Origin: Escherichia phage ph0011 | Direction: 5' to 3' (one strand) | Sequence record: OP557969.1 | Length of the DNA stretch: 64,000 nt | Shown here: positions 1-64,000 of the stretch, one piece after another | Layout of the letters: the number at the start of each line of letters is the position of its first letter | How positions within the stretch are numbered: position 1 is the stretch's first letter | Program-made: the position numbers and the translations under genes | The notes under the pieces: model-generated | What the model was told of the DNA's origin: nothing | Seen by the model: the letters and a program-made list of their open reading frames with translations, nothing else | The model's database searches: none

Positions 1-18
1 TTTGACCAAACATTTACG

Positions 19-552
19 TTGTACCATGATTCTGGTAAAGTTGAGATTATTGAAAATCTATTACAGTACATTGCAGATCATGATGGTGTTGAACGTTTCC
101 ATAGTAAGATGAAATTCGATTTAGCTGAATTCAACAAAAAGAATCGTGAAACTTTTTGGAAGAACCGATTCTATTATGAAATGTTTCCAGAAAGGTTTGT
201 TGGTTATTATCTTTGTACTGAGAAAGGTTTATTAGTATCTCCAGATTTACTTATGGGTGAATACATGGTTCTCTATAATGAGTACTGGAAAAATAAACGT
301 AACGCTCGTGACATTGAGTGGAGACATAAGCGTTCGTACATGTACAAACACAACCACTCCCGATACAAACGTCCTAAGACTCAACAAGAGCGTCGTATGG
401 CGTGTGCAGTACTGAAGGACGAGGGGGAACCTGAAATACGTGGAAGACGTAAGATGCGTTCATTACCATCGTATTGGAACGATATCAGAACAAGACATAG
501 TACCGGATGGAAATACAGTACTAAGCGTAAAAAACAATACAAAGGGGGCTAA
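19..552 (+). CDS. hypothetical protein with strongly basic (K/R-rich) C-terminal tail; frame is open back to position 1, so the true N-terminus may lie upstream of the window
   Basis: ORF track; part of co-directional gene array; no recognisable catalytic motif. Confidence 0.4.
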   Translation: MYHDSGKVEIIENLLQYIADHDGVERFHSKMKFDLAEFNKKNRETFWKNRFYYEMFPERFVGYYLCTEKGLLVSPDLLMGEYMVLYNEYWKNKRNARDIEWRHKRSYMYKHNHSRYKRPKTQQERRMACAVLKDEGEPEIRGRRKMRSLPSYWNDIRTRHSTGWKYSTKRKKQYKGG

Positions 553-579
553 TGCTCCCTATTTTATAGGTTAAACGTT

Positions 580-909
580 ATGAGCAAAATTAATGTTGAT
601 GTAGATATTGGTTATATTGAAATTGAACCGTGTAGTATTGATACAATGATTGACACTCTTAGTAAGTACCGTGCAGAGTACAGGGGGCATATTAGTATTT
701 CACCAGACGGTGGTTACGGTGGATTCCATGGATACAATGTGATTTGGTCCAGAGAAGAAACAGACGAAGAATATAATACACGAATTGAAGCTGAATCTAA
801 AAGACGTGAAGAAATTGAACGTCAAGAAATGAAACACTTAATGAACAAGAAATCATTAAGTACCGAAGAGAAATCTAAACTGCTAAAATACATCAAGGAT
901 TACATGTAA
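580..909 (+). CDS. hypothetical protein
   Basis: ATG-initiated ORF, tight spacing to neighbours; stop overlaps next start (TAATG). Confidence 0.45.
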   Translation: MSKINVDVDIGYIEIEPCSIDTMIDTLSKYRAEYRGHISISPDGGYGGFHGYNVIWSREETDEEYNTRIEAESKRREEIERQEMKHLMNKKSLSTEEKSKLLKYIKDYM

Positions 910-1559
910 TGAAAAATGTAACACAAGAAAAGATTTTATACCTTGCAAAATATAATGGTGGTTTCAATATCATTAGCCGTGAGTACCATGGTAATTTGGC
1001 TAAGTTGATTGACAGTTTGTTAGAATTTGATTTCATTAAATGGGAAACTAATGAACTTTGGTACGAATATGCTGGACAGCAATGGGAAAGTGACTACGAA
1101 CATGCAATTCATACGTATACAATTACTAAAAGTGGTGAAGTATGTTTAGCTATCATGCGTTGTGCATATACTTACAAACATCACAAAGGTGAAGAAAAGC
1201 ATATTCGCAGAAACGAAGAATTACTTCACCTAATGGGTGAAGCTGGTATTACAATGCATGACTTGTTCAATGAACCAAGATGGACTAGAACTCTTACTAA
1301 AGCTGAATATAAATCATTACGATACATTGATGAACAAAGCAACACCCCAGATGAAATTGATGATGTTAGTGATGATGAACTAAGCCTAAAAAATGTATTT
1401 GAAAGTACCAGCACTGAAAGTATTACTGATATTTCAGTACAGATGGCACTAAAAGCAATGGAACTTTTCAAGACACAATATGAAGGACACAGTGCTGAAG
1501 AAGTAGAGCGTGAGTTCATTACACGTGTACAGATTGCATTGTTCCAATCGAAAAAGTAG
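909..1559 (+). CDS. hypothetical protein
   Basis: ATG overlapping upstream stop; 216 codons, no recognisable motif. Confidence 0.45.
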   Translation: MKNVTQEKILYLAKYNGGFNIISREYHGNLAKLIDSLLEFDFIKWETNELWYEYAGQQWESDYEHAIHTYTITKSGEVCLAIMRCAYTYKHHKGEEKHIRRNEELLHLMGEAGITMHDLFNEPRWTRTLTKAEYKSLRYIDEQSNTPDEIDDVSDDELSLKNVFESTSTESITDISVQMALKAMELFKTQYEGHSAEEVEREFITRVQIALFQSKK

Positions 1560-1667
1560 GATGATATGAAATTTTTACTTGTACTAATCGCAGTTCTTAT
1601 GGTATTATCTTGTTTAGTTAGTAATGGTAAACCATCAATTGAGAACTTATGAATAGGTGATTAAATT

Positions 1668-1901
1668 ATGAAATTTATTTCTATAGCAATTATTTCAGCA
1701 CTCATGATGTTAGTAACAGGATGTGCACCTAAAGTTGATGAGATGGATGCTGAAATCATCCGTCAAGGTTTAACAAAACTAAATCACCAAGGAACACTAT
1801 ACGCATGTCATACTATGCGTCATGGGCAAGATCTTAATCTCATGTGCAGGAAGATTGTGAACCGCAAACGTCTTAATACTGTTCCGAAGGATGCACAATG
1901 A
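1668..1901 (+). CDS. putative small lipoprotein
   Basis: N-terminal hydrophobic signal ending in lipobox-like LVTGC (MKFISIAIISALMMLVTGC). Confidence 0.5.
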   Translation: MKFISIAIISALMMLVTGCAPKVDEMDAEIIRQGLTKLNHQGTLYACHTMRHGQDLNLMCRKIVNRKRLNTVPKDAQ

Positions 1902-2068
1902 AAGAAATAATTGGCTACAAATGTAAAAATTGTGGCAAAGATCAGGGTAAGCATTCAGTACAAGGAATGGCTTGTCCAAATCCAGGGCGTGGTAATTTCA
2001 GAGGATTCAGTACTGAAAAGTCTTATGAACCTGATTATTCAAAACCAGTGATGGGCTATAAGTTATGA
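1898..2068 (+). CDS. small Cys-rich zinc-ribbon-like protein (56 aa), not in ORF track
   Basis: ATG overlaps upstream stop (ATGA) and its stop overlaps next start (ATGA); contains CKNCGK ... MACPNPGRG Cys pairs. Confidence 0.45.
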   Translation: MKEIIGYKCKNCGKDQGKHSVQGMACPNPGRGNFRGFSTEKSYEPDYSKPVMGYKL

Positions 2069-2427
2069 GTGATTATGTAGCATTTCTTCATCGATATGGT
2101 GAAGCTAAAGAAAAACATATTATTCGTATGCCAGTATATGGTGAAAAAGACTGGTACAAAAGCACTATCAGTGTAGGTGCATTTCGTAACCGTGAATCTG
2201 AATTCTTTCTTGGTAAGCAACATGAACGACCTGTTCTTTGTTCACTGTGGCGTTTAGATGAATGGGATAGTGAAAATTCCAGAACGGCTGAATCAATGAT
2301 GGTAGTTGTTGGTATTGCGAACTATCAGCACCCATATGACATGTTGCCTACATTTGAACATGCTTCTTTGTTTGACTTTTACAAAGCAGTAGGGTATGAT
2401 TATAAAAAGAAGCGTTACATTAAATAA
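2065..2427 (+). CDS. hypothetical protein
   Basis: ORF track; ATGA overlap with upstream small ORF. Confidence 0.45.
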   Translation: MSDYVAFLHRYGEAKEKHIIRMPVYGEKDWYKSTISVGAFRNRESEFFLGKQHERPVLCSLWRLDEWDSENSRTAESMMVVVGIANYQHPYDMLPTFEHASLFDFYKAVGYDYKKKRYIK

Positions 2428-2453
2428 CAGCACCTTTTAAATTGGAGAAAATC

Positions 2454-3068
2454 ATGACTACATCTGAAAAGTACTGGTGGATTATGGGCCATCCTAAATT
2501 CATCAACGGAGATATGGTTCCCCCAAGGATTGATATCGAACCACATGATGTGTGTCCAATCACAAACCGCATTGAATCATTTAAAGCTCTGAATACAAAG
2601 ACACAATTTTGGGTAGAATTCATCTCACCTATGTACGTTGAGCAAGATGATGAATGGGTACAAGCACATGATTATGAGTTAGATTGCGGTGGTGATACTT
2701 ATGATGAGGCAATTGATGCACTATACAAAAATGTACTAAACACTTATGGTGATTACACCCAACAAGAAGCAGACGATACGTTTAATAAGATCCATGCAGC
2801 CATTTCTACATCATCAATTTACAATTCTGCAAAAACAGTTTGGGAAGAACGTCACGGGTGGAGTTCATCTGTAATTGATGCAGAAGCCAAAGAAACAATT
2901 CTCGAAGACATAAAAAATATAAAAAGTACAATAGAAGCCTTGCGTGAATTTATAAAGTCTTGTACAATAGAACAACAGAAAGAGGCAAAGATGCATTTGG
3001 AGAGTGAAGAATGTAAACTTTGGGTTCTAGAGAAATCTATTGAAAAGGGTATAGACTTAGACTTATGA
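2454..3068 (+). CDS. hypothetical protein (start moved to first ATG after GGAG)
   Basis: ORF track frame; ttggagaaaatcATG gives GGAG-7nt-ATG. Confidence 0.45.
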   Translation: MTTSEKYWWIMGHPKFINGDMVPPRIDIEPHDVCPITNRIESFKALNTKTQFWVEFISPMYVEQDDEWVQAHDYELDCGGDTYDEAIDALYKNVLNTYGDYTQQEADDTFNKIHAAISTSSIYNSAKTVWEERHGWSSSVIDAEAKETILEDIKNIKSTIEALREFIKSCTIEQQKEAKMHLESEECKLWVLEKSIEKGIDLDL

Positions 3069-3433
3069 ATCGTAAACTTGAGAAACTAATTGAAGAACTA
3101 CGCCGGATGCCACCCATCGAGCAAGTGGGGAGTTACAAACGTTATCGTGTGATTGCTCGTGCACTAGATAAGAAAGGTCGTGTATTGGCAACACGTACTA
3201 ATTCTTACACACATACTCACCCAGTACAGAAAGGTTTTGCAATCCGTGCTGGAAGACCACAAGGTGAGTTTCTTCATGCTGAAATTTCATGTTTATTAGC
3301 TTCACGTGCTGAAGTTCATACTTTGTTGATTGCACGGATAAGTAAAGATGGTATTCCAGTTCCAGCCAAGCCTTGTGAGATTTGTACGTTGGCAATTATG
3401 GAATATGGGGTCAAAGAAATTATTCACACATGA
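3065..3433 (+). CDS. cytidine/deoxycytidylate deaminase-like zinc-binding protein
   Basis: HAE ... PCEIC motif pair (H-x-E and PCxxC zinc ligands of the CDA fold) about 33 residues apart. Confidence 0.45.
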   Translation: MNRKLEKLIEELRRMPPIEQVGSYKRYRVIARALDKKGRVLATRTNSYTHTHPVQKGFAIRAGRPQGEFLHAEISCLLASRAEVHTLLIARISKDGIPVPAKPCEICTLAIMEYGVKEIIHT

Positions 3434-3654
3434 AAAAAATTGAACGCTACAAAAACCATACAGTTGTGACTGAAGATGATATATTTTATTATTATATTTT
3501 CAGACCCACACACTGTTTACAAATAACGACATTTGAGAATGATAATTTCAAAGATGTCAACTTCCATATAACAGATTTAGCTAAATATTCCAGAACTGAA
3601 CACTTTAGTAATCTAGTATTTGTGTACTGTATTCCAAACTCAAATAATAAGTAG
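3430..3654 (+). CDS. hypothetical protein (start moved to ATG overlapping upstream stop)
   Basis: ATGA overlap at 3430-3433; in frame with ORF-track ORF 3382..3654. Confidence 0.4.
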   Translation: MKKIERYKNHTVVTEDDIFYYYIFRPTHCLQITTFENDNFKDVNFHITDLAKYSRTEHFSNLVFVYCIPNSNNK

Positions 3655-3663
3655 GAGATCAAA

Positions 3664-4023
3664 ATGGCTAAAACAATTTCTTTAAAAAATGAAAAGGTAG
3701 GACAACGAAAAGATGGTTTCTATGGTTTTTCTTGGACTACATTATTTTTTGGACCTTTCCCTGCATTGTTTCGTGGTGACTTTATTACGTTCATCGGTGC
3801 ATTTGTAATTTACTTCATCCTCAACGCAGTGTCTTTTTGGATTGTGGGTACAATTGCAATGGTCGTGTGGGCGTTTATTTACAATAAGTACTACACGGTG
3901 AATCTCATCAAGAATGGGTATAAATTCAATGGTACACATGAAGAAAATGCTGAAGCTGCAATGGCTTTGCAAATTGATTTGAATAAAAACAACACAGTTG
4001 ATAAAAATAAAGATCCTGAGTAA
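3664..4023 (+). CDS. predicted integral membrane protein
   Basis: two long hydrophobic stretches (FFGPFPALF..., FVIYFILNAVSFWIVGTIAMVVWAFIY); SD-like AGGAGA upstream. Confidence 0.5.
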   Translation: MAKTISLKNEKVGQRKDGFYGFSWTTLFFGPFPALFRGDFITFIGAFVIYFILNAVSFWIVGTIAMVVWAFIYNKYYTVNLIKNGYKFNGTHEENAEAAMALQIDLNKNNTVDKNKDPE

Positions 4024-4242
4024 ATGGAAAAATATGATATAATTTACGATTATTACGGTAAGGCTTATATGAAGTGTGGACGTTATGTTGAACTCTCTAA
4101 TAGAGAATCAATAGATCCCCACACTCTTATAACAATTCATAACTCGTACTATAAAAAAGTTACAATAGCTAATTTCGCTACCTACGTAAATAATCCGTTA
4201 TTTCCTTACATTATTCAGTACTACTGTCGAGTTATAAAATAA
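4024..4242 (+). CDS. hypothetical protein
   Basis: ORF track; immediately follows upstream stop. Confidence 0.4.
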   Translation: MEKYDIIYDYYGKAYMKCGRYVELSNRESIDPHTLITIHNSYYKKVTIANFATYVNNPLFPYIIQYYCRVIK

Positions 4243-4253
4243 GGTAAAAAGAC

Positions 4254-4664
4254 ATGTTAGCCGATGATTTTATGTCTCTAAGTACCAAAATATTTGATAT
4301 ATTAGGGGATGAAATAGATTTTCATCTAAATGATACAACTATACCATTCGAAGATGGTGGTTATTTTTTCGCAATTGGTTATAAGTACAATGTTGATTTT
4401 TCAATTCCGGTTCCTGATGGAAGTGATTATGCAGAATCAACATATTTTGAATTTCAGTTCAGTGGGCATACTGAGCGTTTACTAACATATAGACGTAAAG
4501 GAAATTTCAGTAGGCCAGAGATCATATTAATGGATTTTGAAAAACGCATAGAACTTGCAAAGAATAATCCATTTATTAGTACTTACGCGTTAAACCAACT
4601 TATTGAACTATTTGATGGCTATCCAGACAGAATACGAGGGTCGTTACGTATAAATGCAGAATGA
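4254..4664 (+). CDS. hypothetical protein
   Basis: ORF track; ATG start. Confidence 0.45.
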   Translation: MLADDFMSLSTKIFDILGDEIDFHLNDTTIPFEDGGYFFAIGYKYNVDFSIPVPDGSDYAESTYFEFQFSGHTERLLTYRRKGNFSRPEIILMDFEKRIELAKNNPFISTYALNQLIELFDGYPDRIRGSLRINAE

Positions 4665-4839
4665 AATCTTTAAAAAAGAATACGATGGTGAAAGCCTTTA
4701 TGATATTCAGAGAGATGTTCATGAAGCCTTTGATTCAAAATTTAACCCATTAGCTGAACAAATCCCACAAGATGAATTTGGTTTTCAGGAAGGCACTTTC
4801 ACAGTGACTATTACATGGAGTCCAGATGAGACTAGCTAA
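4654..4839 (+). CDS. hypothetical protein
   Basis: ORF track; start overlaps upstream gene end. Confidence 0.35.
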   Translation: MQNEIFKKEYDGESLYDIQRDVHEAFDSKFNPLAEQIPQDEFGFQEGTFTVTITWSPDETS

Positions 4840-4944
4840 ACTTGTCATAGGGTGTAGTGCAATTGCTGCATATATGATTTTTTCACCTCCAACCAATGTA
4901 TTACTGCTAATTTGGGCGGTTGTTATATTAGCAGTACTTTAAAG

Positions 4945-4975
4945 CACCCCATAGTGGGTGTTTTTCTTTTTTTGT
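4945..4975 (+). terminator. putative intrinsic terminator
   Basis: short GC stem (gcaccc/gggtg) followed by long T-run tttttcttttttt. Confidence 0.45.
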
Positions 4976-5106
4976 ACAAATAAAAAGCAATGTCTCAATT
5001 CCTTGATATAGGTCAAGAGAAATAACCAGCTATTACGCTATAATGCTTTCTGTTGTTGTTAAATAACTTCACCCCCAGATGATTTCAAAAATACAAGGAG
5101 TGTACT

Positions 5107-6912
5107 GTGCAATTGAATAAATTATACACGGACGTAACGAATTTTCTAAACCAGAGTAATACTGATCTTACAAATGAAAACGCAAATAAAGATGCCAAAT
5201 GTGTAAATACACACAGAGATTTACTTGCTGGTATCTTATCTAAACATTATTCACAAGATGTTATTCCAAAGGATCTAATGCAGTGGCACAATGATGGATA
5301 TGGTCACATTCATGATTTGGACTACTATATTAGTCCATTAACAAACTGTTGTTTGGTTAATTATCCAGATATGCTTAAACATGGGTTTACTATCGGGTGT
5401 GCTAAAATCGAAGAACCAAAGAGTTTTAGTGTAGCATGTACGGTGCTAACACAGATTGTACAAGCTGTTGCAAGTTCCCAATATGGTGGTCAATCGTTGG
5501 CTCACATTGATGTCGGATTGGAACCTTATGTACAAAAGTCTTGGGAAAAGTTATTAGAAAAACAAAAGAAATATAATCTAAGCGATGATTTTATTGAAGA
5601 AGAATTACGAAAAGAAGTATATGATGGGTGTCAAACATTACTATATCAGACCAATTCAATGATTAGCACTAATGGACAAGCTGCATTCATTTCTCTTAGT
5701 TTAGGACTTAATACTTCCAAATTTGGAAAATTAATCACTGAACAGTACTTGAAAGTTCACGAGAATGGTTTAGGTAAAGATAAGATTACACCAGTGTTTC
5801 CTAAAGTTATTTTCTTTCTACAAGATGGTATTAACATGAATGTCAATGATAGTAATTATGATCTTAAACAGTTAGCTATGCGTTGTGCATCAAAAAGAAT
5901 CTATCCAGATTTTGTTTCAGTACCATTAAATCATAAAGTGACGGGAAGTAGTAGCACTGCGGTAACACCGATGGGCTGTCGTTCATTCTTAGGAAAATGG
6001 GAAGATTCAAATGGAAATGAACAATACAACGGTCGCTTCAATTTAGGTGTAGTTTCTATCAATTTACCACTAATTGCTCTTGAAAGTGCCTCAGATGGAG
6101 AGTTTTTTGATAAAATAGACGAGCATATGAATATTGCATATCGTGCTCAGATGAACCGCGTAGAGCGTTTAAAAGGTACAAAAGCGAAACAGAATCCAAT
6201 TTTGTTTATGGAAGGTGCATTAACACGTTTAAGTGCAGAAGAAACTATTGACAAGCTATTTTACAATGGTTATGCTAGTATTAGTATTGGTTATGTTGGA
6301 CTTGTTGAATGTTCGGAAATCCTCACTGGTTCTATCAGTAAGGAGTTTTGTATGTCAGTACTGAATTATATGAAAGTAAAATGCGATGAGTTCAAAAAAG
6401 AAAGTAATATTGCTTTTAGTCTATATGGAACTCCAGCAGAGTCGCTTTGTTATAAATTTGCACGTTGCATTGAAGCAAAATATCCTTCAGTTCTCAAACG
6501 AGATTTCATTACAAATTCATTCCATCAACCAGTATGGGTTGAAAGTTCCGCTTTTGAAAAGTGGGATTATGAGGAAAACTTTGCGTATCTAAGCAATGGT
6601 GGGAATATTAGCTATGTTGAAACACCAAACCTGGCTAATAATATACAAGCACTTGAAACATTGATCAATTATGCATATGATAAAATTCCATATTTTGGAA
6701 TTAATCAGAAAGTAGATAAGTGTTTTGAATGTAATTTTGAGGGAGAATTTAGTGTAGATAAAAATGGTTTTCATTGCCCTGTATGTAATAACAGAAATGA
6801 GCGAACAATGTCTGTTATACGTAGGGTATCTGGATATCTTAGTGCACCAAATAGTCGCCCGTTTAATAAAGGTAAACAAGCTGAAGTAATTCAGCGTATA
6901 CAGCATATGTAA
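5107..6912 (+). CDS. nrdD: anaerobic ribonucleoside-triphosphate reductase (class III RNR), GTG start
   Basis: N-terminus and C-terminal Cys-pair zinc ribbon plus glycyl-radical motif [12 protein letters not shown] match NrdD family as recalled from T4 NrdD; AAGGAG 7 nt upstream of GTG. Confidence 0.93.
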
Positions 6913-6923
6913 GGAGATATATT

Positions 6924-7286
6924 ATGTCAATTCAAGGTAAACAAGTAATGTCAGGTGAGCACATCGGAACCATCATGCTGGTGGATAATGATATTGCACG
7001 TATTATTGTATCTAAAACATTTTCAGAAAATGATGAAGTACTTTTGAGTACTTTTGACGGCGAAGAACTTCGTGACGTTCAGGTTAAACATGAACCTGGT
7101 ATTGAAGGTGGTCAGCATTTGAATGTAAATGTTCTATCTAAAGAACAACTCATTGATGCACAAAATAACCCTGAAAAGTATCCACAGCTTACTATTCGTG
7201 TTAGTGGTTATGCAGTACGTTTCAATTCACTAACAAAAGAACAACAAGATGATGTAATTTCTCGTACATTCACAAAAGAACTATGA
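6924..7286 (+). CDS. grcA: autonomous glycyl radical cofactor (GrcA/YfiD-like spare-part protein)
   Basis: C-terminal [10 protein letters not shown] ... [35 protein letters not shown] is near-identical in pattern to E. coli GrcA/PflB C-terminus; AAGGAGA SD. Confidence 0.85.
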
Positions 7287-7612
7287 TGGATTTAAAACCA
7301 ATTGTAGTGAACAAATACAAAGAACCGTATGATGTGTACATTGGTCGTGGGTCTAAATGGGGTAACCCATTTACCCATATCAATGATAAACAGACAAAAG
7401 CCGAATTCATTGTTGCTACAAGGGAAGAATCAATTGAAAAATTCCGAGAATACATTATTGACCGTATTTCTAATGGCGAAATTAAAATTGATGATTTACT
7501 TGAATTAGCAGGTAAACGTCTTGGATGTTTCTGCAAACCAAAATCATGTCACGGCGATGTTCTTGTTGAAATAGTGAGTGCAATATTAGATGAATTACCA
7601 GACGATAATTAA
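7283..7612 (+). CDS. DUF4326-like protein
   Basis: [12 protein letters not shown] ... [13 protein letters not shown] motif set; ATGA overlap with grcA. Confidence 0.6.
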
Positions 7613-8069
7613 AGATGACCTTATTAATGGTGAGGGGGTGAGGTGCTCCCTTTTTGTTAGTGGGTGTAGCCATTGTTGTGCCAAATGCTTCAACGAAAAG
7701 GCATGGGATTATAGAAGTGGCCAAGAGTTCAGTACTGAAACAATTGATATAATTTTAGCTGAACTCAGTAAACCGTACATTAGTGGGTTATCACTACTTG
7801 GTGGAGATCCACTAATGAAAAAGAACATCGAAACAATTTTAGAACTATGTAAAATTGTAAAAGATACTTATCCAAATAAAACTATTTGGTGCTGGAGTGG
7901 GTATACTTTAGAAGAGATTATGGATAATCATGCATCTCCAATACTGGAGTACATAGATGTATTGGTTGATGGTAAATTCATAGAAGCAGAAAAGAATTTA
8001 GAATTACCATTTAGAGGCTCTAATAATCAACGTATTCTTCGCAAAGGCGTAGATTATGCATTATCTTGA
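7590..8069 (+). CDS. nrdG: anaerobic ribonucleotide reductase activating protein (radical SAM)
   Basis: N-terminal Cys cluster GCSHCCAKCFN typical of NrdG-type activases; position adjacent to nrdD. Confidence 0.85.
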   Translation: MNYQTIIKDDLINGEGVRCSLFVSGCSHCCAKCFNEKAWDYRSGQEFSTETIDIILAELSKPYISGLSLLGGDPLMKKNIETILELCKIVKDTYPNKTIWCWSGYTLEEIMDNHASPILEYIDVLVDGKFIEAEKNLELPFRGSNNQRILRKGVDYALS

Positions 8070-8096
8070 TATTACAGAAATGTGGAAATATATGAA

Positions 8097-8121
8097 GAAG
8101 CACCCTTTGGGTGCTTTTTTT
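8097..8121 (+). terminator. intrinsic terminator
   Basis: gcaccc-ttt-gggtgc hairpin followed by 7 T. Confidence 0.7.
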
Positions 8122-8128
8122 ATAATAT

Positions 8129-8136
8129 TATAAATA
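8129..8136 (+). promoter_or_regulatory. T4-type late promoter motif TATAAATA
   Basis: exact TATAAATA about 30 nt upstream of the 8168 start. Confidence 0.55.
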
Positions 8137-8167
8137 CACTATGAATATCTAGATAGAAGGGATATAT

Positions 8168-10867
8168 ATGGCAAATAAAATATATGGTGGTATTGATGTT
8201 ACACACAATGTCACAGTAAAAGGTAAGAGAAGTGCTCAGAGCATCAATGATGACGTATTTGATGAAAACGGCAATCTCACAATAGATGCATATACACAAA
8301 ATGATATGTTAGAAATGGTTGGTATGTTACCAATTTCTCGTTATGGTACACAAAACTATCTACCTGCTGGGGTTAATGGTACAACAGTTGGTTCTTCAGA
8401 AAATATTAATTCCAGAAATACAAAATTATTTTTGGAAGATGATAACACTTTAGTAATGTTACGTCCAGGTACTAATGGTAGTACTCAAGGTGTTTATTAT
8501 AGTTATATGACCCAAGCAGTAGGTACAACAAATACAAGTCGTATGGTTAATACTACTCGTGCATATAAACCCAATTACTTTGGTGCAGCATACGCAGTTT
8601 ATTTGTACCCAAGTAGTAATGATATTACTTGCGGTTTAGTGAGAATGGAGAATACCGATGGTACATATGTTGATAAAGTTTTTGTGTCAGATAATAATGG
8701 TACATTGAATGATGCAATGCACACTGGTATTATTCTATCAGATCATACAGCAGTACAACCTTTTGGTGCAATACAATTTGTTATTCGTGCAGAAGATGGT
8801 GCATTATATTTTTTTAGTTTAGACACACCAAATAATACTCTTAAAATATCCGTTACTAAAGTTACTTTTAGTCCAAGTAATAACCCAGGTGGTGGTACTT
8901 ATAGTATTACTAGAATTACTGGTTGGACTACAAGAACTTTTTATAATGCAATGATAGCTGATGAGAACATTGTTCCTACGATGAAAATAAATTCAACAAA
9001 TACCAATGATACTCCATACGTTTTAATTCCAAGCGGTATTATTGGGTTTGGTGTTTATATGACAGATCCAGATTTATATGTTGCACAGAGATCAGGTACA
9101 TCTACATTCAAATTTAGATTATGTGGTGATATGTGGATGAGTAATGGTAGATATGACATACGACCACAACATAGTTTTAGTATGACTTTTGATGTTGCAA
9201 CGAAGCAATGTGCACTCGATAATATGACAACGACTACACCAGTTGCTGTTTATGACAATGGTTCTAGCATGAATGCAACTGGACCTTGCTTGACAACTGA
9301 CCCATTTTATCTTCATGCAGGTGCACGTAATATTTTCAGTAATTATTGCTATATTCCATCAACAGGGGATGCGTTTTGTTCATTTTCACCAAACCTAGCA
9401 GAACCATTGAATTTATCATATGCAAAATACCCACCAAAATCTTTATTTGATTTGATGGATGTTAGAAGTGTGTCAGCAACTAATTTTATTAATGGTGTAG
9501 TAACACCAAGATTTGGTTCAGCAGTTGGGTCATACCAAGTAGGTGTAGAGTTATTACCAAATAACAGTACTAAACAATATTCAAGACGTTCTGGTGATGG
9601 TCGTTTTTTTCCATCCTATGCTGTTCATAAATCTACACCAAACTTTACATTCAAGTCGTTGAATTATGGTACAGTACCTGGTTATGAACCAACACCTGAC
9701 AGAAATTTCATAACCACACCAGAATCACGCATTTTTATAAGTTCAATATCTGGTTCAAACGTCACTACTAATGGTGGTGTTTTGGTTGCTGACATTAGAA
9801 CATCAACACCAATTAGTTTTGATTATAAAGGTAATGTACTGAATAATGGTACAATCAGTATGTCTCAAGATATAATGAATGCTATTAGGAATTCAGAATT
9901 TGCTAAAGTTGCTGGTTCTTGGGATATATCCCCAGCATCAGTAAAAACATTATCAGTTTTCGTTCCACAACAAACTGATATTCCTGTTTTCGCGGTTCTT
10001 GCTGCAACAACTAATTCCAGAGGACTATATATTCGTATGATTGAATTAGGTGTTAATACAAGAACAGGAGATATTACAACGTGGGCATTTAAACGTTTAG
10101 TACATGAAAGTGTTCAAGCTCTGGATTACAAAACTGATGCCGGATATTATCTTGATAGTGGAAGTATTGGTATTACTATATATGATGCTGGTTCTTTTTA
10201 CTTCATTGGTGGTGGTATTCCAGGTTTCTTTCCTACAGTTGGTAATACAGCTTCACCTTTTTTTCGTGCTACTGTAGATAAAGCAAGTAAGCAATTTAAT
10301 AATTTCCATATAGCTGGTAATCGACCTATCTATGCATTAGACGGTCAACCATTTGCTTTACCTGGTATTGGATTTGGTATTCTTCAAAGTATAGATCTTC
10401 AAAACAAAACTATTTTTAGAAAGTATGGAACTACATTAGAAGATTATAATGCATGGACTGATAAAGGAGATCCATTCATTTGCGTTGTTTCACAAGACGT
10501 TGCTCAAGGTTTTATTATATACTTCACTGAAGAGACACCAGTACTGATATCAGGTAAGCACTATACATTACCAATATCAAATATTGATTTAACAAAAGTG
10601 AAAGCAAATCCTGCGAATACTACATTTTATGTGTATATTAAATTAGTGCAGGGTATTGCAAAGTATCATATATCAACAACTGAATTAGCTGAAACTCAGT
10701 CAATATTCTGGATTGGTACAGTGAAAACTAATGATTTACAAATAACCGAAATTAATATCGTTAAACGTTCTCGTTTAGATCTGTTTGGTGCATCCTATGA
10801 CGCTGCCGGAAGTTCATTCCCAGTTAGTTCTGGTTTCCCTTCAGGTTCTGGTAATGTGAATTGGTAA
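8168..10867 (+). CDS. large putative tail fibre / receptor-binding structural protein (paralogue A)
   Basis: 899 aa, S/T/G/N-rich; late promoter upstream; N-terminal LPISRYG motif and conserved ~90-aa C-terminal module shared with 10878 and 11479 ORFs. Confidence 0.5.
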   Translation: MANKIYGGIDVTHNVTVKGKRSAQSINDDVFDENGNLTIDAYTQNDMLEMVGMLPISRYGTQNYLPAGVNGTTVGSSENINSRNTKLFLEDDNTLVMLRPGTNGSTQGVYYSYMTQAVGTTNTSRMVNTTRAYKPNYFGAAYAVYLYPSSNDITCGLVRMENTDGTYVDKVFVSDNNGTLNDAMHTGIILSDHTAVQPFGAIQFVIRAEDGALYFFSLDTPNNTLKISVTKVTFSPSNNPGGGTYSITRITGWTTRTFYNAMIADENIVPTMKINSTNTNDTPYVLIPSGIIGFGVYMTDPDLYVAQRSGTSTFKFRLCGDMWMSNGRYDIRPQHSFSMTFDVATKQCALDNMTTTTPVAVYDNGSSMNATGPCLTTDPFYLHAGARNIFSNYCYIPSTGDAFCSFSPNLAEPLNLSYAKYPPKSLFDLMDVRSVSATNFINGVVTPRFGSAVGSYQVGVELLPNNSTKQYSRRSGDGRFFPSYAVHKSTPNFTFKSLNYGTVPGYEPTPDRNFITTPESRIFISSISGSNVTTNGGVLVADIRTSTPISFDYKGNVLNNGTISMSQDIMNAIRNSEFAKVAGSWDISPASVKTLSVFVPQQTDIPVFAVLAATTNSRGLYIRMIELGVNTRTGDITTWAFKRLVHESVQALDYKTDAGYYLDSGSIGITIYDAGSFYFIGGGIPGFFPTVGNTASPFFRATVDKASKQFNNFHIAGNRPIYALDGQPFALPGIGFGILQSIDLQNKTIFRKYGTTLEDYNAWTDKGDPFICVVSQDVAQGFIIYFTEETPVLISGKHYTLPISNIDLTKVKANPANTTFYVYIKLVQGIAKYHISTTELAETQSIFWIGTVKTNDLQITEINIVKRSRLDLFGASYDAAGSSFPVSSGFPSGSGNVNW

Positions 10868-10877
10868 TGGAGAGAAT

Positions 10878-11468
10878 ATGTCTTATAAATTTAGAGCAGA
10901 TGTGGAAGCTTATGCTTCCGTTAAATCACAAGGAAAAAATACTGGGACCACGATAACTGTTCGTTCTGGTAATGTGTATCAAGCTGATGCAAATGGGAAT
11001 ATTGATATACCAGTCATGAGTACAGATGATGTGAATTACATTACCAGTTCGTTTCCGTTATCACAATTTGGACCACTTTACAGTGATGAACCATTAGGTA
11101 TTACTTCTGCGGGTTTCAATTTAACTTTCAGCAAAGAATTACCGTTATTCATGGCGGGAGCGGCGTATACCCTCCCAGCAAAAACAATAACAGATCCTGG
11201 TGTTTCTGGTACTAATATTGAAACACATTATGTATATGTTATATTAGATGTTGGGGTAGCTGACTACCTCATTTCTAAAACTCAACGACCTGAAAGTAGT
11301 GTTAATATGTACATCGGAAAACTAACAGTTTTCCCAGATGGCATTACAGGGGTCAGTATAAATAAAGTGTCAAGATTTGACAACTTCAGAGTAAGTTCTA
11401 CAAAAATTGGTTCAGCTATCCCTATCAGTTCTGGTTCACCAGATGTGAATGGTATGATAGAATGGTAA
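10878..11468 (+). CDS. small protein carrying the fibre C-terminal module
   Basis: C-terminal ~90 aa (YIGKLTV ... VSRFDNF ... GSAIPISSGSP) aligns with C-termini of both flanking ~900-aa proteins. Confidence 0.5.
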   Translation: MSYKFRADVEAYASVKSQGKNTGTTITVRSGNVYQADANGNIDIPVMSTDDVNYITSSFPLSQFGPLYSDEPLGITSAGFNLTFSKELPLFMAGAAYTLPAKTITDPGVSGTNIETHYVYVILDVGVADYLISKTQRPESSVNMYIGKLTVFPDGITGVSINKVSRFDNFRVSSTKIGSAIPISSGSPDVNGMIEW

Positions 11469-11478
11469 AGGAATATAT

Positions 11479-14220
11479 ATGGCTTCTAGACGAATTATAG
11501 GAAACGCAGATATACTAGGGAATTTAAAAATTAATGGAAAGTATGCATTACGTTCCCTTAATGGTGTTCCTGCTGACTCTGCTGGTAAAATCACTTATCA
11601 ATATTATGACAAAGCGGAAGTAAATCAGATATTTGATATGCTTCCAGTTTCAAGGGTAGGTGATCAAGATTACCTACCAATGAGTATTAACGGTACTTTT
11701 GAAGGTGCTTCTTCCTTTTCATTTGCAAAAATAATGCAACCTTGTATCATTGAAAATGATGGAACTGGTGTAATTTTACGTGCAGGTACAAATGGAAGTT
11801 CTTATGGTTACTATTATACTTATATTAAAAATATAAGAGATATAGAAACACTAACTCAAGATAATATAATTACAACCAATACGATGTATAGACCGTCTGT
11901 GCTACCAAGTACTGATTACATTTATGAATTTTATGGGTCAAATGCATATGAATTACTATTTTGGGAATCAACTGATAGAACATCATATTACCTTACATTA
12001 ACAAATGAAACATTGAATGAATCAGCACACAAGCATTGCAGAATTCCAAAAACAGCAATAACAAATAAACCAATATATGCACACATCGTAAATGATTCAG
12101 TTTATATATGGTGTATGGATTCAAGTGTATTTAGTAGTGTTCGCGGGTGTGCATTTATTATATACACAGTACCTTTAACTGCATTTAATACTGGTTCAGT
12201 TTCTACCGTAACACAGATTGGTGGTTATTCAGGAAGAACTATAAGAGATGCAACATATACTGCATCTAATAATATTCGCGTTTATGATAGCTATTCTATT
12301 TTAGGTTCAGGTGGTGATGCACTAATAGTATATGATAATGGTATTTCCAGAATAGATTATTGGGAAAATAACGTATTTAATACCCAAGCAGTTCTTAGCC
12401 CAGATGGTACAAAAATAAGAGTTGCGATCTATCCAGGATTCCGTGTTTTCACTGAAACAAAAACATCTAGTGTATATGCACTTGGTATTAGCTTTACATA
12501 TGATATCAGTACTAAAACAATGACACTTGACGGTTCTGAACGTGGTCCAATCAGAGTATCAGCTAATACATCAACTGGTAGTATAACAGTAAGAAACCCG
12601 TTTTCAATCAATATGGAAAACTTTACAGGGTTTTATGACGGTGCACTTGGCAACTATGGTTCAATCTGTCAAACTTCTGATGGTTTTGTTTTCACCACCA
12701 AAGCAAGATGGACATCCACACCAACATATGCAGTACAAACATACAAAGTTTCTGGTACACCTTATGATAGTTGGGTCGCTAAAACACGTACTGCTAGTAA
12801 TTTAAAACGTGTCGAAGTAATGCCAGTTTATGGTTCCCCTGTCGGTGAAAACTTAATAGGTGTTCGTTTCGTAGATAAACGTAAGATACTTGTTGCATGT
12901 TCTGGCACTGCTGATGGAATTTCTTATGGTTATGATAGTACAGTTTTTACTGAAATAGGTGAGAATCCGACTTATGTTTATAAAAACTTGGAACAAAATA
13001 CCACAATGAATGGTTTTGCACCATCAAGTAATAGACACTATTTAAGTACTGATTACAAATATGCAGGTATGATAACATTGGTTGATGCAAATGGAAATGT
13101 CAGCACTTATGGTTCTTCGTTAATAGAAGACATCGATAAACCAGCGTATGGAAAATTCGACCCAGTTACAATGGACTTCGACAGTAATAGATATGAAATT
13201 TCAGGAACAACATTATCAAGTATAGGTGATAATGCAATCGCTAAAGCTGGATTGTCTGGAATAACTGATCATAAAACTGTTTTTTATTATGTACCTGATA
13301 CTACATATTCTAAATCGATTGCAGTCACTTCTGCATTAAACGGTACTACCAATGTGTGTTATATTATTTTTTCCGAAATATCATGTAGTGCAGTTGGTAC
13401 AAGTGGTACTATAATTTTACGTGATATTAATGTTGATACAGCAAGATATACATCAATGACGAATACATTCCAAATTTCACCAAATGAAATGGTCAAACGT
13501 TGGGCTGGTATGACGGTTTCTAAGTTTAGTGGTTTTAACTACTTAGGTGTGAACATTTTATATGGCATTGATACCCCAGGTTGGACTCGTTATCCTAACA
13601 TGATTGCTAAAGTGAAAAATGGTATTATTTCAAGTCAACGATATATGGAAACAACTTATATTTCAAACGCACAATTTGATATAGGTACAATTCCAGGGAT
13701 TGGGTTTGGATATTACCAAATGAACAAAAACGATTATCAAACTAAATCAGTTTTTGCTGTATGTGGTACTACTGAAGCAGATATGGATAAACTAATATCT
13801 GGTAATGAAACGATATCACAGTACTTAGTTATTGCTTCACAGGACGTGGCACAAGGGTTTCATGTATACTTTTCACAAGAAGTACCAGTTTTCTTGGGTG
13901 GAAAGTTTGCAAAGATACCACCGACTATGATAGACTTATCTACTATAAGTACTACACCAGAGAATTCAACATTCTACATATATGCGGTGATGGATAGAGA
14001 TACATCCACAGCATCGTATCAGATATCACTACATCAATTATCAGAAACTATGACATCAACATACATTGGTAAGATAGTAACTAATAATAATGGTATTGCA
14101 TCAATCGAGTCTGAAAAAGTTTCCAGATTCTTGCTATACCGTCCAAGTACCTACAATCGTGGTTCTGCGATCCCAGCAAGTTCTGGTGTTCCGTCAGGAA
14201 CAGGTACACGTTGGAATTAA
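11479..14220 (+). CDS. large putative tail fibre / receptor-binding structural protein (paralogue B)
   Basis: 913 aa; N-terminal MLPVSRVGDQDYLP and C-terminal GSAIPASSGVPSG module shared with 8168 ORF. Confidence 0.5.
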   Translation: MASRRIIGNADILGNLKINGKYALRSLNGVPADSAGKITYQYYDKAEVNQIFDMLPVSRVGDQDYLPMSINGTFEGASSFSFAKIMQPCIIENDGTGVILRAGTNGSSYGYYYTYIKNIRDIETLTQDNIITTNTMYRPSVLPSTDYIYEFYGSNAYELLFWESTDRTSYYLTLTNETLNESAHKHCRIPKTAITNKPIYAHIVNDSVYIWCMDSSVFSSVRGCAFIIYTVPLTAFNTGSVSTVTQIGGYSGRTIRDATYTASNNIRVYDSYSILGSGGDALIVYDNGISRIDYWENNVFNTQAVLSPDGTKIRVAIYPGFRVFTETKTSSVYALGISFTYDISTKTMTLDGSERGPIRVSANTSTGSITVRNPFSINMENFTGFYDGALGNYGSICQTSDGFVFTTKARWTSTPTYAVQTYKVSGTPYDSWVAKTRTASNLKRVEVMPVYGSPVGENLIGVRFVDKRKILVACSGTADGISYGYDSTVFTEIGENPTYVYKNLEQNTTMNGFAPSSNRHYLSTDYKYAGMITLVDANGNVSTYGSSLIEDIDKPAYGKFDPVTMDFDSNRYEISGTTLSSIGDNAIAKAGLSGITDHKTVFYYVPDTTYSKSIAVTSALNGTTNVCYIIFSEISCSAVGTSGTIILRDINVDTARYTSMTNTFQISPNEMVKRWAGMTVSKFSGFNYLGVNILYGIDTPGWTRYPNMIAKVKNGIISSQRYMETTYISNAQFDIGTIPGIGFGYYQMNKNDYQTKSVFAVCGTTEADMDKLISGNETISQYLVIASQDVAQGFHVYFSQEVPVFLGGKFAKIPPTMIDLSTISTTPENSTFYIYAVMDRDTSTASYQISLHQLSETMTSTYIGKIVTNNNGIASIESEKVSRFLLYRPSTYNRGSAIPASSGVPSGTGTRWN

Positions 14221-14224
14221 TTTT

Positions 14225-14255
14225 AAAGCTCGTCTATTGACGGGCTTTTCTTTTG
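14225..14255 (+). terminator. intrinsic terminator
   Basis: aaagctcgtc/gacgggcttt hairpin (one G-U pair) followed by T-rich run. Confidence 0.6.
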
Positions 14256-14288
14256 TGTGTATAATACAAAGAAATATAGGAGGAAATT

Positions 14289-14855
14289 ATGGTCAAATCA
14301 TTACTACCACCACCAAAACGACATAAAATTAAAGAAATGAAAGAACAACGTACATTAAAGATGTACAACAATTTAGTTAATTTACTTTGCAAAAGTCCAT
14401 CACTCAAAGAAATATTCACCACAGATGATGATCGTAATGCACTTATTGAGATGAAGTATATGCTCAGTAAAATGTCCTTTTACAAATTTGTCAAAGAATA
14501 CTCAACTGAACCATTCAGTCCTCGTTGGCGAGTCAAACCAAGAGAGTATTTTTTCGGTGGTTCATATACTGATATCATTCAAGATACGGTGATAGGCGTA
14601 GAGTTCGAGATTGATTATGAGCCTAATGGTGTGGAAAACTGGCAGATTGACAAACATTTACCAAGTGAAGATGAAATTTATGTTTATGCAAGAAAACAGT
14701 CAACTTTCAGTTCAAAAATTGCTCTTAATAATTTAGATTCATTTATTATTTTCTATACATTTGTCGGTGTAGATAAAATGGCAACTAAACTCAATGAATT
14801 ATCATTGCAACAAAAACAGATTAATGCATACAAAGACATTACAGATTTATACTAA
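14289..14855 (+). CDS. hypothetical protein, paralogue family member 1
   Basis: AGGAGG SD; shares motif TTDDDRNALIEMKYMLSK with next two genes. Confidence 0.55.
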   Translation: MVKSLLPPPKRHKIKEMKEQRTLKMYNNLVNLLCKSPSLKEIFTTDDDRNALIEMKYMLSKMSFYKFVKEYSTEPFSPRWRVKPREYFFGGSYTDIIQDTVIGVEFEIDYEPNGVENWQIDKHLPSEDEIYVYARKQSTFSSKIALNNLDSFIIFYTFVGVDKMATKLNELSLQQKQINAYKDITDLY

Positions 14856-14867
14856 TGAGGATTGGAT

Positions 14868-15383
14868 ATGTTTTTTGGACAGTTTAAAAAACCTGACAGT
14901 ACTTTAATTTGGCATGAAATCATCTTTAAAATTATATCTAAAAGCTACTCACTAAAAGATATTATCAAAACAGATCATGATCGACGTGTTCTGTTAGAAG
15001 CAAAATATAAATTGAGCAAACACCCGTTACTTTCTTTAATCATTGATTACGTTAATGATTATGAATCCAGTCGTTGGAAGTGGGAAGACGGAGGTTTATT
15101 TCGTGGAAAAACATTCTACGGTGCAGAACGATATGTATTCAGTGATACAGCAAATGGTGTTAAGTTTGCTATTAGAAACTTTAACTCCAAAGAAAATGAT
15201 TATCTTGAAAGTGGAGTTAAGGTGTATATAGATAATAATAACAATGTACTTACATATGACGAATCACTAATTATGTTACAAATAATGCGTGGAGTTGAAA
15301 GTGTAAGACACAATCTTACTAAGTTGAAAATCCAGCAAAATGATATACATAATAGACAGAAAATTAAGGGTTTATATAAATGA
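14868..15383 (+). CDS. hypothetical protein, paralogue family member 2
   Basis: GAGGA-7nt-ATG; motif KTDHDRRVLLEAKYKLSK. Confidence 0.5.
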   Translation: MFFGQFKKPDSTLIWHEIIFKIISKSYSLKDIIKTDHDRRVLLEAKYKLSKHPLLSLIIDYVNDYESSRWKWEDGGLFRGKTFYGAERYVFSDTANGVKFAIRNFNSKENDYLESGVKVYIDNNNNVLTYDESLIMLQIMRGVESVRHNLTKLKIQQNDIHNRQKIKGLYK

Positions 15384-15889
15384 TTTCATTTTTCAAAAAG
15401 AAAGAAAAAGTTGATGAAACTGGATTAGAATCGTTTCTATGGACTCTTATCATTAAAAAAAGTCCATTAATGAAAGAATATGCTATCAATGATGCTAATA
15501 GAAAAACTATCATTGAATACAAATACGAATTATCAAAATGTGATCCAATAGTTTATCACTTTGCGAAGTACTGTTCTAAAAATTTATCGGATATCACGAT
15601 TGAACACGAGTCAGTACCAATGAGTTTTCCTTATGGTGATTGGGTAAATACTTTTGATATTTTCGATGGGTCTAATGGATTCCGTTTCTTTTACTCGTCA
15701 AATAAAGCAAATGTTCGTATTAAAACTGAGATAGGTTGGGCACAGCATAGCACAAATAAAGAAGATTATAATTTACTAGCTGACGTATACCGAAGTGTGA
15801 AGAATTCAAAGGATATTGATGAAAGAATTAAAAAGCAAAATCGTATTTCTTTATCACTTGAAACATACAAGTCAAAGTATGGTGGTTAA
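15380..15889 (+). CDS. hypothetical protein, paralogue family member 3
   Basis: ATGA overlap; motif INDANRKTIIEYKYELSK. Confidence 0.5.
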   Translation: MISFFKKKEKVDETGLESFLWTLIIKKSPLMKEYAINDANRKTIIEYKYELSKCDPIVYHFAKYCSKNLSDITIEHESVPMSFPYGDWVNTFDIFDGSNGFRFFYSSNKANVRIKTEIGWAQHSTNKEDYNLLADVYRSVKNSKDIDERIKKQNRISLSLETYKSKYGG

Positions 15890-15891
15890 CT

Positions 15892-16293
15892 ATGACTACA
15901 GTTGATGATATCTATAGTACTATACGCAATATGAGCACAGATAGAAAAGTATTTGGTGATAAAGAAAAATCTAAGTGTTATGGTATTGATTCTTTTGATA
16001 TAATTTCGTATGAGTACAATACGAATGGAAATAGTTCACTGAATATTGTCTGCCCTCGTGACCCAGAAAATAATTTTATGTATGTTGAAATTAATAATGA
16101 TGGAATGTTTTTTACAAAAGTTTTTAAAGGTGGAATTAATTACGAAACAATTGAATGTATGAATGAAGAAACTTTCTTTCAAGAAGATACAATTATCAAT
16201 TTAGGTTTTAGTTTTGATGATTATAAAACATTAGAACATGACTTTAATCGTTATTATAACGGTTTCTTAAAGGAGTTAACAATTTATCTATGA
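15892..16293 (+). CDS. hypothetical protein
   Basis: ORF track; tight spacing. Confidence 0.45.
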   Translation: MTTVDDIYSTIRNMSTDRKVFGDKEKSKCYGIDSFDIISYEYNTNGNSSLNIVCPRDPENNFMYVEINNDGMFFTKVFKGGINYETIECMNEETFFQEDTIINLGFSFDDYKTLEHDFNRYYNGFLKELTIYL

Positions 16294-17522
16294 ATAACCA
16301 ATATGTTGAACAAACAATAGTGAAACACTTGGCTGGGTCACAAGCCTACGGAACCAGTACACCTGAAAGTGATACTGATTATCGTGGTATTTTTCTTGCT
16401 AATAAAGAATTTATTCTTACGCCATTCTATAAGGTTAAAGAAGTAGCTGATAAAAATGAAGAAGATACCAAATTCTATGAGTTAAATCAGTATTTAAAAT
16501 TATACACTGATGCTAACCCTAATATTCTGGAATCACTATGGGTTGAACCAGAACACATTGTAGAAAGTACTGAGATTTATGACTATCTTCGTTCATTTAA
16601 CCAAAAACTTCTTAGTTCCAAGATTGCATTTTCATACACTGGATATGCATATAATCAAATTAAACGTATGACAAATCACCACGGTTGGATGGATAAAGAG
16701 CGTATTGCTGAAAAACGTTTAAATGAGATTTTAGAAGAACACCCAGTCGATGAGGTTCTTGTGTGGATGTATGATTCATTCCCACAATATCTTGTTGACC
16801 GTTTAGATACATCCAAATTACATCCATTTAATGCTAAAAAGATTGATTTTGAAAAATACATGCGTGATACGTCATTGCAGTTAGTTTCGAAAAATCCATT
16901 AAAGCAATATCATTTTGTAAGATTAGTGCATAACTACACTACTGATAAAATTCTAGATCGTGATTTCAATTTATTGAATTTTAACAATGGGTATGAACTA
17001 ATTCATTACGGAGAAAACATTTTTGCGATTATTAAAAATCCAAATGAAAGTACAATCAACGGTGATGGTTCATTGCGACATTTTTCAAAAGAGCGTAGTA
17101 CTGAAGAGTTGAAAACCAAACCAGAACTAATTGTCAAATTTAACGAAAAAGAATATCAGGAAAATAGTGAGAATAGAAAAAGTTATCATAAATGGAAAGA
17201 AAATCGTAATGCCAAACGTGCTATTTTAGAATCACTACACGGCTATGATTGCAAAAGTGCAATGCATACCATTAGACTATTGAATAGTGCAGAAGATGCA
17301 TTACAAAGTGGGATTATTCAAGTTAAACGCCCAGATGCACAGATGTTGATGGATATTCGTAATGGTAAATGGAAGTATGAAGAAGTTTTAGAATATTTCG
17401 ATGATAAAGTAAAATATATCCGTGATGTTCTATATAAGAAATCAGAACTTCCAAAAAAACCAGATATTAAATTAGCATCGAAAATTATCATTGATATCCG
17501 AGAGATGCAATGGTATAAGTAA
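16290..17522 (+). CDS. Pol-beta superfamily nucleotidyltransferase
   Basis: N-terminal hAGSQAYGTSTPESDTDYRGIF = G[SG]x9-13DhD nucleotidyltransferase signature; ATGA overlap. Confidence 0.6.
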   Translation: MNNQYVEQTIVKHLAGSQAYGTSTPESDTDYRGIFLANKEFILTPFYKVKEVADKNEEDTKFYELNQYLKLYTDANPNILESLWVEPEHIVESTEIYDYLRSFNQKLLSSKIAFSYTGYAYNQIKRMTNHHGWMDKERIAEKRLNEILEEHPVDEVLVWMYDSFPQYLVDRLDTSKLHPFNAKKIDFEKYMRDTSLQLVSKNPLKQYHFVRLVHNYTTDKILDRDFNLLNFNNGYELIHYGENIFAIIKNPNESTINGDGSLRHFSKERSTEELKTKPELIVKFNEKEYQENSENRKSYHKWKENRNAKRAILESLHGYDCKSAMHTIRLLNSAEDALQSGIIQVKRPDAQMLMDIRNGKWKYEEVLEYFDDKVKYIRDVLYKKSELPKKPDIKLASKIIIDIREMQWYK

Positions 17523-17616
17523 TATATGGGTGTAATAGTTATAAAAAATTCCATTACACACCAAATCACTTCAGTGATTTATATCTTGACATTGAAAAAA
17601 ATAATTATGTATAGTT

Positions 17617-17647
17617 AGAGAACTTCATATGGAGTTCTCTTTTTTTA
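17617..17647 (+). terminator. intrinsic terminator
   Basis: 10-bp stem agagaacttc/ggagttctct, 4-nt loop, 7 T. Confidence 0.75.
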
Positions 17648-17660
17648 TAAGGGTGATTAA

Positions 17661-18062
17661 ATGTTAAATGAACGTATTAAAAATGCACTATATGTATTGA
17701 ACCAAGAAGTTAATTCTATTAATAAAAGTACTGAGCGATATAAAGTATTACATGAAATTAGACAAGAATTGGAATCTATTAATAAGGGAAAATGGGTTCT
17801 TGAACGCGAACGAACTATTGTTGAAAAAGCAATTGCAAAATTCATCTCTGAACGTTATGGTAAAATTTCAGAGGAAGATGTACTAATGAACTTACATCTT
17901 TCACAAACGGAAGTGATGGAGAAATTTCATTTTGATTCATTAGACTGGTTGGAAATGATCATGGAATTGGAAGAAGAATTCAATGTAGAAGTAGATTTAT
18001 ATTATGAAAAACAAGAAACCAAACTATATGAACTAGCAGAACATATTAAACTAATGATGTAA
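17661..18062 (+). CDS. acyl-carrier-protein-like protein with N-terminal extension
   Basis: C-terminal FDSLDWLEMIMELEEEFNVEV matches ACP phosphopantetheine-attachment region (DSLD ... ALEEEF). Confidence 0.55.
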   Translation: MLNERIKNALYVLNQEVNSINKSTERYKVLHEIRQELESINKGKWVLERERTIVEKAIAKFISERYGKISEEDVLMNLHLSQTEVMEKFHFDSLDWLEMIMELEEEFNVEVDLYYEKQETKLYELAEHIKLMM

Positions 18063-18115
18063 ACATATACCATTATATACTCTAAATAATATCATCAACT
18101 ACAGGAGATGATATT

Positions 18116-18490
18116 ATGAGTGTACTAGAAATTATTGTTTCAAAAATTTTAATTCCATATTGGAAGCCGATTTCTTTTGCGTTATTACTCGGTGGTGCGG
18201 CATTATCAGGTTGGAAAGCTAATACTTATTATACTGGTTATCAGCAAAGTATCGAGCAACAAATAGCCAAACAGGTTGATGTCGCACTTGATAAAATGCA
18301 ACAGGAAAATGCAAAAAATTACATTGAAACAAAAAAAATCATGGAAGATAATGCTAAAGTTATTGAAACGAAAGTTCCTTATATAGTAGAACGCAAAGTT
18401 TATAAGAATGTGTGTTTAGATGAAGATGGCGTGAAAATTCTAAATGATCTAAAACAAAATTCACAAGCAATGAGGAATAAGTTAAAATGA
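18116..18490 (+). CDS. putative i-spanin (Rz-like)
   Basis: single N-terminal TM (ISFALLLGGAALSGW) followed by charged coiled-coil-like region; followed by overlapping lipoprotein gene. Confidence 0.5.
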   Translation: MSVLEIIVSKILIPYWKPISFALLLGGAALSGWKANTYYTGYQQSIEQQIAKQVDVALDKMQQENAKNYIETKKIMEDNAKVIETKVPYIVERKVYKNVCLDEDGVKILNDLKQNSQAMRNKLK

Positions 18491-18795
18491 AAAAAATATT
18501 AGTCCCAATGATTTCTTTTTTAATTATAAGTGGTTGTGCTGAACAAGCAAAACTACAATCACCTGCACCTATTAAACAAGAAATTCTATTAGAAAGATGT
18601 GATGATGATACACCTCTGCCACAAAAAATCATGATTGACAATAATGGTTTTAAAGGTTATGATGGTGCAGAAATTCTTAAAGTACTTACTCGTTGGGATG
18701 CAATCTATAATGAGTGTGCTTTAAAACATGATGCCTTGATTAAAACTATTCGCGATTTACAAGGCAAAGATATTAAAATTAATATCAAGGAATAA
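18487..18795 (+). CDS. putative o-spanin (Rz1-like lipoprotein)
   Basis: signal peptide with lipobox IISGC; start overlaps i-spanin stop. Confidence 0.5.
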   Translation: MKKILVPMISFLIISGCAEQAKLQSPAPIKQEILLERCDDDTPLPQKIMIDNNGFKGYDGAEILKVLTRWDAIYNECALKHDALIKTIRDLQGKDIKINIKE

Positions 18796-18796
18796 A

Positions 18797-19414
18797 ATGA
18801 ACAAATATCATGTTTACTATAAGACTAATTTATCACTACTGGAAAAATTAAACCATAAAAGTACTAAGATTAAACACTACACATTAAATGGAATTACTTT
18901 TAAGTATTTTCCACAAAAAGTTCTTACATTTATTAAGAATCCAAAATGCATAGCATGTGGTATTGAAGCAACAGAAGTACGTATTGAACGTACATTTAGT
19001 TCTGACCCAATTTTCGGTAAACCACATTTAAATCTATATGCAGTATGTGGTCTTTATGAAGTTTTAATGACAGTTGACCATAATAATCTAGCATCAAAAG
19101 GTGGTCCAGATTTAGAGTCGAACTTTAATACTATGTGCTCCAGATGCAATCAACTACGTTCAAATAAAACTGAATCAGTTGATGAGTTTCTTGTGAAAGT
19201 TAAAGGTCGTAATCTTCTACAAGAACATATGAATAATTTCTTTAATGTGCAAAATGGACAAAAGAAAAATAGTATTGATAAATCAAAACTACTAGAAGAA
19301 CGTAGATTACAACAAGAATTATGGGAAACTGATCATTTATGGCATGTTCGAGAATTTGGTCGCCATATGAAAGCGTTAAAAAAAGAACAAAAGAAATTGA
19401 ACAATCACAATTAA
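18797..19414 (+). CDS. HNH-family endonuclease (free-standing, homing-endonuclease-like)
   Basis: CIACG ... VDHNNLASKGG ... CSRCNQLRSNK resembles His-Me finger HNH motif with Cys zinc ligands. Confidence 0.55.
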   Translation: MNKYHVYYKTNLSLLEKLNHKSTKIKHYTLNGITFKYFPQKVLTFIKNPKCIACGIEATEVRIERTFSSDPIFGKPHLNLYAVCGLYEVLMTVDHNNLASKGGPDLESNFNTMCSRCNQLRSNKTESVDEFLVKVKGRNLLQEHMNNFFNVQNGQKKNSIDKSKLLEERRLQQELWETDHLWHVREFGRHMKALKKEQKKLNNHN

Positions 19415-19425
19415 TATGCTATGAT

Positions 19426-19456
19426 AGGGACTTGAGAAATCGAGTCCCTATTTTTT
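19426..19456 (+). terminator. intrinsic terminator
   Basis: agggact/agtccct stem, 10-nt loop, 6 T. Confidence 0.65.
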
Positions 19457-19467
19457 GGAGAAAATAA

Positions 19468-19824
19468 ATGAAATCGAAAATCTTTTTACCACAATTAATG
19501 TGGCATCTGGCAGAGTTAGATGAAGATGATGAATACACTGACTATGGTACATGGGATGACAGTACTGAAACTTTCAAACCAGATATGAAATACAAAATCA
19601 TTTGCAACGAAAGTAAAGGGCACAGAAGGTGGACTGAAGAATTTGATCTCGTATTTCTTGACATGAGTACAAACAAGTTTTATCATTGTACATATGAACG
19701 AGGTTTAACAGAAGACAGACCAGTACAACCATTCAGTAATGAAACTGATGGTGTTAAGTGCAATGAAGTTTCTGTTATAAGAGAAGAAATTATCACTTAT
19801 CGAACTTTGTGGAAATATTTGTAA
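19468..19824 (+). CDS. hypothetical protein
   Basis: ORF track; ATG with GGAG upstream. Confidence 0.45.
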   Translation: MKSKIFLPQLMWHLAELDEDDEYTDYGTWDDSTETFKPDMKYKIICNESKGHRRWTEEFDLVFLDMSTNKFYHCTYERGLTEDRPVQPFSNETDGVKCNEVSVIREEIITYRTLWKYL

Positions 19825-19825
19825 A

Positions 19826-20224
19826 ATGCTTAAAGAATTAGATTTTTCAAACTTAGAAATTATCAGTGCTGTTAAAAACATCTCCGACATGGGAGATGAG
19901 AAATCAGTGCTTGTTACTATTACTTTTGTAAAAGAAGAAGATAGTTATAGTCATTTGACTGGTATTGAAGAACTAATTCATAAAACCAATCTTGAAAATA
20001 ATGGTAAACTCATCAAACTTCAGGCATCCTATATCCAAAAAACATCAAATTTTATAGACATAAATAATATAGTCAAGGTGGTATATAATCATCCTGACCA
20101 CAAATATAGGAATACATCAAGAAATGAAAATATTGCGAAAGATACTAACATCATAGAAGATGTTGACTTTATCAATACTATTTTTGATCGTTGCTCTATT
20201 GATTTGAAAAAAGTATACATGTAA
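19826..20224 (+). CDS. hypothetical protein
   Basis: ORF track. Confidence 0.45.
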   Translation: MLKELDFSNLEIISAVKNISDMGDEKSVLVTITFVKEEDSYSHLTGIEELIHKTNLENNGKLIKLQASYIQKTSNFIDINNIVKVVYNHPDHKYRNTSRNENIAKDTNIIEDVDFINTIFDRCSIDLKKVYM

Positions 20225-20259
20225 TGGGACAATAATTGAACCTGTGATATAATGTATAT

Positions 20260-20782
20260 TGTAAAATGACAACGGACATTGTAAAAAATGGACACTGAAA
20301 ACCTAATTCACTTGAAAATGTAAAGGATAGATGAGCTTTACCGTTGTAGCGAACAGCAGAAGAAACCCGTTAGAGTACTGGCATTCAAACAAACACGATG
20401 TAAGACCACGAATCACGGCGACACGGCTGTATAAAGAACTCCGATAAGCATACAGAGAGTTCCTAGATAGATGTATAAGGTTCGCACCTTACCAGATTTG
20501 CTAAGGGAGTTTAAGAATGGCGAACGCAATTTTTACAAGAAAGTTGCGTCCAAAATTTGAGAACAAGTACTACTTTGATCGAATAGAGTTAGTACTGAGT
20601 GCTGTTGATGAAAAGACCAGCGACCGTTGCATATGACTGCGATAGAGAGAAACCGAGCAACCCGCTTTCGCTCTCTAAATCTTTGGTACGAGAAAGATCC
20701 GTCCAAAATTTGAGAAATTCGCAATTCGATAATATCCGATGCCATCAGCGTCAAGAAGAGACTTAATTGTCTCTTTTTTATT
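20260..20782 (+). ncRNA. candidate structured non-coding RNA region (no + strand ORF, GC-richer than flanks)
   Basis: about 600 nt without + strand ORF of 60 codons or more in an otherwise gene-dense array; TGaTATAAT -10-like element at 20245-20253; nested stems (gttcgc/gcgaac, cctta/taagg, agagag/ctctct); 17-nt direct repeat cgtccaaaatttgagaa at 20547 and 20700; ends at terminator 20755..20782. Confidence 0.3.
20755..20782 (+). terminator. intrinsic terminator
   Basis: aagagac/gtctctt stem, loop ttaatt, T-run. Confidence 0.65.
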
Positions 20783-20919
20783 ACTTTCATTCCCCTGTGG
20801 GGGATGAAATAGTCCTCAACAAATCCCGTCAAGTTATTAAAATACATTATCATTATTCAGAAGTAACAAGTTTACGAAGTAAACGAAGTGACTTCTTGGG
20901 TTGCGAGAGAACGAAGTGA

Positions 20920-21348
20920 ATGAGTAACACAACGAAAATATATAATAAATCTGAATTAACACAATTGTTATTCAAAGAATATTTTGAGTTTCAGATAAAA
21001 GACGAACATCAATTACCACAACAATACTTGAAAAGAATTAAAGATACGTCAGTAATTACTAAAGAAACTAATTTTTATAATAGTATTTTGGATTTCGTTA
21101 AATCAGTTCATACGACAAGACCTATTGTAGTTTTGTTTTTTGATAAATCTATCCCTTTAGTAGTTCCCGAAAATGTATTTTTTATCTCAGAAACTGATTT
21201 AAATAACCAAAGTACTATAAGTAGATTAAGAAATTGCTTACTTGTAGTATGTGATTCTTATTTGTATAATAACAGAATACTATGGGATAGAAGCAAACGC
21301 AATGCAATTTCGGAAATGAACCCTGAACTTACATTTATTATTAACTAA
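20920..21348 (+). CDS. hypothetical protein
   Basis: ORF track; ATG. Confidence 0.45.
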   Translation: MSNTTKIYNKSELTQLLFKEYFEFQIKDEHQLPQQYLKRIKDTSVITKETNFYNSILDFVKSVHTTRPIVVLFFDKSIPLVVPENVFFISETDLNNQSTISRLRNCLLVVCDSYLYNNRILWDRSKRNAISEMNPELTFIIN

Positions 21349-21354
21349 ATACCA

Positions 21355-21362
21355 TATAAATA
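21355..21362 (+). promoter_or_regulatory. T4-type late promoter motif TATAAATA
   Basis: exact TATAAATA about 20 nt upstream of 21381 start, followed by AAGGAGAGA SD. Confidence 0.55.
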
Positions 21363-21380
21363 ACTCTAAGGAGAGATTTT

Positions 21381-21821
21381 ATGGAAAATATTGAAAATTT
21401 GAGACATGTTATGGATTTTATCATTGATACTGAAGAAGATAGTGCTTATGATGAAATCCTACTAACTTTTATTGAAAATAGTTTGTTTTTAAGTTCTGCT
21501 GCACATAACTGGCATTTACAAAGCCGATTCTATACTAAGCATCTTCAACTGGATGAACTATACAAAGAGTTACCTGAGTATGTTGATGCATTTGTAGAGG
21601 GTATTATGAACACACGCGGTGCATTACAGGTAGGAACTGGTAACAGTTATCGTTTTACCCCTATCGAAGATTGTGTACCAATTCTTGAAGAATATGCGAG
21701 TCAATGTAAAGCCATTCATGCTATGCTTGAGGAAGCTGAAGACTATGGCAGTACTAACACATTAGAAGATATTATTAGTTTTGTAGACGGTGTGCTTTAC
21801 AAACTTAAAGTTTTACAATAA
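21381..21821 (+). CDS. Dps/ferritin-like four-helix-bundle protein (tentative)
   Basis: AHNWHLQSRFYTKHLQLDELYKELPEYVDAFVEGIMNTRG resembles the Dps helix pair (HWNMRG..F..H..LD ... AER) as recalled. Confidence 0.4.
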   Translation: MENIENLRHVMDFIIDTEEDSAYDEILLTFIENSLFLSSAAHNWHLQSRFYTKHLQLDELYKELPEYVDAFVEGIMNTRGALQVGTGNSYRFTPIEDCVPILEEYASQCKAIHAMLEEAEDYGSTNTLEDIISFVDGVLYKLKVLQ

Positions 21822-21827
21822 AATATA

Positions 21828-21858
21828 TGGAGAGTCATTATGACTCTCCATTTCTTTT
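21828..21858 (+). terminator. intrinsic terminator
   Basis: tggagagtca/tgactctcca 10-bp stem, 3-nt loop, T-rich tail. Confidence 0.65.
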
Positions 21859-21869
21859 GGAGGATATAT

Positions 21870-22223
21870 ATGAGTGATTACCGAGTAACATCTGGACTAA
21901 TGGCCCGACTTATTGAAGCAGTTCCTAAAGAGGATTATGAAGCTATTTCAGATCGTCTTTTTGACGCAGATTCTAAACTCCATATTACATATGATGGTAC
22001 ATTAATTTACAGTACTGATATTGATATTCCTAGCTATGAATTTGAGATTTCTTTTGGTAGCAAACTAAGTACTGAAGAATTCGCTCGAAAATGTGAGCGT
22101 GAAGGGCTGTGTATTGATATCAGTTCAGTTCAGCCATACACGTCACTGTGGTATGATGGTGCTGATAGTCCAATGTCTACTACAACTTTACAGGATTTTC
22201 TAAATGCAAATAAAAAAGATTAA
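21870..22223 (+). CDS. hypothetical protein (start moved downstream of terminator to GGAGGA-ATG)
   Basis: ORF-track ORF 21840 begins inside the terminator hairpin; ATG at 21870 has SD. Confidence 0.45.
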   Translation: MSDYRVTSGLMARLIEAVPKEDYEAISDRLFDADSKLHITYDGTLIYSTDIDIPSYEFEISFGSKLSTEEFARKCEREGLCIDISSVQPYTSLWYDGADSPMSTTTLQDFLNANKKD

Positions 22224-22596
22224 ATTCCACCAGCATTGTTCTATACATGAATGTGATGATTGTGGTATGAACATGAGTGACATTTATACAGTTTCCTGTA
22301 AAGGATTCAAATTCACACACGGTGAACCTGCTTATTGTTATGGGACAGAAGAAGGTGATATCGAAGTAGTACTGAAAGAATTGTTCCAGTACTTGCAAAG
22401 TGCTGGTTATGATGTTACAATGCCCACATATTACGAAGATGATTATGACTCACATGTAGAAGAAAATACATATTATAATCAATTTGTTCATGGTAATGGA
22501 TTTATCACATACCTTCATGAGAATGGTATTGAGGTAAAAACTAAGTACACAAGTGATGATTACGAAAGTGATGACTCTATGGAGATTGAAGATTGA
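22204..22596 (+). CDS. hypothetical acidic protein (start uncertain)
   Basis: ORF track; several candidate ATGs. Confidence 0.35.
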   Translation: MQIKKIKFHQHCSIHECDDCGMNMSDIYTVSCKGFKFTHGEPAYCYGTEEGDIEVVLKELFQYLQSAGYDVTMPTYYEDDYDSHVEENTYYNQFVHGNGFITYLHENGIEVKTKYTSDDYESDDSMEIED

Positions 22597-23177
22597 AAGC
22601 AAAAGACCTAGCAGCACTGTTGATGCAGAATCCTGAAATGGAAGTTTATCATGAGCATATGCATATTGATGATATGTATGAAGCGTACTATTCACCAGAA
22701 AATGTATCTGGTATTGAAATCACACCAAGTGGTGTATTCATCAGTACTGAACGTATTGATTACAATTCCCAGCAAGAAATCAAAACTCCACATAAAAAAC
22801 CTCGCATTGGTGCTATTGAACTTGTATTTCAACAGGATCGTCTGGTTGAGTACAACGAAGACGATGGTTCTACTCGAACTGATGTTGAGAATGTTGTTTT
22901 TCGTTTTTATAATGCATATGAAGACCCAACAACAGGTGAAGATTTCTTCCGTGAACTATTAAATGATGGGGAAGTTTATGGTGAAGATGGAACTGTGTTT
23001 GTATTGGACCCTAATTATGATCCAGATCACAACACATGGCAATTCTATACACCACAAGATGTAATGGAGGTTAAAGTACTTACTGACATTGACGATATGT
23101 GGAATCCAGTATATACTTCGATGACATTTGACGAAGCAAAGAAATACTTCGTTTCTAAACTAAACATTAAACAATAG
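22593..23177 (+). CDS. hypothetical protein (TTG start per ORF track, uncertain)
   Basis: ORF track; TTGA overlap with upstream stop. Confidence 0.4.
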   Translation: MKAKDLAALLMQNPEMEVYHEHMHIDDMYEAYYSPENVSGIEITPSGVFISTERIDYNSQQEIKTPHKKPRIGAIELVFQQDRLVEYNEDDGSTRTDVENVVFRFYNAYEDPTTGEDFFRELLNDGEVYGEDGTVFVLDPNYDPDHNTWQFYTPQDVMEVKVLTDIDDMWNPVYTSMTFDEAKKYFVSKLNIKQ

Positions 23178-23191
23178 GGATTCTCGAATTT

Positions 23192-23473
23192 ATGAAAATT
23201 GTTGCAAGTGCATGGATGAAACAATCAGATGGTACAAGTGCTTTTGAAGAGTATGGTTTTGTTGAAAGTGTAGAAGAATTAAATCGTTTCAAAAGTGAAA
23301 ATGATGATGATGTATTTGATATTGTATTCACCTATCACCATATTCCAAATGATACCGATTATGAACATTATTATTACAATCCTGACCTATTGGAAATTCT
23401 AGTGTGCGACAATCAACATGAAATTGATGAAAACACTGCTCTACTAATGTTGAGCACTGTGTCTCCGGTATAA
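23192..23473 (+). CDS. hypothetical protein
   Basis: ORF track. Confidence 0.4.
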   Translation: MKIVASAWMKQSDGTSAFEEYGFVESVEELNRFKSENDDDVFDIVFTYHHIPNDTDYEHYYYNPDLLEILVCDNQHEIDENTALLMLSTVSPV

Positions 23474-23481
23474 GGAGTTAT

Positions 23482-23961
23482 ATGTATAACCTTACAATTA
23501 TCCGCGAACCAAATGAATATGATGGTGATACGACATATGGTGAAGTTTTGGTATTTCAAAGTGCTGAACAAAGTGAAATTGAACGTGAATTAAAAGATTA
23601 TTTACGTGAACATTTATATCTATACCGTACTGATGCAAATTGTCATTATGGTGATATAATGTTTATTGTAACACACAATGGTGTAGTAATTGAATATGTG
23701 AATATGACAAATGCTATGGATTTTCTTAATTACACTGATACTTCTACACCATTGGATAATTATTTCAGTACTGTTTTTGATGAATTACGTAAGAACGTTT
23801 CTAGAAATGATAGATTCTGCACTAATGTTGGATTATTAGAATCAAATACAAGAAAGAATCTTTCTAAAAAGTATGATGAAGAACGTAAGAAAAATTTGGA
23901 AATTAAACATTTGCATGAGTTAATGAAGAAATATCCCAACGAGGTCAAATATGGCTCTTAG
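23482..23961 (+). CDS. hypothetical protein
   Basis: ORF track; GGAG upstream. Confidence 0.45.
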   Translation: MYNLTIIREPNEYDGDTTYGEVLVFQSAEQSEIERELKDYLREHLYLYRTDANCHYGDIMFIVTHNGVVIEYVNMTNAMDFLNYTDTSTPLDNYFSTVFDELRKNVSRNDRFCTNVGLLESNTRKNLSKKYDEERKKNLEIKHLHELMKKYPNEVKYGS

Positions 23962-24289
23962 AGGACAAACTCAATATAAGTGTATTGAAGAAATAAGAAA
24001 GAAAGACGGAACACTTTTTGACAGGAAATTAAAACAAGAATATAAAGACCTAAGAGATGTTATACGAAATGAAAGTTTCGGTGGGAAGCGTAGACAGAAG
24101 ATTTATGAATTTCTGAAGAATGGTTTAGAAATTCAAGTCAATGGACTTCATTGTGTACAAACTAAAAACGATCCAGATATTTTACGTCTTTTAAAAGAGG
24201 GTAAAATAGAAATGTTCAATACCCCAATTTCATCCTATGGTAATAGATTAAAATGTAAGCACACATACTTAAGGATTAAAAATGGGTAA
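23951..24289 (+). CDS. hypothetical basic protein
   Basis: ORF track; GAGG upstream. Confidence 0.4.
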   Translation: MALRGQTQYKCIEEIRKKDGTLFDRKLKQEYKDLRDVIRNESFGGKRRQKIYEFLKNGLEIQVNGLHCVQTKNDPDILRLLKEGKIEMFNTPISSYGNRLKCKHTYLRIKNG

Positions 24290-24866
24290 ATTAGTATATT
24301 ACTATGGTAGTATGTCTAGTGGTAAAAGTACTCATCTTTTGCAAAAAGCATATAACCATAAGAAAAATGGAATGAAGGTAATTTACTTAACCAGTGCACT
24401 TGATGATCGTTATGGAACTGGAAAGATTACTTCAAGGATTGGCATCGAAGCTGAGGCTGAAGTAATTCCAAAAAATGACATTAGTGTTCTTCTTAAAGTT
24501 AAAGAAACTCTCAATAATGATGTTGACATTAACAGTATCTATGTTGATGAATGTCAATTTTTAAACAGGGAACAGATTGACCATTTAGCTGATATCGCAG
24601 ATAATTATGGTGTTGATGTTTCTTGTTATGGAATCCGAACAGATTTTGAATCCAACCTATTTGAAGGTTCACAAAGACTGTTTGAAATAGCTGATGACAT
24701 ACACGAACTTAAGAACGTGTGTGAGAATAAGAAGTGTGGTAAAGAAGCTACCATGAATGCTCGTATAGTTGAAAGTACGGAGAAAGTGTTTATTGGTGGT
24801 GACGAATCATATAAAAGCCTATGCAGAAAATGTTACAAAGACTATATGAGGAATAAAAATGGTTGA
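24282..24866 (+). CDS. tk: thymidine kinase
   Basis: P-loop YYGSMSSGKST near N-terminus and C-terminal Cys zinc ribbon (CENKKCGK ... CRKCY) typical of type II thymidine kinases. Confidence 0.9.
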   Translation: MGKLVYYYGSMSSGKSTHLLQKAYNHKKNGMKVIYLTSALDDRYGTGKITSRIGIEAEAEVIPKNDISVLLKVKETLNNDVDINSIYVDECQFLNREQIDHLADIADNYGVDVSCYGIRTDFESNLFEGSQRLFEIADDIHELKNVCENKKCGKEATMNARIVESTEKVFIGGDESYKSLCRKCYKDYMRNKNG

Positions 24867-25080
24867 TACATTATTGAAACGCGTTTTGAATAACGTACTA
24901 TATGGATTAAAAAAAGCAACAAATCTTATTTTTAGTTCAGTAGAAATGATTATTACAGTGCTGGTATTTTCACTTGTGCTACATTTTGTACCATTCTGGT
25001 TAGTTTTCATTGCACTCATTATTACACTTGGTGTACATGTTTATAATGTTTACTTAGAATTAATGAAAGATGGTGATTAA
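24859..25080 (+). CDS. small membrane protein with two TM helices (holin/pinholin candidate)
   Basis: 73 aa, two hydrophobic helices (IITVLVFSLVLHFVPFWLVFIALIITLGV). Confidence 0.4.
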   Translation: MVDTLLKRVLNNVLYGLKKATNLIFSSVEMIITVLVFSLVLHFVPFWLVFIALIITLGVHVYNVYLELMKDGD

Positions 25081-25089
25081 ATTTAGTTA

Positions 25090-25117
25090 GACCTCACTAT
25101 GTGGGGTCTTTTTTTAA
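25090..25117 (+). terminator. intrinsic terminator
   Basis: gacctca/tggggtc stem (one G-U), loop ctatg, 9 T. Confidence 0.7.
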
Positions 25118-25127
25118 GGTAAATGAT

Positions 25128-25571
25128 ATGCATATTGAGGTAGAGACATTCAAACGTTTTATCGACATTTGTCGTCATACGAGTCTTGTATATTTGGGTC
25201 CAGGTGCAAACTTCAGAACATTATCTTCAATTTTAGGATATACTGAGCCATCATGTATATATTATGATGGTAATATGATTCATCTCACTGATGGTGATTT
25301 TAATGTTCAGTACATTTCCCAATGTGATATGTATGTGTTTAATACACCAGAATATAATATTATTATTGAAGAACGTACTAAAGATAATTACCCAACCAAA
25401 TATGTAAGTTGGGATAGAACAGACTGTGTATATGCTACTGGACCAGTACAGAAACCTATGAATTATCCTACTATTCATTTGAATTTTATCCATGATGAAA
25501 TAAAAGATTACTGTAACAGTATTTCTGATTCAGAAACAAAATACTTTCCTATTATATTTTTTAAGGTTTGA
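25128..25571 (+). CDS. hypothetical protein (start moved to first ATG after terminator)
   Basis: ORF-track GTG start lies inside the terminator stem. Confidence 0.4.
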   Translation: MHIEVETFKRFIDICRHTSLVYLGPGANFRTLSSILGYTEPSCIYYDGNMIHLTDGDFNVQYISQCDMYVFNTPEYNIIIEERTKDNYPTKYVSWDRTDCVYATGPVQKPMNYPTIHLNFIHDEIKDYCNSISDSETKYFPIIFFKV

Positions 25572-25573
25572 TT

Positions 25574-25963
25574 ATGAGATGGCGTAAACGACACGTAAAA
25601 AGATTTGATAAAATAATCAAAAAGTATTTCTCGCACAAGATAGATCCAATGGTCCTTCAGATAAGGAATAGTATCTTTGACCGACGTTACCCACAGTGTT
25701 TAGAATCATTAGGTCGTAAGCGTTCCAAGAATGAATATCAGGTATATCGTTATGATTTATCAGAATTCTTTTTGAATACTCGTGTATCTGTTCCAATCCG
25801 AGTGTACTCAAGGGTAAAACGAAGTAGAATTCAAGATATCACGTATGGTTATCTTATGCTTGAAATTAGCGAACTCAATGAAAAAATGGGTAGAAATTTC
25901 AGTACTTTATGCCTAGAAAACCATGATACGATCAAAAGAATAATAGAAGAGATGGGAAAGTAG
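25574..25963 (+). CDS. hypothetical basic protein
   Basis: ATG 2 nt after upstream stop; ORF-track frame. Confidence 0.4.
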   Translation: MRWRKRHVKRFDKIIKKYFSHKIDPMVLQIRNSIFDRRYPQCLESLGRKRSKNEYQVYRYDLSEFFLNTRVSVPIRVYSRVKRSRIQDITYGYLMLEISELNEKMGRNFSTLCLENHDTIKRIIEEMGK

Positions 25964-25992
25964 GATTTTTAGTGCTATAATTGGAGATGTGT

Positions 25993-26337
25993 ATGAAATA
26001 TATTGATAAAGGTACAGTTGAGACGCAGTACTGGAATATTCATATGGCTGGTGATATCCAAACAGCAAGGGAGTACACAAGAAAATTTGCATTCAATCAT
26101 GGTTTTTGTGTACAATTGACCCCATGTGAATACATCTATACTGGTGGTCTTGAAAGTGGAATATGTGCTCGTATTATTCAGTACCCACGCTTCCCAAAAG
26201 AAGAAGTATATCTCAACAGAGATGTATTAAACTATGCTAAGGGTTTAGCTGAAGAGATGTGTCAAAAGAGTTTTACTATTGAGCGAAACAATGATACAAT
26301 CTATTATGAAAGCGATGAACCTTTACACAAGAAATAA
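25993..26337 (+). CDS. hypothetical protein
   Basis: ORF-track frame; GGAG-7nt-ATG. Confidence 0.4.
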   Translation: MKYIDKGTVETQYWNIHMAGDIQTAREYTRKFAFNHGFCVQLTPCEYIYTGGLESGICARIIQYPRFPKEEVYLNRDVLNYAKGLAEEMCQKSFTIERNNDTIYYESDEPLHKK

Positions 26338-26348
26338 AAGGAAAATAT

Positions 26349-26480
26349 ATGAATGGACTAAAGAAGTTTGGTAAAGATTTTCTAAAATGTATACGTTATA
26401 CATATGATGCAAATCCAGAAATGACTGCTATTGTAGGTGTGTTTATTGCACTCGTTGTATTAAGTTTTATTATGGTGTAA
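26349..26480 (+). CDS. small membrane peptide (43 aa) with C-terminal TM helix, not in ORF track
   Basis: ATG at 26349, hydrophobic C-terminus AIVGVFIALVVLSFIMV; fills an otherwise unexplained gap. Confidence 0.35.
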   Translation: MNGLKKFGKDFLKCIRYTYDANPEMTAIVGVFIALVVLSFIMV

Positions 26481-26484
26481 AAAT

Positions 26485-26688
26485 ATGATTGAAATTAATG
26501 CTGATATATATTGTAGTGCTTTTCCAAATTACTTCATTTATGCATTAAGTACATTTGGTGAAACTGAAGGTGAAACGTTTGTTCTAGTAGACAATACTAC
26601 ATGGTATAAAACAAGTAATAAAATTCCCGAAGATGTATTAAAAACATACACTCGTATTGAAAATAAGAATCTGTACGTGAATTTATAG
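26485..26688 (+). CDS. hypothetical protein
   Basis: ORF track. Confidence 0.4.
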   Translation: MIEINADIYCSAFPNYFIYALSTFGETEGETFVLVDNTTWYKTSNKIPEDVLKTYTRIENKNLYVNL

Positions 26689-26696
26689 GTAATAAT

Positions 26697-27107
26697 ATGA
26701 TTGAAATGGAAGGAACTCTGGTGTATGATCCAGATCGTGGCACTATGAAAAAGAAGAAGGACTTCTGGTTAGTACTACAACTTCCGTTACAGTTGGCTAG
26801 ATACTATCAGTACTTCATTCGAACTGACTTACATATTGACATTAAAGACCCACAATGGGGGGCACATGTCAGTATCGTTCGTGGTGAAGTGCCACCAAAT
26901 CCAGAGTACTGGAAAAAGTACGATGGTAAAAAAATAAAAATACGATTTAACCCTGATATTGTCCAAGTCAAAGATAAAAAGAATCCAGGTTCGTTCTTCA
27001 TTATTGAGTTTGATGATGAATTTATTGGGAATATTCGAAAAGAATTAGGATTACATTCTAAGTATTTACGATACCACATCACTGTAGGAAGAACGTACTA
27101 CGATTAG
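26697..27107 (+). CDS. hypothetical protein
   Basis: ORF track. Confidence 0.45.
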   Translation: MIEMEGTLVYDPDRGTMKKKKDFWLVLQLPLQLARYYQYFIRTDLHIDIKDPQWGAHVSIVRGEVPPNPEYWKKYDGKKIKIRFNPDIVQVKDKKNPGSFFIIEFDDEFIGNIRKELGLHSKYLRYHITVGRTYYD

Positions 27108-27125
27108 TTTTGTAGTAAATATTTC

Positions 27126-27153
27126 TTGACATAAAACAAAAACATGCTATAAT
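27126..27153 (+). promoter_or_regulatory. sigma70-type promoter TTGACA-16nt-TATAAT with TGn extended -10
   Basis: perfect hexamers TTGACA (27126) and TATAAT (27148) with 16-nt spacer, upstream of lysozyme gene. Confidence 0.6.
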
Positions 27154-27270
27154 ACTTAAACATTTGAAAAGAACGTTTTTGTACTGTAGAAAGTCCGATG
27201 AGGCTTTTGCAAAATGGCCTCTTTGCCATCTTTGTGATTGCCCATCTTAACAATCAACAAAGGAGGCGTT

Positions 27271-28197
27271 TTGAAACAAGCGAAAAAAGCACTGAAAACT
27301 AAAATTGCCGTAGGCGTATTAGTTTCATCAGCCCTATTCGCTGCTATTGGATTTTATGGTTTTTCACGACATGATCATGCACCATCATTAGACGAAAGTC
27401 AGGTGCATAATTTGAAACCACAGTTGACTCAAATTCAAAAGCAGGAACTACCACAGGTATCAGTACCGAAAACAGTTCCAAGCAGCGAGAAACATTATAC
27501 GGTTCAACCTGGTGATAGTTATTATTCTATTGCTAAAAAGTTTAAACCTAAAAATGTACAACTTGAAGAGTATGTTATTTTGTTGAAAAATATCAATTTA
27601 AATGCTACACTTCATACTTCTCAGGGTATCTTTATCCCAACAAAAGAGGATTTGAAGAACATATTATTACCAGATGTGACTGTTCTGTTTGATTACACTG
27701 ATCCAGAAATTATCAATCACATTAAAGAAGCTGAAGGTTCAATAGAATACCAGTCCAAGAATAAACGACGTTTACTGGGTGGTCAGGTTGGTGTTTCATA
27801 TCGTAATTCTAAATTTTATCCATACCGTGATGTAAAAGGTAACTATACGATTGGGTACGGTCACTACCTTGGTAAGAATGCTTCTGATGCAAGTAAGTAC
27901 CGTAACGGAATTACCAAATCACAAGCACATAAACTTTTATTGGATGACATGGAACGAATTAATAATGATTTAATTTTATTATTGAAGAAGCGAAATGCGA
28001 CAAACCTTACGGTCGAACAACAACGAATTTTATTTGAGATGGCATTTACTCTAGGAGTTGACAAGTTAAACACTTTCAATAAACTATGGAAAAGCGTTGA
28101 AAATCAAAATTACAACAAGTTCAAAAAAGAAATTAAGAATTCTCTATGGTATCGTCAAGTAGGAAACCGTGCAGAATTGTTGTTAAGCTCACTCTAA
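27271..28197 (+). CDS. peptidoglycan hydrolase: N-terminal signal-anchor/TM + LysM + T4-lysozyme-family (GH24) domain; likely TTG start
   Basis: AGGAGG 4 nt before TTG 27271 (ORF track uses TTG 27238); Gly/Ala-rich TM IAVGVLVSSALFAAIGFYGF; LysM YTVQPGDSYYSIAKKF; lysozyme motifs NYTIGYGHYLG and SLWYRQVGNRAELL. Confidence 0.8.
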   Translation: MKQAKKALKTKIAVGVLVSSALFAAIGFYGFSRHDHAPSLDESQVHNLKPQLTQIQKQELPQVSVPKTVPSSEKHYTVQPGDSYYSIAKKFKPKNVQLEEYVILLKNINLNATLHTSQGIFIPTKEDLKNILLPDVTVLFDYTDPEIINHIKEAEGSIEYQSKNKRRLLGGQVGVSYRNSKFYPYRDVKGNYTIGYGHYLGKNASDASKYRNGITKSQAHKLLLDDMERINNDLILLLKKRNATNLTVEQQRILFEMAFTLGVDKLNTFNKLWKSVENQNYNKFKKEIKNSLWYRQVGNRAELLLSSL

Positions 28198-28213
28198 AAA
28201 AGGTAGGTAAATT

Positions 28214-28546
28214 ATGCTAAATCTAAACATTCAAGGCAACATTGATATCACTCCAGCAATCCAAGATGCTATTTACAATGAAGCAAAAAGTCTGGATAAG
28301 TACCGTACTTCTTCAGTACTAGACATTGGTGTTCATGTTAAGAAAGAGCATAAAACTCAATATGCTGTAACTTTAACTGCTGGTAGTAAATCAGTGACTG
28401 CTGATGATGCTGATTTGTATAAAGCAATTGTTGAATCTTTTGATAAGATGGAAACTGTATTCAGTAAAGACAAAAGCATTAAATTGCACCGCCGAAACCA
28501 CCCAGAACATCCAGTTCTTGATGATTTGACAGAAAACGAAGAGTAA
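28214..28546 (+). CDS. hpf: ribosome hibernation promoting factor / RaiA (YfiA)-like protein
   Basis: MLNLNIQGNIDITPAIQDAIYNEAKSLDKY ... LYKAIVESFDKMETVF follows the HPF/YfiA pattern (MQLNITG.N.EIT.AL ... LEQY ... MYAAIDGLIDKL) as recalled. Confidence 0.65.
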   Translation: MLNLNIQGNIDITPAIQDAIYNEAKSLDKYRTSSVLDIGVHVKKEHKTQYAVTLTAGSKSVTADDADLYKAIVESFDKMETVFSKDKSIKLHRRNHPEHPVLDDLTENEE

Positions 28547-28556
28547 TATATACTAA

Positions 28557-28586
28557 AGGGACAGAATTAATCTGTCCCTTTTCTTA
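28557..28586 (+). terminator. intrinsic terminator
   Basis: agggacag/ctgtccct 8-bp stem, 7-nt loop, T-rich tail. Confidence 0.7.
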
Positions 28587-28599
28587 TGGAGTTTTAATT

Positions 28600-28995
28600 A
28601 TGAATTGTTCCTGGATGGAAATTGTAAAATCTCTAATATCAACACATGATATGGACTTACCTGAACACCTAGTTATTAATAGATGGTTCTATCCATATCC
28701 AGATAACCGTTGTGTTGGAATTGGATTTTTTATTAATGAAAAATCTCAATATATTGTATTAATTGAAGATTATACAAAAACCAATATTGCGTTCTCAATT
28801 GAGTTGAATGTAGATCACATAAAATACTACACCAATAAAATGGATGAAGACGATGGTGATGTTATAATTCCAGCAGAAATAGACGAAGCTTCATTTTTTC
28901 AGTTATCATTAATTCATAATGTATCTGATATTACTTATGATAATGTGAAAGACCTTTTTATATTGTACAATAAACTGTATAATTACTTTATATGA
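28600..28995 (+). CDS. hypothetical protein
   Basis: ORF track. Confidence 0.45.
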   Translation: MNCSWMEIVKSLISTHDMDLPEHLVINRWFYPYPDNRCVGIGFFINEKSQYIVLIEDYTKTNIAFSIELNVDHIKYYTNKMDEDDGDVIIPAEIDEASFFQLSLIHNVSDITYDNVKDLFILYNKLYNYFI

Positions 28996-29379
28996 TTGAG
29001 GTGTAAGTTGAGAAATACATTAATTAAAGTTAATTTATCACATTTCGACCCATATCAGAAATATGAAGAAAGTCGAAGATATAATATTAATGAATATTTC
29101 ACAATATATTTCAATAGAACATATAGCATGATCATCATTACTATTTGTAATCATATAAAAATTTGTATAACAAAAGACACAATAACTTTATACATTCAAG
29201 GCAAAGAAACTGATATTCCAACAGATTTGGATGAAGATGGATATGCTCAAGACGAATTCTTGAGAGATCACTTGTTGATTGAGTACAGCACTTATGCATT
29301 GATTAATTTCTACAAAGTAAATTACATTAAGTGGTTGTCTGGTGAATGTGATGATGGTATAATAGAGTATAATATATAA
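28996..29379 (+). CDS. hypothetical protein (TTG start per ORF track; uncertain)
   Basis: ORF track. Confidence 0.3.
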   Translation: MRCKLRNTLIKVNLSHFDPYQKYEESRRYNINEYFTIYFNRTYSMIIITICNHIKICITKDTITLYIQGKETDIPTDLDEDGYAQDEFLRDHLLIEYSTYALINFYKVNYIKWLSGECDDGIIEYNI

Positions 29380-29403
29380 TATATAATGAATACAATTATG
29401 CTT

Positions 29404-29511
29404 GAAGAAGATTAGGGTGTTTATTAACAAGAAATCGACGTGAACAAAGAACCAAAATACAAGCCTAATGGCTTCTGGGAACGTCTCTTTGATTGGCTGA
29501 TGGGGGAGTGA
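29404..29511 (+). repeat. direct repeat copy A (about 110 nt) of a micro-ORF element; this copy carries in-frame TAG and TAA
   Basis: gaagaagattAgggtgttt ... ggcttctgggaacgtct ... tgattggctgatgggggagtga; aligns with copy B at 30536..30643. Confidence 0.7.
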
Positions 29512-29696
29512 TGGAATATACAATATGTGCTATTATTTGTATCTTAGCTTTAATCTGTGGTGTTGGTGTGATGGTTTATTGTGATGTAGAACCCAGTACT
29601 GAAGTAGGTACAACCATCACATTTAAACCTGGTGTTAAAATTAATGATACCTATTGCTACAATCCAAACACAAACCGCTATGAGATTTGTTTATGA
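29511..29696 (+). CDS. small Cys-rich membrane protein (start moved to ATG overlapping repeat-A stop, TGATG)
   Basis: MEYTICAIICILALICGVGVMVYC hydrophobic N-terminus. Confidence 0.4.
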   Translation: MEYTICAIICILALICGVGVMVYCDVEPSTEVGTTITFKPGVKINDTYCYNPNTNRYEICL

Positions 29697-30100
29697 GAAC
29701 ATTCAACATTGTTCATATAATTGAACCGATTGCAGAACATATGAAAAACATAAGTAATAACGAGTCAGGTTTTTACTTCAATTTAGATAAACTTCATCGT
29801 TATACCAATGTATCTAGTTTTAATCGTGCTAAGAGACTTTATATCCGTATACACAACCTATGGTACAGTGATGATACGTTGATGATAGATATCACTGTTG
29901 ATGAAGACATAAAATTAAGATATATTGACGATTTTAAATCAGATGATATTCGTTCTGGTTCATTACCAATTGATGCTTCATATGAAGAATATCTGCAATA
30001 TCAGTTCATTGATGACACATTTGGCTTTGACTTTGAACTATATAATAGTATAATGAACGTATACCATATATATGAAAGGCATTTGAATGGACATTCGTAA
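29693..30100 (+). CDS. hypothetical protein, paralogue X1
   Basis: ATGA overlap; C-terminal YEEYLQYQFIDDTFGFDFELYNSIMNVYHIYERHL resembles next gene. Confidence 0.45.
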   Translation: MRTFNIVHIIEPIAEHMKNISNNESGFYFNLDKLHRYTNVSSFNRAKRLYIRIHNLWYSDDTLMIDITVDEDIKLRYIDDFKSDDIRSGSLPIDASYEEYLQYQFIDDTFGFDFELYNSIMNVYHIYERHLNGHS

Positions 30101-30509
30101 AATACCAAATTTCAACAGCACATTAAGGTTCTTTTCTGAACATGAAATCAGTACTGAAAGACGTGGTTTAGTTACATATAATCAACATCGTGTTATGTAC
30201 ACTAATAATTTTCAGGGTACTGTACGAATAAAATTTCGTAATGCGTTAGAAGAGAATGATGAATTGTTAATTTTACTAAGAAAAAGTAAGATTGAATTGA
30301 CATACGCAACTCACCATATTGAAAGTGAGTTGATGTGGCACACCCTATCAAAAAAAGAAGGTTCATTACCAGTTGTTGATAATGGTCCTGAAACACTTGA
30401 TCAGTACATGTTCATTGATGATACATTTAGTATTGACTATCCATCATTTCAGTGTATACTAGATATACATGCAAAATATTACGACCGTCTACGTGATAGA
30501 TTAATTTAA
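30087..30509 (+). CDS. hypothetical protein, paralogue X2
   Basis: C-terminal LDQYMFIDDTFSIDYPSFQCILDIHAKYYDRL parallels X1. Confidence 0.45.
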   Translation: MDIRKIPNFNSTLRFFSEHEISTERRGLVTYNQHRVMYTNNFQGTVRIKFRNALEENDELLILLRKSKIELTYATHHIESELMWHTLSKKEGSLPVVDNGPETLDQYMFIDDTFSIDYPSFQCILDIHAKYYDRLRDRLI

Positions 30510-30520
30510 TTGGAGGCATT

Positions 30521-30643
30521 GTGATTACAGTGTTAGAAGAAGATTGGGGTGTTTCCGAGCAAGGAACAGATGAATATGAATATCCAGAATATCAGCCAAA
30601 AGGCTTCTGGGAACGTCTACGTGATTGGTTGATGGGGGAATAA
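30521..30643 (+). CDS. candidate 40-aa micro-ORF (GTG start) ending ...KGFWERLRDWLMGE
   Basis: intact ORF only in copy B; GGAGG 4 nt upstream of GTG; stop 1 nt before cca ATG. Confidence 0.3.
   Translation: MITVLEEDWGVSEQGTDEYEYPEYQPKGFWERLRDWLMGE
30536..30643 (+). repeat. direct repeat copy B of the micro-ORF element
   Basis: shares 5' 20-nt and 3' ~45-nt blocks with copy A. Confidence 0.7.
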
Positions 30644-30644
30644 T

Positions 30645-31757
30645 ATGAAAAAGTATTTGGTTGGAGGTTATACGAGAGATCGTTTAATGGGCATCCGTGC
30701 AAAAGACAAAGATTATGTCATTGTTGGTGCAACTGAATCCGATATTAAGTACTTGCAAAGTATTGGTTATAAGCAAGTAGGCAAGGACTTCCCTGTGTAC
30801 TTGAGTCCAGAGGGTAATGAACACGCATTGGCTCGTACCGAGCGTAAGACTGGTACTGGATATGGTGGTTTCGAAGTGAATACAAAAGGTGTGACACTAG
30901 AACAAGATCTATATCGTCGTGATCTCACAATCAATAGTATTGCTTATGATCCAGTACTCCAGATTCACATCGACCCTTATGGTGGGAAAGCTGATATCAA
31001 GAACAAAGTACTTCGTCATGTATCAGAACACTTTAAAGAAGATCCATTGCGTGTTCTACGTTTGGCCCGTTTCGCTACACGTTATTCAGACTTTTCTATC
31101 CATGAAAGTACAGAGGAACTTGCTATTAGTATGGTCAATAGTGGTGAATTAGATCATCTTGTCCCAGACCGTGTTTTTGTTGAATTTGAAAAAGCACTTT
31201 CTGAAGAAAAACCATCTAAATTCCTCAAAACCCTAAGTAAATTTGGTTATTATGAGAAAGTTTTCAAAACATCTCTAACTAAAAAGAATTTAGACATAAT
31301 TGATTATATTTCTGATAACTGCACGGATGTATATAAACCATATTTCTTGTGGGCAGTACTTCTTGAAAATGAAGAAGTAGATAATAATTCTGTTCTAAAT
31401 GGTGCTATTAAAGTACCAGTAAAGTATGTAAAATTTAGTAATTACATCAAACGTTTTTCTGATGATATCAAAACCTTCCGAAAAAAGACCCCAGATGAAA
31501 TGGGTAATATTTTAATGGAAATGAATATCAAAAACAACGGAGGTGAAGGATTCCTTTATAAAGTATTGGAGTATTTCATTTTACGAAAAGAAATCGATTT
31601 AGAACATGAAGACCTGATTGTTAAAGTATATGACAGATATACTGATGTAGTATTACCTGATATTCAGCAACTGGTGAAAGACGGTGAACTTGAAACATCA
31701 GAAATTCGTGATTTTGTTTGTGGGCTACGTTACGAAGCAATTAAACAATTATTCTAA
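30645..31757 (+). CDS. cca: tRNA nucleotidyltransferase (CCA-adding enzyme / poly(A) polymerase family)
   Basis: MKKYLVGGYTRDRLMG ... GYKQVGKDFPVYL ... ALARTERK ... RRDLTINSIAYD matches class II nucleotidyltransferase head domain as recalled from E. coli Cca. Confidence 0.85.
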   Translation: MKKYLVGGYTRDRLMGIRAKDKDYVIVGATESDIKYLQSIGYKQVGKDFPVYLSPEGNEHALARTERKTGTGYGGFEVNTKGVTLEQDLYRRDLTINSIAYDPVLQIHIDPYGGKADIKNKVLRHVSEHFKEDPLRVLRLARFATRYSDFSIHESTEELAISMVNSGELDHLVPDRVFVEFEKALSEEKPSKFLKTLSKFGYYEKVFKTSLTKKNLDIIDYISDNCTDVYKPYFLWAVLLENEEVDNNSVLNGAIKVPVKYVKFSNYIKRFSDDIKTFRKKTPDEMGNILMEMNIKNNGGEGFLYKVLEYFILRKEIDLEHEDLIVKVYDRYTDVVLPDIQQLVKDGELETSEIRDFVCGLRYEAIKQLF

Positions 31758-31867
31758 AAAAATCGGGACAAAAAACCAATAACTGATATAATTATTAGTA
31801 TCTGAACATCGATTGATGACAAAGAGATAAGATATGCGTTATAGTTGTGGAATAATATTTTATCGTG

Positions 31868-32266
31868 ATGGGCAGATACTTATCGGGCATACAACACGGA
31901 CAGAATCATTGGGATTTACCTAAAGGGAAAGCTGAGGGTAATGAAACATTTAAAGAAGCTGCTGTCCGTGAGTGCTACGAAGAGACAGGATACGAAATTG
32001 ATGAAGATGATCTTTTGTTTCTTGGTGATGTTTCCTATAGAAAGGGAAAAAGGCTAGTACTTTTCTTTTATACTGCCAAAGACAAACCTGTACCTGAAGA
32101 ATTAGTTTGTAAAAGTACTTACACTAACAGATACGGTAAGAGTCATCCAGAATTGGATAAGTTCATGTACATTGATGTACGAGAATGTCAAAAGTATTTG
32201 ACTGAACGAATGTGTAACAGTATTATTAAAGCTGTTAAAGCTTTTCAAAGAAATAGAAGGAAATAA
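31868..32266 (+). CDS. Nudix hydrolase (apparent +1 frameshift relative to a 29-codon upstream ORF that encodes the expected N-terminal beta strands)
   Basis: Nudix box GKAEGNETFKEAAVRECYEETGY (Gx5Ex7REUxEExGU); WDLPKG upstream; N-terminal segment MRYSCGIIFYRDGQILIGHTT is in frame 31834..31923. Confidence 0.7.
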   Translation: MGRYLSGIQHGQNHWDLPKGKAEGNETFKEAAVRECYEETGYEIDEDDLLFLGDVSYRKGKRLVLFFYTAKDKPVPEELVCKSTYTNRYGKSHPELDKFMYIDVRECQKYLTERMCNSIIKAVKAFQRNRRK

Positions 32267-32267
32267 C

Positions 32268-32516
32268 ATGAAAGTTAAAATTTATGGTCGAAAGACTGGT
32301 TGTAAATTTTGCGATACAGCTAAAGCTGTGTGTGAACAAAATAATTTTGATATGGAGTTCATTGATATTGTTGCTGAAGGGATTGATGGTGCTAAACTAT
32401 CAGAAATTTGTGGTGAACCTGTGCGTCAAGTTCCACAGATTTTCGTGAATGATGTTTATGTACCTGGTGGTTGTACTGGATTTATCAACGGACTCAAAGA
32501 AGGTCATTGGAAATAA
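32268..32516 (+). CDS. nrdC: glutaredoxin/thioredoxin-like small redox protein (T4 NrdC-like)
   Basis: 82 aa with CKFC redox motif near N-terminus; position next to nucleotide-metabolism genes. Confidence 0.6.
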   Translation: MKVKIYGRKTGCKFCDTAKAVCEQNNFDMEFIDIVAEGIDGAKLSEICGEPVRQVPQIFVNDVYVPGGCTGFINGLKEGHWK

Positions 32517-32758
32517 TGGATATTGAAAAGGTATCATCTCGTGCAAAACATCTAGCTGATACATTGGGAGTTGAGTTTAAAATTCCTGATATTACAATAG
32601 CTAAAGAAAAAGCCCAGAAGAAAATCAATAAGATGAAAGAATATCTATCTAAACAGGAACAATATGATTCTGCTGTAGAATTTATTATACAATCTTTTAG
32701 TAAAGATGATATTAAAGCATTCATCCAATATGTGAAGGTTTCTGATAACCCTAAATAA
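32516..32758 (+). CDS. hypothetical protein (start at ATG overlapping nrdC stop, TAATG)
   Basis: in frame with ORF-track ORF 32471..32758. Confidence 0.45.
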   Translation: MDIEKVSSRAKHLADTLGVEFKIPDITIAKEKAQKKINKMKEYLSKQEQYDSAVEFIIQSFSKDDIKAFIQYVKVSDNPK

Positions 32759-32803
32759 TCATGAAGAACAAAAGTTCTTCATAACAATTTGGGAGATACT
32801 ATT

Positions 32804-33046
32804 ATGCTCAGTTTTCGTGAACAATTAGCAAAAGGTCAATTTCAGGCTAAAGCTCAAACTAACATTCCAAAAAAATCTGCTTTTTTGGGAACAATTACGG
32901 AAGATGGATATTGTGATTATGATGCACCAGAGGACTCATGGTACATCACAAAAGACACAAAACGCAGTAATAGACTTCACAAAAGTACAATAGCTAGAAA
33001 GCATCGAAAAGAATTGAAAAAAATCCGTTTCGGTGAAGAAGAATAA
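32804..33046 (+). CDS. hypothetical basic protein (start moved to ATG after GGGAGA)
   Basis: ORF-track frame. Confidence 0.4.
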   Translation: MLSFREQLAKGQFQAKAQTNIPKKSAFLGTITEDGYCDYDAPEDSWYITKDTKRSNRLHKSTIARKHRKELKKIRFGEEE

Positions 33047-33055
33047 TTTAAAATA

Positions 33056-33085
33056 AGGACTCTGACTATAGAGTCCTTTCTTTTC
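33056..33085 (+). terminator. intrinsic terminator
   Basis: aggactct/agagtcct 8-bp stem, T-rich tail. Confidence 0.7.
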
Positions 33086-33095
33086 GGAGAACATA

Positions 33096-33572
33096 ATGAT
33101 TCATGAACACAGAGGTAATCTGTTTGAATTATTCAGTACTGTAACAGATGATAATTCAGCATTACATATAATTGCTCATGGTTGTAACGCACAAGGTAAA
33201 ATGGGTTCAGGTTTTGCAAAAGAACTAAGAAATCGCTATCCAATGGCATATGATGATTATAAAGCATATGAAAAGGAAATGGGATTTCTAAGAACTGGGC
33301 AAATTTCATATTCTTTGGTAAGCAATGATTTGATTATTGCAAATTGTATTACGCAACAGTACTATGGCAATGATGGTAAAAAATATGTAAGTTATGATGC
33401 AGTTGACGATGTTTTTAAACAACTCAATTACTTATGTAATGTTGAACGAAGTATTCATGTGCACTTTCCGAAAATTGGAGCCGATTTGGGTGGTGGTAAC
33501 TGGAACGTTATCAAAGAAATCATTGATCATCGTTTGGTTAATGCAGAAAAACATTTATATATTCTAAAATAA
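33096..33572 (+). CDS. macro-domain (ADP-ribose-binding/processing) protein
   Basis: IIAHGCNAQGKMGSGFA ... FPKIGADLGGGNW pattern typical of macro/Appr-1-p processing domains. Confidence 0.55.
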   Translation: MIHEHRGNLFELFSTVTDDNSALHIIAHGCNAQGKMGSGFAKELRNRYPMAYDDYKAYEKEMGFLRTGQISYSLVSNDLIIANCITQQYYGNDGKKYVSYDAVDDVFKQLNYLCNVERSIHVHFPKIGADLGGGNWNVIKEIIDHRLVNAEKHLYILK

Positions 33573-33590
33573 AAAAAGGACTTGACAAAA

Positions 33591-33899
33591 ATGACTATGA
33601 CCGTTAAACTACTAAACATCAATAACATTGGCCCAGTACTAGCCGTTCTACAAACTGATTCCGCTGAAGCTGTTGTAGTCAACTACCCAGCACAACTCGG
33701 AACTGACGAAAATGGTGAAATCATTCTTCGTGATTATCTAGAGTTTGTCAGTATGGAGAAAAATGTTATTTTTTATAAATCCAACATTATTAGTGTTAGT
33801 GATGCAAATCCTGCATTGGTTGATGCTTATGTTGATGCTATTAAAGCAATCGAAGACACACCAAAAGTTTTCGTACCAGAGAATAAAATCATTGTATAA
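33591..33899 (+). CDS. hypothetical protein
   Basis: ATG in frame with ORF-track TTG start. Confidence 0.4.
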   Translation: MTMTVKLLNINNIGPVLAVLQTDSAEAVVVNYPAQLGTDENGEIILRDYLEFVSMEKNVIFYKSNIISVSDANPALVDAYVDAIKAIEDTPKVFVPENKIIV

Positions 33900-33911
33900 T
33901 AGAGGTATAAA

Positions 33912-34289
33912 ATGGCTGCTAATGACGTTAAAGTAAAAACTATTCAAGCTATCGTAGTACTGAAAGATTCAACTCCATCTCCAAAAGAATTGGTAATGGC
34001 TGGAATGACAATGCTTCATCAATACAATCCTGAATCACCAAATTATGTTCAAGAATACGAAGCAAAGCAGTTTAAAGTACATTGGCAGTCATGGATTAAA
34101 GATAATGAAATGGAGCAGGTCGTCTATGCTGCTGATGACATTTTTGAATTAGAACAAATTGAATATCTGGCAGGTCAACAATCAGTTCCATTGAGTATTT
34201 TTGGTAATGGTGAGGAAGTTTTAGTTCTAGGTCCATTCACTGCCGATGTAATTACACACTTACTAAGTAATTGTGAAAAAATTGGCTAA
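33912..34289 (+). CDS. hypothetical protein
   Basis: ORF track; SD-like GAGG upstream. Confidence 0.45.
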   Translation: MAANDVKVKTIQAIVVLKDSTPSPKELVMAGMTMLHQYNPESPNYVQEYEAKQFKVHWQSWIKDNEMEQVVYAADDIFELEQIEYLAGQQSVPLSIFGNGEEVLVLGPFTADVITHLLSNCEKIG

Positions 34290-34550
34290 ATGCTTAAAAT
34301 TATCAGGATACCGAAACAATACATTGATGTTAAATAATATAAAGTATTGGGTTGACCCATACTTTAATAATTCATTGTTAATGTACAGAGATAAAAGTCG
34401 AGATTTATACGGAATATATGTTACGCAGTTAATATATGCTATAGATTCAGAACATTTTACTCCGTTGGTATACCTGTACTGTCTTTATAATTCCAAATAA
34501 CTATTAGCACCTCTAAATAATGTATATAAACATTAATGAGGTGCTTTTTT

Positions 34551-35342
34551 ATGTCTTACGATTATATGGGTGGAAACCCAGATGCTCCTAACTTTGACCA
34601 TCGTGAAAAACTGAAAGATGTTATCACTCAAATGTTGGGTGCAGGGGCTGTTGAGGTAGAAATTACTGATGGTCAATTAGAAATTGCAATTGATAATGCT
34701 GTATCAAATTACAGAGCGTGGAGTTCTGCTTCTAAAGAAGAAGCATTTTTAAATATGAAATTCTATGATTCACAATCTGTATATATGCTCCCAACTGAAG
34801 TTGAAATAGTTAAAAAGATTTACCGCTATGGTAATGGTTATTTAAGTTCTGGGTCAGGTAACAGCGTAGACCCATTCTCATTGGCATTCACAAATACATA
34901 TCTATTGACTTCGGCTAGGAATGCAGGTGGATATGATTTAACAACTTATGATTTCAGTTTTCAATTTCAAGAATTGGTTGGTCGTATGTTTGGACGTGAA
35001 ATTATATTCCAATTTAACCCAATGACTAAGAAACTTATTATTGACCGTGATATTCGCGGTACAGAAGAAGTTCTACTACATGTGTATCATAATATTCCAG
35101 AACCATTATTGTTCCAACGTCAGCAAAGCTACCCGTGGCTTCGTGATTGGGCATTGTCTGAAGCAATGATTATGCTTGGTCGTAACCGTGCTAAGTTTGC
35201 TAGTTTGCCTGGACCACAAGGGACATTTTCAATGGATGGTGATACATTAAGAAATGAAGGTATCCAATTACAAGAACAACTAAAAGAACAGTTGAAGCGA
35301 TATAAAGATGGTGGAGAACCACTTGGAATGATTATCGGGTAA
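34551..35342 (+). CDS. hypothetical protein (start moved to ATG after GAGGTG; upstream hairpin)
   Basis: ORF-track frame 34536..35342; gcacctc ... gaggtgc hairpin plus T-run sits just 5' of start. Confidence 0.45.
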   Translation: MSYDYMGGNPDAPNFDHREKLKDVITQMLGAGAVEVEITDGQLEIAIDNAVSNYRAWSSASKEEAFLNMKFYDSQSVYMLPTEVEIVKKIYRYGNGYLSSGSGNSVDPFSLAFTNTYLLTSARNAGGYDLTTYDFSFQFQELVGRMFGREIIFQFNPMTKKLIIDRDIRGTEEVLLHVYHNIPEPLLFQRQQSYPWLRDWALSEAMIMLGRNRAKFASLPGPQGTFSMDGDTLRNEGIQLQEQLKEQLKRYKDGGEPLGMIIG

Positions 35343-35368
35343 ATTTTAAACATCAAAAAGAGTACTAT

Positions 35369-37363
35369 ATGAATAATGAAGAATTGAAAAAACTTTTGTT
35401 GTCAAAACATATTAATTCATGGGTACATTTATACAAAGGGGACTCTCATGTGAGGGATCTCCTTTCTATTTTTGGAATAGAACCAAAAACTGATTTCGAA
35501 ATATATAAAATTCTATATATGTTCATGAATGATATATCAACAATCCCAACTGCATATTGCGGAAAAAAAGCAAGATATAAAAATTTTCAAAAAGGATTTT
35601 ATAAATTTTGCGATGATTATATTATTAATAAAAAAAATACATGTAATGTATGTCATGAAATGTATTATAAAAATCGAACAAATAAAACAAAATCAACATT
35701 AATGGGTATGTATGGTGTATCTAATGTGTCCCAGATCCAAGAAGTAAAGAAAAAGAAAGAAAAAACTAACATGGAGCGTTATGGTGTTTCTACTAATTTA
35801 CAAACATCAGAATCTAAAGAGAAAATCAAACAAACTAATATAGAGCGTTATGGATGTGAATATCCAAACCAAAACCCTGAAATATTTAATAAAGTAAAAG
35901 AGACAAATTTAAAAAAATATGGTGTTGAATTCCAAAGTAAAAGAAATGAAGTAAAAGAGAAAGCAAAAAATACAAATATCTTAAAATACGGTACTGAGTA
36001 CTCTTTATCATCACCGACGATTCGTGAAAAAATCAATAAAACAAATCTTGAACGATATGGTGGTAACCCACTATCAAATAAAATTATCCAAGATAAAATA
36101 AAAAATACCAATATATTGAAGTATAATTCATTTTATCCAATGAGCAATTTGGATGTTCAGAAAAAAGTTCATAATACAAATGTGGAAAGATATGGTGTAA
36201 AACACCCATCCCAGAATAATTCTATTATTGAAAAAATGAAAGAAACCACAAAAAATAGATATGGGGCTGAACACTACTCACAAACTGATGAGTATAAAGA
36301 GAAAATGTCACTTGCTCATCTAGACGAAAGATATACTATAATTGTTGAAAATATTGATAAAAACTATATTCCATTATTTGAAAACACAGACCTGATGATG
36401 AAAGTTAACACCGATGAATACCCATTTTGGTGTGAATATTGTGATGATTTGTTTTATAGTAAGTACAAAAATCATAAAGTGAAATGTAAGTGTCAGAAAA
36501 ATAATGGTCATTCCTTGAAAGAGAAAGAGTTAGTTGATTATATAAAATCATTAATACCAAATATGGAAATTATAGAAAATGACCGTTCAGTACTGAAACC
36601 TAAAGAGTTGGATGTGTATATTCCAGAACTTAAACTAGCTATTGAATTTAATGGTGTTTATTGGCATAATGATGAAAATATCAATTCTACTAAACATCAA
36701 GATAAGGTATTAGATTGCTTAAAACATGGTGTAAATCTTATTCACATTTATGAAGATGAATGGGATAACCCATTAACCAATAAAATTATCAAGGAACGTT
36801 TAAAGAATAAACTTCTAGCGTCTAATAGAATTTATGCTAGAAAATGTACTGTTAGAAACATAGACAAACAAGTAAGTAATAAGTTTGTGAAATCACATCA
36901 TATCCAAGGTGTTGCACAAGCAAGTATACACATTGGGCTTTACTATGGGTGCGATTTAGTTGCTGTTATGACCTTTGGTAAATCAAGGTTTGATAAAAAC
37001 TATGAATATGAATTAATCAGATACTGTTCATCTGGTACAGTTGTTGGTGGTGCATCAAAATTACTAAAATATTTCGAAACCGTATATAATCCACAATCAT
37101 TGTTGACATATGCTGATATGGATTGGAGTAATGGTAATCTTTACACGGTTCTTGGTTTTGAGTTAGATAGCTATACAGAACCTGGATATTTTTATTATGA
37201 CCCACAAACGCACGAGAGAATTTCACGTCAAAAATGTCAAAAACATAAATTGATTAAGAAAGGTCACGATATCAACTTAACCGAGAGACAAATTTGCTGT
37301 GATGTATTGGGATATTATAAGATTTACAACTCTGGTAATATAAAATACACAAAAAAATATTAA
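35369..37363 (+). CDS. multidomain protein: N-terminal region, eight tandem ~25-aa repeats with (E/K)(R/K)YG core, PD-(D/E)xK (Vsr/DUF559-like) endonuclease motif, C-terminal domain of unknown function
   Basis: repeats NMERYGVSTNLQ / NIERYGCEYPNQ / LKKYGVEFQS / ILKYGTEYSL / LERYGGNPLS / ILKYNSFYPM / VERYGVKHPS / NRYGAEHYS; ELDVYIPELKLAIEFNGVYWH nuclease-like motif. Confidence 0.5.
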   Translation: MNNEELKKLLLSKHINSWVHLYKGDSHVRDLLSIFGIEPKTDFEIYKILYMFMNDISTIPTAYCGKKARYKNFQKGFYKFCDDYIINKKNTCNVCHEMYYKNRTNKTKSTLMGMYGVSNVSQIQEVKKKKEKTNMERYGVSTNLQTSESKEKIKQTNIERYGCEYPNQNPEIFNKVKETNLKKYGVEFQSKRNEVKEKAKNTNILKYGTEYSLSSPTIREKINKTNLERYGGNPLSNKIIQDKIKNTNILKYNSFYPMSNLDVQKKVHNTNVERYGVKHPSQNNSIIEKMKETTKNRYGAEHYSQTDEYKEKMSLAHLDERYTIIVENIDKNYIPLFENTDLMMKVNTDEYPFWCEYCDDLFYSKYKNHKVKCKCQKNNGHSLKEKELVDYIKSLIPNMEIIENDRSVLKPKELDVYIPELKLAIEFNGVYWHNDENINSTKHQDKVLDCLKHGVNLIHIYEDEWDNPLTNKIIKERLKNKLLASNRIYARKCTVRNIDKQVSNKFVKSHHIQGVAQASIHIGLYYGCDLVAVMTFGKSRFDKNYEYELIRYCSSGTVVGGASKLLKYFETVYNPQSLLTYADMDWSNGNLYTVLGFELDSYTEPGYFYYDPQTHERISRQKCQKHKLIKKGHDINLTERQICCDVLGYYKIYNSGNIKYTKKY

Positions 37364-37370
37364 TAAAATA

Positions 37371-37397
37371 GACTCCATTTTTTTGGGGTCTTTTTTC
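37371..37397 (+). terminator. intrinsic terminator
   Basis: gactcc/ggggtc stem with G-U pair, T-rich loop and tail. Confidence 0.5.
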
Positions 37398-37445
37398 ATA
37401 TGTGGTGATATAATGTTTATTACATTAACGTAAAGGAATAATCCT

Positions 37446-37712
37446 ATGAATACTGAGAAGGTAATGTACAATCGATATCGTTGTGGTAGACCAACCCTAG
37501 ATTATGAATCTACTGAAAATTTCTGGAGATTTATCAAAGATTCAATTGTTGATGTTATCGGTAGAGATCGAGTAAATGCATGGGCTAGTATATATCGTGA
37601 CAATAATGGTGAAACATTTTTCATCACATATGTTTCTGTGTATGACGAAAACGAGATGATTGTGGATTTACTTGAATGTTTAGTAGGGAAAGATTTAATA
37701 GAAATTGTATAA
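37446..37712 (+). CDS. hypothetical protein
   Basis: ORF track; TGgTGATATAAT -10-like element upstream at 37409. Confidence 0.45.
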   Translation: MNTEKVMYNRYRCGRPTLDYESTENFWRFIKDSIVDVIGRDRVNAWASIYRDNNGETFFITYVSVYDENEMIVDLLECLVGKDLIEIV

Positions 37713-37730
37713 AATACATGGAGTAGTATA

Positions 37731-38357
37731 ATGGGAAGACACATAATTGCAATCAATGGAACTATTGGAAGCGGGAAAGATACTTTTGCTAAAACATTCA
37801 TTGAAAATGGATATACAAAAATGTCATTTGCGACCAATCTAAAAGATTCGGTTGCTTCTATTTTTGGTTGGGATCGTGAAATGCTCGAAGGAACTACCAA
37901 GGAAAGTCGAAAGATTCGTGAAGAGCCAGATCAGTACTGGTGTAAAAAGATGGGACGTGATGATGTTTCACCTCGTTGGGTACTACAAAATTACGGAACT
38001 AATATTTTACGTAAGTATTTTCATAATGATATCTGGGTATTTAGTTTAGAAAAAACAATGCAAGAAATTGATGGAAATATTATCATTACTGATTGTCGTT
38101 TCCCAAATGAATTAAAAATGATTAGATCACAAAACGGAACTATTATTGAAGTACGTCGTGTACTTCCACATTGGTATGGTCTAGCGGCATCATATAATAA
38201 AAGAAATATTTCTATTAAACCAGTAGAACTTGAAACAGTCCATGAATCTGAATGGGCTTGGATTGGAATAAATTATCCTGATATTATTGTACATAATAAT
38301 GGTACACTAGAAGACTTACAGAAAAAAGCATTGGAGATTATTTACTCTAATATGTAA
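37731..38357 (+). CDS. deoxynucleoside monophosphate kinase (T4 gp1-like)
   Basis: P-loop INGTIGSGKDT; overall pattern (R ... G ... HESE ... NNGTLEDL) parallels T4 gene 1 product as recalled. Confidence 0.6.
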   Translation: MGRHIIAINGTIGSGKDTFAKTFIENGYTKMSFATNLKDSVASIFGWDREMLEGTTKESRKIREEPDQYWCKKMGRDDVSPRWVLQNYGTNILRKYFHNDIWVFSLEKTMQEIDGNIIITDCRFPNELKMIRSQNGTIIEVRRVLPHWYGLAASYNKRNISIKPVELETVHESEWAWIGINYPDIIVHNNGTLEDLQKKALEIIYSNM

Positions 38358-38413
38358 AATATAAACAATAAAGACTGGTCATTTAAATCCTTCAATAAAT
38401 AAGACTATACGAA

Positions 38414-38421
38414 TATAAATT
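38414..38421 (+). promoter_or_regulatory. late-promoter-like motif TATAAATT
   Basis: 7/8 match to TATAAATA, about 30 nt upstream of sheath gene start. Confidence 0.4.
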
Positions 38422-38453
38422 TCGAACAACCAATTATTTTTGGAGGATTTAAT

Positions 38454-41117
38454 ATGGCAGGAGATCTACTCTCACCTGGCGTGTCTATCTCAGTAACTGA
38501 TAACAGTATGAGTACTGCTGCTGCTCCTGGCACAGTACCACTATTTGTAATTGCTACTGCTGAAGACAAACTTGTCCCTGGCAGCAACGCAATTGCCACT
38601 GGGACTACTAAAGCAAATGCAGGTAAATTGCAGCTTTTGACATCACAAAAAAGTTCACTTGATACCTACGGTACACCAATTTTCCAAACGAATAACGGAT
38701 CTGTTGTACAAGGAGATGAACTAAACGAATATGGTCTACATGCAGTATATTCATACCTAGGAATTACCAATCGTGCATATGTAATTCGTGCTGATATCGA
38801 CCTAGCACAACTTGCACCACGTGCTGAAGCTCCAACTGGTCCAGTATCTAATGGTACTTTGTGGTTTGACGCTGCACAATCGCAAGTTGAAGCATATGTA
38901 GCTAAAAAAGATAGTCCAAGTAGTTTTTATGATTGGCAACTTAAGCCAGTAACTTTTGTTAGTGCAGAAGAAGTTGATGATGTAAGCCTAGTAGGTTTAA
39001 ATGTTGATGATTTAGTTCTACGTTATAAGCCAAGTAATGGTCAGATGTTAATGTATAAGCGTACTGCTTCCGGTTTGGTTCAAATGGAAACCTACTTATC
39101 CCCAATTAACAAAGTTCCAGTAGGTCCAACAGTAGAAAAAGGTAACATTTGGATTCGTGATGGATATACACAAAACGGTTCTAACTATTTTGGTACTCGT
39201 TTTGTTATTAAACGTTATGCCTCGTTAACTCAAGTTTGGAATGTTGTACCAACATACACAGGTAATTCATTTCAAGAAATCGAAGCGAAAAGTGGAGTAC
39301 TAAACAATAGTTATATCGCATCTCGTTTTGATGAAGATAGTAAGAGTTTCTCTTTCTATATCCAAAGTGCTAAACTATCAACTATTAGTGCACCAGCGTT
39401 GCCATTAGGTGAAACTATCATTGAACAAGCTGGTGATGATAGTTACATGACATTTACTTACTTGAATAAGTCAGTGAAAGTACTAGCAGTACCGAATGGT
39501 GGTGTTATTAATACACAAACTATCATCAATAATCTGAATTCTAATGCTGAAGTGATTAACGATGGTTTCAAATTCAAACGCGAATCAAATGGTAGTTTAG
39601 TTGTTTCTAATATTAAAGGATATAGTTTCAAAATCACACAAAGTGGTGATGACATTTTTGCAGAAGACGAACTACAAAAACTAACTGTAAACAGCAACAA
39701 CTACTCTCAAATTAATATTAAAAACTTTCGTGTTAGTGAATCCGTGCCGCGTAATATCGCAAAAGATGGAACTTTGTGGTATGATTTCGGGAACTCAGAT
39801 AATCTAACTGTCACTCTATATGTGGCTGATGTGGCAAATGACAAATGGGAACTTGTACAAGATGAAAACAAATATGTACAAGTTGATGAACCAGCAGCAG
39901 ACCGTACAATTTGGGTATGCCCACTATCACAAGGTGTTGATGGTTATGAATTCTATCGCAATGTTGATGGCGAGTGGGTTAAGCTTGATAACACTGATCA
40001 AAGCACCCTAAATGGTATGGTTTTCCACGATTTTAATATTCCATCCACTGTTCCAGCAGCAGCATTATATCAAAATGGTATGTTGGCTGTTGATTTAGGC
40101 AACACTGAAGGTGTTGTTAAAAAAATGGTTAATGGTCAATGGGAAGTTGTTAGTGGTGTAAGTATTGATGGTGCTGGCTTGTTTGGTCGTGCTGCACAAC
40201 GCAAACTAGTTGTTGAAGCTTTGGCTGCTGTCATTGTAGGCAATGATGAAATTCGTTCTGAATTTATTGATTTTAACCTAATTTGTGTACCTGGGTATGT
40301 CGAAACACTATCTGATTGTGTAACACTAAACACTGATCGTAAAGAAACTGCATTTATTGTTACCGATGTACCAGCACGTTTAGATCCAACTGGAAACGGT
40401 AGTGCCGTACAGAAATGGGCAACCAATGCAAATAATGCACCAACTAATGGTCCAGTGGGTAGAACAACTGCATATGATTATGCTGCTCAGTATATGGGTT
40501 GGTGTTTAAGTACCAATGTTGACGGGATGGAAGTTGCTGTACCTGGAAGTACAATTGCGATGCGTACATATGCATACAGTGATAGTGTAAGTTATGTATG
40601 GTATCCACCTGCTGGTACAACTCGTGGTGTTGTAACTAATGCTGCAAGTACTGGTTTTATTAATAGTGAAGGTGAATATCAACCAGTCGTATACAATCAA
40701 GGTCAACGTGATGTTATGTATACTAATAACATTAACCCAATTGCGATGCGTCCTAATCGTGGATTGTTGGTATATGGTGATAAAACACTATCTGCTAACC
40801 AAACTTCCGCTTTAAGCCGTGTTAACGTAGCTCGTTTGGTTGTTTATATTCGTCGCCAACTAGAAATTATTTCTGAACCATTCCTATTCCGTTTGAATAC
40901 ACCAAGTACTCGTCAGGAATTCAGTGGTGTTGTGAATAGTTTCCTAGCTGAAATTGTACAACAACAAGGTCTATATAACTTTGCTGTAGTTTGTGATGAA
41001 AGCAACAATACTTCTGAACGTATTGATCGTAATGAACTATGGATGGATATTGCAATCCAACCAACTAAGTCTATCAACTTCATTTATGTACCAATTCGTA
41101 TTGAGAAGACTCAATAA
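38454..41117 (+). CDS. tail sheath protein (long form, 887 aa)
   Basis: N-terminal LLSPGV and C-terminal block LLVYGDKTLSANQTSALSRVNVARLVVYIRRQLEIISEPFLF ... NFAVVCDESNN match contractile-sheath family conservation; GGAGGA SD. Confidence 0.75.
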   Translation: MAGDLLSPGVSISVTDNSMSTAAAPGTVPLFVIATAEDKLVPGSNAIATGTTKANAGKLQLLTSQKSSLDTYGTPIFQTNNGSVVQGDELNEYGLHAVYSYLGITNRAYVIRADIDLAQLAPRAEAPTGPVSNGTLWFDAAQSQVEAYVAKKDSPSSFYDWQLKPVTFVSAEEVDDVSLVGLNVDDLVLRYKPSNGQMLMYKRTASGLVQMETYLSPINKVPVGPTVEKGNIWIRDGYTQNGSNYFGTRFVIKRYASLTQVWNVVPTYTGNSFQEIEAKSGVLNNSYIASRFDEDSKSFSFYIQSAKLSTISAPALPLGETIIEQAGDDSYMTFTYLNKSVKVLAVPNGGVINTQTIINNLNSNAEVINDGFKFKRESNGSLVVSNIKGYSFKITQSGDDIFAEDELQKLTVNSNNYSQINIKNFRVSESVPRNIAKDGTLWYDFGNSDNLTVTLYVADVANDKWELVQDENKYVQVDEPAADRTIWVCPLSQGVDGYEFYRNVDGEWVKLDNTDQSTLNGMVFHDFNIPSTVPAAALYQNGMLAVDLGNTEGVVKKMVNGQWEVVSGVSIDGAGLFGRAAQRKLVVEALAAVIVGNDEIRSEFIDFNLICVPGYVETLSDCVTLNTDRKETAFIVTDVPARLDPTGNGSAVQKWATNANNAPTNGPVGRTTAYDYAAQYMGWCLSTNVDGMEVAVPGSTIAMRTYAYSDSVSYVWYPPAGTTRGVVTNAASTGFINSEGEYQPVVYNQGQRDVMYTNNINPIAMRPNRGLLVYGDKTLSANQTSALSRVNVARLVVYIRRQLEIISEPFLFRLNTPSTRQEFSGVVNSFLAEIVQQQGLYNFAVVCDESNNTSERIDRNELWMDIAIQPTKSINFIYVPIRIEKTQ

Positions 41118-41123
41118 AACATT

Positions 41124-41150
41124 AAGGGAACCTTTTGGTTCCCTTTTTTA
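41124..41150 (+). terminator. intrinsic terminator
   Basis: aagggaacc/ggttccctt perfect stem, loop tttt, 6 T. Confidence 0.8.
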
Positions 41151-41506
41151 TTGGTTAAAATTAAATACGTTATATTATCAATTTAGTGATTTGGATATAT
41201 TATGGAAGAAATACTTAAAAAAACATTACAGGATGTAAGTAATACAGTAAGGACACAAGAAGAATCATTGAAAATCTTAAAAGAATTTTTGAATAATCTA
41301 GAACATTGTCGGTATTATTCGTGGATATACTGTGTACACAAATGGTAAATGGTCTATTGGTATAAATTATATAGATTATAACCAAAATAAAAAATACTTG
41401 TATTGTGTTAATATAGATTGGTTCCCTTATTGATGACATACTTCAATAAAAGTATTATTAATAGATAAATAATATAAAGATGTCATTCCATAATAGGAGA
41501 ATATAA

Positions 41507-42193
41507 ATGGCTACAATGCTTGATCGATATGGCGTGCCGCTGGCGGGTGGTGGTCGTATCTCTATGAAACAACCGAAAGCAAAATATAAATTTCGTGTCA
41601 TTTTCTTTGGTTTCGGAACTAATGATGATGGTAATATGATTACACTAGACACTAATACAGTAGGGGCAGTATCTGTATCACATGAAAACGTTACTGTTCA
41701 TAGTTACAACAGTTCTGCACATTATAAAGGTAAGTACACATGGGATACCATTGAAATTGCTTTCCGTGATTCTGTTGGTAACGCATCAGCAAAAGCATTA
41801 TATAACCAAATGCGTAAAGAATTTAACTACTACAGCCAAGAATCCCGTATGACTGATTCACAATTTAAATTCGAAATGTGGATTCAGGAACTGGATGGTT
41901 CGAATAGTGAAAATACTTCTAACCTTTTTGAAGGTACGTTGAGTACTTGGGTATGCCAAGGTTGCTTTATTGAATCAAGCAACTTTGGTGATTGGGATTA
42001 TTCATCTAGTGATGCTCAAGTTATTTCAATGACAGTACAACCTGATGGCTGTGCTAAATTGGGTCCAAACGGTGAAGCATTTGGTGATGAAGTTAGTGGT
42101 TTCGGTAATCCTTCTACTGCTACATCTATTTCTGGTGCACAAACCAATATCAGTAGCACTACACTACCTGATAGTAATTTCTATGAAAAATAA
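41507..42193 (+). CDS. tail tube protein (gp19-like), paralogue 1
   Basis: pattern W.TIEIAFRDSVGNASAKAL ... DWDYSSSDAQVISMTVQPD parallels T4 gp19 (W.VTVMNDEAHDARQKF ... LDWDSNNEIQTFEVTL); AGGAGA SD. Confidence 0.65.
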   Translation: MATMLDRYGVPLAGGGRISMKQPKAKYKFRVIFFGFGTNDDGNMITLDTNTVGAVSVSHENVTVHSYNSSAHYKGKYTWDTIEIAFRDSVGNASAKALYNQMRKEFNYYSQESRMTDSQFKFEMWIQELDGSNSENTSNLFEGTLSTWVCQGCFIESSNFGDWDYSSSDAQVISMTVQPDGCAKLGPNGEAFGDEVSGFGNPSTATSISGAQTNISSTTLPDSNFYEK

Positions 42194-42212
42194 TTTCATT
42201 TAAACTTAATAT

Positions 42213-42241
42213 AGCCTCGAATCATTTCGGGGCTTTTTTTA
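42213..42241 (+). terminator. intrinsic terminator between tube paralogues
   Basis: agcctcgaa/ttcggggct stem (one G-U), loop tcat, 7 T. Confidence 0.7.
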
Positions 42242-42285
42242 TGCTAAATAAAGTATAATACCTTAAAAAATATAAAGAGGTTGCT

Positions 42286-43062
42286 ATGGCAAATAACATG
42301 ATTAATAAATATGGGGTTCCTTTACCATCAGGGCGTAATAGATCTATGCTTCAACCAAAAGCAAAATACAAGTTTCGTGTTATTGTATATAATTTTGGAA
42401 CTGAAATAAATGAACGAGATCACATCGCACTAGATGTTGATAAAATTGACAGACCTACTGTTACATTTAGCACACATAAACTATATCAATTTACAACCAA
42501 TACATCATATATTGGAAGTCATGATTGGGAGCCAATTACTTTATCTATACGTGATTCTGTTGGTAACGCATCAGCAAAAGCATTATCAAGACAATTACAA
42601 AAACAACTAGACTTTCAACGAAGAATAACTCAAAGAAGGAATCATGACTATGGTTCATATAAATTCGGATTAGTTATACAAATGCTTAGTGGTCGCAATG
42701 CTGATGATACCTTGGATAATTTAGGAAGAGATACTTTAGTTGATGCATCTACCGCTGCAACAAATAATTCTGGTCTTGTCAATGCAGTTGACCAATTTAT
42801 TGGTGGTTCATCATATAATAGTGCAGGTGTAATGGAATACTTTGTTTTAACTGGATGTGTTATTCAAAACATATCATACGATTCTCTGGATTATAGTTCA
42901 AGTTCACCAGTTGAAATGGTTGTAACTATAAAACCAGATAATTGTATACAATTTGATAACATTGAAGAAATGTATAGTACCAGAATAAATTCACTTTTAC
43001 CTGAAAATGTCAATCAAGGGTTAGATATCATTGATCGTGTTTTTGGTAATGTTGGATTTTAA
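42286..43062 (+). CDS. tail tube protein (gp19-like), paralogue 2
   Basis: N-terminus KYGVPLPSGRNRSMLQPKAKYKFRVI and ITLSIRDSVGNASAKAL shared with 41507 ORF. Confidence 0.65.
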   Translation: MANNMINKYGVPLPSGRNRSMLQPKAKYKFRVIVYNFGTEINERDHIALDVDKIDRPTVTFSTHKLYQFTTNTSYIGSHDWEPITLSIRDSVGNASAKALSRQLQKQLDFQRRITQRRNHDYGSYKFGLVIQMLSGRNADDTLDNLGRDTLVDASTAATNNSGLVNAVDQFIGGSSYNSAGVMEYFVLTGCVIQNISYDSLDYSSSSPVEMVVTIKPDNCIQFDNIEEMYSTRINSLLPENVNQGLDIIDRVFGNVGF

Positions 43063-43073
43063 GGAGGTGATGG

Positions 43074-44168
43074 ATGAGTGATTTTTTTGATTCATTTGTT
43101 AGTACTGGAACTGGTATAGTAGATGGAGTTATTGATAATATAAACATAGTAAATGATCCAGCATTCAAGAACTATAATGCGGCCCAGCGTGTTTTTGGAA
43201 CAGCAGGTGAAATGGGGTTCTCATTTTATAACTTACCAAAATTTAAAAATAGTTTTATAATAGAATTTGTATTAACTCCTTTCGCAAAGAACTTTATTAA
43301 AACACAATTACCAGATACACATACTGGCTTTGATGTTAATAATGTATCGTGTTTTGTGAAAGATGTGACGTTACCAAGCTTTTCATTCAATATTGAAACA
43401 GTAAATCAATATAACAAAAAGCGATTAGTTACTGGGGATATAGTTTATAAACCAAGTACTGTGGTTTTTTATGATACTGTAGATGGGGCTGGATACTTAC
43501 TACTGGATGCATATAGAAAGTTTTATTATGGGGATTTTTTTGATAAAAATCCACAATCATACAGAAATGATGTATTAAGTACACCTGACAACTTTAATGG
43601 ACTAGGTGGTAACTGGGGTCGTTCTGTTATGAATAATGGTAATTATGATAATCAGTACTTTTTCAAATCCATTAATATATATGAGATTGATAATGAGACA
43701 TATACTGTACATAATATGATAAATGTATTCATTGAAGATGTACAATTGGAAACAAAATCCATGGAAAGTGAAGCAGAACCTTCTATGATTACATTAACCA
43801 TGAGATATGAAGCATGTAACAACTTTGGTCCTGATGGGTATTTGAGCATTAGTGTTCCGTCGATGGAGATTGCTCATTTGATTACGAACACAGAAGGACT
43901 TGGTGTTAGTGGGTTTTTTAAATTTTTTGGTGAGTTAGATGATAAAACTGCCGGAATCACAACTGTTGGTAAAATTATCCGAGCAGGTACGGCAACTAGT
44001 GATATAATAAGCAGTGTTGATGATATATTGCGTGGGGATACTACACCTGATACAATTCGAAACATAGGTGCTGCTGTAACTAGGGGTTCTGATGCGATTG
44101 GATTTGGTAGTGTTGTGTCGGATGCAAGTTCTAAATTTGGACTTGGTAATATACTAGGAGATTTCTAA
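43074..44168 (+). CDS. hypothetical structural protein (possible tube-associated)
   Basis: GGAGG SD; follows tube genes; no firm motif. Confidence 0.4.
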   Translation: MSDFFDSFVSTGTGIVDGVIDNINIVNDPAFKNYNAAQRVFGTAGEMGFSFYNLPKFKNSFIIEFVLTPFAKNFIKTQLPDTHTGFDVNNVSCFVKDVTLPSFSFNIETVNQYNKKRLVTGDIVYKPSTVVFYDTVDGAGYLLLDAYRKFYYGDFFDKNPQSYRNDVLSTPDNFNGLGGNWGRSVMNNGNYDNQYFFKSINIYEIDNETYTVHNMINVFIEDVQLETKSMESEAEPSMITLTMRYEACNNFGPDGYLSISVPSMEIAHLITNTEGLGVSGFFKFFGELDDKTAGITTVGKIIRAGTATSDIISSVDDILRGDTTPDTIRNIGAAVTRGSDAIGFGSVVSDASSKFGLGNILGDF

Positions 44169-44229
44169 TAGCAGGATACTGTAATGTTTAGAATTAAATA
44201 TTGTTAAATGTATAAATTAAAAGGCATAA

Positions 44230-45240
<1,011 letters not shown>

Positions 45241-45268
45241 CTAAAACGTCTATTAATGGAGTTATTAA

Positions 45269-45805
45269 ATGAACAAGCTACAAAAAATTCTAACAGAAAA
45301 TAAACCTGTGTATGAATATCGTGTCAAATTTGCATTTGAGCCGAGTGCTGAACAATTGAGTAAAGTTACACAACGACTAGTAGATCGATATGATGCATTT
45401 GAAGTAGGTGCGTTGAAGAAAACAATTTTTATGGAAAAACCACTAGATTTTTACGAACTCGATTGTGGTGAAATCTGGATGTTTGATTTTAAATGCAATC
45501 GTGGTGTTCAGTCTAATGTACTGATGTATGAAATTGGAAACCTTCTGTCTGTTACTGAAGCACTTATTCGTGTTCGTAATAAAGATGAGCCTCGTCAAAT
45601 CGAAATGACAGATTTGGAAGATGATATTGATTTTGATGTTATTGATGAACCTATTATCGGTGTTGATTTTGGTAAACCTGAAGATAGTACTGATTTGGCT
45701 GGACAACAACGTGCTGATACAGCAGTTTCTGATGCCATTAAAGCTGTTAAAAAAGAAAATAAATACTCTCAATATATGAGTGCTGGTTTTAGTAAAAAGG
45801 ATTAA
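45269..45805 (+). CDS. hypothetical protein
   Basis: ORF track. Confidence 0.45.
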   Translation: MNKLQKILTENKPVYEYRVKFAFEPSAEQLSKVTQRLVDRYDAFEVGALKKTIFMEKPLDFYELDCGEIWMFDFKCNRGVQSNVLMYEIGNLLSVTEALIRVRNKDEPRQIEMTDLEDDIDFDVIDEPIIGVDFGKPEDSTDLAGQQRADTAVSDAIKAVKKENKYSQYMSAGFSKKD

Positions 45806-45808
45806 GAC

Positions 45809-46351
45809 ATGAGTATACTTAATGAAATGTTGGACTATGAAGATAATGAGTTAAATGAAGCTCGACCATATAGTCGTTCACAGAGTGCTATTGATAGTGC
45901 AAAAGGTAAAGTAAAAGGTTTTTTTGGTAGTGGGCAGATTGAACAAGGTGCACAAGAGGTTGGTGCTGAAGCGAACCGTTTGTGGGCAGAGTTTAAACGT
46001 TATGTTGGTCGAAAATATGGCAAAGCACAACCATCTGTTCCTTACGCTGATGTTGCACAGTTTTTTAAAGGGAACAATCTTGATATTAAATACTTGGGTA
46101 ATAATCCACGTCGTTCTTTTACACCAAAAGATGTAGGTACTGCTTTATTAAACGCTGCTCGTGATCTAATGAATGACTATCGTGACCAACAAGGCGAGGA
46201 AGAACGTTCTGAACCACAACAGTCACAGCGTACTGCACCTGAGCAACCAGCACAACAAGAACAACCAAAAGCACAAGGTTCCAGTATCCCTGATGCTCTA
46301 CAAAAATTAAGTCCAGAGCAACGCGACCAACTGTTACGTATGCTTTCTTAA
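45809..46351 (+). CDS. hypothetical protein with Q/E/P-rich C-terminus
   Basis: ORF track. Confidence 0.45.
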   Translation: MSILNEMLDYEDNELNEARPYSRSQSAIDSAKGKVKGFFGSGQIEQGAQEVGAEANRLWAEFKRYVGRKYGKAQPSVPYADVAQFFKGNNLDIKYLGNNPRRSFTPKDVGTALLNAARDLMNDYRDQQGEEERSEPQQSQRTAPEQPAQQEQPKAQGSSIPDALQKLSPEQRDQLLRMLS

Positions 46352-46364
46352 GGAGAACCATCAC

Positions 46365-47864
46365 ATGGATAATTTTTTCAGTACTGAAACTACCACCGTT
46401 CCTAATGGATATGTATATACGTCCCATACTGGTGCAAAATATGTATTTCTAGAAGGATTTTGGTTCAATGATAGTAATATGTTAATGGTAGACCCTAGAA
46501 AATACCCATCCATGTACGCAAGTGCTTGTCAGCAAATTGTCGAGCATAATCTGGCTTCAAATGAATATAAGATTGGTAAAAAATATATTATTGAAGGCAA
46601 AGAGTGTACATTTATTGGAGAAAACCGATTTGAATCAAAAGATGGTATTCTACTAACTGAAAGTGAAATCATCACTGAGTTAATGGCAGACGACCATCGC
46701 GTATATAATGTGTCTAAAGAAACACTCCAAAAAGAATGGAATGACTTAAAATTCTATATTCTTCCCCCATATGCTGATGATATTTCTATTCCAGCAGGTA
46801 TGGAAGTTGGTGGATTTAAATATGTTCCTAAAAAACATCGTTTTGTTGATATTAAATCGGGTCATCCGGTTGATCCAGTAATGACCCGTAAACTGTCAGA
46901 TGAAGGTATGCGTATTGCCCGTCAGTTAGCATCAAAAAATAAACTAATTCCAATCAAATCTACATTAGTTCAAGGTAATTCTCGATGTGAATGGAATGGT
47001 AAAGATTTTTGTGACAACGATGGTAATGTGGTAATCCCAGAGCAAAATGCACATACAATCATTAATGCGTATCAGAAATTTGTTAAAAACCACCCTGAAG
47101 ACTTCCCAACTCTAACTGGGGAACACGAACATAGTGAACAACGATTCGGTTCAGGTGAAAAACCAGAACAACGAGGTAAACCGACAGCTTTTGCAACAAA
47201 AGAATCAATCAATGAAGCTGATGAAGAAATTGAAGATTTTGAAAGCATTACGGTCCCTGATGGTTATCGAATGACTTCTTCTAAAGGAAAAACCTATACG
47301 AAGAAGAACAACATGTGGTATGATATTGAAACGAAAAAACGACTCAATACTAGTGCATCTAAAAGTGTTGAACTAGCAGCCCAGCGTGACATTTTCCGTC
47401 ATAACAATTCAGGGGCAATGAAAATCGGCACAAAAGTTAAATCCAAACAAGGAAAAGAATATTCTTATGTTGGTGGTGATAGATTTATTAGTGCCGATGG
47501 GAAGTTTATTCCAAAAGCAACCGCAGAGAAATTACTGGCTAAGTATGATGAAGAGAAAGCAGTTCAAGATGATGTGAAACCGGAAGATTCTAGTACTGAA
47601 CAACTTCATCAAAAAGAAGAACCAAAAACCAAACCAGAAAACATTTCTGAACCTGAGCCAGAAAAGGAATCTGAAACTGATAACATTGCTGGTGATGATG
47701 TACAATCATTGGCTTCTAAAATCAAAGAGTCTCCTTATGCTAAAAAAATCACAGTACTGTTAACTCGTGGTGATGAGGTTTCTCTACTTGCTGCTGACAT
47801 TTTACTTTCAGGTAAAAAGGATGAAACAGTGCAAATTTTAAAATCATTAAATAATAATGATTGA
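46365..47864 (+). CDS. hypothetical protein with internal duplicated module
   Basis: TVPNGYVYTSHTGAKY ... KIGKKYIIEGKECTFIGENRF repeated as TVPDGYRMTSSKGKTY ... KIGTKVKSKQGKEYSYVGGDRF. Confidence 0.5.
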   Translation: MDNFFSTETTTVPNGYVYTSHTGAKYVFLEGFWFNDSNMLMVDPRKYPSMYASACQQIVEHNLASNEYKIGKKYIIEGKECTFIGENRFESKDGILLTESEIITELMADDHRVYNVSKETLQKEWNDLKFYILPPYADDISIPAGMEVGGFKYVPKKHRFVDIKSGHPVDPVMTRKLSDEGMRIARQLASKNKLIPIKSTLVQGNSRCEWNGKDFCDNDGNVVIPEQNAHTIINAYQKFVKNHPEDFPTLTGEHEHSEQRFGSGEKPEQRGKPTAFATKESINEADEEIEDFESITVPDGYRMTSSKGKTYTKKNNMWYDIETKKRLNTSASKSVELAAQRDIFRHNNSGAMKIGTKVKSKQGKEYSYVGGDRFISADGKFIPKATAEKLLAKYDEEKAVQDDVKPEDSSTEQLHQKEEPKTKPENISEPEPEKESETDNIAGDDVQSLASKIKESPYAKKITVLLTRGDEVSLLAADILLSGKKDETVQILKSLNNND

Positions 47865-47886
47865 TAACTAAAAGGATTTATTTAAA

Positions 47887-48840
47887 ATGACAAAAAAAAT
47901 TAATGAAGCACAAGTTAAAATCGATATCGCAGGTTTAGAATCTGATGATTTGGAAACACTATCACGTATGCTGGCTCTTGCTGGGCAAGCAGAACACAAA
48001 GACCCAGTTGTTGCTCAAGTTCCTTCGATGGGGGCAATTTCACCATCAATTCCACCTATTGCACCACTAGACATTGATTCAATTGGAGCGGATGAAGAAA
48101 TCAGTGATATGGAAACTTCAATTGAAGATCCACTAGCATCGGCAGTTGATGAACTTTCCTCAGATGTTGCTGATTTTGGTGCTGAAGGTGATGAAGTTAG
48201 TATGGATGCTGAATTTTCAGAACCAGATGCTGAAGAAGATTTATCACTAGACTTGAGTGGTCAACCACAACTTGAATCCGTTGAAGATGACGATGAGGAA
48301 GAAGAAATTATTGAAGAAGAATTTGATTTTAGTCGTATGCTATCACTTGCTGGTATCAACGAAGAAGATGAGGATTTTTCAGTAGAGGACGAACCTTCTG
48401 ATAATAAAGAACAATTTCTTCCAGACCTAAGCATCGTTGAAGATGAGGAACCATCAAACAATACTGATTATGGTCCATATAGCTCAGAAGCTGATGCGGT
48501 ACGTGACGGCGAACTAAAAACTAATGGTGTTGAAGGTGATAATTTTGTTGTAATTGTGAAAGGAAACCAATTTTATTGGAGACGTGTTGTAGATGAAGAC
48601 ATTGACAATCGTCCAGAACCTGAGTATTATGACAATGAAGGAAATGAACATCGTGTTCACAAATTTGAACCAAAAGCACCAGGTACTGCACTAGGTGATA
48701 ACCCACTAAATGTTAATGAAAGTGAAGATGATGATTCACCAGAAGGTAACATTGATCTTGAAGATGATTCTGATGAAAAAGTAGAAGATATTTTTGAAAG
48801 TCTCCAAGAAAAATATAAGAAATTTTTAGGAGATATTTAA
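47887..48840 (+). CDS. highly acidic D/E-rich protein (scaffold-like or DNA-mimic-like; function unknown)
   Basis: long runs of D/E (DDDEEEEIIEEEFDF, EDEDFSVEDEPSD). Confidence 0.5.
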   Translation: MTKKINEAQVKIDIAGLESDDLETLSRMLALAGQAEHKDPVVAQVPSMGAISPSIPPIAPLDIDSIGADEEISDMETSIEDPLASAVDELSSDVADFGAEGDEVSMDAEFSEPDAEEDLSLDLSGQPQLESVEDDDEEEEIIEEEFDFSRMLSLAGINEEDEDFSVEDEPSDNKEQFLPDLSIVEDEEPSNNTDYGPYSSEADAVRDGELKTNGVEGDNFVVIVKGNQFYWRRVVDEDIDNRPEPEYYDNEGNEHRVHKFEPKAPGTALGDNPLNVNESEDDDSPEGNIDLEDDSDEKVEDIFESLQEKYKKFLGDI

Positions 48841-48841
48841 T

Positions 48842-49237
48842 ATGACATACAATTATCGTGAACTTGTTGAAGCATTGGATGAAATTACAGGTCGAGATGA
48901 AGATGAAAGTTTTTCAGTTCAAGTCGAATCTGATGTAGTAGCAGTTGATATTCTTAAGGATATCACTAAATGCCTCATTGACGTTGTTGATAATATTAAA
49001 TCTGGTGAAGATCAAAAAGAAATTGTCGAAAAACTACAAAAAGCACGTGACATTTTGTCTGACATGAGATATGATGATGAAAGTACTGAAGTTGCTGATG
49101 AAGAAGTTCTGGAAGCAATTGCTGGTTGTTTTGGAACCGAAGGTATGGGTCCAACAATTGACCAAGATGGAGTCCAGCACTATAACGAACCAGGTGCACC
49201 AACATATGCAGCACGTCAAGGTTATGTTGGAGACTGA
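48842..49237 (+). CDS. hypothetical acidic protein
   Basis: ORF track; start 1 nt after upstream stop. Confidence 0.45.
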   Translation: MTYNYRELVEALDEITGRDEDESFSVQVESDVVAVDILKDITKCLIDVVDNIKSGEDQKEIVEKLQKARDILSDMRYDDESTEVADEEVLEAIAGCFGTEGMGPTIDQDGVQHYNEPGAPTYAARQGYVGD

Positions 49238-49240
49238 TAT

Positions 49241-49621
49241 ATGTTTCCTGAACCATCACATAACAGTACTGAATATCAAAATAGTGTACTTTCCAAAGTT
49301 AGGGAAGTACATGAATCTGATTCAGAAATAACCGACCGTATGCTTCTGATGTCAATTTTTGAAAATTTCAGAACTGGCGGTGGTTTGCGTCTTAGCAAGT
49401 TTGGGTATGGAATTTGTAAAGAAAATAATCTATACGAATTTACAAAAATCCCCTTGAAAAGAGAATTTAAAAGTTCTATAATGTTTACATCACTTGATAG
49501 AATATGTACTTCACCTTACTATGTAGAAGGGCCGTATATATATCTTTCTGATGCAATGATAATAGCTGAATTAACATTGTGTTGTGATGATTTTAAGCAA
49601 TTGTTTTCTATACATATGTAA
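49241..49621 (+). CDS. hypothetical protein
   Basis: ORF track. Confidence 0.45.
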   Translation: MFPEPSHNSTEYQNSVLSKVREVHESDSEITDRMLLMSIFENFRTGGGLRLSKFGYGICKENNLYEFTKIPLKREFKSSIMFTSLDRICTSPYYVEGPYIYLSDAMIIAELTLCCDDFKQLFSIHM

Positions 49622-49634
49622 TAAAAAATAATTG

Positions 49635-49881
49635 TTGACAAGTTGAAAATGATGTGATATAATAAACATCACAATGAAAGTTTTCAAGTTTCACATGATG
49701 TGAGATTGAAAAAAAGAAAAAATAGTTGACGAGTTGAAATGATGTGATATAATGTTCACATCAAGACAACAAAGAGATTTACCTTTTAAACACACGGATG
49801 ATTCATGAAGTAACAAAGGAACTGATAAGTTAAAATATTTTAACACAGTTCCTTTACTTTTGCACACGGATTGGCTATAAT
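49635..49881 (+). promoter_or_regulatory. tandem promoter/leader region: P1 TTGACA-17-TATAAT (49635/49658), P2 TTGACG-16-TATAAT (49726/49748), P3 -10 TATAAT (49876); inverted repeats overlap the -10 elements
   Basis: consensus hexamers with TGa extended -10; GATGTGA/TCACATC inverted repeat flanks P2 -10; CACACGGAT repeated at 49792 and 49863. Confidence 0.6.
49815..49862 (+). terminator. leader hairpin/attenuator candidate between P2 and P3
   Basis: 10-bp stem aaaggaactg/cagttccttt with 21-nt loop, then acttttg. Confidence 0.4.
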
Positions 49882-49922
49882 AGAAACCTAAACGATTTTA
49901 TCCAACAAAAGGAAATATATAC

Positions 49923-51248
49923 ATGACTACTCAAAACGATATCCTGAACGTTAAACTGACTCCAAAGAAAGCTAAAGAAGCAATGGCACTAGCTGACATG
50001 ATTCAAGATAGCCTGATGATTTGGGGTAGCCCAGGTATCGGTAAGTCTGCAATCGCTCGTCAATATGCTGATGAAAATTATCCACTGCGTAAAGACAACG
50101 AAGCCAAAATTGAGTTAATGAAACAACAAATTGAAGCTGACCCAGAGAATGCTGAACAGCTACGTCGTGAACTAGCTGCATTTGAAGCAAAACTGATCGA
50201 CCAAGATACAAACTTTATCGATTTCCGTTTGTCTCAGATTGAACCAAGTGACCTTCGTGGTATTCCAGTTCCAGAGAAACTTTTCCGTAAAACTGATGGT
50301 TCTCTCCTAAAAGAATCTGAGCTTGCTGAAGCAAAAGATTATGTAGCTGAAACAGCAGTAGTATGGGCAGCACCTAAAGTACTGAAATTACCAGATGATT
50401 GGAAAGGTGTTATTCTGTTTGACGAAATTAACTCTGCAATGCCAATTGTTCAGGCAGCGTCTTATCAGCTAATTCTCGACCGTTGTGTTGGTGAGATGAA
50501 GCTACCGAAAACTGCCCTGATTCTTGCAGCAGGTAACCGTGAAACTGATGGCGGTGTGACGTTCTCACTGGCTACACCACTACGTGACCGTATGACACAC
50601 ATTGAGATGATTCCTTATCATCAAGATTGGATCAACGATTATGCAATTGGTAAACGTTTGAACCCAGCAACTGTTGCGTTCATCAACAACACAGGTTCTA
50701 AGTACTTTAACACTCTTAGCCCACAAGATCCTTCTCACAGCGGTGGTACATCTCCGCGTTCATGGGAAGCAGTAGCACGCTACGAAGATCTGAAGAAAAC
50801 TAAGACGATTGATAAAGAAGTATTCCGTGCAATGATTGCGGGTCGTGTAGGTGAAGGTGTTGCAACTGAATACATTGAGTACGTTGATAACGTTGCAAAA
50901 CTCCCAGATACCATGTCTATTCTGTCTGGTGAAATCAAAGATATCGATGCGTCTCTTGATATTTCTGCTAACTACTTTATCACACTGAACTTGGTTTATA
51001 AAATTATTGACCTGTACAATGAGAAGCAAGAACAACGTCTACCAGTGGAAGAATGGGGTAAATTGTGCAACAACTTCATCACCTTCCTAGACCATAACTT
51101 CTCTGCAACTCAAGCAGAATTGGCAGTGCTGGCAATCCGTACCATTACACTACATAAGGTTTTGATTTCCATTAAAGATGTACCAGCGTTTAAAGATTTT
51201 ATCGCTAAGTACTCTGAACTAGTTCGTAAAGCACGCTCTCTTGGGTAA
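49923..51248 (+). CDS. MoxR-type AAA+ ATPase (CobS-like)
   Basis: Walker A GSPGIGKS, Walker B ILFDEINSA, overall MoxR/CobS-like layout. Confidence 0.75.
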   Translation: MTTQNDILNVKLTPKKAKEAMALADMIQDSLMIWGSPGIGKSAIARQYADENYPLRKDNEAKIELMKQQIEADPENAEQLRRELAAFEAKLIDQDTNFIDFRLSQIEPSDLRGIPVPEKLFRKTDGSLLKESELAEAKDYVAETAVVWAAPKVLKLPDDWKGVILFDEINSAMPIVQAASYQLILDRCVGEMKLPKTALILAAGNRETDGGVTFSLATPLRDRMTHIEMIPYHQDWINDYAIGKRLNPATVAFINNTGSKYFNTLSPQDPSHSGGTSPRSWEAVARYEDLKKTKTIDKEVFRAMIAGRVGEGVATEYIEYVDNVAKLPDTMSILSGEIKDIDASLDISANYFITLNLVYKIIDLYNEKQEQRLPVEEWGKLCNNFITFLDHNFSATQAELAVLAIRTITLHKVLISIKDVPAFKDFIAKYSELVRKARSLG

Positions 51249-51270
51249 TTAACAAAGAGTTGTTGACAAG

Positions 51271-51298
51271 AAGGATACCTAATGGTATCCTTCTTTTA
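51271..51298 (+). terminator. intrinsic terminator
   Basis: aaggatacc/ggtatcctt 9-bp stem, T-rich tail. Confidence 0.7.
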
Positions 51299-51322
51299 TC
51301 TTAACTAAACGAGGAAATATAC

Positions 51323-52747
51323 ATGTCCGATAACAAAACTACATCTGTGTTCAATGAAGTATCCCCAGAACTTCAGAAAGAATGTCAAGACCGTCTAGTT
51401 CTGGCTCGTACATCTTTGATGTTGACTGCACCATTCTTCGGTGTATTGGCTTCGCGTTTGCGTCCAGTTCCAAATAACACATGGTGTCGTACTTTGGCAG
51501 TTGATGGTAAACATTTATTTTACAATGTAGAATTTGTAATGGGTGTTCAAGATCCAGCAAAAAAGAAAGCATATGAAGAGGCTATTCGCGAAAAGCACCC
51601 AGAAGTTACTGAAGAACAATTAAAAGAAATGACTGAAGGTCTGACAGATGAAAACATTATTGCAGTAATTTGTCATGAAATCTTGCACTGTGCATACGAT
51701 CACTTCCTTCGTCGTGGTATGCGTGATCCACAGCGTTATAACCGTGCAGCAGATTATGCGATTAACCAAATCATCGTTCGTGAGAAAATTGGTAAAATCC
51801 AAAGCTCATGGTTGTATGATAAAAAATATGAAGGAATGACTGCTGAAGAGATTTATAATCTTCTTGAAGAAGAAGAGCAACAGCAAGATGGTGAAGGTGA
51901 AGGTACACCACAAAGTGGCAGCGGTGAAGGTGAAGGCAAAGATCGCGGGACATTTGGTGATATCAAGGATGGTAAGGGTAAACCAAAAGGTACTACAATT
52001 GACCAACATGACGTTCCACAAGAAGGTCAAGAAGGTGGTTCTAGTGAACAACAAAAACGTGATTATATGGATGATTTTAAAACAGCAATGATGAATGCTG
52101 CTCGTGCTGGTGGTACACCAGCAGAAATCGCTCGTATGATTAATAACTTCAAAGAACCAAAGATTGATTGGCGTTCTAAGCTTCAACGCACTCTTCGTAG
52201 TTGGTTGAAGTCTGATGCAACTTATCAAAATCCAGCACGTCGTTCATGGGGTGCAGGTTTTGGTTCTAATGGTTCATTTTATGGTAATCCAATTTATCCA
52301 GGGATGAAACCAGATGATGATATTGATATTGCGATTGCTCTGGATGCTTCTGGATCTATTTCCGAAGACATGCTTCGTGATTTCATTAGTGAAGTTCTTG
52401 GTATCACTAAACAATTTAAACAGTTTAAGATTCGTATCATGACATTTGATACTGAAGTTTATACTGTCAAGGATTACAAAACTGGTGAAGAACGTAAGAT
52501 TCTGGAATATCCAGTAAAAGGTGGTGGCGGTACTGATTTTGAAGCAGTGTGGGTTCACATGAAGAATGACAATTATAAGCCTAAACAGCTTGTCATGTTT
52601 ACTGATGGTGAGCCATGGCAGTCATGGGGTGATCCAAACTATTGCAAAACATTGTTTGTGATTCACAGTAATCCAAATAAAGTTGCACCATTTGGTGAAA
52701 CAGTACACTACGAGTATGAAGCAGACAAAAAACGTCAACGTAGTTAA
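51323..52747 (+). CDS. VWA-domain protein with N-terminal HExxH metallopeptidase-like motif (CobT-like partner of MoxR ATPase)
   Basis: MIDAS motif ALDASGSIS and FTDGEP; HEILHCAYDH motif in N-terminal half. Confidence 0.7.
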   Translation: MSDNKTTSVFNEVSPELQKECQDRLVLARTSLMLTAPFFGVLASRLRPVPNNTWCRTLAVDGKHLFYNVEFVMGVQDPAKKKAYEEAIREKHPEVTEEQLKEMTEGLTDENIIAVICHEILHCAYDHFLRRGMRDPQRYNRAADYAINQIIVREKIGKIQSSWLYDKKYEGMTAEEIYNLLEEEEQQQDGEGEGTPQSGSGEGEGKDRGTFGDIKDGKGKPKGTTIDQHDVPQEGQEGGSSEQQKRDYMDDFKTAMMNAARAGGTPAEIARMINNFKEPKIDWRSKLQRTLRSWLKSDATYQNPARRSWGAGFGSNGSFYGNPIYPGMKPDDDIDIAIALDASGSISEDMLRDFISEVLGITKQFKQFKIRIMTFDTEVYTVKDYKTGEERKILEYPVKGGGGTDFEAVWVHMKNDNYKPKQLVMFTDGEPWQSWGDPNYCKTLFVIHSNPNKVAPFGETVHYEYEADKKRQRS

Positions 52748-52759
52748 GTACTAAATAAT

Positions 52760-52790
52760 GAGAACGGAATTTTCCGTTCTCTTCTTTTTA
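52760..52790 (+). terminator. intrinsic terminator
   Basis: gagaacgga/tccgttctc perfect stem, loop attt, T-run. Confidence 0.8.
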
Positions 52791-52857
52791 TAAGTGGGAT
52801 GACTTATAAAAATATGATATAATAGTTAATGTACAAATATACATGGAGAGTAATAAA

Positions 52858-53091
52858 ATGGAACAAGAAAACAATCAAATTCAACTAACCCTTCTGGACC
52901 TAATTAACGCTGCAAAAATCATGGAAGCTGCTGTTGCACGAAACACGTTTAAAGTAGAAGAGCTAGTTGATGTATCTCCAGTTGTCTCTAAGTTTGTTTC
53001 TTTTGCAAACGTAGCACTTGAAGATATCAAAGCACAAGAAGATGCAGCTAAAGCACAAGAAAGCGAAACTCAAGAAAATAAAGGAGAGTAA
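52858..53091 (+). CDS. hypothetical protein (start moved to ATG after GGAGAG)
   Basis: ORF-track frame 52843..53091. Confidence 0.4.
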   Translation: MEQENNQIQLTLLDLINAAKIMEAAVARNTFKVEELVDVSPVVSKFVSFANVALEDIKAQEDAAKAQESETQENKGE

Positions 53092-53093
53092 TT

Positions 53094-53750
53094 ATGGCAG
53101 CTATTCGTCATGTTGGTGTAATGCGTAATACAGGTTCTCGTGTTTTTGTTGTTTGGCGTTCACTACCAGATGATCCTGAACACTGCCTTATTGTTTATCG
53201 CGATTCACTTCCTGAAGCATATGTTCATGCAGTGACTGATATTGTGATGGGGCATGGTCAATCAAATATTGATTTATGGGAAGTGATGCATAAAATCGGT
53301 TATCTAGATGGTCGTAAAATGTTAGATGTTTTACATAACATGCAATATCTACGCCGTGTACGTACTTGTGATATCGATATGCACACTGGTGGTAATAATA
53401 AAATCTCACTTGATGTGCTTAATAAAGCATTGGATGAAAATCAAGCTAAAATTCAAGAAGATGGTAAAGTAAAAGACTTTAACCCATTTGACCCACAGGA
53501 AGCTGACACTAAAGTTGAAGAAGCTACTATTGTTGAAAAACTCATTTCTGATGCACAAAAATATGAAAAACTAGCTCAAGAATATTATGAGCGTGCATAC
53601 AATCTAGAGCCATCATTGCGTCCACAAGCACAAGTGGTTGAGCATAAAAAAGATAGCAAAACACTTTATCTGGAAATCCCAGAAGGTATTTCACAAACCA
53701 AGGCTATTGAGAAAGTAAAACAACTGTTTGCAGCACGAAAAGCAAAATAA
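53094..53750 (+). CDS. hypothetical protein
   Basis: ORF track. Confidence 0.45.
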   Translation: MAAIRHVGVMRNTGSRVFVVWRSLPDDPEHCLIVYRDSLPEAYVHAVTDIVMGHGQSNIDLWEVMHKIGYLDGRKMLDVLHNMQYLRRVRTCDIDMHTGGNNKISLDVLNKALDENQAKIQEDGKVKDFNPFDPQEADTKVEEATIVEKLISDAQKYEKLAQEYYERAYNLEPSLRPQAQVVEHKKDSKTLYLEIPEGISQTKAIEKVKQLFAARKAK

Positions 53751-53753
53751 ATT

Positions 53754-54347
53754 ATGACAAAGATTGAATTAGATGAAGCGATTAAAGGTTTATCTAATGT
53801 GTGTTTTAGTGGCGGGGCAGCAGGTGCTGACCGCCTTTTTTCTATCTATGCAAAAGATAATGGATTTGAAGTTGTTAATTTTTCATTTAAAGGTCATGAG
53901 CATAGTGTAGATGAAAATACTATATTAGAAATACCATCCAATATTCTATCTGATATTTCTATATTAAAGCAACTAAACATTGCATGTTACTCGTTGCAGA
54001 GAAAAGTACCAAAGCCTGGTTCTTATGTTTATAACTTACTTGCAAGGAATAGTTATCAAATACTTAATACAGAAAGAATATATTGTATTGCAAATATTAC
54101 ATCACCAACTAAGGTGAGTGGTGGTACTGCATGGGCAGTGCAGATGTACATGGATTCAGTTGAAAATCCTGAAATTTATTGTTATGATATGAATTCACGT
54201 TCTGTATTTTATTTTGACACAGTACTGAAAGAGTTTACTGAAACATTCTCAATACCAGAACCACACGGTAACTGGACTGGGATTGGTTCACGTAATGCTA
54301 CACAAAAACACATGGAACATTTTATTACATTTTTCAAGGAAGTATAA
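53754..54347 (+). CDS. Rossmann-like nucleotide-binding protein with GGxxGxD motif (SLOG/DprA/LOG-like; tentative)
   Basis: FSGGAAGADRLF near N-terminus resembles the glycine-rich loop of SLOG-superfamily domains. Confidence 0.35.
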   Translation: MTKIELDEAIKGLSNVCFSGGAAGADRLFSIYAKDNGFEVVNFSFKGHEHSVDENTILEIPSNILSDISILKQLNIACYSLQRKVPKPGSYVYNLLARNSYQILNTERIYCIANITSPTKVSGGTAWAVQMYMDSVENPEIYCYDMNSRSVFYFDTVLKEFTETFSIPEPHGNWTGIGSRNATQKHMEHFITFFKEV

Positions 54348-55987
54348 TGAAACAACTACAAGAACTATATCAAAAAATTCTAGATGAAGGCGTGGAAAGT
54401 GTTGACCGTACTGGTGTTGGTACAACCAAACTTATCGGTCAACAAATGCGTTTCGACCTTAACGATGGTTTTCCAGCAGTGACGACAAAACGTCTAGCAT
54501 GGAAAACAATGGTTGCTGAACTTTTATTTTTTATTAAAGGTATTCCAGACCGTCGAGTGATGCAGGAATTTTTACATGGTGAATTTAATGAAGATAAGAA
54601 CGATATTTGGAAAGGTAATTGTGTTGATATGAAAAATAAAAATCCATTAAAATTTAATGGATACAATTTAGGTAATATGTACCCAGTTTACTGGAGACGA
54701 ATGTATAAACCTGTTCCTAAAACAGTTAAAGTTAAACGTAAAAAAGACTTTGATTTTGAATATATTGAAAAATATAAATCATTTTATGATGATGTAGAAA
54801 TTGAAAAACATCATAAATCGGGTCAAACATTCATTGATATTAGGGGAGATGAGTTAGAATATCTTGGATTCAATGGACAGTATGAAAATAAACGACATTA
54901 TTTGAAATATAAGAACACGGGAACTATAATCAAACTCAATACATCTGAAATTGATATTAAACATAATAAACTTAATAGTGGTGAAGATTATTATAAAAAA
55001 AATTCAGTCGGTGGATATTTGGGTGCACCACGTGAAGTTCTTTCAAATGATCCATTGAACTCAAAAGTACAGAGCCTATGGTATAATATGCTTTCTCGTG
55101 TAAACACCTCTCCCAACTATAATAATATTAGTGTTAGCCCAAGGTGGTATAATTATTATAACTTCCTAACTGACATTCGTACTATACCACTGTTTTTTGA
55201 ATGGTTGGATGATCCAACATATTATGAATTAGATAAAGATTATTTTGGTTCATCTGTTTATTCAAGAAATACATGTACATTTTTACCCAAACATATCAAT
55301 CAAAAATTAATAAGAAAACGCAATGACTGTGCATTGGAAGTTGATGGAATACTTTATTATTCATTTACATGTTTTTATAAATCAATTTATGGTGGGAAAA
55401 CACAACCAAAAGATCCATTTACTTTTTTAGAAAATAACGGTCATACTTATATTATTCACGAAGAGACAGATGAATATGTATACCGTCCACAATTGTTTAT
55501 TGATCAATTAGAAACTGTTATTGAAAATATTAAACATGTCACCTTGAATGAAAATCATCCGGCTGGACGTAGATTGATTATGGATTCTTGGAATCCATCA
55601 TGGGAGGACGATTCAGTTCTGGGAATATGTCACCCATTTGTTCAATTCTTTGTAGTGAATGGAAAGCTGTCATGTGAGTTTTATATGCGTTCATCTGACA
55701 CATTTCTTGGATTACCACTGAATATATCATCATATGCATTATTGACGCACATGATTGCACAAATTACAGGTCTAGAAGTAGGAGAGCTAATTTACACTGC
55801 TGGTGATTGTCACATTTATAAAAATCACATTGAACAAGTAAAAGAACAACTACAACGAAAACCACGTGCATTACCTGAATTATGGATTGATCCTACTATT
55901 ACTGATATTGAAGATTTCACAATGGATTCTTTTAAATTGATTAATTACGATCCAATGCCAACAATTAAAGCACCGATGGCTGTATAA
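54347..55987 (+). CDS. td: thymidylate synthase (ThyA/Td) with about 260-aa in-frame internal insertion
   Basis: N-terminal DRTGVGT ... GFPAVTTKRLAWK and C-terminal CHPFVQFFV ... FLGLPLNISSYALLTHMIA ... IKAPMAV match ThyA/T4 Td; 546 aa versus about 265-290 aa for ordinary ThyA. Confidence 0.88.
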   Translation: MKQLQELYQKILDEGVESVDRTGVGTTKLIGQQMRFDLNDGFPAVTTKRLAWKTMVAELLFFIKGIPDRRVMQEFLHGEFNEDKNDIWKGNCVDMKNKNPLKFNGYNLGNMYPVYWRRMYKPVPKTVKVKRKKDFDFEYIEKYKSFYDDVEIEKHHKSGQTFIDIRGDELEYLGFNGQYENKRHYLKYKNTGTIIKLNTSEIDIKHNKLNSGEDYYKKNSVGGYLGAPREVLSNDPLNSKVQSLWYNMLSRVNTSPNYNNISVSPRWYNYYNFLTDIRTIPLFFEWLDDPTYYELDKDYFGSSVYSRNTCTFLPKHINQKLIRKRNDCALEVDGILYYSFTCFYKSIYGGKTQPKDPFTFLENNGHTYIIHEETDEYVYRPQLFIDQLETVIENIKHVTLNENHPAGRRLIMDSWNPSWEDDSVLGICHPFVQFFVVNGKLSCEFYMRSSDTFLGLPLNISSYALLTHMIAQITGLEVGELIYTAGDCHIYKNHIEQVKEQLQRKPRALPELWIDPTITDIEDFTMDSFKLINYDPMPTIKAPMAV

Positions 55988-55990
55988 ACG

Positions 55991-56020
55991 AAAAGGGAGA
56001 ACATATGTTCTCCCTTTTTT
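55991..56020. terminator. bidirectional intrinsic terminator at the convergence point
   Basis: aaaa-gggagaaca-ta-tgttctccc-tttttt: perfect palindromic stem flanked by A-run and T-run. Confidence 0.8.
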
Positions 56021-56021
56021 A

Positions 56022-58313
56022 TTATCTAATTGTTACCAATGTTCTTCCGTCGAAACGTACATCAGGAGTTGAAGGTATACTAAACACCACGTTAGTGCCG
56101 TTAAACGTCACGCTATCGACCTCAACACGAGTATATACACCAGGGCTAATCTGTTCCTGTATCTCTGCTGTAACGATGTTTGAGGCTGTTACTGTAAGGG
56201 TGTATGAATCACCACTTAATACCCATGATGAAATAGTAAATGCGTCTGTCCTAACTGAACCTGAACCAATAGGAACCCATTGCCCTTTTACCTTTTGCAT
56301 AGAGGTTCGTTCGGATGTAGAGTATGCAATCATACCATCGACACCCACTGAGTTATCAATGCTTGCTAGTACTGGCAACTGAATACCATATCTATTAAAA
56401 CGTGTACGGATAGTTCCATTATCATAGATACTTACATCAGCATAATTACCCATAGAAAGTTTCAAATCCGCTCCATCCAATGTCATTGAACTTTGATTTG
56501 TATTACTTTCTAGTGTGAGTACACCGTTAGCTAATAAATTGATATTTTTAAATTTATTACTATTTCCTTTAAAAGTTGTATTAGCATTAAAAGTACTTGC
56601 ACCGTTAACTACAATAGTATTTTCTGCTGTGTCGCCTAATATGGTATTACCATTCAAAGTGGTTTCACCATCTACTACAATATTGGATTCGAAAGTACTA
56701 TTACCATTTACTACAAGATTGGATTTAAAAGTTCCATCACCATCTACGTCTACAGTAGAATGGAAAGTACTCTTACCATTAACCACAATAGTATTTTCTG
56801 CGGTATCACCCAATATGGTATTACTATGAACAGTCAAATTACCACTGGTGGTAACATTACTAGCTAGTGTATCACCATTCAATGTACTTGTTCCATCTAC
56901 TACAATATTGGATTTGAAAGTACTTTTACCATTAACCACAATAGTATTTTCTGGGGTTTCACCCAATGTTGTATTACCATGAACATTCAAATTACCACTA
57001 GCAGTAATATTACTAGCTAATGTATCACCAACCAATGTACTAGTACCATCTACTACAATATTACCATGAAAAGCACTTTCACCATTTTTGAATTCAACTT
57101 GTTCTTTATTCATTGAACTAAATGAAATGATATTACTACTTGCACTTATTCCAACATTAGTATTAGTTGGATTATCGAATCTCAGAACTGGCGTTGACGC
57201 AGGTGATGATGTTGATTGATATAATGTCAATGTCGAATTGGTAATTCTAATACGTTCAGTTCCAGAAGTACTGAATCCAATAGCATCATCAGCAGGATGA
57301 AAAATACCAGTATTCGTGTCTGACCATTTTTCAGGGTCATTACCTGGGTTGCTTACTGGGTCGTATGGGCTATTGTTAAATGCAATTGCTGGTGCGGTAG
57401 CACTACCATAGGTCACACCAAATCTACCACCTCCTACTGTACCATCGTCGTACATGGAATCACCAGTCCTACGTAAGCATTCAATTACAACGTTGTCGAT
57501 TGATGTTTGAACGGTTCCTGCATTCGTTCTAAATGGACGATTATTTGCAATCATGATAGTATTATCATATAATACTGAAGCTGCTGAAATACTAGTTCTT
57601 GATTGACGAAGGCGAATGTTTTTATCTTCAGTGATAATGATCCAATCACCATCTGATAGTGCTGTTTGGTTCATTGGTACACCGGATGCAAACGGTTTAG
57701 TTAAATCTTCATCAGTTGCTAAGTTTACTAGCCCACTATGACCAGTACTGGGAATGGCGGTAGATACAATTCTCGCAAAAGCATATGTTACGAGTTTAGC
57801 ACCAGAAATATTTGGATTAGAATCAACATAATATAAAATTTCTACCCAATCACCCTGACCAGTTGGGTTAGTTGGAGTGAATGTCACTGTACTTGTTGTT
57901 GGTTTATTAGCTTCAAAGTGTGCTTGTGCTGCATCTATAATACCACGTACAACATAATAATCACCACTAAGTGATGCTGTAGGTGCAGGTAGTGGACTTT
58001 GTGCCAAAGGTGGGTCTATATCATCAGGGATTGGATTATACGTACCAACAAATTGTAAACCACTAGTTACTGAATCTGGTAACTGTGATGTAAGAAGTTT
58101 GCCGTTAGCATCTAAGTTTGCAAAACGTCTATATGCCATCGAGCCATCTTCAAAATCCAGAACACCCTCGAATGATTTCCATTCTTTATTGTATCTAATC
58201 ATCCCTGATCTTATTACGTCAGCGGTTTCTTTTGATGGTGCTTTTGGTAACTCTAAAAAAGATTTACTATCAATAATTACACCACCATCACCTCTAATTC
58301 GATTTATACTCAT
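56022..58313 (-). CDS. putative tail fibre / tailspike-like protein with tandem ~37-aa beta-rich repeats
   Basis: 763 aa; repeats NTIVVNGKSTF.SNIVVDGTSTL.GDTLASN.T.SGNL.VH.NT.LGDTAENTIVVNG; GAGGA SD before ATG at 58313. Confidence 0.55.
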   Translation of the reverse strand: MSINRIRGDGGVIIDSKSFLELPKAPSKETADVIRSGMIRYNKEWKSFEGVLDFEDGSMAYRRFANLDANGKLLTSQLPDSVTSGLQFVGTYNPIPDDIDPPLAQSPLPAPTASLSGDYYVVRGIIDAAQAHFEANKPTTSTVTFTPTNPTGQGDWVEILYYVDSNPNISGAKLVTYAFARIVSTAIPSTGHSGLVNLATDEDLTKPFASGVPMNQTALSDGDWIIITEDKNIRLRQSRTSISAASVLYDNTIMIANNRPFRTNAGTVQTSIDNVVIECLRRTGDSMYDDGTVGGGRFGVTYGSATAPAIAFNNSPYDPVSNPGNDPEKWSDTNTGIFHPADDAIGFSTSGTERIRITNSTLTLYQSTSSPASTPVLRFDNPTNTNVGISASSNIISFSSMNKEQVEFKNGESAFHGNIVVDGTSTLVGDTLASNITASGNLNVHGNTTLGETPENTIVVNGKSTFKSNIVVDGTSTLNGDTLASNVTTSGNLTVHSNTILGDTAENTIVVNGKSTFHSTVDVDGDGTFKSNLVVNGNSTFESNIVVDGETTLNGNTILGDTAENTIVVNGASTFNANTTFKGNSNKFKNINLLANGVLTLESNTNQSSMTLDGADLKLSMGNYADVSIYDNGTIRTRFNRYGIQLPVLASIDNSVGVDGMIAYSTSERTSMQKVKGQWVPIGSGSVRTDAFTISSWVLSGDSYTLTVTASNIVTAEIQEQISPGVYTRVEVDSVTFNGTNVVFSIPSTPDVRFDGRTLVTIR
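56560..57060 (-). repeat. tandem in-frame nucleotide repeats (about 111-nt units) inside fibre gene
   Basis: recurring blocks accacaatagtattttctg ... atggtattac visible on + strand text. Confidence 0.55.
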
Positions 58314-58361
58314 TTAAATATTTCCTCAGAATAGATTATATATGATGTATTTATTTTAGAT

Positions 58362-58393
58362 AAAAGAAAAGGCCAAGTATAGACCTGGCCTTT
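58362..58393 (-). terminator. intrinsic terminator (- strand) after 58400..59179 gene
   Basis: aaaggcca/tggccttt stem; T-rich tail on - strand. Confidence 0.55.
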
Positions 58394-58399
58394 AAAAAA

Positions 58400-59179
58400 T
58401 TATTTATTACGTTCAGGTATCTGAATACCTTCATATACCCATTTAGCAGCTTGTTGTGCTTTATAAATTGCATCTGGGTCAGAATCATCAACTGCATCAA
58501 TCGCTGCACATTGCTCTTCACATTCAGAAAATAGTTTTTCTACCATTGCGGATACTTCAGTATATAGTTGTGTCATTTCTTCTGAGGTAAGTTTTACAAT
58601 AGCATCATCCAGTATGATAGTGACATTTTCAGCACCCGACACTACTTGTGTATAATAATTAAGTAGCATTTGACGACCTGCAAGATCGGTATTGTAGCGA
58701 TGACCTTTGAATTCATAACCTGAATTAACACGAAATGCTCTCTCAGATAATGTTCTTTCTTTTAAATCTGTTTTTACATCAGCAATGGGTACATCAACAA
58801 AATTATAAGTTTTAAGTACTGTTAATGCTTTATATTCATCAGTTGCATCTTCCAAAAATTCCACCACTGGTTGCTTTTCATCTTTCAAACGAACATATTC
58901 CAATTGTTGGCCTTTTGAATTCACATTACCGACATTTTTATATTCTAACCACCAAAAACCTTCTTCTTTTCTCACTACATCATTCGGCTCTACTGGTGAA
59001 CCATCAACACTGGAAATTCCGTACAGAGTTCTAATATCACTATAAAGATAACGATAAGTCTGAGTATCATCGGGAGTTGCACCTGGACGTTCTTTAAGAC
59101 CTTTAACACCAATTGGATTAGTAATAATATTACCCAATTCATAATTTTCTTTTGAATCACCTTTCACATATGTGAACAT
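58400..59179 (-). CDS. hypothetical protein between two fibre genes (possible fibre assembly/accessory protein)
   Basis: 259-codon ORF; GAGGTAG SD; position between fibre genes. Confidence 0.5.
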   Translation of the reverse strand: MFTYVKGDSKENYELGNIITNPIGVKGLKERPGATPDDTQTYRYLYSDIRTLYGISSVDGSPVEPNDVVRKEEGFWWLEYKNVGNVNSKGQQLEYVRLKDEKQPVVEFLEDATDEYKALTVLKTYNFVDVPIADVKTDLKERTLSERAFRVNSGYEFKGHRYNTDLAGRQMLLNYYTQVVSGAENVTIILDDAIVKLTSEEMTQLYTEVSAMVEKLFSECEEQCAAIDAVDDSDPDAIYKAQQAAKWVYEGIQIPERNK

Positions 59180-59241
59180 ATAACTACCTCATTTGTTATG
59201 ATGGTGTCACCAAGTATAGGTGACACCTTTTATTATAATTA

Positions 59242-62200
59242 TTAAGCGGTACGTTGAGCAATAAACATATCTGCTACTGAACTTACACCATCGTAAATTA
59301 CCTGATAGATAGTTACAGAGTTTGCAGTTTTATTTAGAGTCCCATCAACAACAGCATATGTACCATCAGTAGTAAAGTTTCTATTACCAGTTGCATCTTG
59401 TTTAACATAAATGTATACTGATGATGCTTTTCCACCACCGATTAGACCAGTGATTGGTGCTAGAGTAGTATCTTGATCAAGAGTGATGAAGTATACGTTG
59501 CTAGTACCGTCAGGGGTCCAAGTACCATTCGGTGCAATAACAGAGGAAGTTACTTTACTTGGAATAACATCATACTTTTTGGTAGTTACGGTTGTAGTGG
59601 CGAGTTCTGCGTTGGTTGTAGTTAACTTACCAGTAACAGTTACTTCTTTATCAAACACCGCATTTTCTTTGAAAGTTGGTGTTGAATTAACAGTTAGTGT
59701 GTCAGTATTAGTATTACCTAAAACCACACTACCACTTGCTGTCATCAAACCAGAAACAGTTAGTGTACCACCAATAGTTGCATTACCAGTTACTGATGCA
59801 CTAGCAAGTGTAGCTGCACCAGATGTAGTTATTGTTGTAACAGATGCTGCCTCTAGTGTGGTTGCACCAGTTGCGGTAAGTTTACCATCAACTACTAGAT
59901 CACCAGTTACGGATGCACCACCGGACATTGTTACTGCCCCACCGAATGAACCAGTTGTAATTACTTCAAGTGTGTTACCTTTTAGTAATTCAGTTGCTGT
60001 GATACTTGTACCAGCGGTAATGCTTGTACCCGCAGAAACAGTATTAGTTGCAGTTAAGGACTTCACAGCTACATCAGAGTTAGCTTGGTTAAGTTTAGCA
60101 TTTAGAGTACCTGTTACTGTGAAGTCACCGTTGTTAACAACATTACCATTGATAGTTAGATTGTTATTTTGTGAACCGACATCACCAATTGTTGCTGATT
60201 TAGAAATTAACTCAGCACCAGCGGTAATGTTGCCAGCAGCACTGATATTGTTTGCTGCAACAACTGCATAAGGTTCAATTGTTTGACCACTAACATCAAT
60301 ATCTGCGTTAATACCACCATCAACACGCAAAGAACCAGCAATATATGTATTAGGGAAAATCTGAACAGTTTCAGTGTGTTCACCGACCTGTGTACCAACA
60401 ATAACATTAGATCCAGTTTTCACTGCACCAGAAGTTGTTAGAGAACCTACTGTTGCTTTGCCAGTAACACCTAGTGTACCGCCAACAGTTGCATTATTAG
60501 TTACTGCCAATGCTGTTCCTTCACCATTCAGTGTAATTGATGGAGCAGTTGCTTTACCAGTTACATCTAGTGTACCACCAACAGTTGCATTACCATCTGA
60601 ATGTATTGTTGTTGCAACAGAAAGACTGTTTGCAATTACATCCGCACCAGTCAAATCCAATGCACCTGGTGTTAATGTACCAGTAATGTTAACATTATTA
60701 CCAAAGGTTGCTGCACCAGTTACATCTAGTGTAGTGCTAAATGTACCAGAAGTTGCAGAGATTGCACCAGATTCAAGTGAACCAACAGTGGTTTTTCCAG
60801 TTACACCCAGTGTACCACCAACTGTTCCATTTGTTGTAACTTCTAGTGTTCCAGTACTTAGATCTTTTGCTGTCACTTTACCAGATGCGTTAACAGTTGT
60901 TGTTGTAACACCACCACTTAGGGTGCTTGTCCCAGTAACACTGAGTGTTTTTGCTGCACTAACGCTGTTTACAGTAAGATCAGCACCTGATAGGTCTAAA
61001 CCACCTTCAGGAATAAAATTACCCTTAACTGTTAGTTGTTGAACAGTACTGTCACCAGTTACATCTAGTGTAGAAGCAGTCAAACCACCATTCATACTTG
61101 CTGCACCAGTAACATCTAGTGTAGTTGTTACAGTTGCACTGTTTAGTGTGGAGCTACCGGAAATATTAGCACTAGGTGCAGTAATAGATCCTTTTACAAC
61201 TTGTACATCACCCGCAACAACATCAATACCACCAGCATTAACTGTTAGTTTTTCAGCAGTATTCAACGTACTTGAAATTGTTGTTGCACCAGTTAAGGTT
61301 GTAGTTCCAGCTACACTTATGTTTCCAGAGATAGATGGATTACCTGTAATGTCACCAGTAGTGAGAACCAATTCAGTACCTACAGTAGTAGAACCAGTAC
61401 TTTCTAGTGTTACACCAACGATGTTTGCAGAACTTAGGTTAATAGTACCATCAACAGTTAAGTTACCGTGAACGGTCGCATCACCAAGTGAATTTAATGT
61501 TTTCACTGAAACATCAGTTTTACTAAGGTCAATTACACCCGCAGTAAGTGTTCCAGATACTGCCAAATTACCAGTTATTGCTGTATTTTTAGTAATAGAT
61601 ACTGTTTCTGATGCTGACGTAATGGAGCCAGCAGTAAGTGCCCCACCAATGGTTGCATTGTTAGTTACGGTTAACGCTGTTTCTTCACCAGATAGTGTTA
61701 AAGAAATACCATTCATTTCACCAGTAATATTTGCCGATGCCGCAGAAATATCACCAGCAACTACCGCATTTGTTGCGTTTAGGGTTGTTGTGGTAATTTC
61801 AGTACTTTTCACTTTAGGTAGTGCGTTGATACCATCTTTACTATTAACTGTAATAATACCAGAACTTGTTAGAGATTTAACAGAAACATCTGCACCACTT
61901 AAGTTAACTGTACCAGAAACAACTAGATCGCCACCAATATTAGCTCCTTCTGTTGTAGTGATTGATTTTGCATTAACTTCAGTGTTACTCAAATCAATTG
62001 CACCAGGTGATACAGTTCCAGAAACTGTGAGATTACCAGTAACTGTAGTATCATTAGAAATAGATACGCCATCATCATTGCTAATTGTTGGGGTTTCAAT
62101 TGTAACAGCTTTAACTTTACCAGAAGAAGTCATGTCAGCAACAGTAGATGCACCAGTGACCTTTAGATTAGTAATATTTGCAGTAGTTGAGCCAAGTGTA

Positions 62201-64000
62201 GTAATCGTACCATCAGTACTTTCTAGTTTAGGAAGAACACTAGCAATAGAAGATTCGTTACTAACAATTGCACCAGTACTAGTTAAAGATTTGACAGTAA
62301 CATCAGCCGTAGTAAGATCTACTGTACCATTAACAGTTAGGTTACCACCAATAGTTGCACCAGCAGTAGTAGTAATGGATTTAGCATTAACATCAGTTGT
62401 TGCTAGATCGATAGAACCTGGAATAACTGCACCAGTAACGGTTAGGTCACCAGTTACATTTGTATTATTGGAAATAGTGACACCACTTGCATTTGAAATG
62501 GTTGGGGTAACCAACGATGCAGTTGTAGTTTCACCAGTTACAGTTAAAGTTGACCCAACTAGAACAGATGAGCTTGAGTAAATTGTACCCAAATTAGCAG
62601 ATCCGGTAACAGTTATATCATCAGCATTAACAGTAGTTGTCGTTATGGTAGTACTATTAAGTACTGGAAGTACGTTAGCATTAACAAGATCATTACTTTT
62701 AACAATACCAGAAGTAGTTAATGATTTAACATTAAGGTTGGCTGCTGATAAATCAAAAGAGCCTTGAACTACTAAATCACCACCAATAGTTGCACCAGCA
62801 GTAGTAGTGATTGATTTAGCATTAATATCGGTAGTGCTCAAGTCTAGAGAACCAACAGTTAAGCTACCAGTAATATCAACATTTTCGGTGAAGTTAGTAT
62901 CACCACTAATAGTTGGTGCAGTAAGATTTGTTGCACTAATATTAGTACCGTTAATTGTTTGCCCACTTACAGTTCCACTCGCAGTGATAGTAGGAGCCGT
63001 TACTTCAGTAGATGCACTAATTGTTGGTGCAGATACAGAAGTTGTACCAGTAATAGTACCAGAACTTACTGAACCAGCGGATAATGCACCAGAAAGAGTT
63101 GCAGTTGTACCAGCAATATCACCAGTAACAGTTAGTTTAGCACCCACGGTAGTGTTACCAGTACTTTCAAGTGTTGCACCTTTAATATTTGCTGCCGCGA
63201 CAACAGAATTAGGTGTTAGATCTTGACCACTAACATCAACAGTTAGTCCAGTTACTGTTCCAGTAAATTCAACATCATTAAGAATTGCCTTACCACCAAC
63301 TGTAAGGTATGGTGTACTTGGGTCTTGAGTATCGTTACCAGTGATAGTTAGATAATCTAGTTTGTTTAGGCCGTTACCAGTAATACCATAAGAAGATAGT
63401 GATGCATTACCAAAGGTAGCAGTTTTAAGTACTTTCAATGTTGCTGGGGAAACCAACTCAGATTGAACTTCATTAGGTAAAATAACGGTTGGACGTTTAT
63501 CTTGTGCGGTATACGCAAAACCTAGTTTCACAGCAGAATCTTGTGAATTTTGACCTAAACTAATAGCTTTAAAAGAAGCAGTACCGTTTAAACCAGTAAT
63601 ATTAGATCCTAGTGTAACACCACCAACTAAAGAAGACGCACCCTTTATATTTAAAGTGTTTGCATCAATATCATCAAGTTGGAAATCACCACCAAATGTA
63701 CCGGAAACATTAATATTATTAAAATTAGCAGTACCAGTACTTTCAATATCTGGAATGGTTGCTGTTCCAGTAACCTCAAAATCAGCAACTTTAGTTTTAC
63801 CTTTTGTCACTTCTAGAAGTGGGGTGTCAGGTGATTGTGTATCGTTACCAGAAACGGTTAGATAATCTAGTTTGTTTAGACCATTACCAGTAATACCATA
63901 AGAAGACAATGATGCATTACCAAAAGTAGCAGAAGTTAAAACTGTCAATTTAGCAGGTGACATTAATTCAGATTGAATTTCATTTTGTAGAATTACTGTT
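59242..64000 (-). CDS. giant repetitive fibre/adhesin-like protein, 5'-partial (N-terminus beyond window end)
   Basis: more than 1580 codons, T/G/S/V-rich; frame stays open past 63963 with residues matching an internal repeat (NEVQSELVSPATLKVL...). Confidence 0.6.
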   Translation of the reverse strand, partial: TVILQNEIQSELMSPAKLTVLTSATFGNASLSSYGITGNGLNKLDYLTVSGNDTQSPDTPLLEVTKGKTKVADFEVTGTATIPDIESTGTANFNNINVSGTFGGDFQLDDIDANTLNIKGASSLVGGVTLGSNITGLNGTASFKAISLGQNSQDSAVKLGFAYTAQDKRPTVILPNEVQSELVSPATLKVLKTATFGNASLSSYGITGNGLNKLDYLTITGNDTQDPSTPYLTVGGKAILNDVEFTGTVTGLTVDVSGQDLTPNSVVAAANIKGATLESTGNTTVGAKLTVTGDIAGTTATLSGALSAGSVSSGTITGTTSVSAPTISASTEVTAPTITASGTVSGQTINGTNISATNLTAPTISGDTNFTENVDITGSLTVGSLDLSTTDINAKSITTTAGATIGGDLVVQGSFDLSAANLNVKSLTTSGIVKSNDLVNANVLPVLNSTTITTTTVNADDITVTGSANLGTIYSSSSVLVGSTLTVTGETTTASLVTPTISNASGVTISNNTNVTGDLTVTGAVIPGSIDLATTDVNAKSITTTAGATIGGNLTVNGTVDLTTADVTVKSLTSTGAIVSNESSIASVLPKLESTDGTITTLGSTTANITNLKVTGASTVADMTSSGKVKAVTIETPTISNDDGVSISNDTTVTGNLTVSGTVSPGAIDLSNTEVNAKSITTTEGANIGGDLVVSGTVNLSGADVSVKSLTSSGIITVNSKDGINALPKVKSTEITTTTLNATNAVVAGDISAASANITGEMNGISLTLSGEETALTVTNNATIGGALTAGSITSASETVSITKNTAITGNLAVSGTLTAGVIDLSKTDVSVKTLNSLGDATVHGNLTVDGTINLSSANIVGVTLESTGSTTVGTELVLTTGDITGNPSISGNISVAGTTTLTGATTISSTLNTAEKLTVNAGGIDVVAGDVQVVKGSITAPSANISGSSTLNSATVTTTLDVTGAASMNGGLTASTLDVTGDSTVQQLTVKGNFIPEGGLDLSGADLTVNSVSAAKTLSVTGTSTLSGGVTTTTVNASGKVTAKDLSTGTLEVTTNGTVGGTLGVTGKTTVGSLESGAISATSGTFSTTLDVTGAATFGNNVNITGTLTPGALDLTGADVIANSLSVATTIHSDGNATVGGTLDVTGKATAPSITLNGEGTALAVTNNATVGGTLGVTGKATVGSLTTSGAVKTGSNVIVGTQVGEHTETVQIFPNTYIAGSLRVDGGINADIDVSGQTIEPYAVVAANNISAAGNITAGAELISKSATIGDVGSQNNNLTINGNVVNNGDFTVTGTLNAKLNQANSDVAVKSLTATNTVSAGTSITAGTSITATELLKGNTLEVITTGSFGGAVTMSGGASVTGDLVVDGKLTATGATTLEAASVTTITTSGAATLASASVTGNATIGGTLTVSGLMTASGSVVLGNTNTDTLTVNSTPTFKENAVFDKEVTVTGKLTTTNAELATTTVTTKKYDVIPSKVTSSVIAPNGTWTPDGTSNVYFITLDQDTTLAPITGLIGGGKASSVYIYVKQDATGNRNFTTDGTYAVVDGTLNKTANSVTIYQVIYDGVSSVADMFIAQRTA
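63329..63990 (-). repeat. two ~150-nt near-identical direct repeats about 510 nt apart inside giant fibre gene
   Basis: gtatcgttaccag ... gttagataatctagtttgtttag ... ttaccagtaataccataagaaga ... tgatgcattaccaaa at about 63329 and about 63839. Confidence 0.7.

Follow-up and report, generated by a model that had tools for sequence, protein, structure and literature searches.

The window, the whole 64-kb stretch of DNA that was analysed, belongs to a 121Q/RaK2-like jumbo coliphage. Where a late structural block gives way to a nucleotide-metabolism block, two open reading frames (ORF A and ORF B) occupy exactly the positions given in Table 1, accompanied by promoters and hairpins. Virion structural genes (phrog_16305, 15988, and 14971) lie directly 5′ of the pair, and the neighbours as a whole encode virion proteins, unknowns, a SLOG/DprA-like protein, and thymidylate synthase.

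Judged by profile comparison, the pair is the gp24/gp25 module of phage N4 (phrog_1297/phrog_1314), with N4 gp24 and gp25 matching the profiles built here at 1.9e-55 and 2.9e-42, respectively. The two-gene module is already known, since it is annotated in the relatives RaK2, K64-1, and phAPEC6 (in the last as "MoxR ATPase" and "N4 gp25-like protein") and a MoxR–vWA pair has been described for jumbo phages (Iyer et al. 2021, Viruses 13:63; PMC7824862); it is common to many phages and conjugative plasmids. The present analysis settles its domain identities, the conservation of its motifs, the linkage of its two genes, and the architecture of its promoters and hairpins.

Table 1. Positions of genes, motifs, and regulatory elements at the locus (nucleotides of the window unless residues are indicated).
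Feature	Position	Strand	Details
Promoter P1	49635–49663	+	TTGACA-17-TATAAT; 12/12 σ70 consensus; extended −10 (TGn)
Promoter P2	49726–49753	+	TTGACG-16-TATAAT; 11/12; TGn; tandem, ~90 nt downstream of P1
Leader hairpin	49815–49862	+	10-bp outer and 6-bp inner stem, then U-rich run; dG −15.1 kcal/mol, z −4.6
ORF A, MoxR/AAA_5-clade AAA+ ATPase (N4 gp24-like, phrog_1297)	49923–51248	+	441 aa, 49.5 kDa
ORF A Walker A, GSPGIGKS	50025–50048	+	residues 35–42
ORF A lineage-specific insertion 1	50076–50207	+	helical hairpin
ORF A lineage-specific insertion 2	50280–50357	+	extended beta-hairpin
ORF A Walker B, ILFDEINSA	50412–50438	+	residues 164–172
ORF A sensor-1, AAGN	50526–50543	+	
ORF A LxDR arginine	50577–50600	+	
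ORF A sensor-2, SPR	50751–50765	+	
Intrinsic-terminator-like hairpin, ORF A/ORF B spacer	51268–51304	+	12-bp stem, 4-nt loop, then TTTTATCTT; dG −21.8, z −5.3
ORF B, zincin–VWA fusion (N4 gp25-like, phrog_1314)	51323–52747	+	474 aa, 54 kDa
ORF B DUF2201_N metallopeptidase domain	about residues 1–310	+	
ORF B HEILH	51674–51688	+	residues 118–122; HEILHCAYDH at 51674–51703
ORF B disordered linker	51866–52054	+	Gly/Glu/Gln-rich
ORF B DUF2201 VWA domain	about residues 334–461	+	
ORF B MIDAS D341xS343xS345, DASGS	52343–52357	+	residues 341–345
ORF B MIDAS T404	within 52520–52543	+	
ORF B MIDAS D428	within 52601–52615	+	TDGEP, residues 427–431
Terminator-like hairpin closing the unit	52760–52781	+	9-bp stem and T-run

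Domain composition of the two proteins

The first-pass annotation had proposed a MoxR-type AAA+ ATPase paired with a MIDAS-containing VWA protein that bears an N-terminal HExxH motif, and all of the motifs quoted in its support are present and conserved. ORF A contains a complete AAA+ catalytic set, comprising Walker A, Walker B (DE), the sensor-1 Asn, the arginine finger, and the sensor-2 "SPR" arginine; across 43 homologues, G35/G38/K41/S42, D167/E168, N205, R223, and P278/R279 are invariant or at least 90% conserved. Classification by profile search succeeded for the domains of ORF B, far beyond chance, and for ORF A as a match to phrog_1297 ("ATPase"; 1.1e-106), but not for ORF A against the Pfam AAA families, all of which match under their curated cut-offs (AAA_3, PF07726, 16.0 with a cut-off of 27; AAA_5, PF07728, 15.7 with a cut-off of 22). 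The class was therefore assigned on the basis of motifs, structure, and distant homologues. Homologues at ~30% identity carry AAA_3/AAA_5 domains, a Brucella homologue exceeds the AAA_5 threshold (28.4 versus 22), and the ORF A fold is nearest to solved MoxR-clade members; in a profile search of the PDB, the alignment covers the P-loop region only. These features point to a MoxR-class AAA+ ATPase, presumably a hexameric ring.

In ORF B, an N-terminal peptidase domain precedes a C-terminal VWA domain. The earlier guess of DUF2201 for this protein was borne out in both halves by Pfam, with matches to DUF2201_N (PF13203; 2.6e-35, 122.8 bits, cut-off 23.2) and to the VWA-like DUF2201 (PF09967; 7e-21, 75.1 bits, cut-off 26.4), and the protein matches phrog_1314 at 7.9e-128. 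The DxSxS...T...D metal-site residues are in place on the VWA fold, and 41 diverse homologues show no variation in HExxH or in the complete MIDAS, with H118, E119, and H122 invariant and H127 at least 90% conserved. PHROG and many GenBank/RefSeq records label homologues of ORF B "HNH endonuclease," and the Pfam scan returned no nuclease family. DUF2201_N, the linker, and DUF2201 cover the entire protein. The label is a propagated misannotation, and this widespread annotation of the VWA-peptidase needs correcting.

Metal insertion is known for several MoxR–VWA or related pairs (NorQ/NorD, CoxD/CoxE, BchI/BchD, and CobS/CobT), and the VWA domains of NorD and BchD are among the structural matches. 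It is nevertheless very improbable that the pair is a chelatase-type system supplying an enzyme of the phage or host with metal, and neither the comparison with CobS/CobT nor the proposal of metal insertion in the first-pass annotation is supported. Down to E = 0.1, neither CobS (CobS_N or NCBIfam CobS) nor CobT was matched in Pfam and NCBIfam; no chelatase family was matched either, Pfam Mg_chelatase scoring only 16 bits over the P-loop, below its cut-off of 20.3. No cobalamin-pathway or porphyrin genes lie nearby, and no candidate metalloenzyme client is co-conserved. In chelatases, an HExxH zincin domain has no function, and the invariant motif of this one points to proteolysis rather than chelation.

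Promoters, hairpins, and expression

An elaborate upstream promoter region marking a discrete expression unit had also been predicted, and the tandem σ70 promoters P1 and P2 agree with this description. Two 12/12 sites occur in the window, P1 and one other. P1 is kept in UE-S1 and phAPEC6, and P2 is kept even in a RaK2-like locus (L010); an inverted repeat (49733–49747/49756–49770) spans the −10 element of P2. The leader hairpin, which is present in UE-S1 and phAPEC6 and absent from L010, overlaps the −35 element of a weak third promoter (49853–49881, 10/12) and could act as an attenuator or form the 3′ terminus of a short leader RNA. An Rfam search of the leader and intergenic regions yielded no family, only sub-threshold chance matches.

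A hairpin equivalent to the one between ORF A and ORF B was found in 48 of 66 distinct ATPase–VWA spacers (73%), compared to 55 of 546 control spacers (10%), an enrichment which suggests that more ATPase than VWA protein is made. The 167-nt spacer between gp24 and gp25 of N4, which are middle genes (PMC4193335), contains no simple terminator-type hairpin; this fits reading by a phage polymerase and indicates that the internal-terminator rule is not universal. At the 3′ end of the unit, the position of the closing hairpin matches that of a terminator annotated in UE-S1. Neither gene is mentioned in the RaK2 paper or in the PA5oct transcriptome preprint.

This architecture suggests that host RNA polymerase would transcribe the unit from the two tandem consensus promoters, which points to an early gene unit. 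Partial termination at the spacer hairpin would probably allow only part of the transcripts to reach ORF B, resulting in a surplus of the ATPase over its adaptor, as a ring:adaptor complex would require.

Distribution, genetics, and candidate roles

The pair was found in 587 phage records and is among only 14 core genes of N4-like phages (PMC4193335); few unexplained modules of virulent phages are conserved as widely. Its carriers comprise myoviruses, podoviruses (N4-like), plasmids, and chromosomal mobile-element regions. The ATPase gene lies upstream of the VWA gene, on the same strand, in 79 of 79 viral loci and precedes it in 35 of 36 cellular (bacterial or plasmid) loci, conjugative plasmids included, and preservation of this order across viral and cellular loci speaks against a role confined to the virion. 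On conjugative Burkholderia and Paraburkholderia plasmids, the module is located between a PRTRC cassette and T4SS genes.

For the "group 2.2" jumbo phages, a function in virion assembly or maturation has been proposed (Iyer et al. 2021; PMC7824862), with the MoxR/VWA proteins of the archaeal two-tailed virus ATV as precedent; in this scheme, the MoxR–VWA pair would act as a chaperone while large structures of the tail or head assemble, with the fused peptidase processing structural proteins. The adjoining virion structural genes in the window are consistent with such a function, as are the T4SS genes beside the plasmid copies, builders of another large machine, and the presence of the phAPEC6 ORF A orthologue, gp265c, in CsCl-purified virions (6 unique peptides, 19% coverage). 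However, the phAPEC6 virions yielded no VWA-peptidase, and their protein list also includes topoisomerase, a RecA-like protein, SSB, and thymidylate synthase. The carriers have no virion in common, the consensus σ70 promoters and the middle class of the N4 genes suggest early over late expression, and ATV p618 is absent from the top 50 viral structural matches. Together with the tolerance of insertions described below, these observations make an assembly function unlikely.

Genetic evidence comes from transposon data for the rV5-like phage Bas54, published as a preprint (bioRxiv 10.1101/2025.11.20.689424). It is important to note that the Bas54 homologue is 25% identical and belongs to a different phage family, with the two genes 3.6 kb apart on opposite strands. 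Gene bas54_0063 falls into the same PHROG as ORF A, and bas54_0055, which lies at the syntenic position, carries the annotation of a putative metallopeptidase, its Bas53 counterpart belonging to phrog_1314, the PHROG of ORF B. (ORF A has no relation to the "anti-sigma factor" encoded beside the VWA gene of Bas53.) On K-12, both genes were classed as "Non-essential," with insertions at ~94% of TA sites, which counts against a requirement in virion assembly. On the clinical isolate CFE311, which carries DS-28, the ATPase was depleted strongly (log2FC −7.23, padj 0). Depletion of the VWA-peptidase, which is among 27 significant genes, was modest (log2FC −2.20, padj 0.009); an ATPase knockout was reported to be sensitive to cloned DS-28 (bioRxiv 10.1101/2025.11.20.689424). 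The need for the ATPase against DS-28, which the literature mentions only as a small uncharacterised plasmid-associated family, is no proof of direct inhibition. A PADLOC scan of ORF A and ORF B gave no match to any anti-phage defence model.

The reading that we prefer, and hold with moderate confidence, is that the module is an early-expressed, ATP-driven remodeller–protease directed against a host protein, which would help the element to establish itself, including by overcoming DS-28. The ORF A ring, predicted to be a hexamer, would act as the ATP-driven motor, and ORF B would be its adaptor through a putative physical coupling of ATPase and VWA protein. The MIDAS site in other MoxR–VWA systems grips an acidic residue of the client protein. 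The VWA domain of ORF B, with its intact MIDAS, would hold the client, and the N-terminal zincin (HExxH) would cut it. The client is most likely a host protein, possibly a defence protein.

Alternatively, the module could serve host takeover or establishment more generally, by remodelling or degrading a housekeeping protein of the host (e.g., a nucleoid, replication, or proteostasis factor), in which case the effect on DS-28 would be indirect. Genes dedicated to anti-defence seldom belong to a core set, and the core status of the pair in N4-like phages hints at a more fundamental role. Replication and nucleotide-metabolism neighbours point in the same direction: dCTP deaminase and rIIA in N4, rIIA/rIIB and a helicase in Bas54, thymidylate synthase in the window, ThyX in locus L004, a 5′–3′ exonuclease in L003, dUTPase and thymidylate synthase in RG-2014, and DNA ligase with an additional DnaN in a Brucella locus (L108). 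The PRTRC cassette near the plasmid copies also accords with this view. No single neighbouring gene family, however, is conserved across lineages. Moreover, loss of the Bas54 genes, which are non-essential, had no recorded fitness cost on K-12, yet the effect is strongly host-specific, a pattern predicted by variable immunity rather than by a conserved housekeeping target. A general takeover function is rather improbable.

The remodeller–protease reading can be extended to a universal counter-immunity machine of mobile elements, in which the MoxR ring of the N4 gp24/gp25-type module pulls a MIDAS-captured defence protein, the fused zincin cuts it, and a conserved internal terminator sets the output; the jumbo-phage ATPase might be carried in the virion and act on arrival. 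We consider this extension doubtful; if true, the module would be the first AAA+-powered anti-defence protease. A counter-defence function as such would establish anti-immunity factors of a new mechanistic class and provide a handle on the uncharacterised DS-28, and would bear on the prediction of host range in phage therapy, because rV5-like and RaK2-like phages are therapy candidates.

Comparison with known systems

The closest known counterparts of the pair, assigned to the same PHROGs, are N4 gp24/gp25 and their orthologues, namely RaK2 "Gp24-like," K64-1 "gp25-like," phAPEC6 gp265c/gp264c, and the "MoxR ATPase" and "putative metallopeptidase" of rV5/Bas54. N4 shares with the window the domain architecture, the HExxH and DxSxS motifs, and the order of ATPase followed by VWA gene. 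Compared to N4, the jumbo-phage ATPase contains a helical insertion of about 45 aa and a beta-hairpin insertion of about 25 aa, and the jumbo-phage VWA protein has an additional segment ahead of HExxH as well as a long acidic/Gly linker. Whereas N4 RNAP II reads the N4 genes as middle genes, the window unit uses consensus σ70 promoters. In rV5-like phages, unlike in the window, the two genes are separated and divergent. A literature search on the essentiality of N4 gp24/gp25 returned nothing usable.

By its description as a MoxR AAA+ ATPase and a vWA protein with an N-terminal metallopeptidase, the "group 2.2" pair of Iyer et al. 2021 is the same module (PMC7824862); their proposal of assembly and processing is not favoured, given the wider distribution and the Bas54 genetics. 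Acidianus two-tailed virus p618 is a viral MoxR-type ATPase that works with a VWA protein (PMC7824862, PMC7159879). In contrast to the window module, the ATV system has no peptidase domain, and experiments imply a role in extracellular tail growth.

Among cellular systems, CobS/CobT likewise consists of an AAA_5-type ATPase and a VWA-containing partner, but in ORF B a peptidase domain replaces the N-terminal region of CobT, and the locus lacks a cobalamin context. The bacterial MoxR–VWA pairs CbbQ/CbbO, NorQ/NorD, and RavA/ViaA, whose clients are defined enzymes (Rubisco, NO reductase, and respiratory complexes), show marginal sequence similarity to the window pair. They have no zincin peptidase, whereas the VWA domain of ORF B is fused to one, and, unlike these pairs, the window module travels on mobile elements.

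The ATPase and the VWA-peptidase

Both open reading frames that the first-pass annotation had placed at 49923-52747 were found, on the plus strand and at exactly those coordinates, and all of the motifs it quoted occur at the expected positions in ORF A, the ATPase, or ORF B, the VWA-peptidase (see table). The source is a jumbo coliphage of the RaK2/121Q-like group (genus Asteriusvirus), and the 3.3 kb around the module share 92.4-92.7% DNA identity with phages UE-S1, 121Q, phAPEC6, and PBECO4.

ORF A matches phrog_1297, 'ATPase', in PHROG (1.1e-106). Its AAA matches in Pfam all fall under their curated thresholds, and its class is therefore argued from other evidence. An alignment of 43 ORF A homologues shows every element of the AAA+ catalytic set to be conserved, and the LxDR arginine and SPR sensor-2 motif are typical of MoxR proteins. 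Homologues of ~30% identity and ~360 aa carry precomputed AAA_3/AAA_5 domains, with one bacterial homologue exceeding the AAA_5 threshold. The jumbo-phage ATPases differ from these ~360-aa proteins by two insertions.

The earlier interpretation holds in outline, as a MoxR-type ATPase with a VWA/HExxH partner, and fails on its CobS/CobT and metal-insertion elements. Searches with the two proteins gave no match to CobS, CobT, or a chelatase family, so that 'CobS/CobT-like' is a loose analogy only. Metal insertion, the role suggested by analogy with bacterial pairs, is very unlikely. The label 'HNH endonuclease' for the DUF2201 zincin-VWA protein was also rejected, as the protein is without a nuclease domain; this mislabel is widespread (NC_025447 (121Q), NC_027364 (PBECO4), NC_008720 (N4 gp25), and phrog_1314) and apparently propagates from the name given to the PHROG family.

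Features of the module and its surroundings; positions are nucleotides of the window unless given as residues
Feature	Position	Strand	Remarks
ORF A	49923-51248	+	441 aa, 49.5 kDa
ORF B	51323-52747	+	474 aa, 54 kDa
Walker A, ORF A	G35/G38/K41/S42		conserved (43-homologue alignment)
Walker B, ORF A	D167/E168		conserved (43-homologue alignment)
Sensor-1, ORF A	N205		conserved (43-homologue alignment)
LxDR arginine, ORF A	R223		conserved (43-homologue alignment)
SPR sensor-2, ORF A	P278/R279		conserved (43-homologue alignment)
Insertion 1, ORF A	residues 52-95		helical hairpin after Walker A helix
Insertion 2, ORF A	residues 120-145		elongated beta-hairpin at position of the clade's helix-2 insert
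Promoter P1	49635-49663	+	12/12 sigma70 consensus, extended -10
Promoter P2	49726-49753	+	11/12 tandem copy, 90 nt downstream of P1
Other sigma70 promoter	27126-27153	+	12/12, extended -10; 85 nt upstream of 319-aa ORF (27238-28197)
Inverted repeats, GATGTGA/TCACATC type	49681-49713	+	between P1 and P2
Inverted repeats, GATGTGA/TCACATC type	49733-49770	+	straddle P2 -10
Long leader hairpin with U-run	49815-49862	+	dG -15.1, z -4.6; between tandem promoters and weak third promoter
Internal hairpin with U-run	51268-51304		12 bp, between ORF A and ORF B; dG -21.8, z -5.3
Second terminator-like hairpin	52760-52781		end of unit

Promoters, leader, and neighboring genes

The elaborate upstream promoter region noted in the first pass was borne out as a 300-nt leader with tandem sigma70 consensus promoters. 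Only one further 12/12 sigma70 site occurs in the entire 64 kb window. P1 and P2 are both retained in UE-S1 and phAPEC6, and P2 even in a RaK2-like phage of ~80% protein identity. The leader hairpin, conserved in Asteriusvirus, missing from the RaK2-like relative, and without a match in Rfam, may serve as an attenuator or form the 3' end of a short, ~100-190 nt leader RNA. The inverted repeats look like operator sites of a putative regulator.

The genes upstream of the module (46365-49237) match PHROGs of virion structural proteins, and those downstream encode small unknowns, a SLOG/DprA-like protein, and thymidylate synthase. The module starts a new unit at the border between the two groups. 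The SLOG/DprA-like gene (53754-54347, plus strand), between the module and thymidylate synthase, encodes 197 aa with a weak SLOG/YspA-like match in Pfam and a DprA-like match in PHROG (phrog_768). In the 546-aa thymidylate synthase ORF (54347-55987, plus strand), the Pfam domain falls in two stretches, and residues ~178-339 match PHROG families labeled HNH endonuclease. That corresponds to an in-frame insertion of ~260 aa, either intein-like or a fused homing-endonuclease remnant. The enzyme has 309 aa plus a separate 65-aa ORF in phAPEC6, and 517 aa in UE-S1.

Distribution, gene linkage, and the internal hairpin

By translated search, the VWA-peptidase occurs in 587 phage records, including RaK2-like, rV5-like, KB57-like, phiTE/CR9-like, N4-like, PA5oct-like, Thermus, and other phages. 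It is present as well on 83 plasmids (30 typed conjugative) and in bacterial genome assemblies. A structural search also placed the ATPase in Bacillus phages G and PBS1 and Lactococcus phage KSY1.

Profiles of both proteins were run over all fetched loci. Among viral loci with upstream sequence, the ATPase lies upstream of the VWA gene on the same strand in 79/79, directly adjacent in 70 and after a 0.4-1.6 kb spacer in 9; of 36 loci from bacteria or plasmids, 35 show this arrangement as well. An exception is formed by the rV5-like phages, whose two genes stand on opposite strands with 3.6 kb between them. Conjugative plasmids of Burkholderia and Paraburkholderia carry the module between a PRTRC cassette and VirB-type T4SS genes. 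The genes flanking it on a Brucella chromosome encode an ATP-dependent DNA ligase, an additional DnaN, and DUF4942, surroundings that resemble those of a mobile element.

In two conjugative Burkholderia-type plasmids the pair is interrupted, in pBC201 (locus L128, 6906-10263) by an additional gene of 316 aa and in pBcp895-1 (locus L127, 4643-10230) by an IS21 insertion; alphaproteobacterial chromosomal loci hold 1-1.8 kb of small genes between them. Such intervening genes may be additional components. One of the few uncoupled cases is a VWA-peptidase near ThyX, with no ATPase in the 8 kb upstream, on a jumbo-phage-sized 352-kb JGI viral contig (locus L004, 8001-9290).

Under a strict rule (perfect stem of >=6 bp, >=3 G-C pairs, loop of 3-8 nt, T-rich tail), a hairpin was found in 48/66 distinct ATPase-VWA spacers versus 55/546 other same-strand spacers of the same loci (odds ratio 24; Fisher p ~1e-27, which overstates independence because the loci are related). 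Stem sequences differ widely, and structure rather than sequence is therefore what is conserved. We infer that partial termination at this hairpin would give an excess of ATPase over its adaptor, the balance that a complex of ring and adaptor would require. To our knowledge, this hairpin feature has not been reported before.

Host-specific requirement and published counterparts

The essentiality of phage genes was assessed by transposon sequencing in a preprint that covers Bas54 (bioRxiv 10.1101/2025.11.20.689424), the rV5-like phage MaxBurger. Its 'MoxR ATPase', bas54_0063, shares 97.8% DNA identity with bas53_0062, a phrog_1297 member (2.7e-110) that aligns with ORF A (25% identity, 3e-32); the Bas53 counterpart of its 'putative metallopeptidase', bas54_0055, belongs to phrog_1314, the PHROG of ORF B. 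On K-12, both genes are 'Non-essential', with 60/64 (ATPase) and 81/86 (VWA-peptidase) TA sites hit (supplementary tables). Comparing K-12 with CFE311, the clinical isolate carrying defense system DS-28, the ATPase has a log2FC of -7.23 (padj 0) and the VWA-peptidase of -2.20 (p 0.0009, padj 0.009), whereas genes neighboring either are unaffected; plaque assays with an ATPase knockout are reported to confirm that Bas54 needs this gene to overcome DS-28 (bioRxiv 10.1101/2025.11.20.689424). The VWA gene passes without comment there; since 27 genes reach significance, its depletion lends support without being strong evidence. DS-28 is described just as a small uncharacterized, plasmid-associated family.

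The best explanation, which we hold at about even confidence, is that the module would act as a host-directed remodeler-protease aiding the incoming element. General host takeover, with an indirect DS-28 effect, is a less probable reading; it draws on the inclusion of N4 gp24 and gp25 in the core set of N4-like phages, which numbers only 14 genes (PMC4193335), and on the replication and nucleotide-metabolism genes that recur as module neighbors. Of the same lower probability is a dedicated role in virion assembly, as in the proposal of Iyer et al. (2021) that the pair helps to assemble virions and brings about processing by proteolysis (PMC7824862). Structural genes adjoin the module in the window, and six peptides of the phAPEC6 ORF A orthologue were found in CsCl-purified virions; however, that virion list lacks the VWA-peptidase, and it also includes a topoisomerase, a RecA-like protein, SSB, and thymidylate synthase. 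Assembly is further opposed, and the host-directed remodeler-protease favored, by dispensability in Bas54, the host-specific requirement there, the presence of the module on conjugative plasmids and in phages of unrelated virions, and its expression, from early-type promoters in the window and in the middle class for N4 gp24/gp25 (PMC4193335).

The module is very common, and its mobile-element linkage, conserved internal terminator-like hairpin, and co-depletion on the DS-28 host yield a testable hypothesis. The adjacent N4 genes gp24 and gp25 match the profiles built here (1.9e-55 and 2.9e-42). The pair is annotated in phAPEC6 (gp265c, 'MoxR ATPase'; gp264c, 'N4 gp25-like protein'), and relatives are annotated in RaK2 ('Gp24-like protein') and K64-1 ('gp25-like protein'). 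Iyer et al. (2021) described 'group 2.2' jumbo phages carrying a MoxR ATPase and a vWA protein with a metallopeptidase fused at its N-terminus (PMC7824862); the first-pass finding in the window is therefore a rediscovery of a published module.

What the first reader, a model, noticed from the sequence alone, without database searches (positions are those of the whole stretch)
54707..55498. Thymidylate synthase carries a ~260-aa in-frame insertion with a homing-endonuclease-like DNA-binding motif
The td ORF is one uninterrupted 546-codon frame. Its ends align with ThyA/T4 Td, but between the WRRMY and IDQLETVIEN segments (a short surface loop in ordinary ThyA) sits about 260 aa of unrelated sequence. 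That insert contains SLWYNMLSRVNTSPNYNNISVSPRWYNYYNFLTD, which resembles the W-x-N-M-x-x-R ... P-x-Y ... W ... F module I recall from phage mobile-nuclease families. T4 td is known to carry a group I intron, but here there is no stop codon and no frame change, so this is not an ordinary intron plus ORF. It could be a domain insertion, a degenerate intein-like element, or an in-frame fusion of a mobile endonuclease remnant.
Basis: partly seen in the sequence, partly recalled or inferred. Interest (0 to 1): 0.7.

Follow-up and report, generated by a model that had tools for sequence, protein, structure and literature searches.

The report
Endonuclease-like module embedded in-frame in thymidylate synthase
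A jumbo E. coli phage makes its thymidylate synthase with a complete, conserved homing-endonuclease-like module built into a surface loop. The module appears to move between phage td genes without any intron or intein, which has not been described for this kind of selfish element.

Summary
The td ORF (54347-55987, +) is one 546-codon frame. Residues 121-384 (nt 54707-55498) interrupt an otherwise intact, catalytically complete ThyA at the variable loop between WR and IDQ.

The insert is not an intron: Rfam finds none, and coding constraint runs up to both junctions. It is not an intein: it has no splice-junction residues, and the model shows a beta-stalk rather than a Hint fold.

It is a full-length homolog of a phage protein family (PHROG label "HNH endonuclease") found in classic homing contexts:
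- next to a group I intron that splits the terminase gene of T7-like phages;
- between nrdB and trx in a Bacillus phage.

Insert-bearing td alleles occur sporadically in three phage groups, while near-identical relatives lack the insert. Each filled allele sits in a mosaic tract of foreign td sequence, which looks like co-conversion. The insert is under purifying selection (dN/dS 0.16). 71 of the top 150 distant hits are thymidylate synthases (a few truncated), nearly all interrupted at this same site.

My best reading is a splicing-free, in-frame homing element displayed on Td.

The main caveat is that nuclease chemistry is unproven. No HNH profile matches, and the canonical His is a conserved Lys (motif D-K-D...N).

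The parts
54347..55987 (+). td (thymidylate synthase) ORF, 546 codons plus stop, containing the insert
   Evidence: ORF list. Pfam PF00303 E 1.8e-78 in two stretches. AF2 model pLDDT 93.9, pTM 0.91. TS core TM-score 0.93 to E. coli TS.
54347..54706 (+). N-terminal TS segment (aa 1-120), ending in ...GNMYPVYWRRMY
   Evidence: Aligns to E. coli ThyA residues 1-~100. R21, E58, W80 and Y94 equivalents are conserved.
54707..55498 (+). In-frame insert (aa 121-384): homing-endonuclease-like module
   Evidence: PHROG HNH-endonuclease families E 2e-16. Full-length homology to free-standing 178-249-aa phage proteins. GC 0.25-0.30 versus 0.33-0.41 in the flanks.
54701..54736 (+). N-side strand of a two-stranded beta stalk (aa 119-130) that leads out of the TS core
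   Evidence: AF2 secondary structure E119-130, pLDDT ~94-96.
54827..54940 (+). Small beta-barrel domain (aa 161-198; conserved T-G, D, G-G-Y-L-G follows)
55031..55210 (+). Helical W-x-x-M-x-x-R ... W ...
   Evidence: W245 and W267 are invariant in 109 family members; M and R are >=90% conserved. 65% identical to P0158, like the TS core.
55223..55309 (+). Beta-beta-alpha element with the family signature L-D-K-D (aa 295-298, nt 55229-55240) ... Y305 S306 .. T309 C310 . F312 ... N318. This is the candidate active site.
55331..55459 (+). C-terminal beta-beta-alpha tail of the insert (aa 329-371), positionally equivalent to the NUMOD-like DNA-binding module of relatives
   Evidence: AF2 elements. 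16 of 109 family members hit Pfam I-HmuI_NUMOD-like and 3 hit NUMOD1. The window copy itself gives no Pfam hit.
55475..55501 (+). C-side strand of the beta stalk (aa 377-385, ...VYRPQLFI), returning to the TS core. R380 is nearly invariant among TS-inserted copies.
   Evidence: AF2 E377-385. R380 is >=90% conserved in 46 TS fusions.
55499..55984 (+). C-terminal TS segment (aa 385-546) with R126/R127, C146, H147, R166, S167, D169, N177, H207 and Y209 equivalents
   Evidence: Invariant and near-invariant columns.
54500..55790 (+). Foreign (co-converted) tract: the insert plus ~200 bp of upstream and ~290 bp of downstream td sequence that differ from the resident Asteriusvirus td
   Evidence: Sliding identity to PBECO4 is ~95% outside this tract and ~40-60% inside it. 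The flanking TS sequence inside the tract resembles P0158/P0281-type TS.
55990..56019 (+). Strong hairpin terminator (13-bp stem) between td and the convergent tail-fibre-like gene
   Evidence: Terminator scan. The weak Rfam sRNA hits at 55931-56062 are this hairpin.

Best explanation
The insert is a member of a phage homing-endonuclease-type protein family that has settled in-frame in a permissive surface loop of thymidylate synthase. It is translated as part of Td and never removed.

Shown:
- The TS core is complete and folds normally.
- The insert is a separately folded multi-domain module: a beta-barrel, a W..M..R helical domain, a beta-beta-alpha element with an invariant D-K-D...N signature, and a NUMOD-like tail. 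It is carried on a two-stranded beta stalk.
- Homologs occur as intron-associated and free-standing genes in classic homing positions.
- Insert-bearing td alleles are sporadic among near-identical phages in three groups (two named genera and one Bastillevirinae group), and each is embedded in a mosaic tract of foreign td sequence.
- The insert evolves under purifying selection.
- Shortened copies with an eroded signature exist in other lineages.

Inferred:
- During mixed infection the Td-borne module binds and cuts (or nicks) insert-less td alleles, probably downstream of the insertion point. Repair from the insert-bearing allele then copies the insert together with flanking td sequence, as in homing with co-conversion.
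- The host pays little cost because the loop tolerates large insertions. No splicing element is therefore needed.
- The Td homodimer may supply the dimerisation needed to turn two single active sites into a double-strand break. This last point is speculative.
For: Architecture:
- Continuous ORF.
- AF2 pLDDT 93.9, pTM 0.91, with stalk strands 119-130 and 377-385.
- TS core TM 0.93 to E. coli TS.
- TS catalytic residues are conserved in 46 fusions.

Family:
- PHROG hits E 2e-16.
- Alignment over nearly the whole insert with 178-249-aa free-standing proteins.
- In T7-like phages those proteins lie beside a group I intron that splits the terminase large-subunit gene. Rfam Intron_gpI scores 44.7 bits, E 8e-9, in L009 and also hits L008.
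- In Bacillus phage 015DV004 the homolog lies between nrdB and thioredoxin.
- NUMOD-type DNA-binding domains occur in 19 of 109 members.

Mobility:
- Of 37 Asteriusvirus-type records only UE-S1, besides the window, has an insert.
- In Alcyoneusvirus only KP13-7 and phiKp_21 have it.
- In Bastillevirinae only 015DV002 has it.
- The window is ~95% identical to PBECO4 outside ~54500-55790 and ~50% identical inside.
- The UE-S1 tract is 85-97% identical to Klebsiella phage KP13-7, while its flanks are 45-80% identical.
- The Bacillus filled allele is 100% identical to the empty allele up to the junction. It then has an 810-bp insert and ~160 bp of diverged 3' td.
- dS of the insert is 0.54 versus 1.1-1.7 in the td ends, and dN/dS is 0.16.

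Conservation:
- The signature is conserved equally in TS-inserted and free-standing copies.
- TS-inserted copies cluster together.
- Eroded short copies are P0281 and P0289.
- 71 of the top 150 representative hits are thymidylate synthases (a few truncated), and nearly all are interrupted at the same site.
Against: - Nuclease activity is not shown, and the catalytic fold assignment is weak.
- No Pfam HNH family matches any of 109 members.
- hhalign against an HNH_3 alignment gives ~1% probability.
- The position of the canonical general-base His is an invariant Lys.
- The window copy differs from the consensus R-C-Y (it has R-V-N), sits on a long branch, and shows no Pfam-detectable NUMOD domain.
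- Mosaic tracts could also arise by ordinary recombination between divergent td alleles.
- Within the hits examined, the flanking TS subtype always comes with an insert. This is also compatible with an old, stable 'long TS' lineage.
Confidence: 0.6

Rival explanations
1. Domesticated domain. The module was captured once by an old phage TS lineage and now serves the phage as a DNA-binding or nuclease domain. Possible roles are tethering dTMP synthesis to DNA, cutting host or competitor-phage DNA, or regulating td. On this view it moves between phages only by ordinary homologous recombination of td alleles.
For: - TS-inserted copies form one cluster.
- They carry conserved stalk residues such as R380.
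- The model has high pTM (0.91), which implies a fixed interface with TS.
- Purifying selection, dN/dS 0.16.
- The architecture is widespread: 71 of 150 hits.
- The linked flanking TS subtype always carries an insert in the sample.
- The canonical His is absent.
Against: - Presence is sporadic among near-identical genomes in three phage groups, with conversion tracts centred on the insert.
- Relatives occupy intron-associated and free-standing homing positions.
- Eroded copies exist, which fits a selfish invasion-and-decay cycle better than an indispensable function.
Confidence: 0.22
2. Inactive relic. The window's copy is a dead endonuclease gene that persists only because the loop tolerates it and because a precise in-frame deletion is unlikely.
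For: - The window copy deviates at R-C-Y, lacks a Pfam-detectable NUMOD domain, has low GC and sits on a long branch.
- Clearly eroded copies exist in close TS relatives (P0281).
Against: - All signature residues (D296, K297, D298, Y305, S306, T309, C310, F312, N318) are retained.
- The W..M..R and beta-beta-alpha segments are 65-66% identical to P0158, as conserved as the TS core at 60-73%.
- The AF2 model of the insert is confident.
Confidence: 0.12
3. A spliced element, either an intron at the RNA level or an intein at the protein level, so that the mature Td is ~33 kDa.
For: td genes are classic intron hosts (T4, Bacillus phage beta22), and inteins are in-frame insertions. This rests on general knowledge only.
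Against: - No group I intron or other Rfam match in 53500-56500 at E<=10.
- The ORF is continuous in every lineage, and protein-level conservation and purifying selection reach both junctions.
- The junctions are ...WRRMY|KPVPK and ...RPQLF|IDQL. There is no Cys/Ser at the insert start and no His-Asn plus Cys/Ser/Thr at the end.
- AF2 shows a beta stalk and non-Hint domains.
Confidence: 0.02

Closest known systems
Free-standing homing endonuclease genes that split essential phage genes ('genes-in-pieces': Aeh1 nrdA/mobE; T4 gene 39/60 with mobA; PMC2988022, Friedrich et al. 2007)
   Same: An endonuclease gene sits inside a nucleotide-metabolism gene with no self-splicing element. The host enzyme stays functional. 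Spread is with co-conversion of flanking sequence.
   Different: In those cases the host gene is broken into two polypeptides and the endonuclease is a separate protein. Here one continuous polypeptide carries the module as an internal domain.
Inteins with nested homing-endonuclease domains
   Same: An in-frame insertion is translated with the host protein, carries an endonuclease-type module, and has a sporadic distribution.
   Different: There is no Hint fold and no splice-junction residues. The insert is predicted to stay in the mature protein on a beta stalk.
td/thyA group I introns with GIY-YIG endonucleases (T4 I-TevI, B. mojavensis I-BmoI, Bacillus phage beta22/Bobb; PMC4528723)
   Same: The same host gene. 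It illustrates that td is a favoured target of homing elements.
   Different: A different insertion site (about 65 codons further downstream, from my own knowledge), RNA splicing, and an unrelated nuclease family.
L. casei-type thymidylate synthase 'small domain' (~50-aa insertion between WR and IDQ)
   Same: The same permissive site. The insert-less Asteriusvirus, Alcyoneusvirus and Bacillus-phage alleles vary in length at this site, carrying about 40 extra residues in the first two.
   Different: That segment is a short TS-specific elaboration. This insert is 264 aa, multi-domain, and homologous to endonuclease-type proteins.
I-HmuI-type HNH homing endonucleases (N-terminal nuclease plus NUMOD-like C-terminal DNA-binding module)
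   Same: The overall modular layout. I-HmuI_NUMOD-like domains occur in 16 of 109 family members. The beta-beta-alpha element has an Asp at the end of strand 1 and an Asn in the helix.
   Different: No HNH profile match, and Lys in place of the catalytic His.
In-frame LAGLIDADG insertions in mitochondrial rps3 of Ophiostoma (recalled from memory, Sethuraman et al. 2009; not checked here)
   Same: A homing endonuclease ORF fused in-frame directly into a protein-coding gene, without its own intron.
   Different: That is a terminal fusion with duplication of the displaced coding end, in organelles, with a different nuclease family.

Membership tests
Thymidylate synthase ThyA (PF00303) | Profile match over the whole domain | tested here: met
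   PF00303 E 1.8e-78, in two stretches that together span the profile.
Thymidylate synthase ThyA (PF00303) | Catalytic and substrate-binding residues (E. coli R21, E58, Y94, R126/R127, C146, H147, R166, S167, D169, N177, H207, Y209) | tested here: met
   All are aligned and conserved in the window protein and across 46 insert-bearing TS.
Thymidylate synthase ThyA (PF00303) | TS fold | tested here: met
   The AF2 model matches E. coli TS with target-normalised TM-score 0.93.
HNH / His-Me finger endonucleases | Match to an HNH sequence profile | tested here: not met
   No Pfam HNH family hit in the window insert or in any of 109 family members. hhalign versus a 120-sequence HNH_3 alignment gives ~1% probability. 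The 'HNH' label comes only from PHROG annotations.
HNH / His-Me finger endonucleases | Catalytic His at the end of strand 1 of the beta-beta-alpha motif | tested here: not met
   That position is Lys (D296-K297-D298), invariant in 66/66 free-standing and 41/43 TS-inserted copies.
HNH / His-Me finger endonucleases | Beta-beta-alpha-metal fold with a metal-ligand Asn/His in the helix | tested here: inconclusive
Homing endonuclease genes (functional class) | Sporadic presence or absence at one site among close relatives | tested here: met
   Asteriusvirus, Alcyoneusvirus, Bastillevirinae.
Homing endonuclease genes (functional class) | Co-conversion of flanking host-gene sequence | tested here: met
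   Mosaic tracts around the insert in the window, UE-S1 and 015DV002. Insert dS is lower than td-end dS.
Homing endonuclease genes (functional class) | Relatives encoded in or next to self-splicing introns, or free-standing between conserved genes | tested here: met
   A group I intron lies beside the homolog in split terminase genes. The homolog lies between nrdB and trx.
Homing endonuclease genes (functional class) | Site-specific cleavage of the insert-less allele and biased inheritance | not testable with these tools
   This needs biochemistry and phage crosses.
Inteins | Cys/Ser at the intein N-terminus, His-Asn at the C-terminus followed by Cys/Ser/Thr, and a Hint fold | tested here: not met
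   Junctions are MY|KPVP and QLF|IDQ. No Pfam Hint/intein hit. The model shows a beta stalk, a barrel and helical domains.
Group I (or other catalogued) introns | Ribozyme core detectable, and the ORF terminated inside the intron | tested here: not met
   No intron family at E<=10 in 53500-56500. The same search finds introns in L008 and L009. The ORF has no stop.

The most novel reading that the evidence does not exclude
Homing endonucleases may have a third way of living inside essential genes, besides introns/inteins and intergenic free-standing copies. In this mode the whole endonuclease is a permanent in-frame domain in a permissive loop of the host enzyme. It is expressed with that enzyme and possibly dimerised by it. 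It spreads by gene conversion among phage td genes across Gram-negative and Gram-positive hosts. Its catalytic beta-beta-alpha element uses a D-K-D...N site with no histidine.
Probability: 0.45. Interest if true: 0.85.

Novelty: new variant of a known kind. Interest (0 to 1): 0.72.

Why it matters
Homing endonuclease genes are thought to survive inside essential genes only by using a self-splicing intron or intein, or by splitting the gene into pieces.

A widespread, conserved, splicing-free in-frame version would change how such elements are searched for. These genes are currently annotated as plain 'thymidylate synthase', 'hypothetical protein' or 'HNH endonuclease'.

It would also:
- give a natural example of a large domain graft that leaves an enzyme functional;
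- define an uncharacterised DNA-targeting family with an unusual D-K-D...N signature;
- explain local mosaicism in td of jumbo phages.

It is directly testable with phage crosses and one purified protein.

Tried and rejected
1. Group I intron: an Rfam E-value search of 53500-56500 found only weak sRNA hits on the terminator hairpin.
2. Intein: no junction residues and no Hint fold.
3. Pfam and NCBIfam on the insert and on free-standing homologs gave nothing for the core.
4. The word-indexed protein search with the insert found nothing. The exhaustive representative search was needed.
5. A PDB sequence-profile search returned only noise, glyoxalase at E 0.3.
6. Foldseek against the PDB with the insert model found nothing at E<0.2. 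The first fold search, on the full-length model, returned only TS structures.
7. hhalign of the family against an HNH_3 alignment built from fPS-9 g045 homologs showed no relationship.
8. Paralogs in the window: an HMM of the family hits only td.
9. The search for related loci in viral contigs with the window insert returned no confirmed relative.
11. Target or immunity signature: all five filled alleles I aligned lack Pro before the catalytic Cys. In the wider set, 22 of 41 insert-bearing TS that could be scored keep P-P-C-H, so this is not a general signature and I dropped it.
12. Internal promoters: sigma-70-like hits are not above the shuffled expectation.
13. Five literature searches found no description of a TS with this insert.

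Full report
**The observation**

The window encodes one uninterrupted 546-codon ORF at 54347-55987 on the + strand. Pfam recognises thymidylate synthase in two stretches, the second being residues 382-546 against profile positions 106-266. I aligned it with E. coli ThyA and with the 309-aa Td of Escherichia phage PBECO4. The quoted W-x-x-M-x-x-R motif is at aa 243-276.

The window belongs to an Asteriusvirus-type jumbo phage. The flanks are about 95% identical to PBECO4 and 121Q relatives. The exact protein is on record as WAE77159.1 of Escherichia phage ph0011, annotated 'hypothetical protein'.

**What it is not**

An Rfam E-value search of 53500-56500 finds no intron. The same kind of search does find group I introns in two comparison loci. 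The junctions (MY|KPVP and QLF|IDQ) lack the nucleophile and His-Asn residues of inteins. The structure model contains no Hint-like domain.

**Structure**

I ran AlphaFold2 with an alignment of 46 insert-bearing TS. The model has pLDDT 93.9 and pTM 0.91. The TS core superposes on E. coli TS with TM 0.93, and every catalytic residue is conserved.

The insert leaves and re-enters the core through a two-stranded beta stalk (aa 119-130 and 377-385). It consists of:
- a small beta-barrel;
- a helical domain carrying W245..M248..R251 and W267;
- a beta-beta-alpha element with L-D-K-D (295-298), Y305-S306, T309-C310, F312 and N318;
- a beta-beta-alpha tail.

**What the insert is related to**

Pfam and NCBIfam are silent on the insert. 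PHROG families annotated 'HNH endonuclease' match it (phrog_2081 E 2.2e-16, phrog_953 E 1.1e-13).

A tblastn search of phage genomes and an exhaustive phmmer search (853 hits at E<=1e-3) show two kinds of relatives.

The first kind is free-standing proteins of about 170-260 aa that align over nearly the whole insert. These sit in classic homing-endonuclease positions:
- In T7-like phages (Yersinia fPS-9, Salmonella CHRF_10027) the homolog lies beside a group I intron that splits the terminase large-subunit gene. Rfam Intron_gpI scores 44.7 bits, E 8e-9, just under the gathering score of 50.
- In Bacillus phage 015DV004 it lies between nrdB and thioredoxin.
- In Acinetobacter phage Ab3 it lies next to a DNA polymerase subunit gene.
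- Sixteen of 109 family members carry an I-HmuI_NUMOD-like domain, three carry NUMOD1 and one carries AP2.

The second kind is thymidylate synthases: 71 of the best 150 representatives. A few are truncated, and nearly all the rest are interrupted at the same position, E. coli residues ~100-110. They include Td of:
- Escherichia phage UE-S1;
- Klebsiella phages KP13-7 and phiKp_21;
- Bacillus phage 015DV002;
- Vibrio phages D69, D148 and D181, where the gene is annotated 'HNH endonuclease'.

In a distance tree of the core, the TS-inserted copies cluster together. All 43 have a TS-inserted copy as nearest neighbour. This suggests one lineage of the family specialised on td.

**Evidence for mobility**

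Three independent filled-versus-empty comparisons exist.

1. *Asteriusvirus.* Only the window type and UE-S1 carry inserts among 37 matching records, and the two inserts are only about 30% identical to each other. Against PBECO4, the window is ~95% identical up to ~54500 and again from ~55790. Between those points it is ~40-60% identical. The foreign tract therefore includes ~200 bp of 5' and ~290 bp of 3' td sequence. That flanking TS sequence resembles P0158 and P0281, the nearest insert-bearing TS.

2. *UE-S1.* Its foreign tract is 85-97% identical to Klebsiella phage KP13-7 (Alcyoneusvirus), while its flanks are only 45-80% identical to that phage. Within Alcyoneusvirus, RaK2, K64-1 and Muenster lack the insert. 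Between UE-S1 and KP13-7 the insert has dS 0.54, against 1.1-1.7 for the td ends, and dN/dS 0.16. This indicates recent lateral transfer and purifying selection.

3. *Bacillus phage 015DV002.* It is 100% identical to its insert-less siblings 000TH008 and 015DV004 right up to the junction. It then has an exact 810-bp (270-codon) insertion, followed by ~160 bp of td at only 57-67% identity before identity returns.

A 3' tract is present in every case, while the 5' tract varies from 0 to 200 bp. This is what one expects if the initiating break lies downstream of the insertion point. That is an inference.

**State of the window's copy**

It keeps all signature residues. These are as strictly conserved in TS-inserted copies as in free-standing ones: D-K-D in 41-42 of 43 versus 66 of 66. 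Its W..M..R and beta-beta-alpha segments are 65-66% identical to P0158, as conserved as the TS core at 60-73%.

It does deviate at the near-invariant R-C-Y (it has R-V-N). Its barrel and tail are more divergent.

Other lineages hold shortened inserts with an eroded signature. P0281 is 441 aa with D-C-T, and P0289 is 418 aa with D-K-N and H-S. This fits an invasion-and-decay cycle.

**Limits**

The label 'HNH' is not established.
- No HNH profile matches any member.
- hhalign against an HNH_3 alignment is negative.
- The PDB holds no relative by sequence or by Foldseek.
- The canonical His is a conserved Lys.

Cleavage activity, the target site, and biased inheritance all remain inferences. A domesticated DNA-binding role spread by ordinary recombination is the main rival. 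An inert relic is a lesser rival for this particular copy.

**Comparison with what is known, and novelty**

The nearest known situations are:
- free-standing endonuclease genes that split phage genes into pieces (Aeh1 nrdA/mobE; PMC2988022);
- inteins with endonuclease domains;
- the td group I introns with GIY-YIG enzymes (PMC4528723).

This case differs from all three. The module stays in one polypeptide, with no splicing machinery, at the site where L. casei-type TS carries its small domain.

Five full-text searches found no description of it. I rate it a new variant of a known kind, with interest 0.72.

Noticed in passing
window 55990-56019 (and Rfam hits 55931-56062): A 13-bp-stem hairpin followed by a T-run lies between td and the convergent 763-aa gene. 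The weak Rfam sraA, MicX and MicC hits there are most likely this bidirectional terminator, not sRNAs.
   Followed up: partly
window 56022-58313 (-): A 763-aa ORF with internally repeated segments (…NTILGDTAENTIVVNGKSTF… several times). It is annotated in one relative as long tail fibre proximal subunit. Long antisense ORFs on the + strand (56005-56382, 56515-56829) look like artefacts of the repeats.
   Followed up: no
window 54204-54260 (DprA-like gene 53754-54347): A short patch where identity to PBECO4 and UE-S1 drops to 0.72-0.82 inside an otherwise 95-98% identical gene. It may be a small separate recombination patch upstream of td.
   Followed up: no
proteins P0015, P0017, P0022, P0026, P0032, P0047, P0071, P0110, P0130: Some insert-bearing TS have a second gap of ~35-55 aa in the match to E. 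coli ThyA near residue ~155, just after the catalytic Cys region. This would be a second insertion of unknown nature.
   Followed up: no
Bacillus phages KKP_4047/4048/4050 and TimeGriffin (hits H113-H116): td matches span 1183 bp instead of 885 bp and are annotated as two thymidylate synthase CDS. This is probably a ~300-bp intron or other interruption at a different td site.
   Followed up: no
L003 2501-3428 (Escherichia phage CMSTMSU): The insert-less td is annotated as two overlapping CDS (2501-2962 and 2940-3428). This is likely a frameshift or sequencing error in that record.
   Followed up: no
protein P0010 (264 aa): An ORF that begins and ends with stalk-like residues (…YRPINPIEELVELY) but has no TS domains, and that clusters with TS-inserted copies. 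It may be an insert called as a separate ORF in a td that has been split into pieces. Its genomic context could not be fetched.
   Followed up: partly
L007 1497-2930 (Vibrio phages D69/D148/D181): A 477-aa gene annotated 'HNH endonuclease' is in fact a thymidylate synthase (PF00303 E 1.9e-47) carrying a shorter (~195 aa) version of the insert without the barrel domain.
   Followed up: partly

Follow-up and report, generated by a model that had tools for sequence, protein, structure and literature searches.

The choice of bacterial host depends on the tail fibres of a phage, and therapy of pathogenic E. coli with Asteriusvirus jumbo phages is being proposed. The last part of the 64,000-nucleotide stretch of DNA analysed here (the window) carries three neighbouring genes on the - strand, one of them giant and internally repetitive. 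Which parts of the adsorption apparatus do these genes specify, and does recombination between their repeats change the length of the fibres? The window belongs to an Asteriusvirus-like jumbo coliphage with 85–89% nucleotide identity to UE-S1, 121Q, and phAPEC6. Judged by its sequence, the source phage is new within the Asteriusvirus-like group and is a different species from 121Q, phAPEC6, and UE-S1 (~85% nucleotide identity).

The explanation favoured here, and considered probable as a whole, is that the block encodes two fibres, one long and one with an adjustable stalk, plus a DUF4376 chaperone or cap, and that fibre lengths change by repeat units. This gives a corrected parts list of the main Asteriusvirus fibre module, together with a natural fibre-length polymorphism that involves the deletion of one in-register unit at a 15-nt microhomology. 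The module itself is ordinary for 121Q/RaK2-like phages and is no new kind of system.

Layout and synteny of the block

The three genes form a conserved module on the - strand, downstream of the thymidylate synthase gene (td). The convergent td ends at 55987 and the 763-aa gene at 56022, and between them lies an inverted repeat at 55990–56019, a hairpin with a 13-bp stem including five GC pairs. A terminator scan finds T-runs on both flanks of this hairpin, UE-S1 has an annotated terminator at the matching position, and the structure looks like a bidirectional terminator. The earlier note had described three convergent - strand genes after a terminator, one of them a 5'-partial frame of more than 1580 codons. 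Both statements are confirmed by the hairpin, the 763-aa and 259-aa reading frames, and the giant frame, which comprises 1585 sense codons and is stop-free to the window edge.

The long tail-fibre gene (59242–64000, - strand) is represented by its 3' part, 1585 of 1834 codons, and is open to the edge of the window. It is separated from the next gene by a GC-rich hairpin at 59203–59227 (9-bp stem, six GC pairs), whose counterpart position in UE-S1 is annotated as a terminator. The 259-aa DUF4376 gene (58400–59179, - strand) is orthologous to 121Q gp570 and CBB_225 and belongs to phrog_17968. The intergenic region behind it contains a terminator-like hairpin on the - strand (58368–58393; 11-bp stem, five GC pairs, T-rich tail). 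The 763-aa second fibre gene (56022–58313, - strand) is orthologous to 121Q gp569 and CBB_224 and belongs to phrog_14293.

The same gene order, giant, 259-aa, and 763-aa, is present in 121Q, UE-S1, CBB, GAP32, and fENko-Kae01. Similar to the block described here, 121Q gp569–gp571, phAPEC6 gp256, and UE-S1_518–520 lie in this order beside td and share 84–88% amino acid identity with it. The block is probably the host-adsorption module of RaK2-like jumbo myophages, flanked by the thymidylate synthase gene on one side and a conserved gene for a 'tail protein' on the other. A depolymerase domain is absent from all three genes, and an Rfam scan of the window, in which a group I intron in td was sought, gave no match.

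The giant gene and its relation to known long tail fibres

The giant protein is an orthologue of 121Q gp571, phAPEC6 gp256, CBB_226, and fENko-Kae01 WNV47359. It matches the tail-fibre family phrog_4549 with E = 2.9e-161, is 87.9% identical in amino acids to the SP27 and 121Q fibre, and is collinear with the 1841-aa 121Q gp571. The giant proteins of 121Q, phAPEC6, and UE-S1 likewise have the 170-aa unit twice and the ~140-aa unit three to four times, and are collinear with it save for indels of 1–6 aa. The full-length protein has 1834 aa in two contigs, L014 and L015, and the latter differs from the window at 7 of 4758 nt. Threonine (19.0%), glycine (11.6%), serine (10.6%), and valine (10.0%) are abundant in the partial protein, as the earlier note had stated. 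Virion mass spectrometry has detected phAPEC6 gp256, CBB_226, and fENko-Kae01 WNV47359. Homology and the published virion mass spectrometry of homologues support the view, already taken in that note, that the giant gene and the 763-aa gene encode virion fibre proteins.

The C-terminal tip domain (59245–59568, - strand; aa ~1478–1585 of the partial protein) is shared with phiTE/CR3/rV5-like long fibres. In a PDB search, residues 1399–1582 of the query align with residues 616–792 of 9cuy_g, the phiTE long tail fibre (E = 2.1e-27), and this match covers a shaft segment as well as the C-terminus. The tip also gives tblastn matches to the C-termini of Vequintavirinae tail fibres. The family PF26209 (Phage_phiTE_241_C) is listed in a precomputed table for the same C-terminal fragment in contig L009.

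The phiTE long tail fibre (PDB 9cuy/9mjn, Vequintavirinae) thus resembles the giant in its homologous tip (PF26209) and in a shaft segment with T/G/V-rich β-helix repeats. It is a trimer with an extended β-helix and a predicted length of 512 Å for 793 aa (PMC11972413), whereas the giant has 1834 aa. The experimental model of the phiTE fibre covers residues 14–171 only, and the parts that match the giant are unsolved. The N-terminus of the giant lies outside the window, and the search for an anchor used that of 121Q gp571; its N-terminal 450 aa match nothing in the PDB at E < 0.3, the phiTE anchor included. No counterpart of the N-terminal helical bundle that anchors the phiTE fibre was found in the 121Q orthologue.

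The giant would be a long tail fibre of ~100–120 nm and 1834 aa. Its shaft would consist of tandemly duplicated segments (2 × 170 aa, 3–4 × ~140 aa, and degenerate ones) and would carry at its end a tip domain of ~110 aa like that of the phiTE long tail fibre. We infer that the shaft is a trimeric β-helix from its composition, its pervasive internal repeats, and its homology to the predicted β-helix of phiTE; the attachment points of the fibres on the particle are presumptive. The term adhesin-like, used in the earlier note, is apt in the generic sense of a β-helical shaft and does not hold beyond that sense.

Some relatives are annotated as trimeric autotransporter or YadA-type adhesins, and no Pfam family of the YadA head, stalk, or anchor was found in the giant at E <= 0.01. 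Bactofilin (PF04519) reaches 39 bits for the whole sequence, yet no single stretch passes the Pfam threshold. The full-length 121Q orthologue gives no match to this family, and sub-fragments score 12.9–17.9 bits against a cut-off of 27.9. Read from the sequence, the Bactofilin match is a resemblance in repeats and composition only.

In electron micrographs of phAPEC6, CBB, and fEgEco12, only short baseplate fibres and 'hairs' are visible, a poor fit to a classical 100-nm baseplate fibre.

Repeats in the shaft of the giant fibre

The tandem repeats of ~170 aa claimed for the giant are present, with 73% identity between aa 1–79 and 171–248 and a unit of 170 aa (510 nt). The DNA copies, described in the earlier note as near-identical at ~63329 and ~63839, are more diverged than that. 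Over the 166 nt of positions 63325–63490 and 63835–64000 the identity is 81%, and the longest exact run has 23 nt; the entire 510-nt unit, copy versus copy, has 62% nucleotide and 56.5% amino acid identity. The giant contains only two copies of this unit. Copy 2 (63232–63741, - strand) carries at its head the microhomology AGTACTGGTACTGCT (gene strand; 63727–63741), which is the joint of the natural one-unit deletion allele. Copy 1 (63742–64000, - strand), which is missing from the 1664-aa allele, has its last 259 of 510 nt in the window, and these are 63.7% identical to the corresponding part of copy 2.

Three to four tandem shaft modules of ~138–155 aa are located at 61600–62913 (- strand; aa 363–800) and show 56–62% identity at offsets of 138, 145, and 155 in self-BLAST. 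The self-comparison was made by segment-against-whole BLAST; whole-protein BLASTP gave the identity match alone. A 30-nt exact repeat occurs at 62344 and 62779, and weaker repeats are found elsewhere in the shaft. An independent duplication of 198 aa is present in CBB_226. High-frequency contingency switching would call for repeats of ~95% identity or more with extended exact tracts; the best repeat pairs in the block reach 81% and 84%, and its longest exact runs have 23–30 nt.

Between near-identical genomes, SNPs cluster at ~61898–62047, at 19–24 per 500 nt versus 1–3 elsewhere. A test for gene conversion between the modules of ~140 aa as the source of the cluster found a match to a paralogous donor at 7 of the 25 informative sites. 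A patch imported from another phage is more likely than gene conversion.

Length alleles of the giant gene

Two natural alleles of the giant gene exist, one of 1834 aa with two 170-aa units (the window, L014, and L015) and one of 1664 aa with a single unit (L008–L011). The genomes that bear them are 99.2–99.5% identical and belong to the same phage species, and the 1664-aa allele distinguishes this species from the 121Q module. The proposal in the earlier note that repeat recombination lets the fibre length vary is thus borne out within one species. The shorter allele is an in-frame deletion of exactly 510 nt with a 15-nt microhomology and a hybrid junction, and it is this microhomology, not the most similar stretch of the repeat, that marks the junction. 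The nucleotide alignment of the window to L008–L011 breaks at window position 63750, and the absence of copy 1 is plain in the protein alignment. Among the named Asteriusvirus isolates, no change of copy number was found in the giant, whose lengths are 1827–1841 aa with indels of 1–6 aa. A search of IMG/VR and JGI metagenomes with exact 35-mers gave no further alleles. The polymorphism surfaced only upon examination of contigs of the same species.

An assembly artefact, that is, a collapsed or expanded repeat, is a very improbable source of the copy-number difference. Short-read assemblies underlie every allele, several contigs break within the giant gene, L019 ends 3 nt from the breakpoint, and L009 has a frameshift. 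However, the units are 62% identical with exact runs of at most 23 nt, and the 15-nt microhomology is shorter than the usual k-mer sizes of assemblers. The one-unit form comes from four samples in ENA and Logan assemblies, and three of the four (L008, L009, and L011) have an identical 120-nt junction sequence, while L010 differs within the junction. The two-unit form is present in three independent assemblies and is also the state in 121Q, phAPEC6, and UE-S1. Samples ERZ27258023 and SRR22520433 carry the two-unit allele, and ERZ28597589, ERZ28595294, SRR32103870, and DRR831854 the one-unit allele. Moreover, the alleles are accompanied by linked SNPs in the flanking sequence, and the length polymorphism therefore looks like an inherited lineage difference that stems from one deletion rather than ongoing switching.

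Both fibres of the module probably evolve in length as entire repeat units are gained or lost in frame and in register, which would proceed via unequal or microhomology-mediated recombination between diverged repeats. The natural deletion points to sites at which the shaft can become shorter or longer, a help in the engineering of fibres.

The 259-aa DUF4376 protein

The 259-aa gene, which the earlier note had grouped with the fibre- and adhesin-like genes, belongs instead to a chaperone-type family. Pfam PF14301 (DUF4376) matches the protein with 34.8 bits against a cut-off of 25, and the domain occupies aa 135–237 (58469–58777, - strand). The match to phrog_17968 has E = 3.5e-77. In precomputed annotation, PF14301 is assigned to 8 of the 9 homologues found, including those closest to the 259-aa protein. 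The DUF4376 domain is modelled by AF2 with a pLDDT of ~90, and the N-terminal 130 aa are distinct and highly conserved with a pLDDT below 50. A PDB sequence search with the protein gave no match.

In phages of Alteromonas and Campylobacter, DUF4376 proteins serve tail fibres as chaperones or caps (PMC10579305, PMC10877375), and for the V22 and A5 proteins a fold like that of the intramolecular chaperone domains of T5 pb1 and K1F endosialidase has been proposed. Similar to Alteromonas V22 gp27, A5 gp9, and Campylobacter F341_034, the 259-aa protein has a C-terminal DUF4376 domain and is encoded immediately 3' of a fibre gene; its gene starts 62 nt past the stop codon of the giant. Proteins of this type can remain associated with the fibre, and homologues of the 259-aa protein likewise occur in virions: CBB_225 was found in CBB virions with 68.5% coverage and the fENko-Kae01 homologue by LC-MS/MS, both in abundance. 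In contrast to the Alteromonas and Campylobacter proteins, the 259-aa protein has its own conserved 130-aa N-terminal part and its homologues are abundant in virions. By analogy, it is a putative chaperone that probably aids folding and trimerisation of the tip of the long fibre and then stays on the virion as a cap.

The 763-aa second fibre

The 763-aa protein matches phrog_14293 with E = 0, and tblastn finds its homologues in 71 RaK2-like phages. Its N-domain (aa 1–~400) and its C-domain of ~162 aa (~aa 600–763) are both constant and enclose a repeat stalk. The length-variable stalk (56559–57098, - strand; aa ~406–585) is composed of 51-aa units with a sub-period of ~11–12 aa. The repeat of ~37 aa given in the earlier note is replaced by this period: the autocorrelation at 51 aa has z = 4.3, as opposed to z = 1.2–1.7 at offsets of 34–40 aa. 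The best tandem pair of the stalk, 56740–56892 and 56893–57045, is 84% identical over 153 nt.

Across the 112 homologues of the gp569 family, the N- and C-domains are constant, and the stalk length varies between 0 and 485 aa. In an alignment of 70 of its sequences, the N-domain has 352–410 aa, the stalk 0–485 aa, and the C-domain 134–174 aa in 69 of the 70, with 397 aa in P0109. Close relatives of the 763-aa protein form a unit series of 1, 2, 3, and 3+, in keeping with the suggestion that fibre length varies. Compared to the 121Q homologue (654 aa), which has one stalk unit, the 763-aa protein has about four. CBB_224 is present in virions (22 peptides, 47.8% coverage). The AF2 monomer model has an overall pLDDT of 75.7 and values of 55–60 in the stalk; Foldseek finds no PDB match for it at E < 0.06, and a PDB sequence search likewise gave none. 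The 763-aa protein would be a second, shorter fibre with a constant N-domain that presumably anchors on the particle and a β-helix-like stalk of 51-aa units that sets the fibre length.

Alternative architectures

The giant may be assigned differently, to the 'hairy' whiskers on the sheath and capsid of phAPEC6, CBB, and fEgEco12 instead of a long fibre at the baseplate. The hairs would then bind or entangle host filaments such as flagella, and the 763-aa protein would form the six short baseplate fibres. This assignment is unlikely, although the phAPEC6 and CBB literature explicitly leaves the hairs without assigned gene products and the dimensions speak for it. Electron microscopy shows short baseplate fibres only, which in CBB have 28.6 nm, and hairs of 119 ± 10 nm; scaling from phiTE (512 Å/793 aa), a crude estimate, predicts ~100 nm for the 1553 aa of CBB_226 and ~118 nm for a protein of 1834 aa. 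The N-terminus of the giant opens straight into shaft-like repeats with no match to a baseplate anchor, and RaK2, for which hairs are unreported, is without the giant gene. On the other hand, hairs are also unreported for GAP32, which has the orthologue GAP32_220, and the authors of the CBB study expected hair genes to be absent from GAP32. Moreover, the nearest solved relative, the phiTE fibre, is a long tail fibre attached to the baseplate, and the giant gene sits among tail and baseplate genes.

It is more doubtful still that the three proteins build one jointed fibre, with the giant as the proximal part, the 259-aa protein as the hinge, and the 763-aa protein as the distal, receptor-binding half. 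The genes of T4 run in the order 34, 35, and 36/37 for the proximal half, the hinge, and the distal half, and the order of the block is parallel to it; the giant is annotated as 'long tail fiber proximal subunit' in relatives, and all three homologues occur in CBB virions. However, the 259-aa protein is a member of the DUF4376 chaperone family, the tip domain of the giant is terminal in phiTE-type fibres, and Pfam and PDB searches found no sequence similarity to T4 gp34–37. In addition, the 763-aa protein has a stalk-less homologue in RaK2 and further Klebsiella phages, which are without the giant and DUF4376 genes; at the td locus of RaK2, ORF060w (510 aa) stands alone. The 763-aa protein must therefore attach independently. 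Two separate fibres, the longer of which has a putative DUF4376 chaperone or cap, remain the preferred reading of the block.

Receptor and reach

Flagellotropism has been reported for the Asteriusvirus SHEFM2K, fENko-Kae01, and phiTE, and by analogy with these relatives the receptor of the giant may be the flagellum. A bolder proposal, to which we give rather little credence, is that the giant is the ~120-nm flagellum-binding hair or whisker of Asteriusvirus and Mimasvirus, and that natural in-register gain and loss of its 170-aa units, along with the 51-aa units of the companion fibre, would tune the reach to the host surface. If true, a flagellum-binding hair would account for the odd morphology of the group as well as for its reported flagellotropism. 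The unassigned 'hairy' appendages and the flagellum dependence reported for SHEFM2K and fENko-Kae01 are two leads in this direction.

The fibre set beyond the block

The earlier note had also counted fibre paralogues on the plus strand and called the fibre set of the phage unusually large. Neither claim is upheld. The plus-strand proteins of 899 and 913 aa are 26% identical to each other, belong to a PHROG family of unknown function, and have no Pfam match, no PDB match, and no fibre signature. Many fibre genes are the norm among RaK2-like jumbo phages, and RaK2 has ten tail-fibre proteins (PMC10253068). The branched fibres of RaK2/phiK64-1 (gp098, gp526–gp534) are comparable to the block in that they belong to the same phage group, one that carries numerous receptor-binding proteins. 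In contrast to the block, the RaK2 fibre genes lie at a locus different from that of td; this locus follows nrdD/nrdG, as do the 899- and 913-aa paralogues on the plus strand of the window.

Organization of the fibre block

Three minus-strand genes converge on td, the plus-strand thymidylate synthase gene that ends at 55987: a 763-aa gene (56022–58313), a 259-aa gene (58400–59179), and the giant long tail-fibre gene, whose 3' end is at 59242 and whose 1585 sense codons reach the window edge without a stop. This layout is borne out by ORF listing and translation, and what an earlier note on this DNA described is largely correct, some of its numbers requiring correction. Between the convergent genes is a hairpin with a 13-bp stem flanked by T-runs (55990–56019), and others follow the 259-aa gene (58368–58393) and the giant gene (59203–59227).

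The region shares 85–89% nucleotide identity with the Escherichia-infecting Asteriusvirus jumbo phages UE-S1, 121Q, PBECO4, phAPEC6, and SHEFM2K. An identical copy of the 763-aa protein is on record in an E. coli genome assembly, on a 70.5-kb contig, and also in 348–349-kb metagenome scaffolds, apparently this phage's complete genome. The window is therefore a new species-level member of the known jumbo-phage genus Asteriusvirus. Two database proteins (P0001 and P0113), identical or 98% identical to window proteins, are recorded as 'Escherichia coli' (WJW27_003730/31) and lie on that 70.5-kb contig, which makes the window a lytic jumbo-phage contig inside a bacterial genome assembly.

121Q encodes its counterparts as gp569, a 654-aa 'structural protein', gp570 of 259 aa, and gp571, an 1841-aa 'tail fiber protein'. 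Upstream of them, also on the minus strand, are genes for a structural protein (298 aa), a WcaM-like protein that degrades colanic acid, and a tail protein (371 aa). UE-S1, CBB, GAP32, and fENko-Kae01 have the same gene order. RaK2 has only ORF060w (510 aa), ORF061w, and ORF062w at this locus, and its well-studied branched fibres gp526–534 are encoded elsewhere, after nrdD/nrdG. The module is a known one and the block a new member of it; its added value is a documented natural one-unit deletion allele together with a variable-stalk architecture.

Repeats and natural length alleles of the giant fibre

Residues 1–79 of the giant are 73% identical to residues 171–248, an offset of 170 aa; aa 363–800 hold three to four modules of ~138–155 aa that are 56–62% identical, and weaker repeats extend to about aa 1490. 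The 170-aa unit of the earlier note exists, but its near-identity was overstated: the DNA repeat (63325–63490 vs 63835–64000) reaches 81% identity over 166 nt, its longest exact run being 23 nt, and the complete 510-nt unit has 62% nucleotide and 56.5% amino acid identity between copies. Full-length orthologues have exactly two such units. The CBB homologue, CBB_226, has its own 198-aa duplication with up to 84% identity, and segmental duplication of the shaft is therefore recurrent across lineages.

The giant is collinear across the named Asteriusvirus isolates (1827–1841 aa, indels of 1–6 aa), and its identity pattern is mosaic, some parts being closest to 121Q and others to UE-S1. Contigs of the window's own species carry two alleles, and the predicted variation in fibre length is thereby found within one species. 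Two assemblies (L014 and L015) encode 1834 aa, in exact agreement with the prediction for the window's gene, and L015 differs from the window at 7 of 4758 nt. Four assemblies from four samples (L008–L011) match the window at 99.3–99.5% identity across 17.7 kb, and their giant gene encodes 1664 aa, the alignment breaking off at 63750. The deletion removes one repeat unit, exactly 510 nt (170 codons). The short allele matches first the 5' flank and then the head of unit 1, and continues in unit 2 from within a 15-nt microhomology, AGTACTGG(T/A)ACTGCT (window 63727–63741). The two-unit state is the ancestral one, shared with 121Q, phAPEC6, and UE-S1.

Repeats that collapse during assembly could also yield a shorter gene. 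This origin of the 1664-aa allele is implausible because the units are only 62% identical and the shared tract is below the usual k-mers; the 120-nt junction sequence is identical in three of the four one-unit assemblies, L010 differing inside that stretch. The alleles are also linked to flanking differences, namely 0 vs 1–5 aa changes in the 259-aa protein and a SNP-dense patch at about 61898–62047, and the data therefore show the 1834/1664-aa difference as an inherited lineage polymorphism; rapid switching would go beyond them.

The SNP-dense patch (giant nt 2700–2850 in the 1834-aa allele) has 23 mismatches in 150 nt within the tandem-module region of genomes otherwise 99.2–99.5% identical, and was probably imported by recombination from another phage. 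Conversion from paralogous modules is the less likely source, a paralogous donor matching 7 of 25 informative sites. In the part of the giant gene downstream of the junction, 26 of 70 differences are non-synonymous. One contig (L019, logan ERR15903923_317) ends 3 nt upstream of the microhomology where the alleles diverge, a weak hint of a mixed sample; the end could be an assembly-graph branch if the sample held both alleles, or chance. In L009 (logan DRR831854_3239, 4078–9073), a frameshift splits the giant into overlapping 850- and 823-aa ORFs. The total length equals that of the 1664-aa allele, and the frameshift is probably an assembly or sequencing error, a real pseudogene being the less likely reading.

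The giant as a probable long tail fibre

The giant is rich in T (19%), G (11.6%), S (10.6%), and V (10%), as previously noted, and matches PHROG 4549 (tail fibre) at E = 2.9e-161. Its only relative in a PDB sequence search is 9cuy/9mjn chain g (E = 2.1e-27), the long tail fibre (793 aa) of phiTE, a flagellotropic myophage, and the match spans a shaft segment (query 136–358) and the C-terminal ~180 aa (query 1399–1582). A precomputed table gives Pfam PF26209 (Phage_phiTE_241_C) for the same C-terminal fragment, and many Vequintavirinae and related phages have tail-fibre C-termini that match the giant's last ~110 aa. The phiTE fibre is described as trimeric, with an extended beta-helix, and is predicted to be 512 A long; its experimental model covers residues 14–171 only (PMC11972413). 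Crude scaling from phiTE would give the 1834-aa fibre a length of ~118 nm. The giant's N-terminus lies outside the window; that of the 121Q orthologue begins directly with shaft-like repeats, and no similarity to the phiTE baseplate anchor was found in it. A Pfam Bactofilin match to the giant gives no passing domain and is lost on the 121Q orthologue and on fragments; it reflects beta-helix-like repeats and not family membership.

Published mass spectrometry places close and distant homologues of the block in virions, and the possibility that they are not virion proteins thus fails for these homologues. CBB virions contain CBB_224 (763-aa homologue; 22 peptides, 47.8% coverage), CBB_225 (259-aa homologue; 16 peptides, 68.5% coverage), and CBB_226 (10 peptides) (PMC5259590). 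The giant homologue of phAPEC6, gp256 (180 kDa), was likewise detected (PMC7247149), as were homologues of the giant and the 259-aa protein in fENko-Kae01.

The 259-aa and 763-aa proteins

The 259-aa gene had been taken as fibre-like, but aa 135–237 of its product match Pfam DUF4376 (34.8 bits vs a curated cut-off of 25). DUF4376 proteins encoded directly downstream of fibre genes have been described as tail-fibre chaperones; in Campylobacter phages the description is of receptor-binding-protein assembly chaperones, and in Alteromonas phages V22 and A5 they remain weakly bound and are proposed as transient 'caps' (PMC10579305, PMC10877375). AF2 predicts the domain as helices linked by beta-hairpins (pLDDT ~90), whereas the N-terminal 130 aa gave no fold (pLDDT < 50 with a 10-sequence alignment). 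The gene therefore encodes a putative fibre accessory and not a fibre. The abundance of CBB_225 in virions fits a retained cap, and the N-terminal 130 aa may hold the protein on the virion. This part (window 58400–58790 region) is highly conserved, with an invariant RKEEGFWWL motif, and is without family assignment.

No match to the 763-aa protein was found among Pfam families or PDB sequences. Its family comprises 112 proteins, with 71 phage records across all RaK2-like genera. In an alignment of 70 members, an N-domain of 352–410 aa and a C-domain of 134–174 aa (except P0109, whose C-terminal part is 397 aa) flank a central region of 0 aa (RaK2-like Klebsiella phages) up to 485 aa; 121Q-type phages have 91 aa there, one relative has 136 aa, UE-S1 193 aa, and the window 200 aa. 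In the window's 763-aa protein the period of this region is 51 aa (autocorrelation z = 4.3, sub-period ~11–12 aa), in place of the 37 aa proposed earlier, and the gene has a 153-nt tandem pair of 84% identity. Close relatives form a series of 1, 2, 3, and 3+ copies of a ~45–57-aa unit, NIVVDGTS..GD..ASNITASGNL.V..NT.LGD....T..VNG.STF. AF2 (pLDDT 75.7) gives confident terminal domains and a low-confidence stalk, for which 'beta-helix-like' is reasonable but not proven.

Adsorption, receptor, and placement

Both fibres, the long one and the shorter one of 763 aa, would act as adsorption organelles, with the DUF4376 protein helping and capping the long-fibre tip. Gain or loss of repeat units would alter fibre reach and leave the end domains undisturbed. 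The 763-aa protein must attach without the giant, since RaK2-type phages retain its homologue but lack both the giant and the chaperone. A competing placement equates the giant with the 'hairs' of CBB and phAPEC6, unassigned structures of ~119 nm; only short baseplate fibres are seen in EM of these phages. GAP32 argues against this placement, as it has the giant gene and hairs are not reported for it. The flagellum is a possible receptor class on circumstantial grounds: SHEFM2K is reported to be flagellotropic, as cited in PMC11895373, phiTE is flagellotropic, and fENko-Kae01 is flagellum-dependent, its sole annotated long tail fibre being the syntenic orthologue of the giant.

Plus-strand paralogues and endonuclease-like genes

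Two plus-strand paralogues of 899 aa (8168–10867) and 913 aa (11479–14220) flank a 196-aa ORF (10878–11468) that is a copy of their C-terminal part. Previously called fibre paralogues, they are non-repetitive, 26% identical to each other, match only phrog_3573, a PHROG of unknown function, and gave no match in Pfam and PDB searches. They follow nrdD/nrdG, the position of the RaK2 tail-fibre cluster, and are possibly receptor-binding proteins. This hypervariable locus is covered by phage A4 alone (92% coverage, 90.8% identity), other relatives reaching ~20%. Many fibre genes are the rule in RaK2-like phages (PMC10253068), and the fibre set is therefore not unusually large; of the earlier interpretation, the fibres and the length variation stand, and the fibre-like 259-aa gene and the unusual set do not.

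The td gene (54347–55987, plus strand) encodes 546 aa vs 309 aa in 121Q, with an in-frame insertion of ~240 aa between the enzyme halves that resembles HNH endonucleases (PHROG 2081/953, aa 178–339); UE-S1 has a related 517-aa version. An Rfam scan of the window found neither a group I intron nor any other Rfam family, and the inserted segment may be an intein, a fused homing endonuclease, or simply tolerated. A further large gene resembling mobile endonucleases lies in the structural region: a plus-strand 664-aa ORF (35369–37363), just upstream of the tail sheath gene (38454–41117), matches homing and HNH endonuclease PHROGs (3339, 559).
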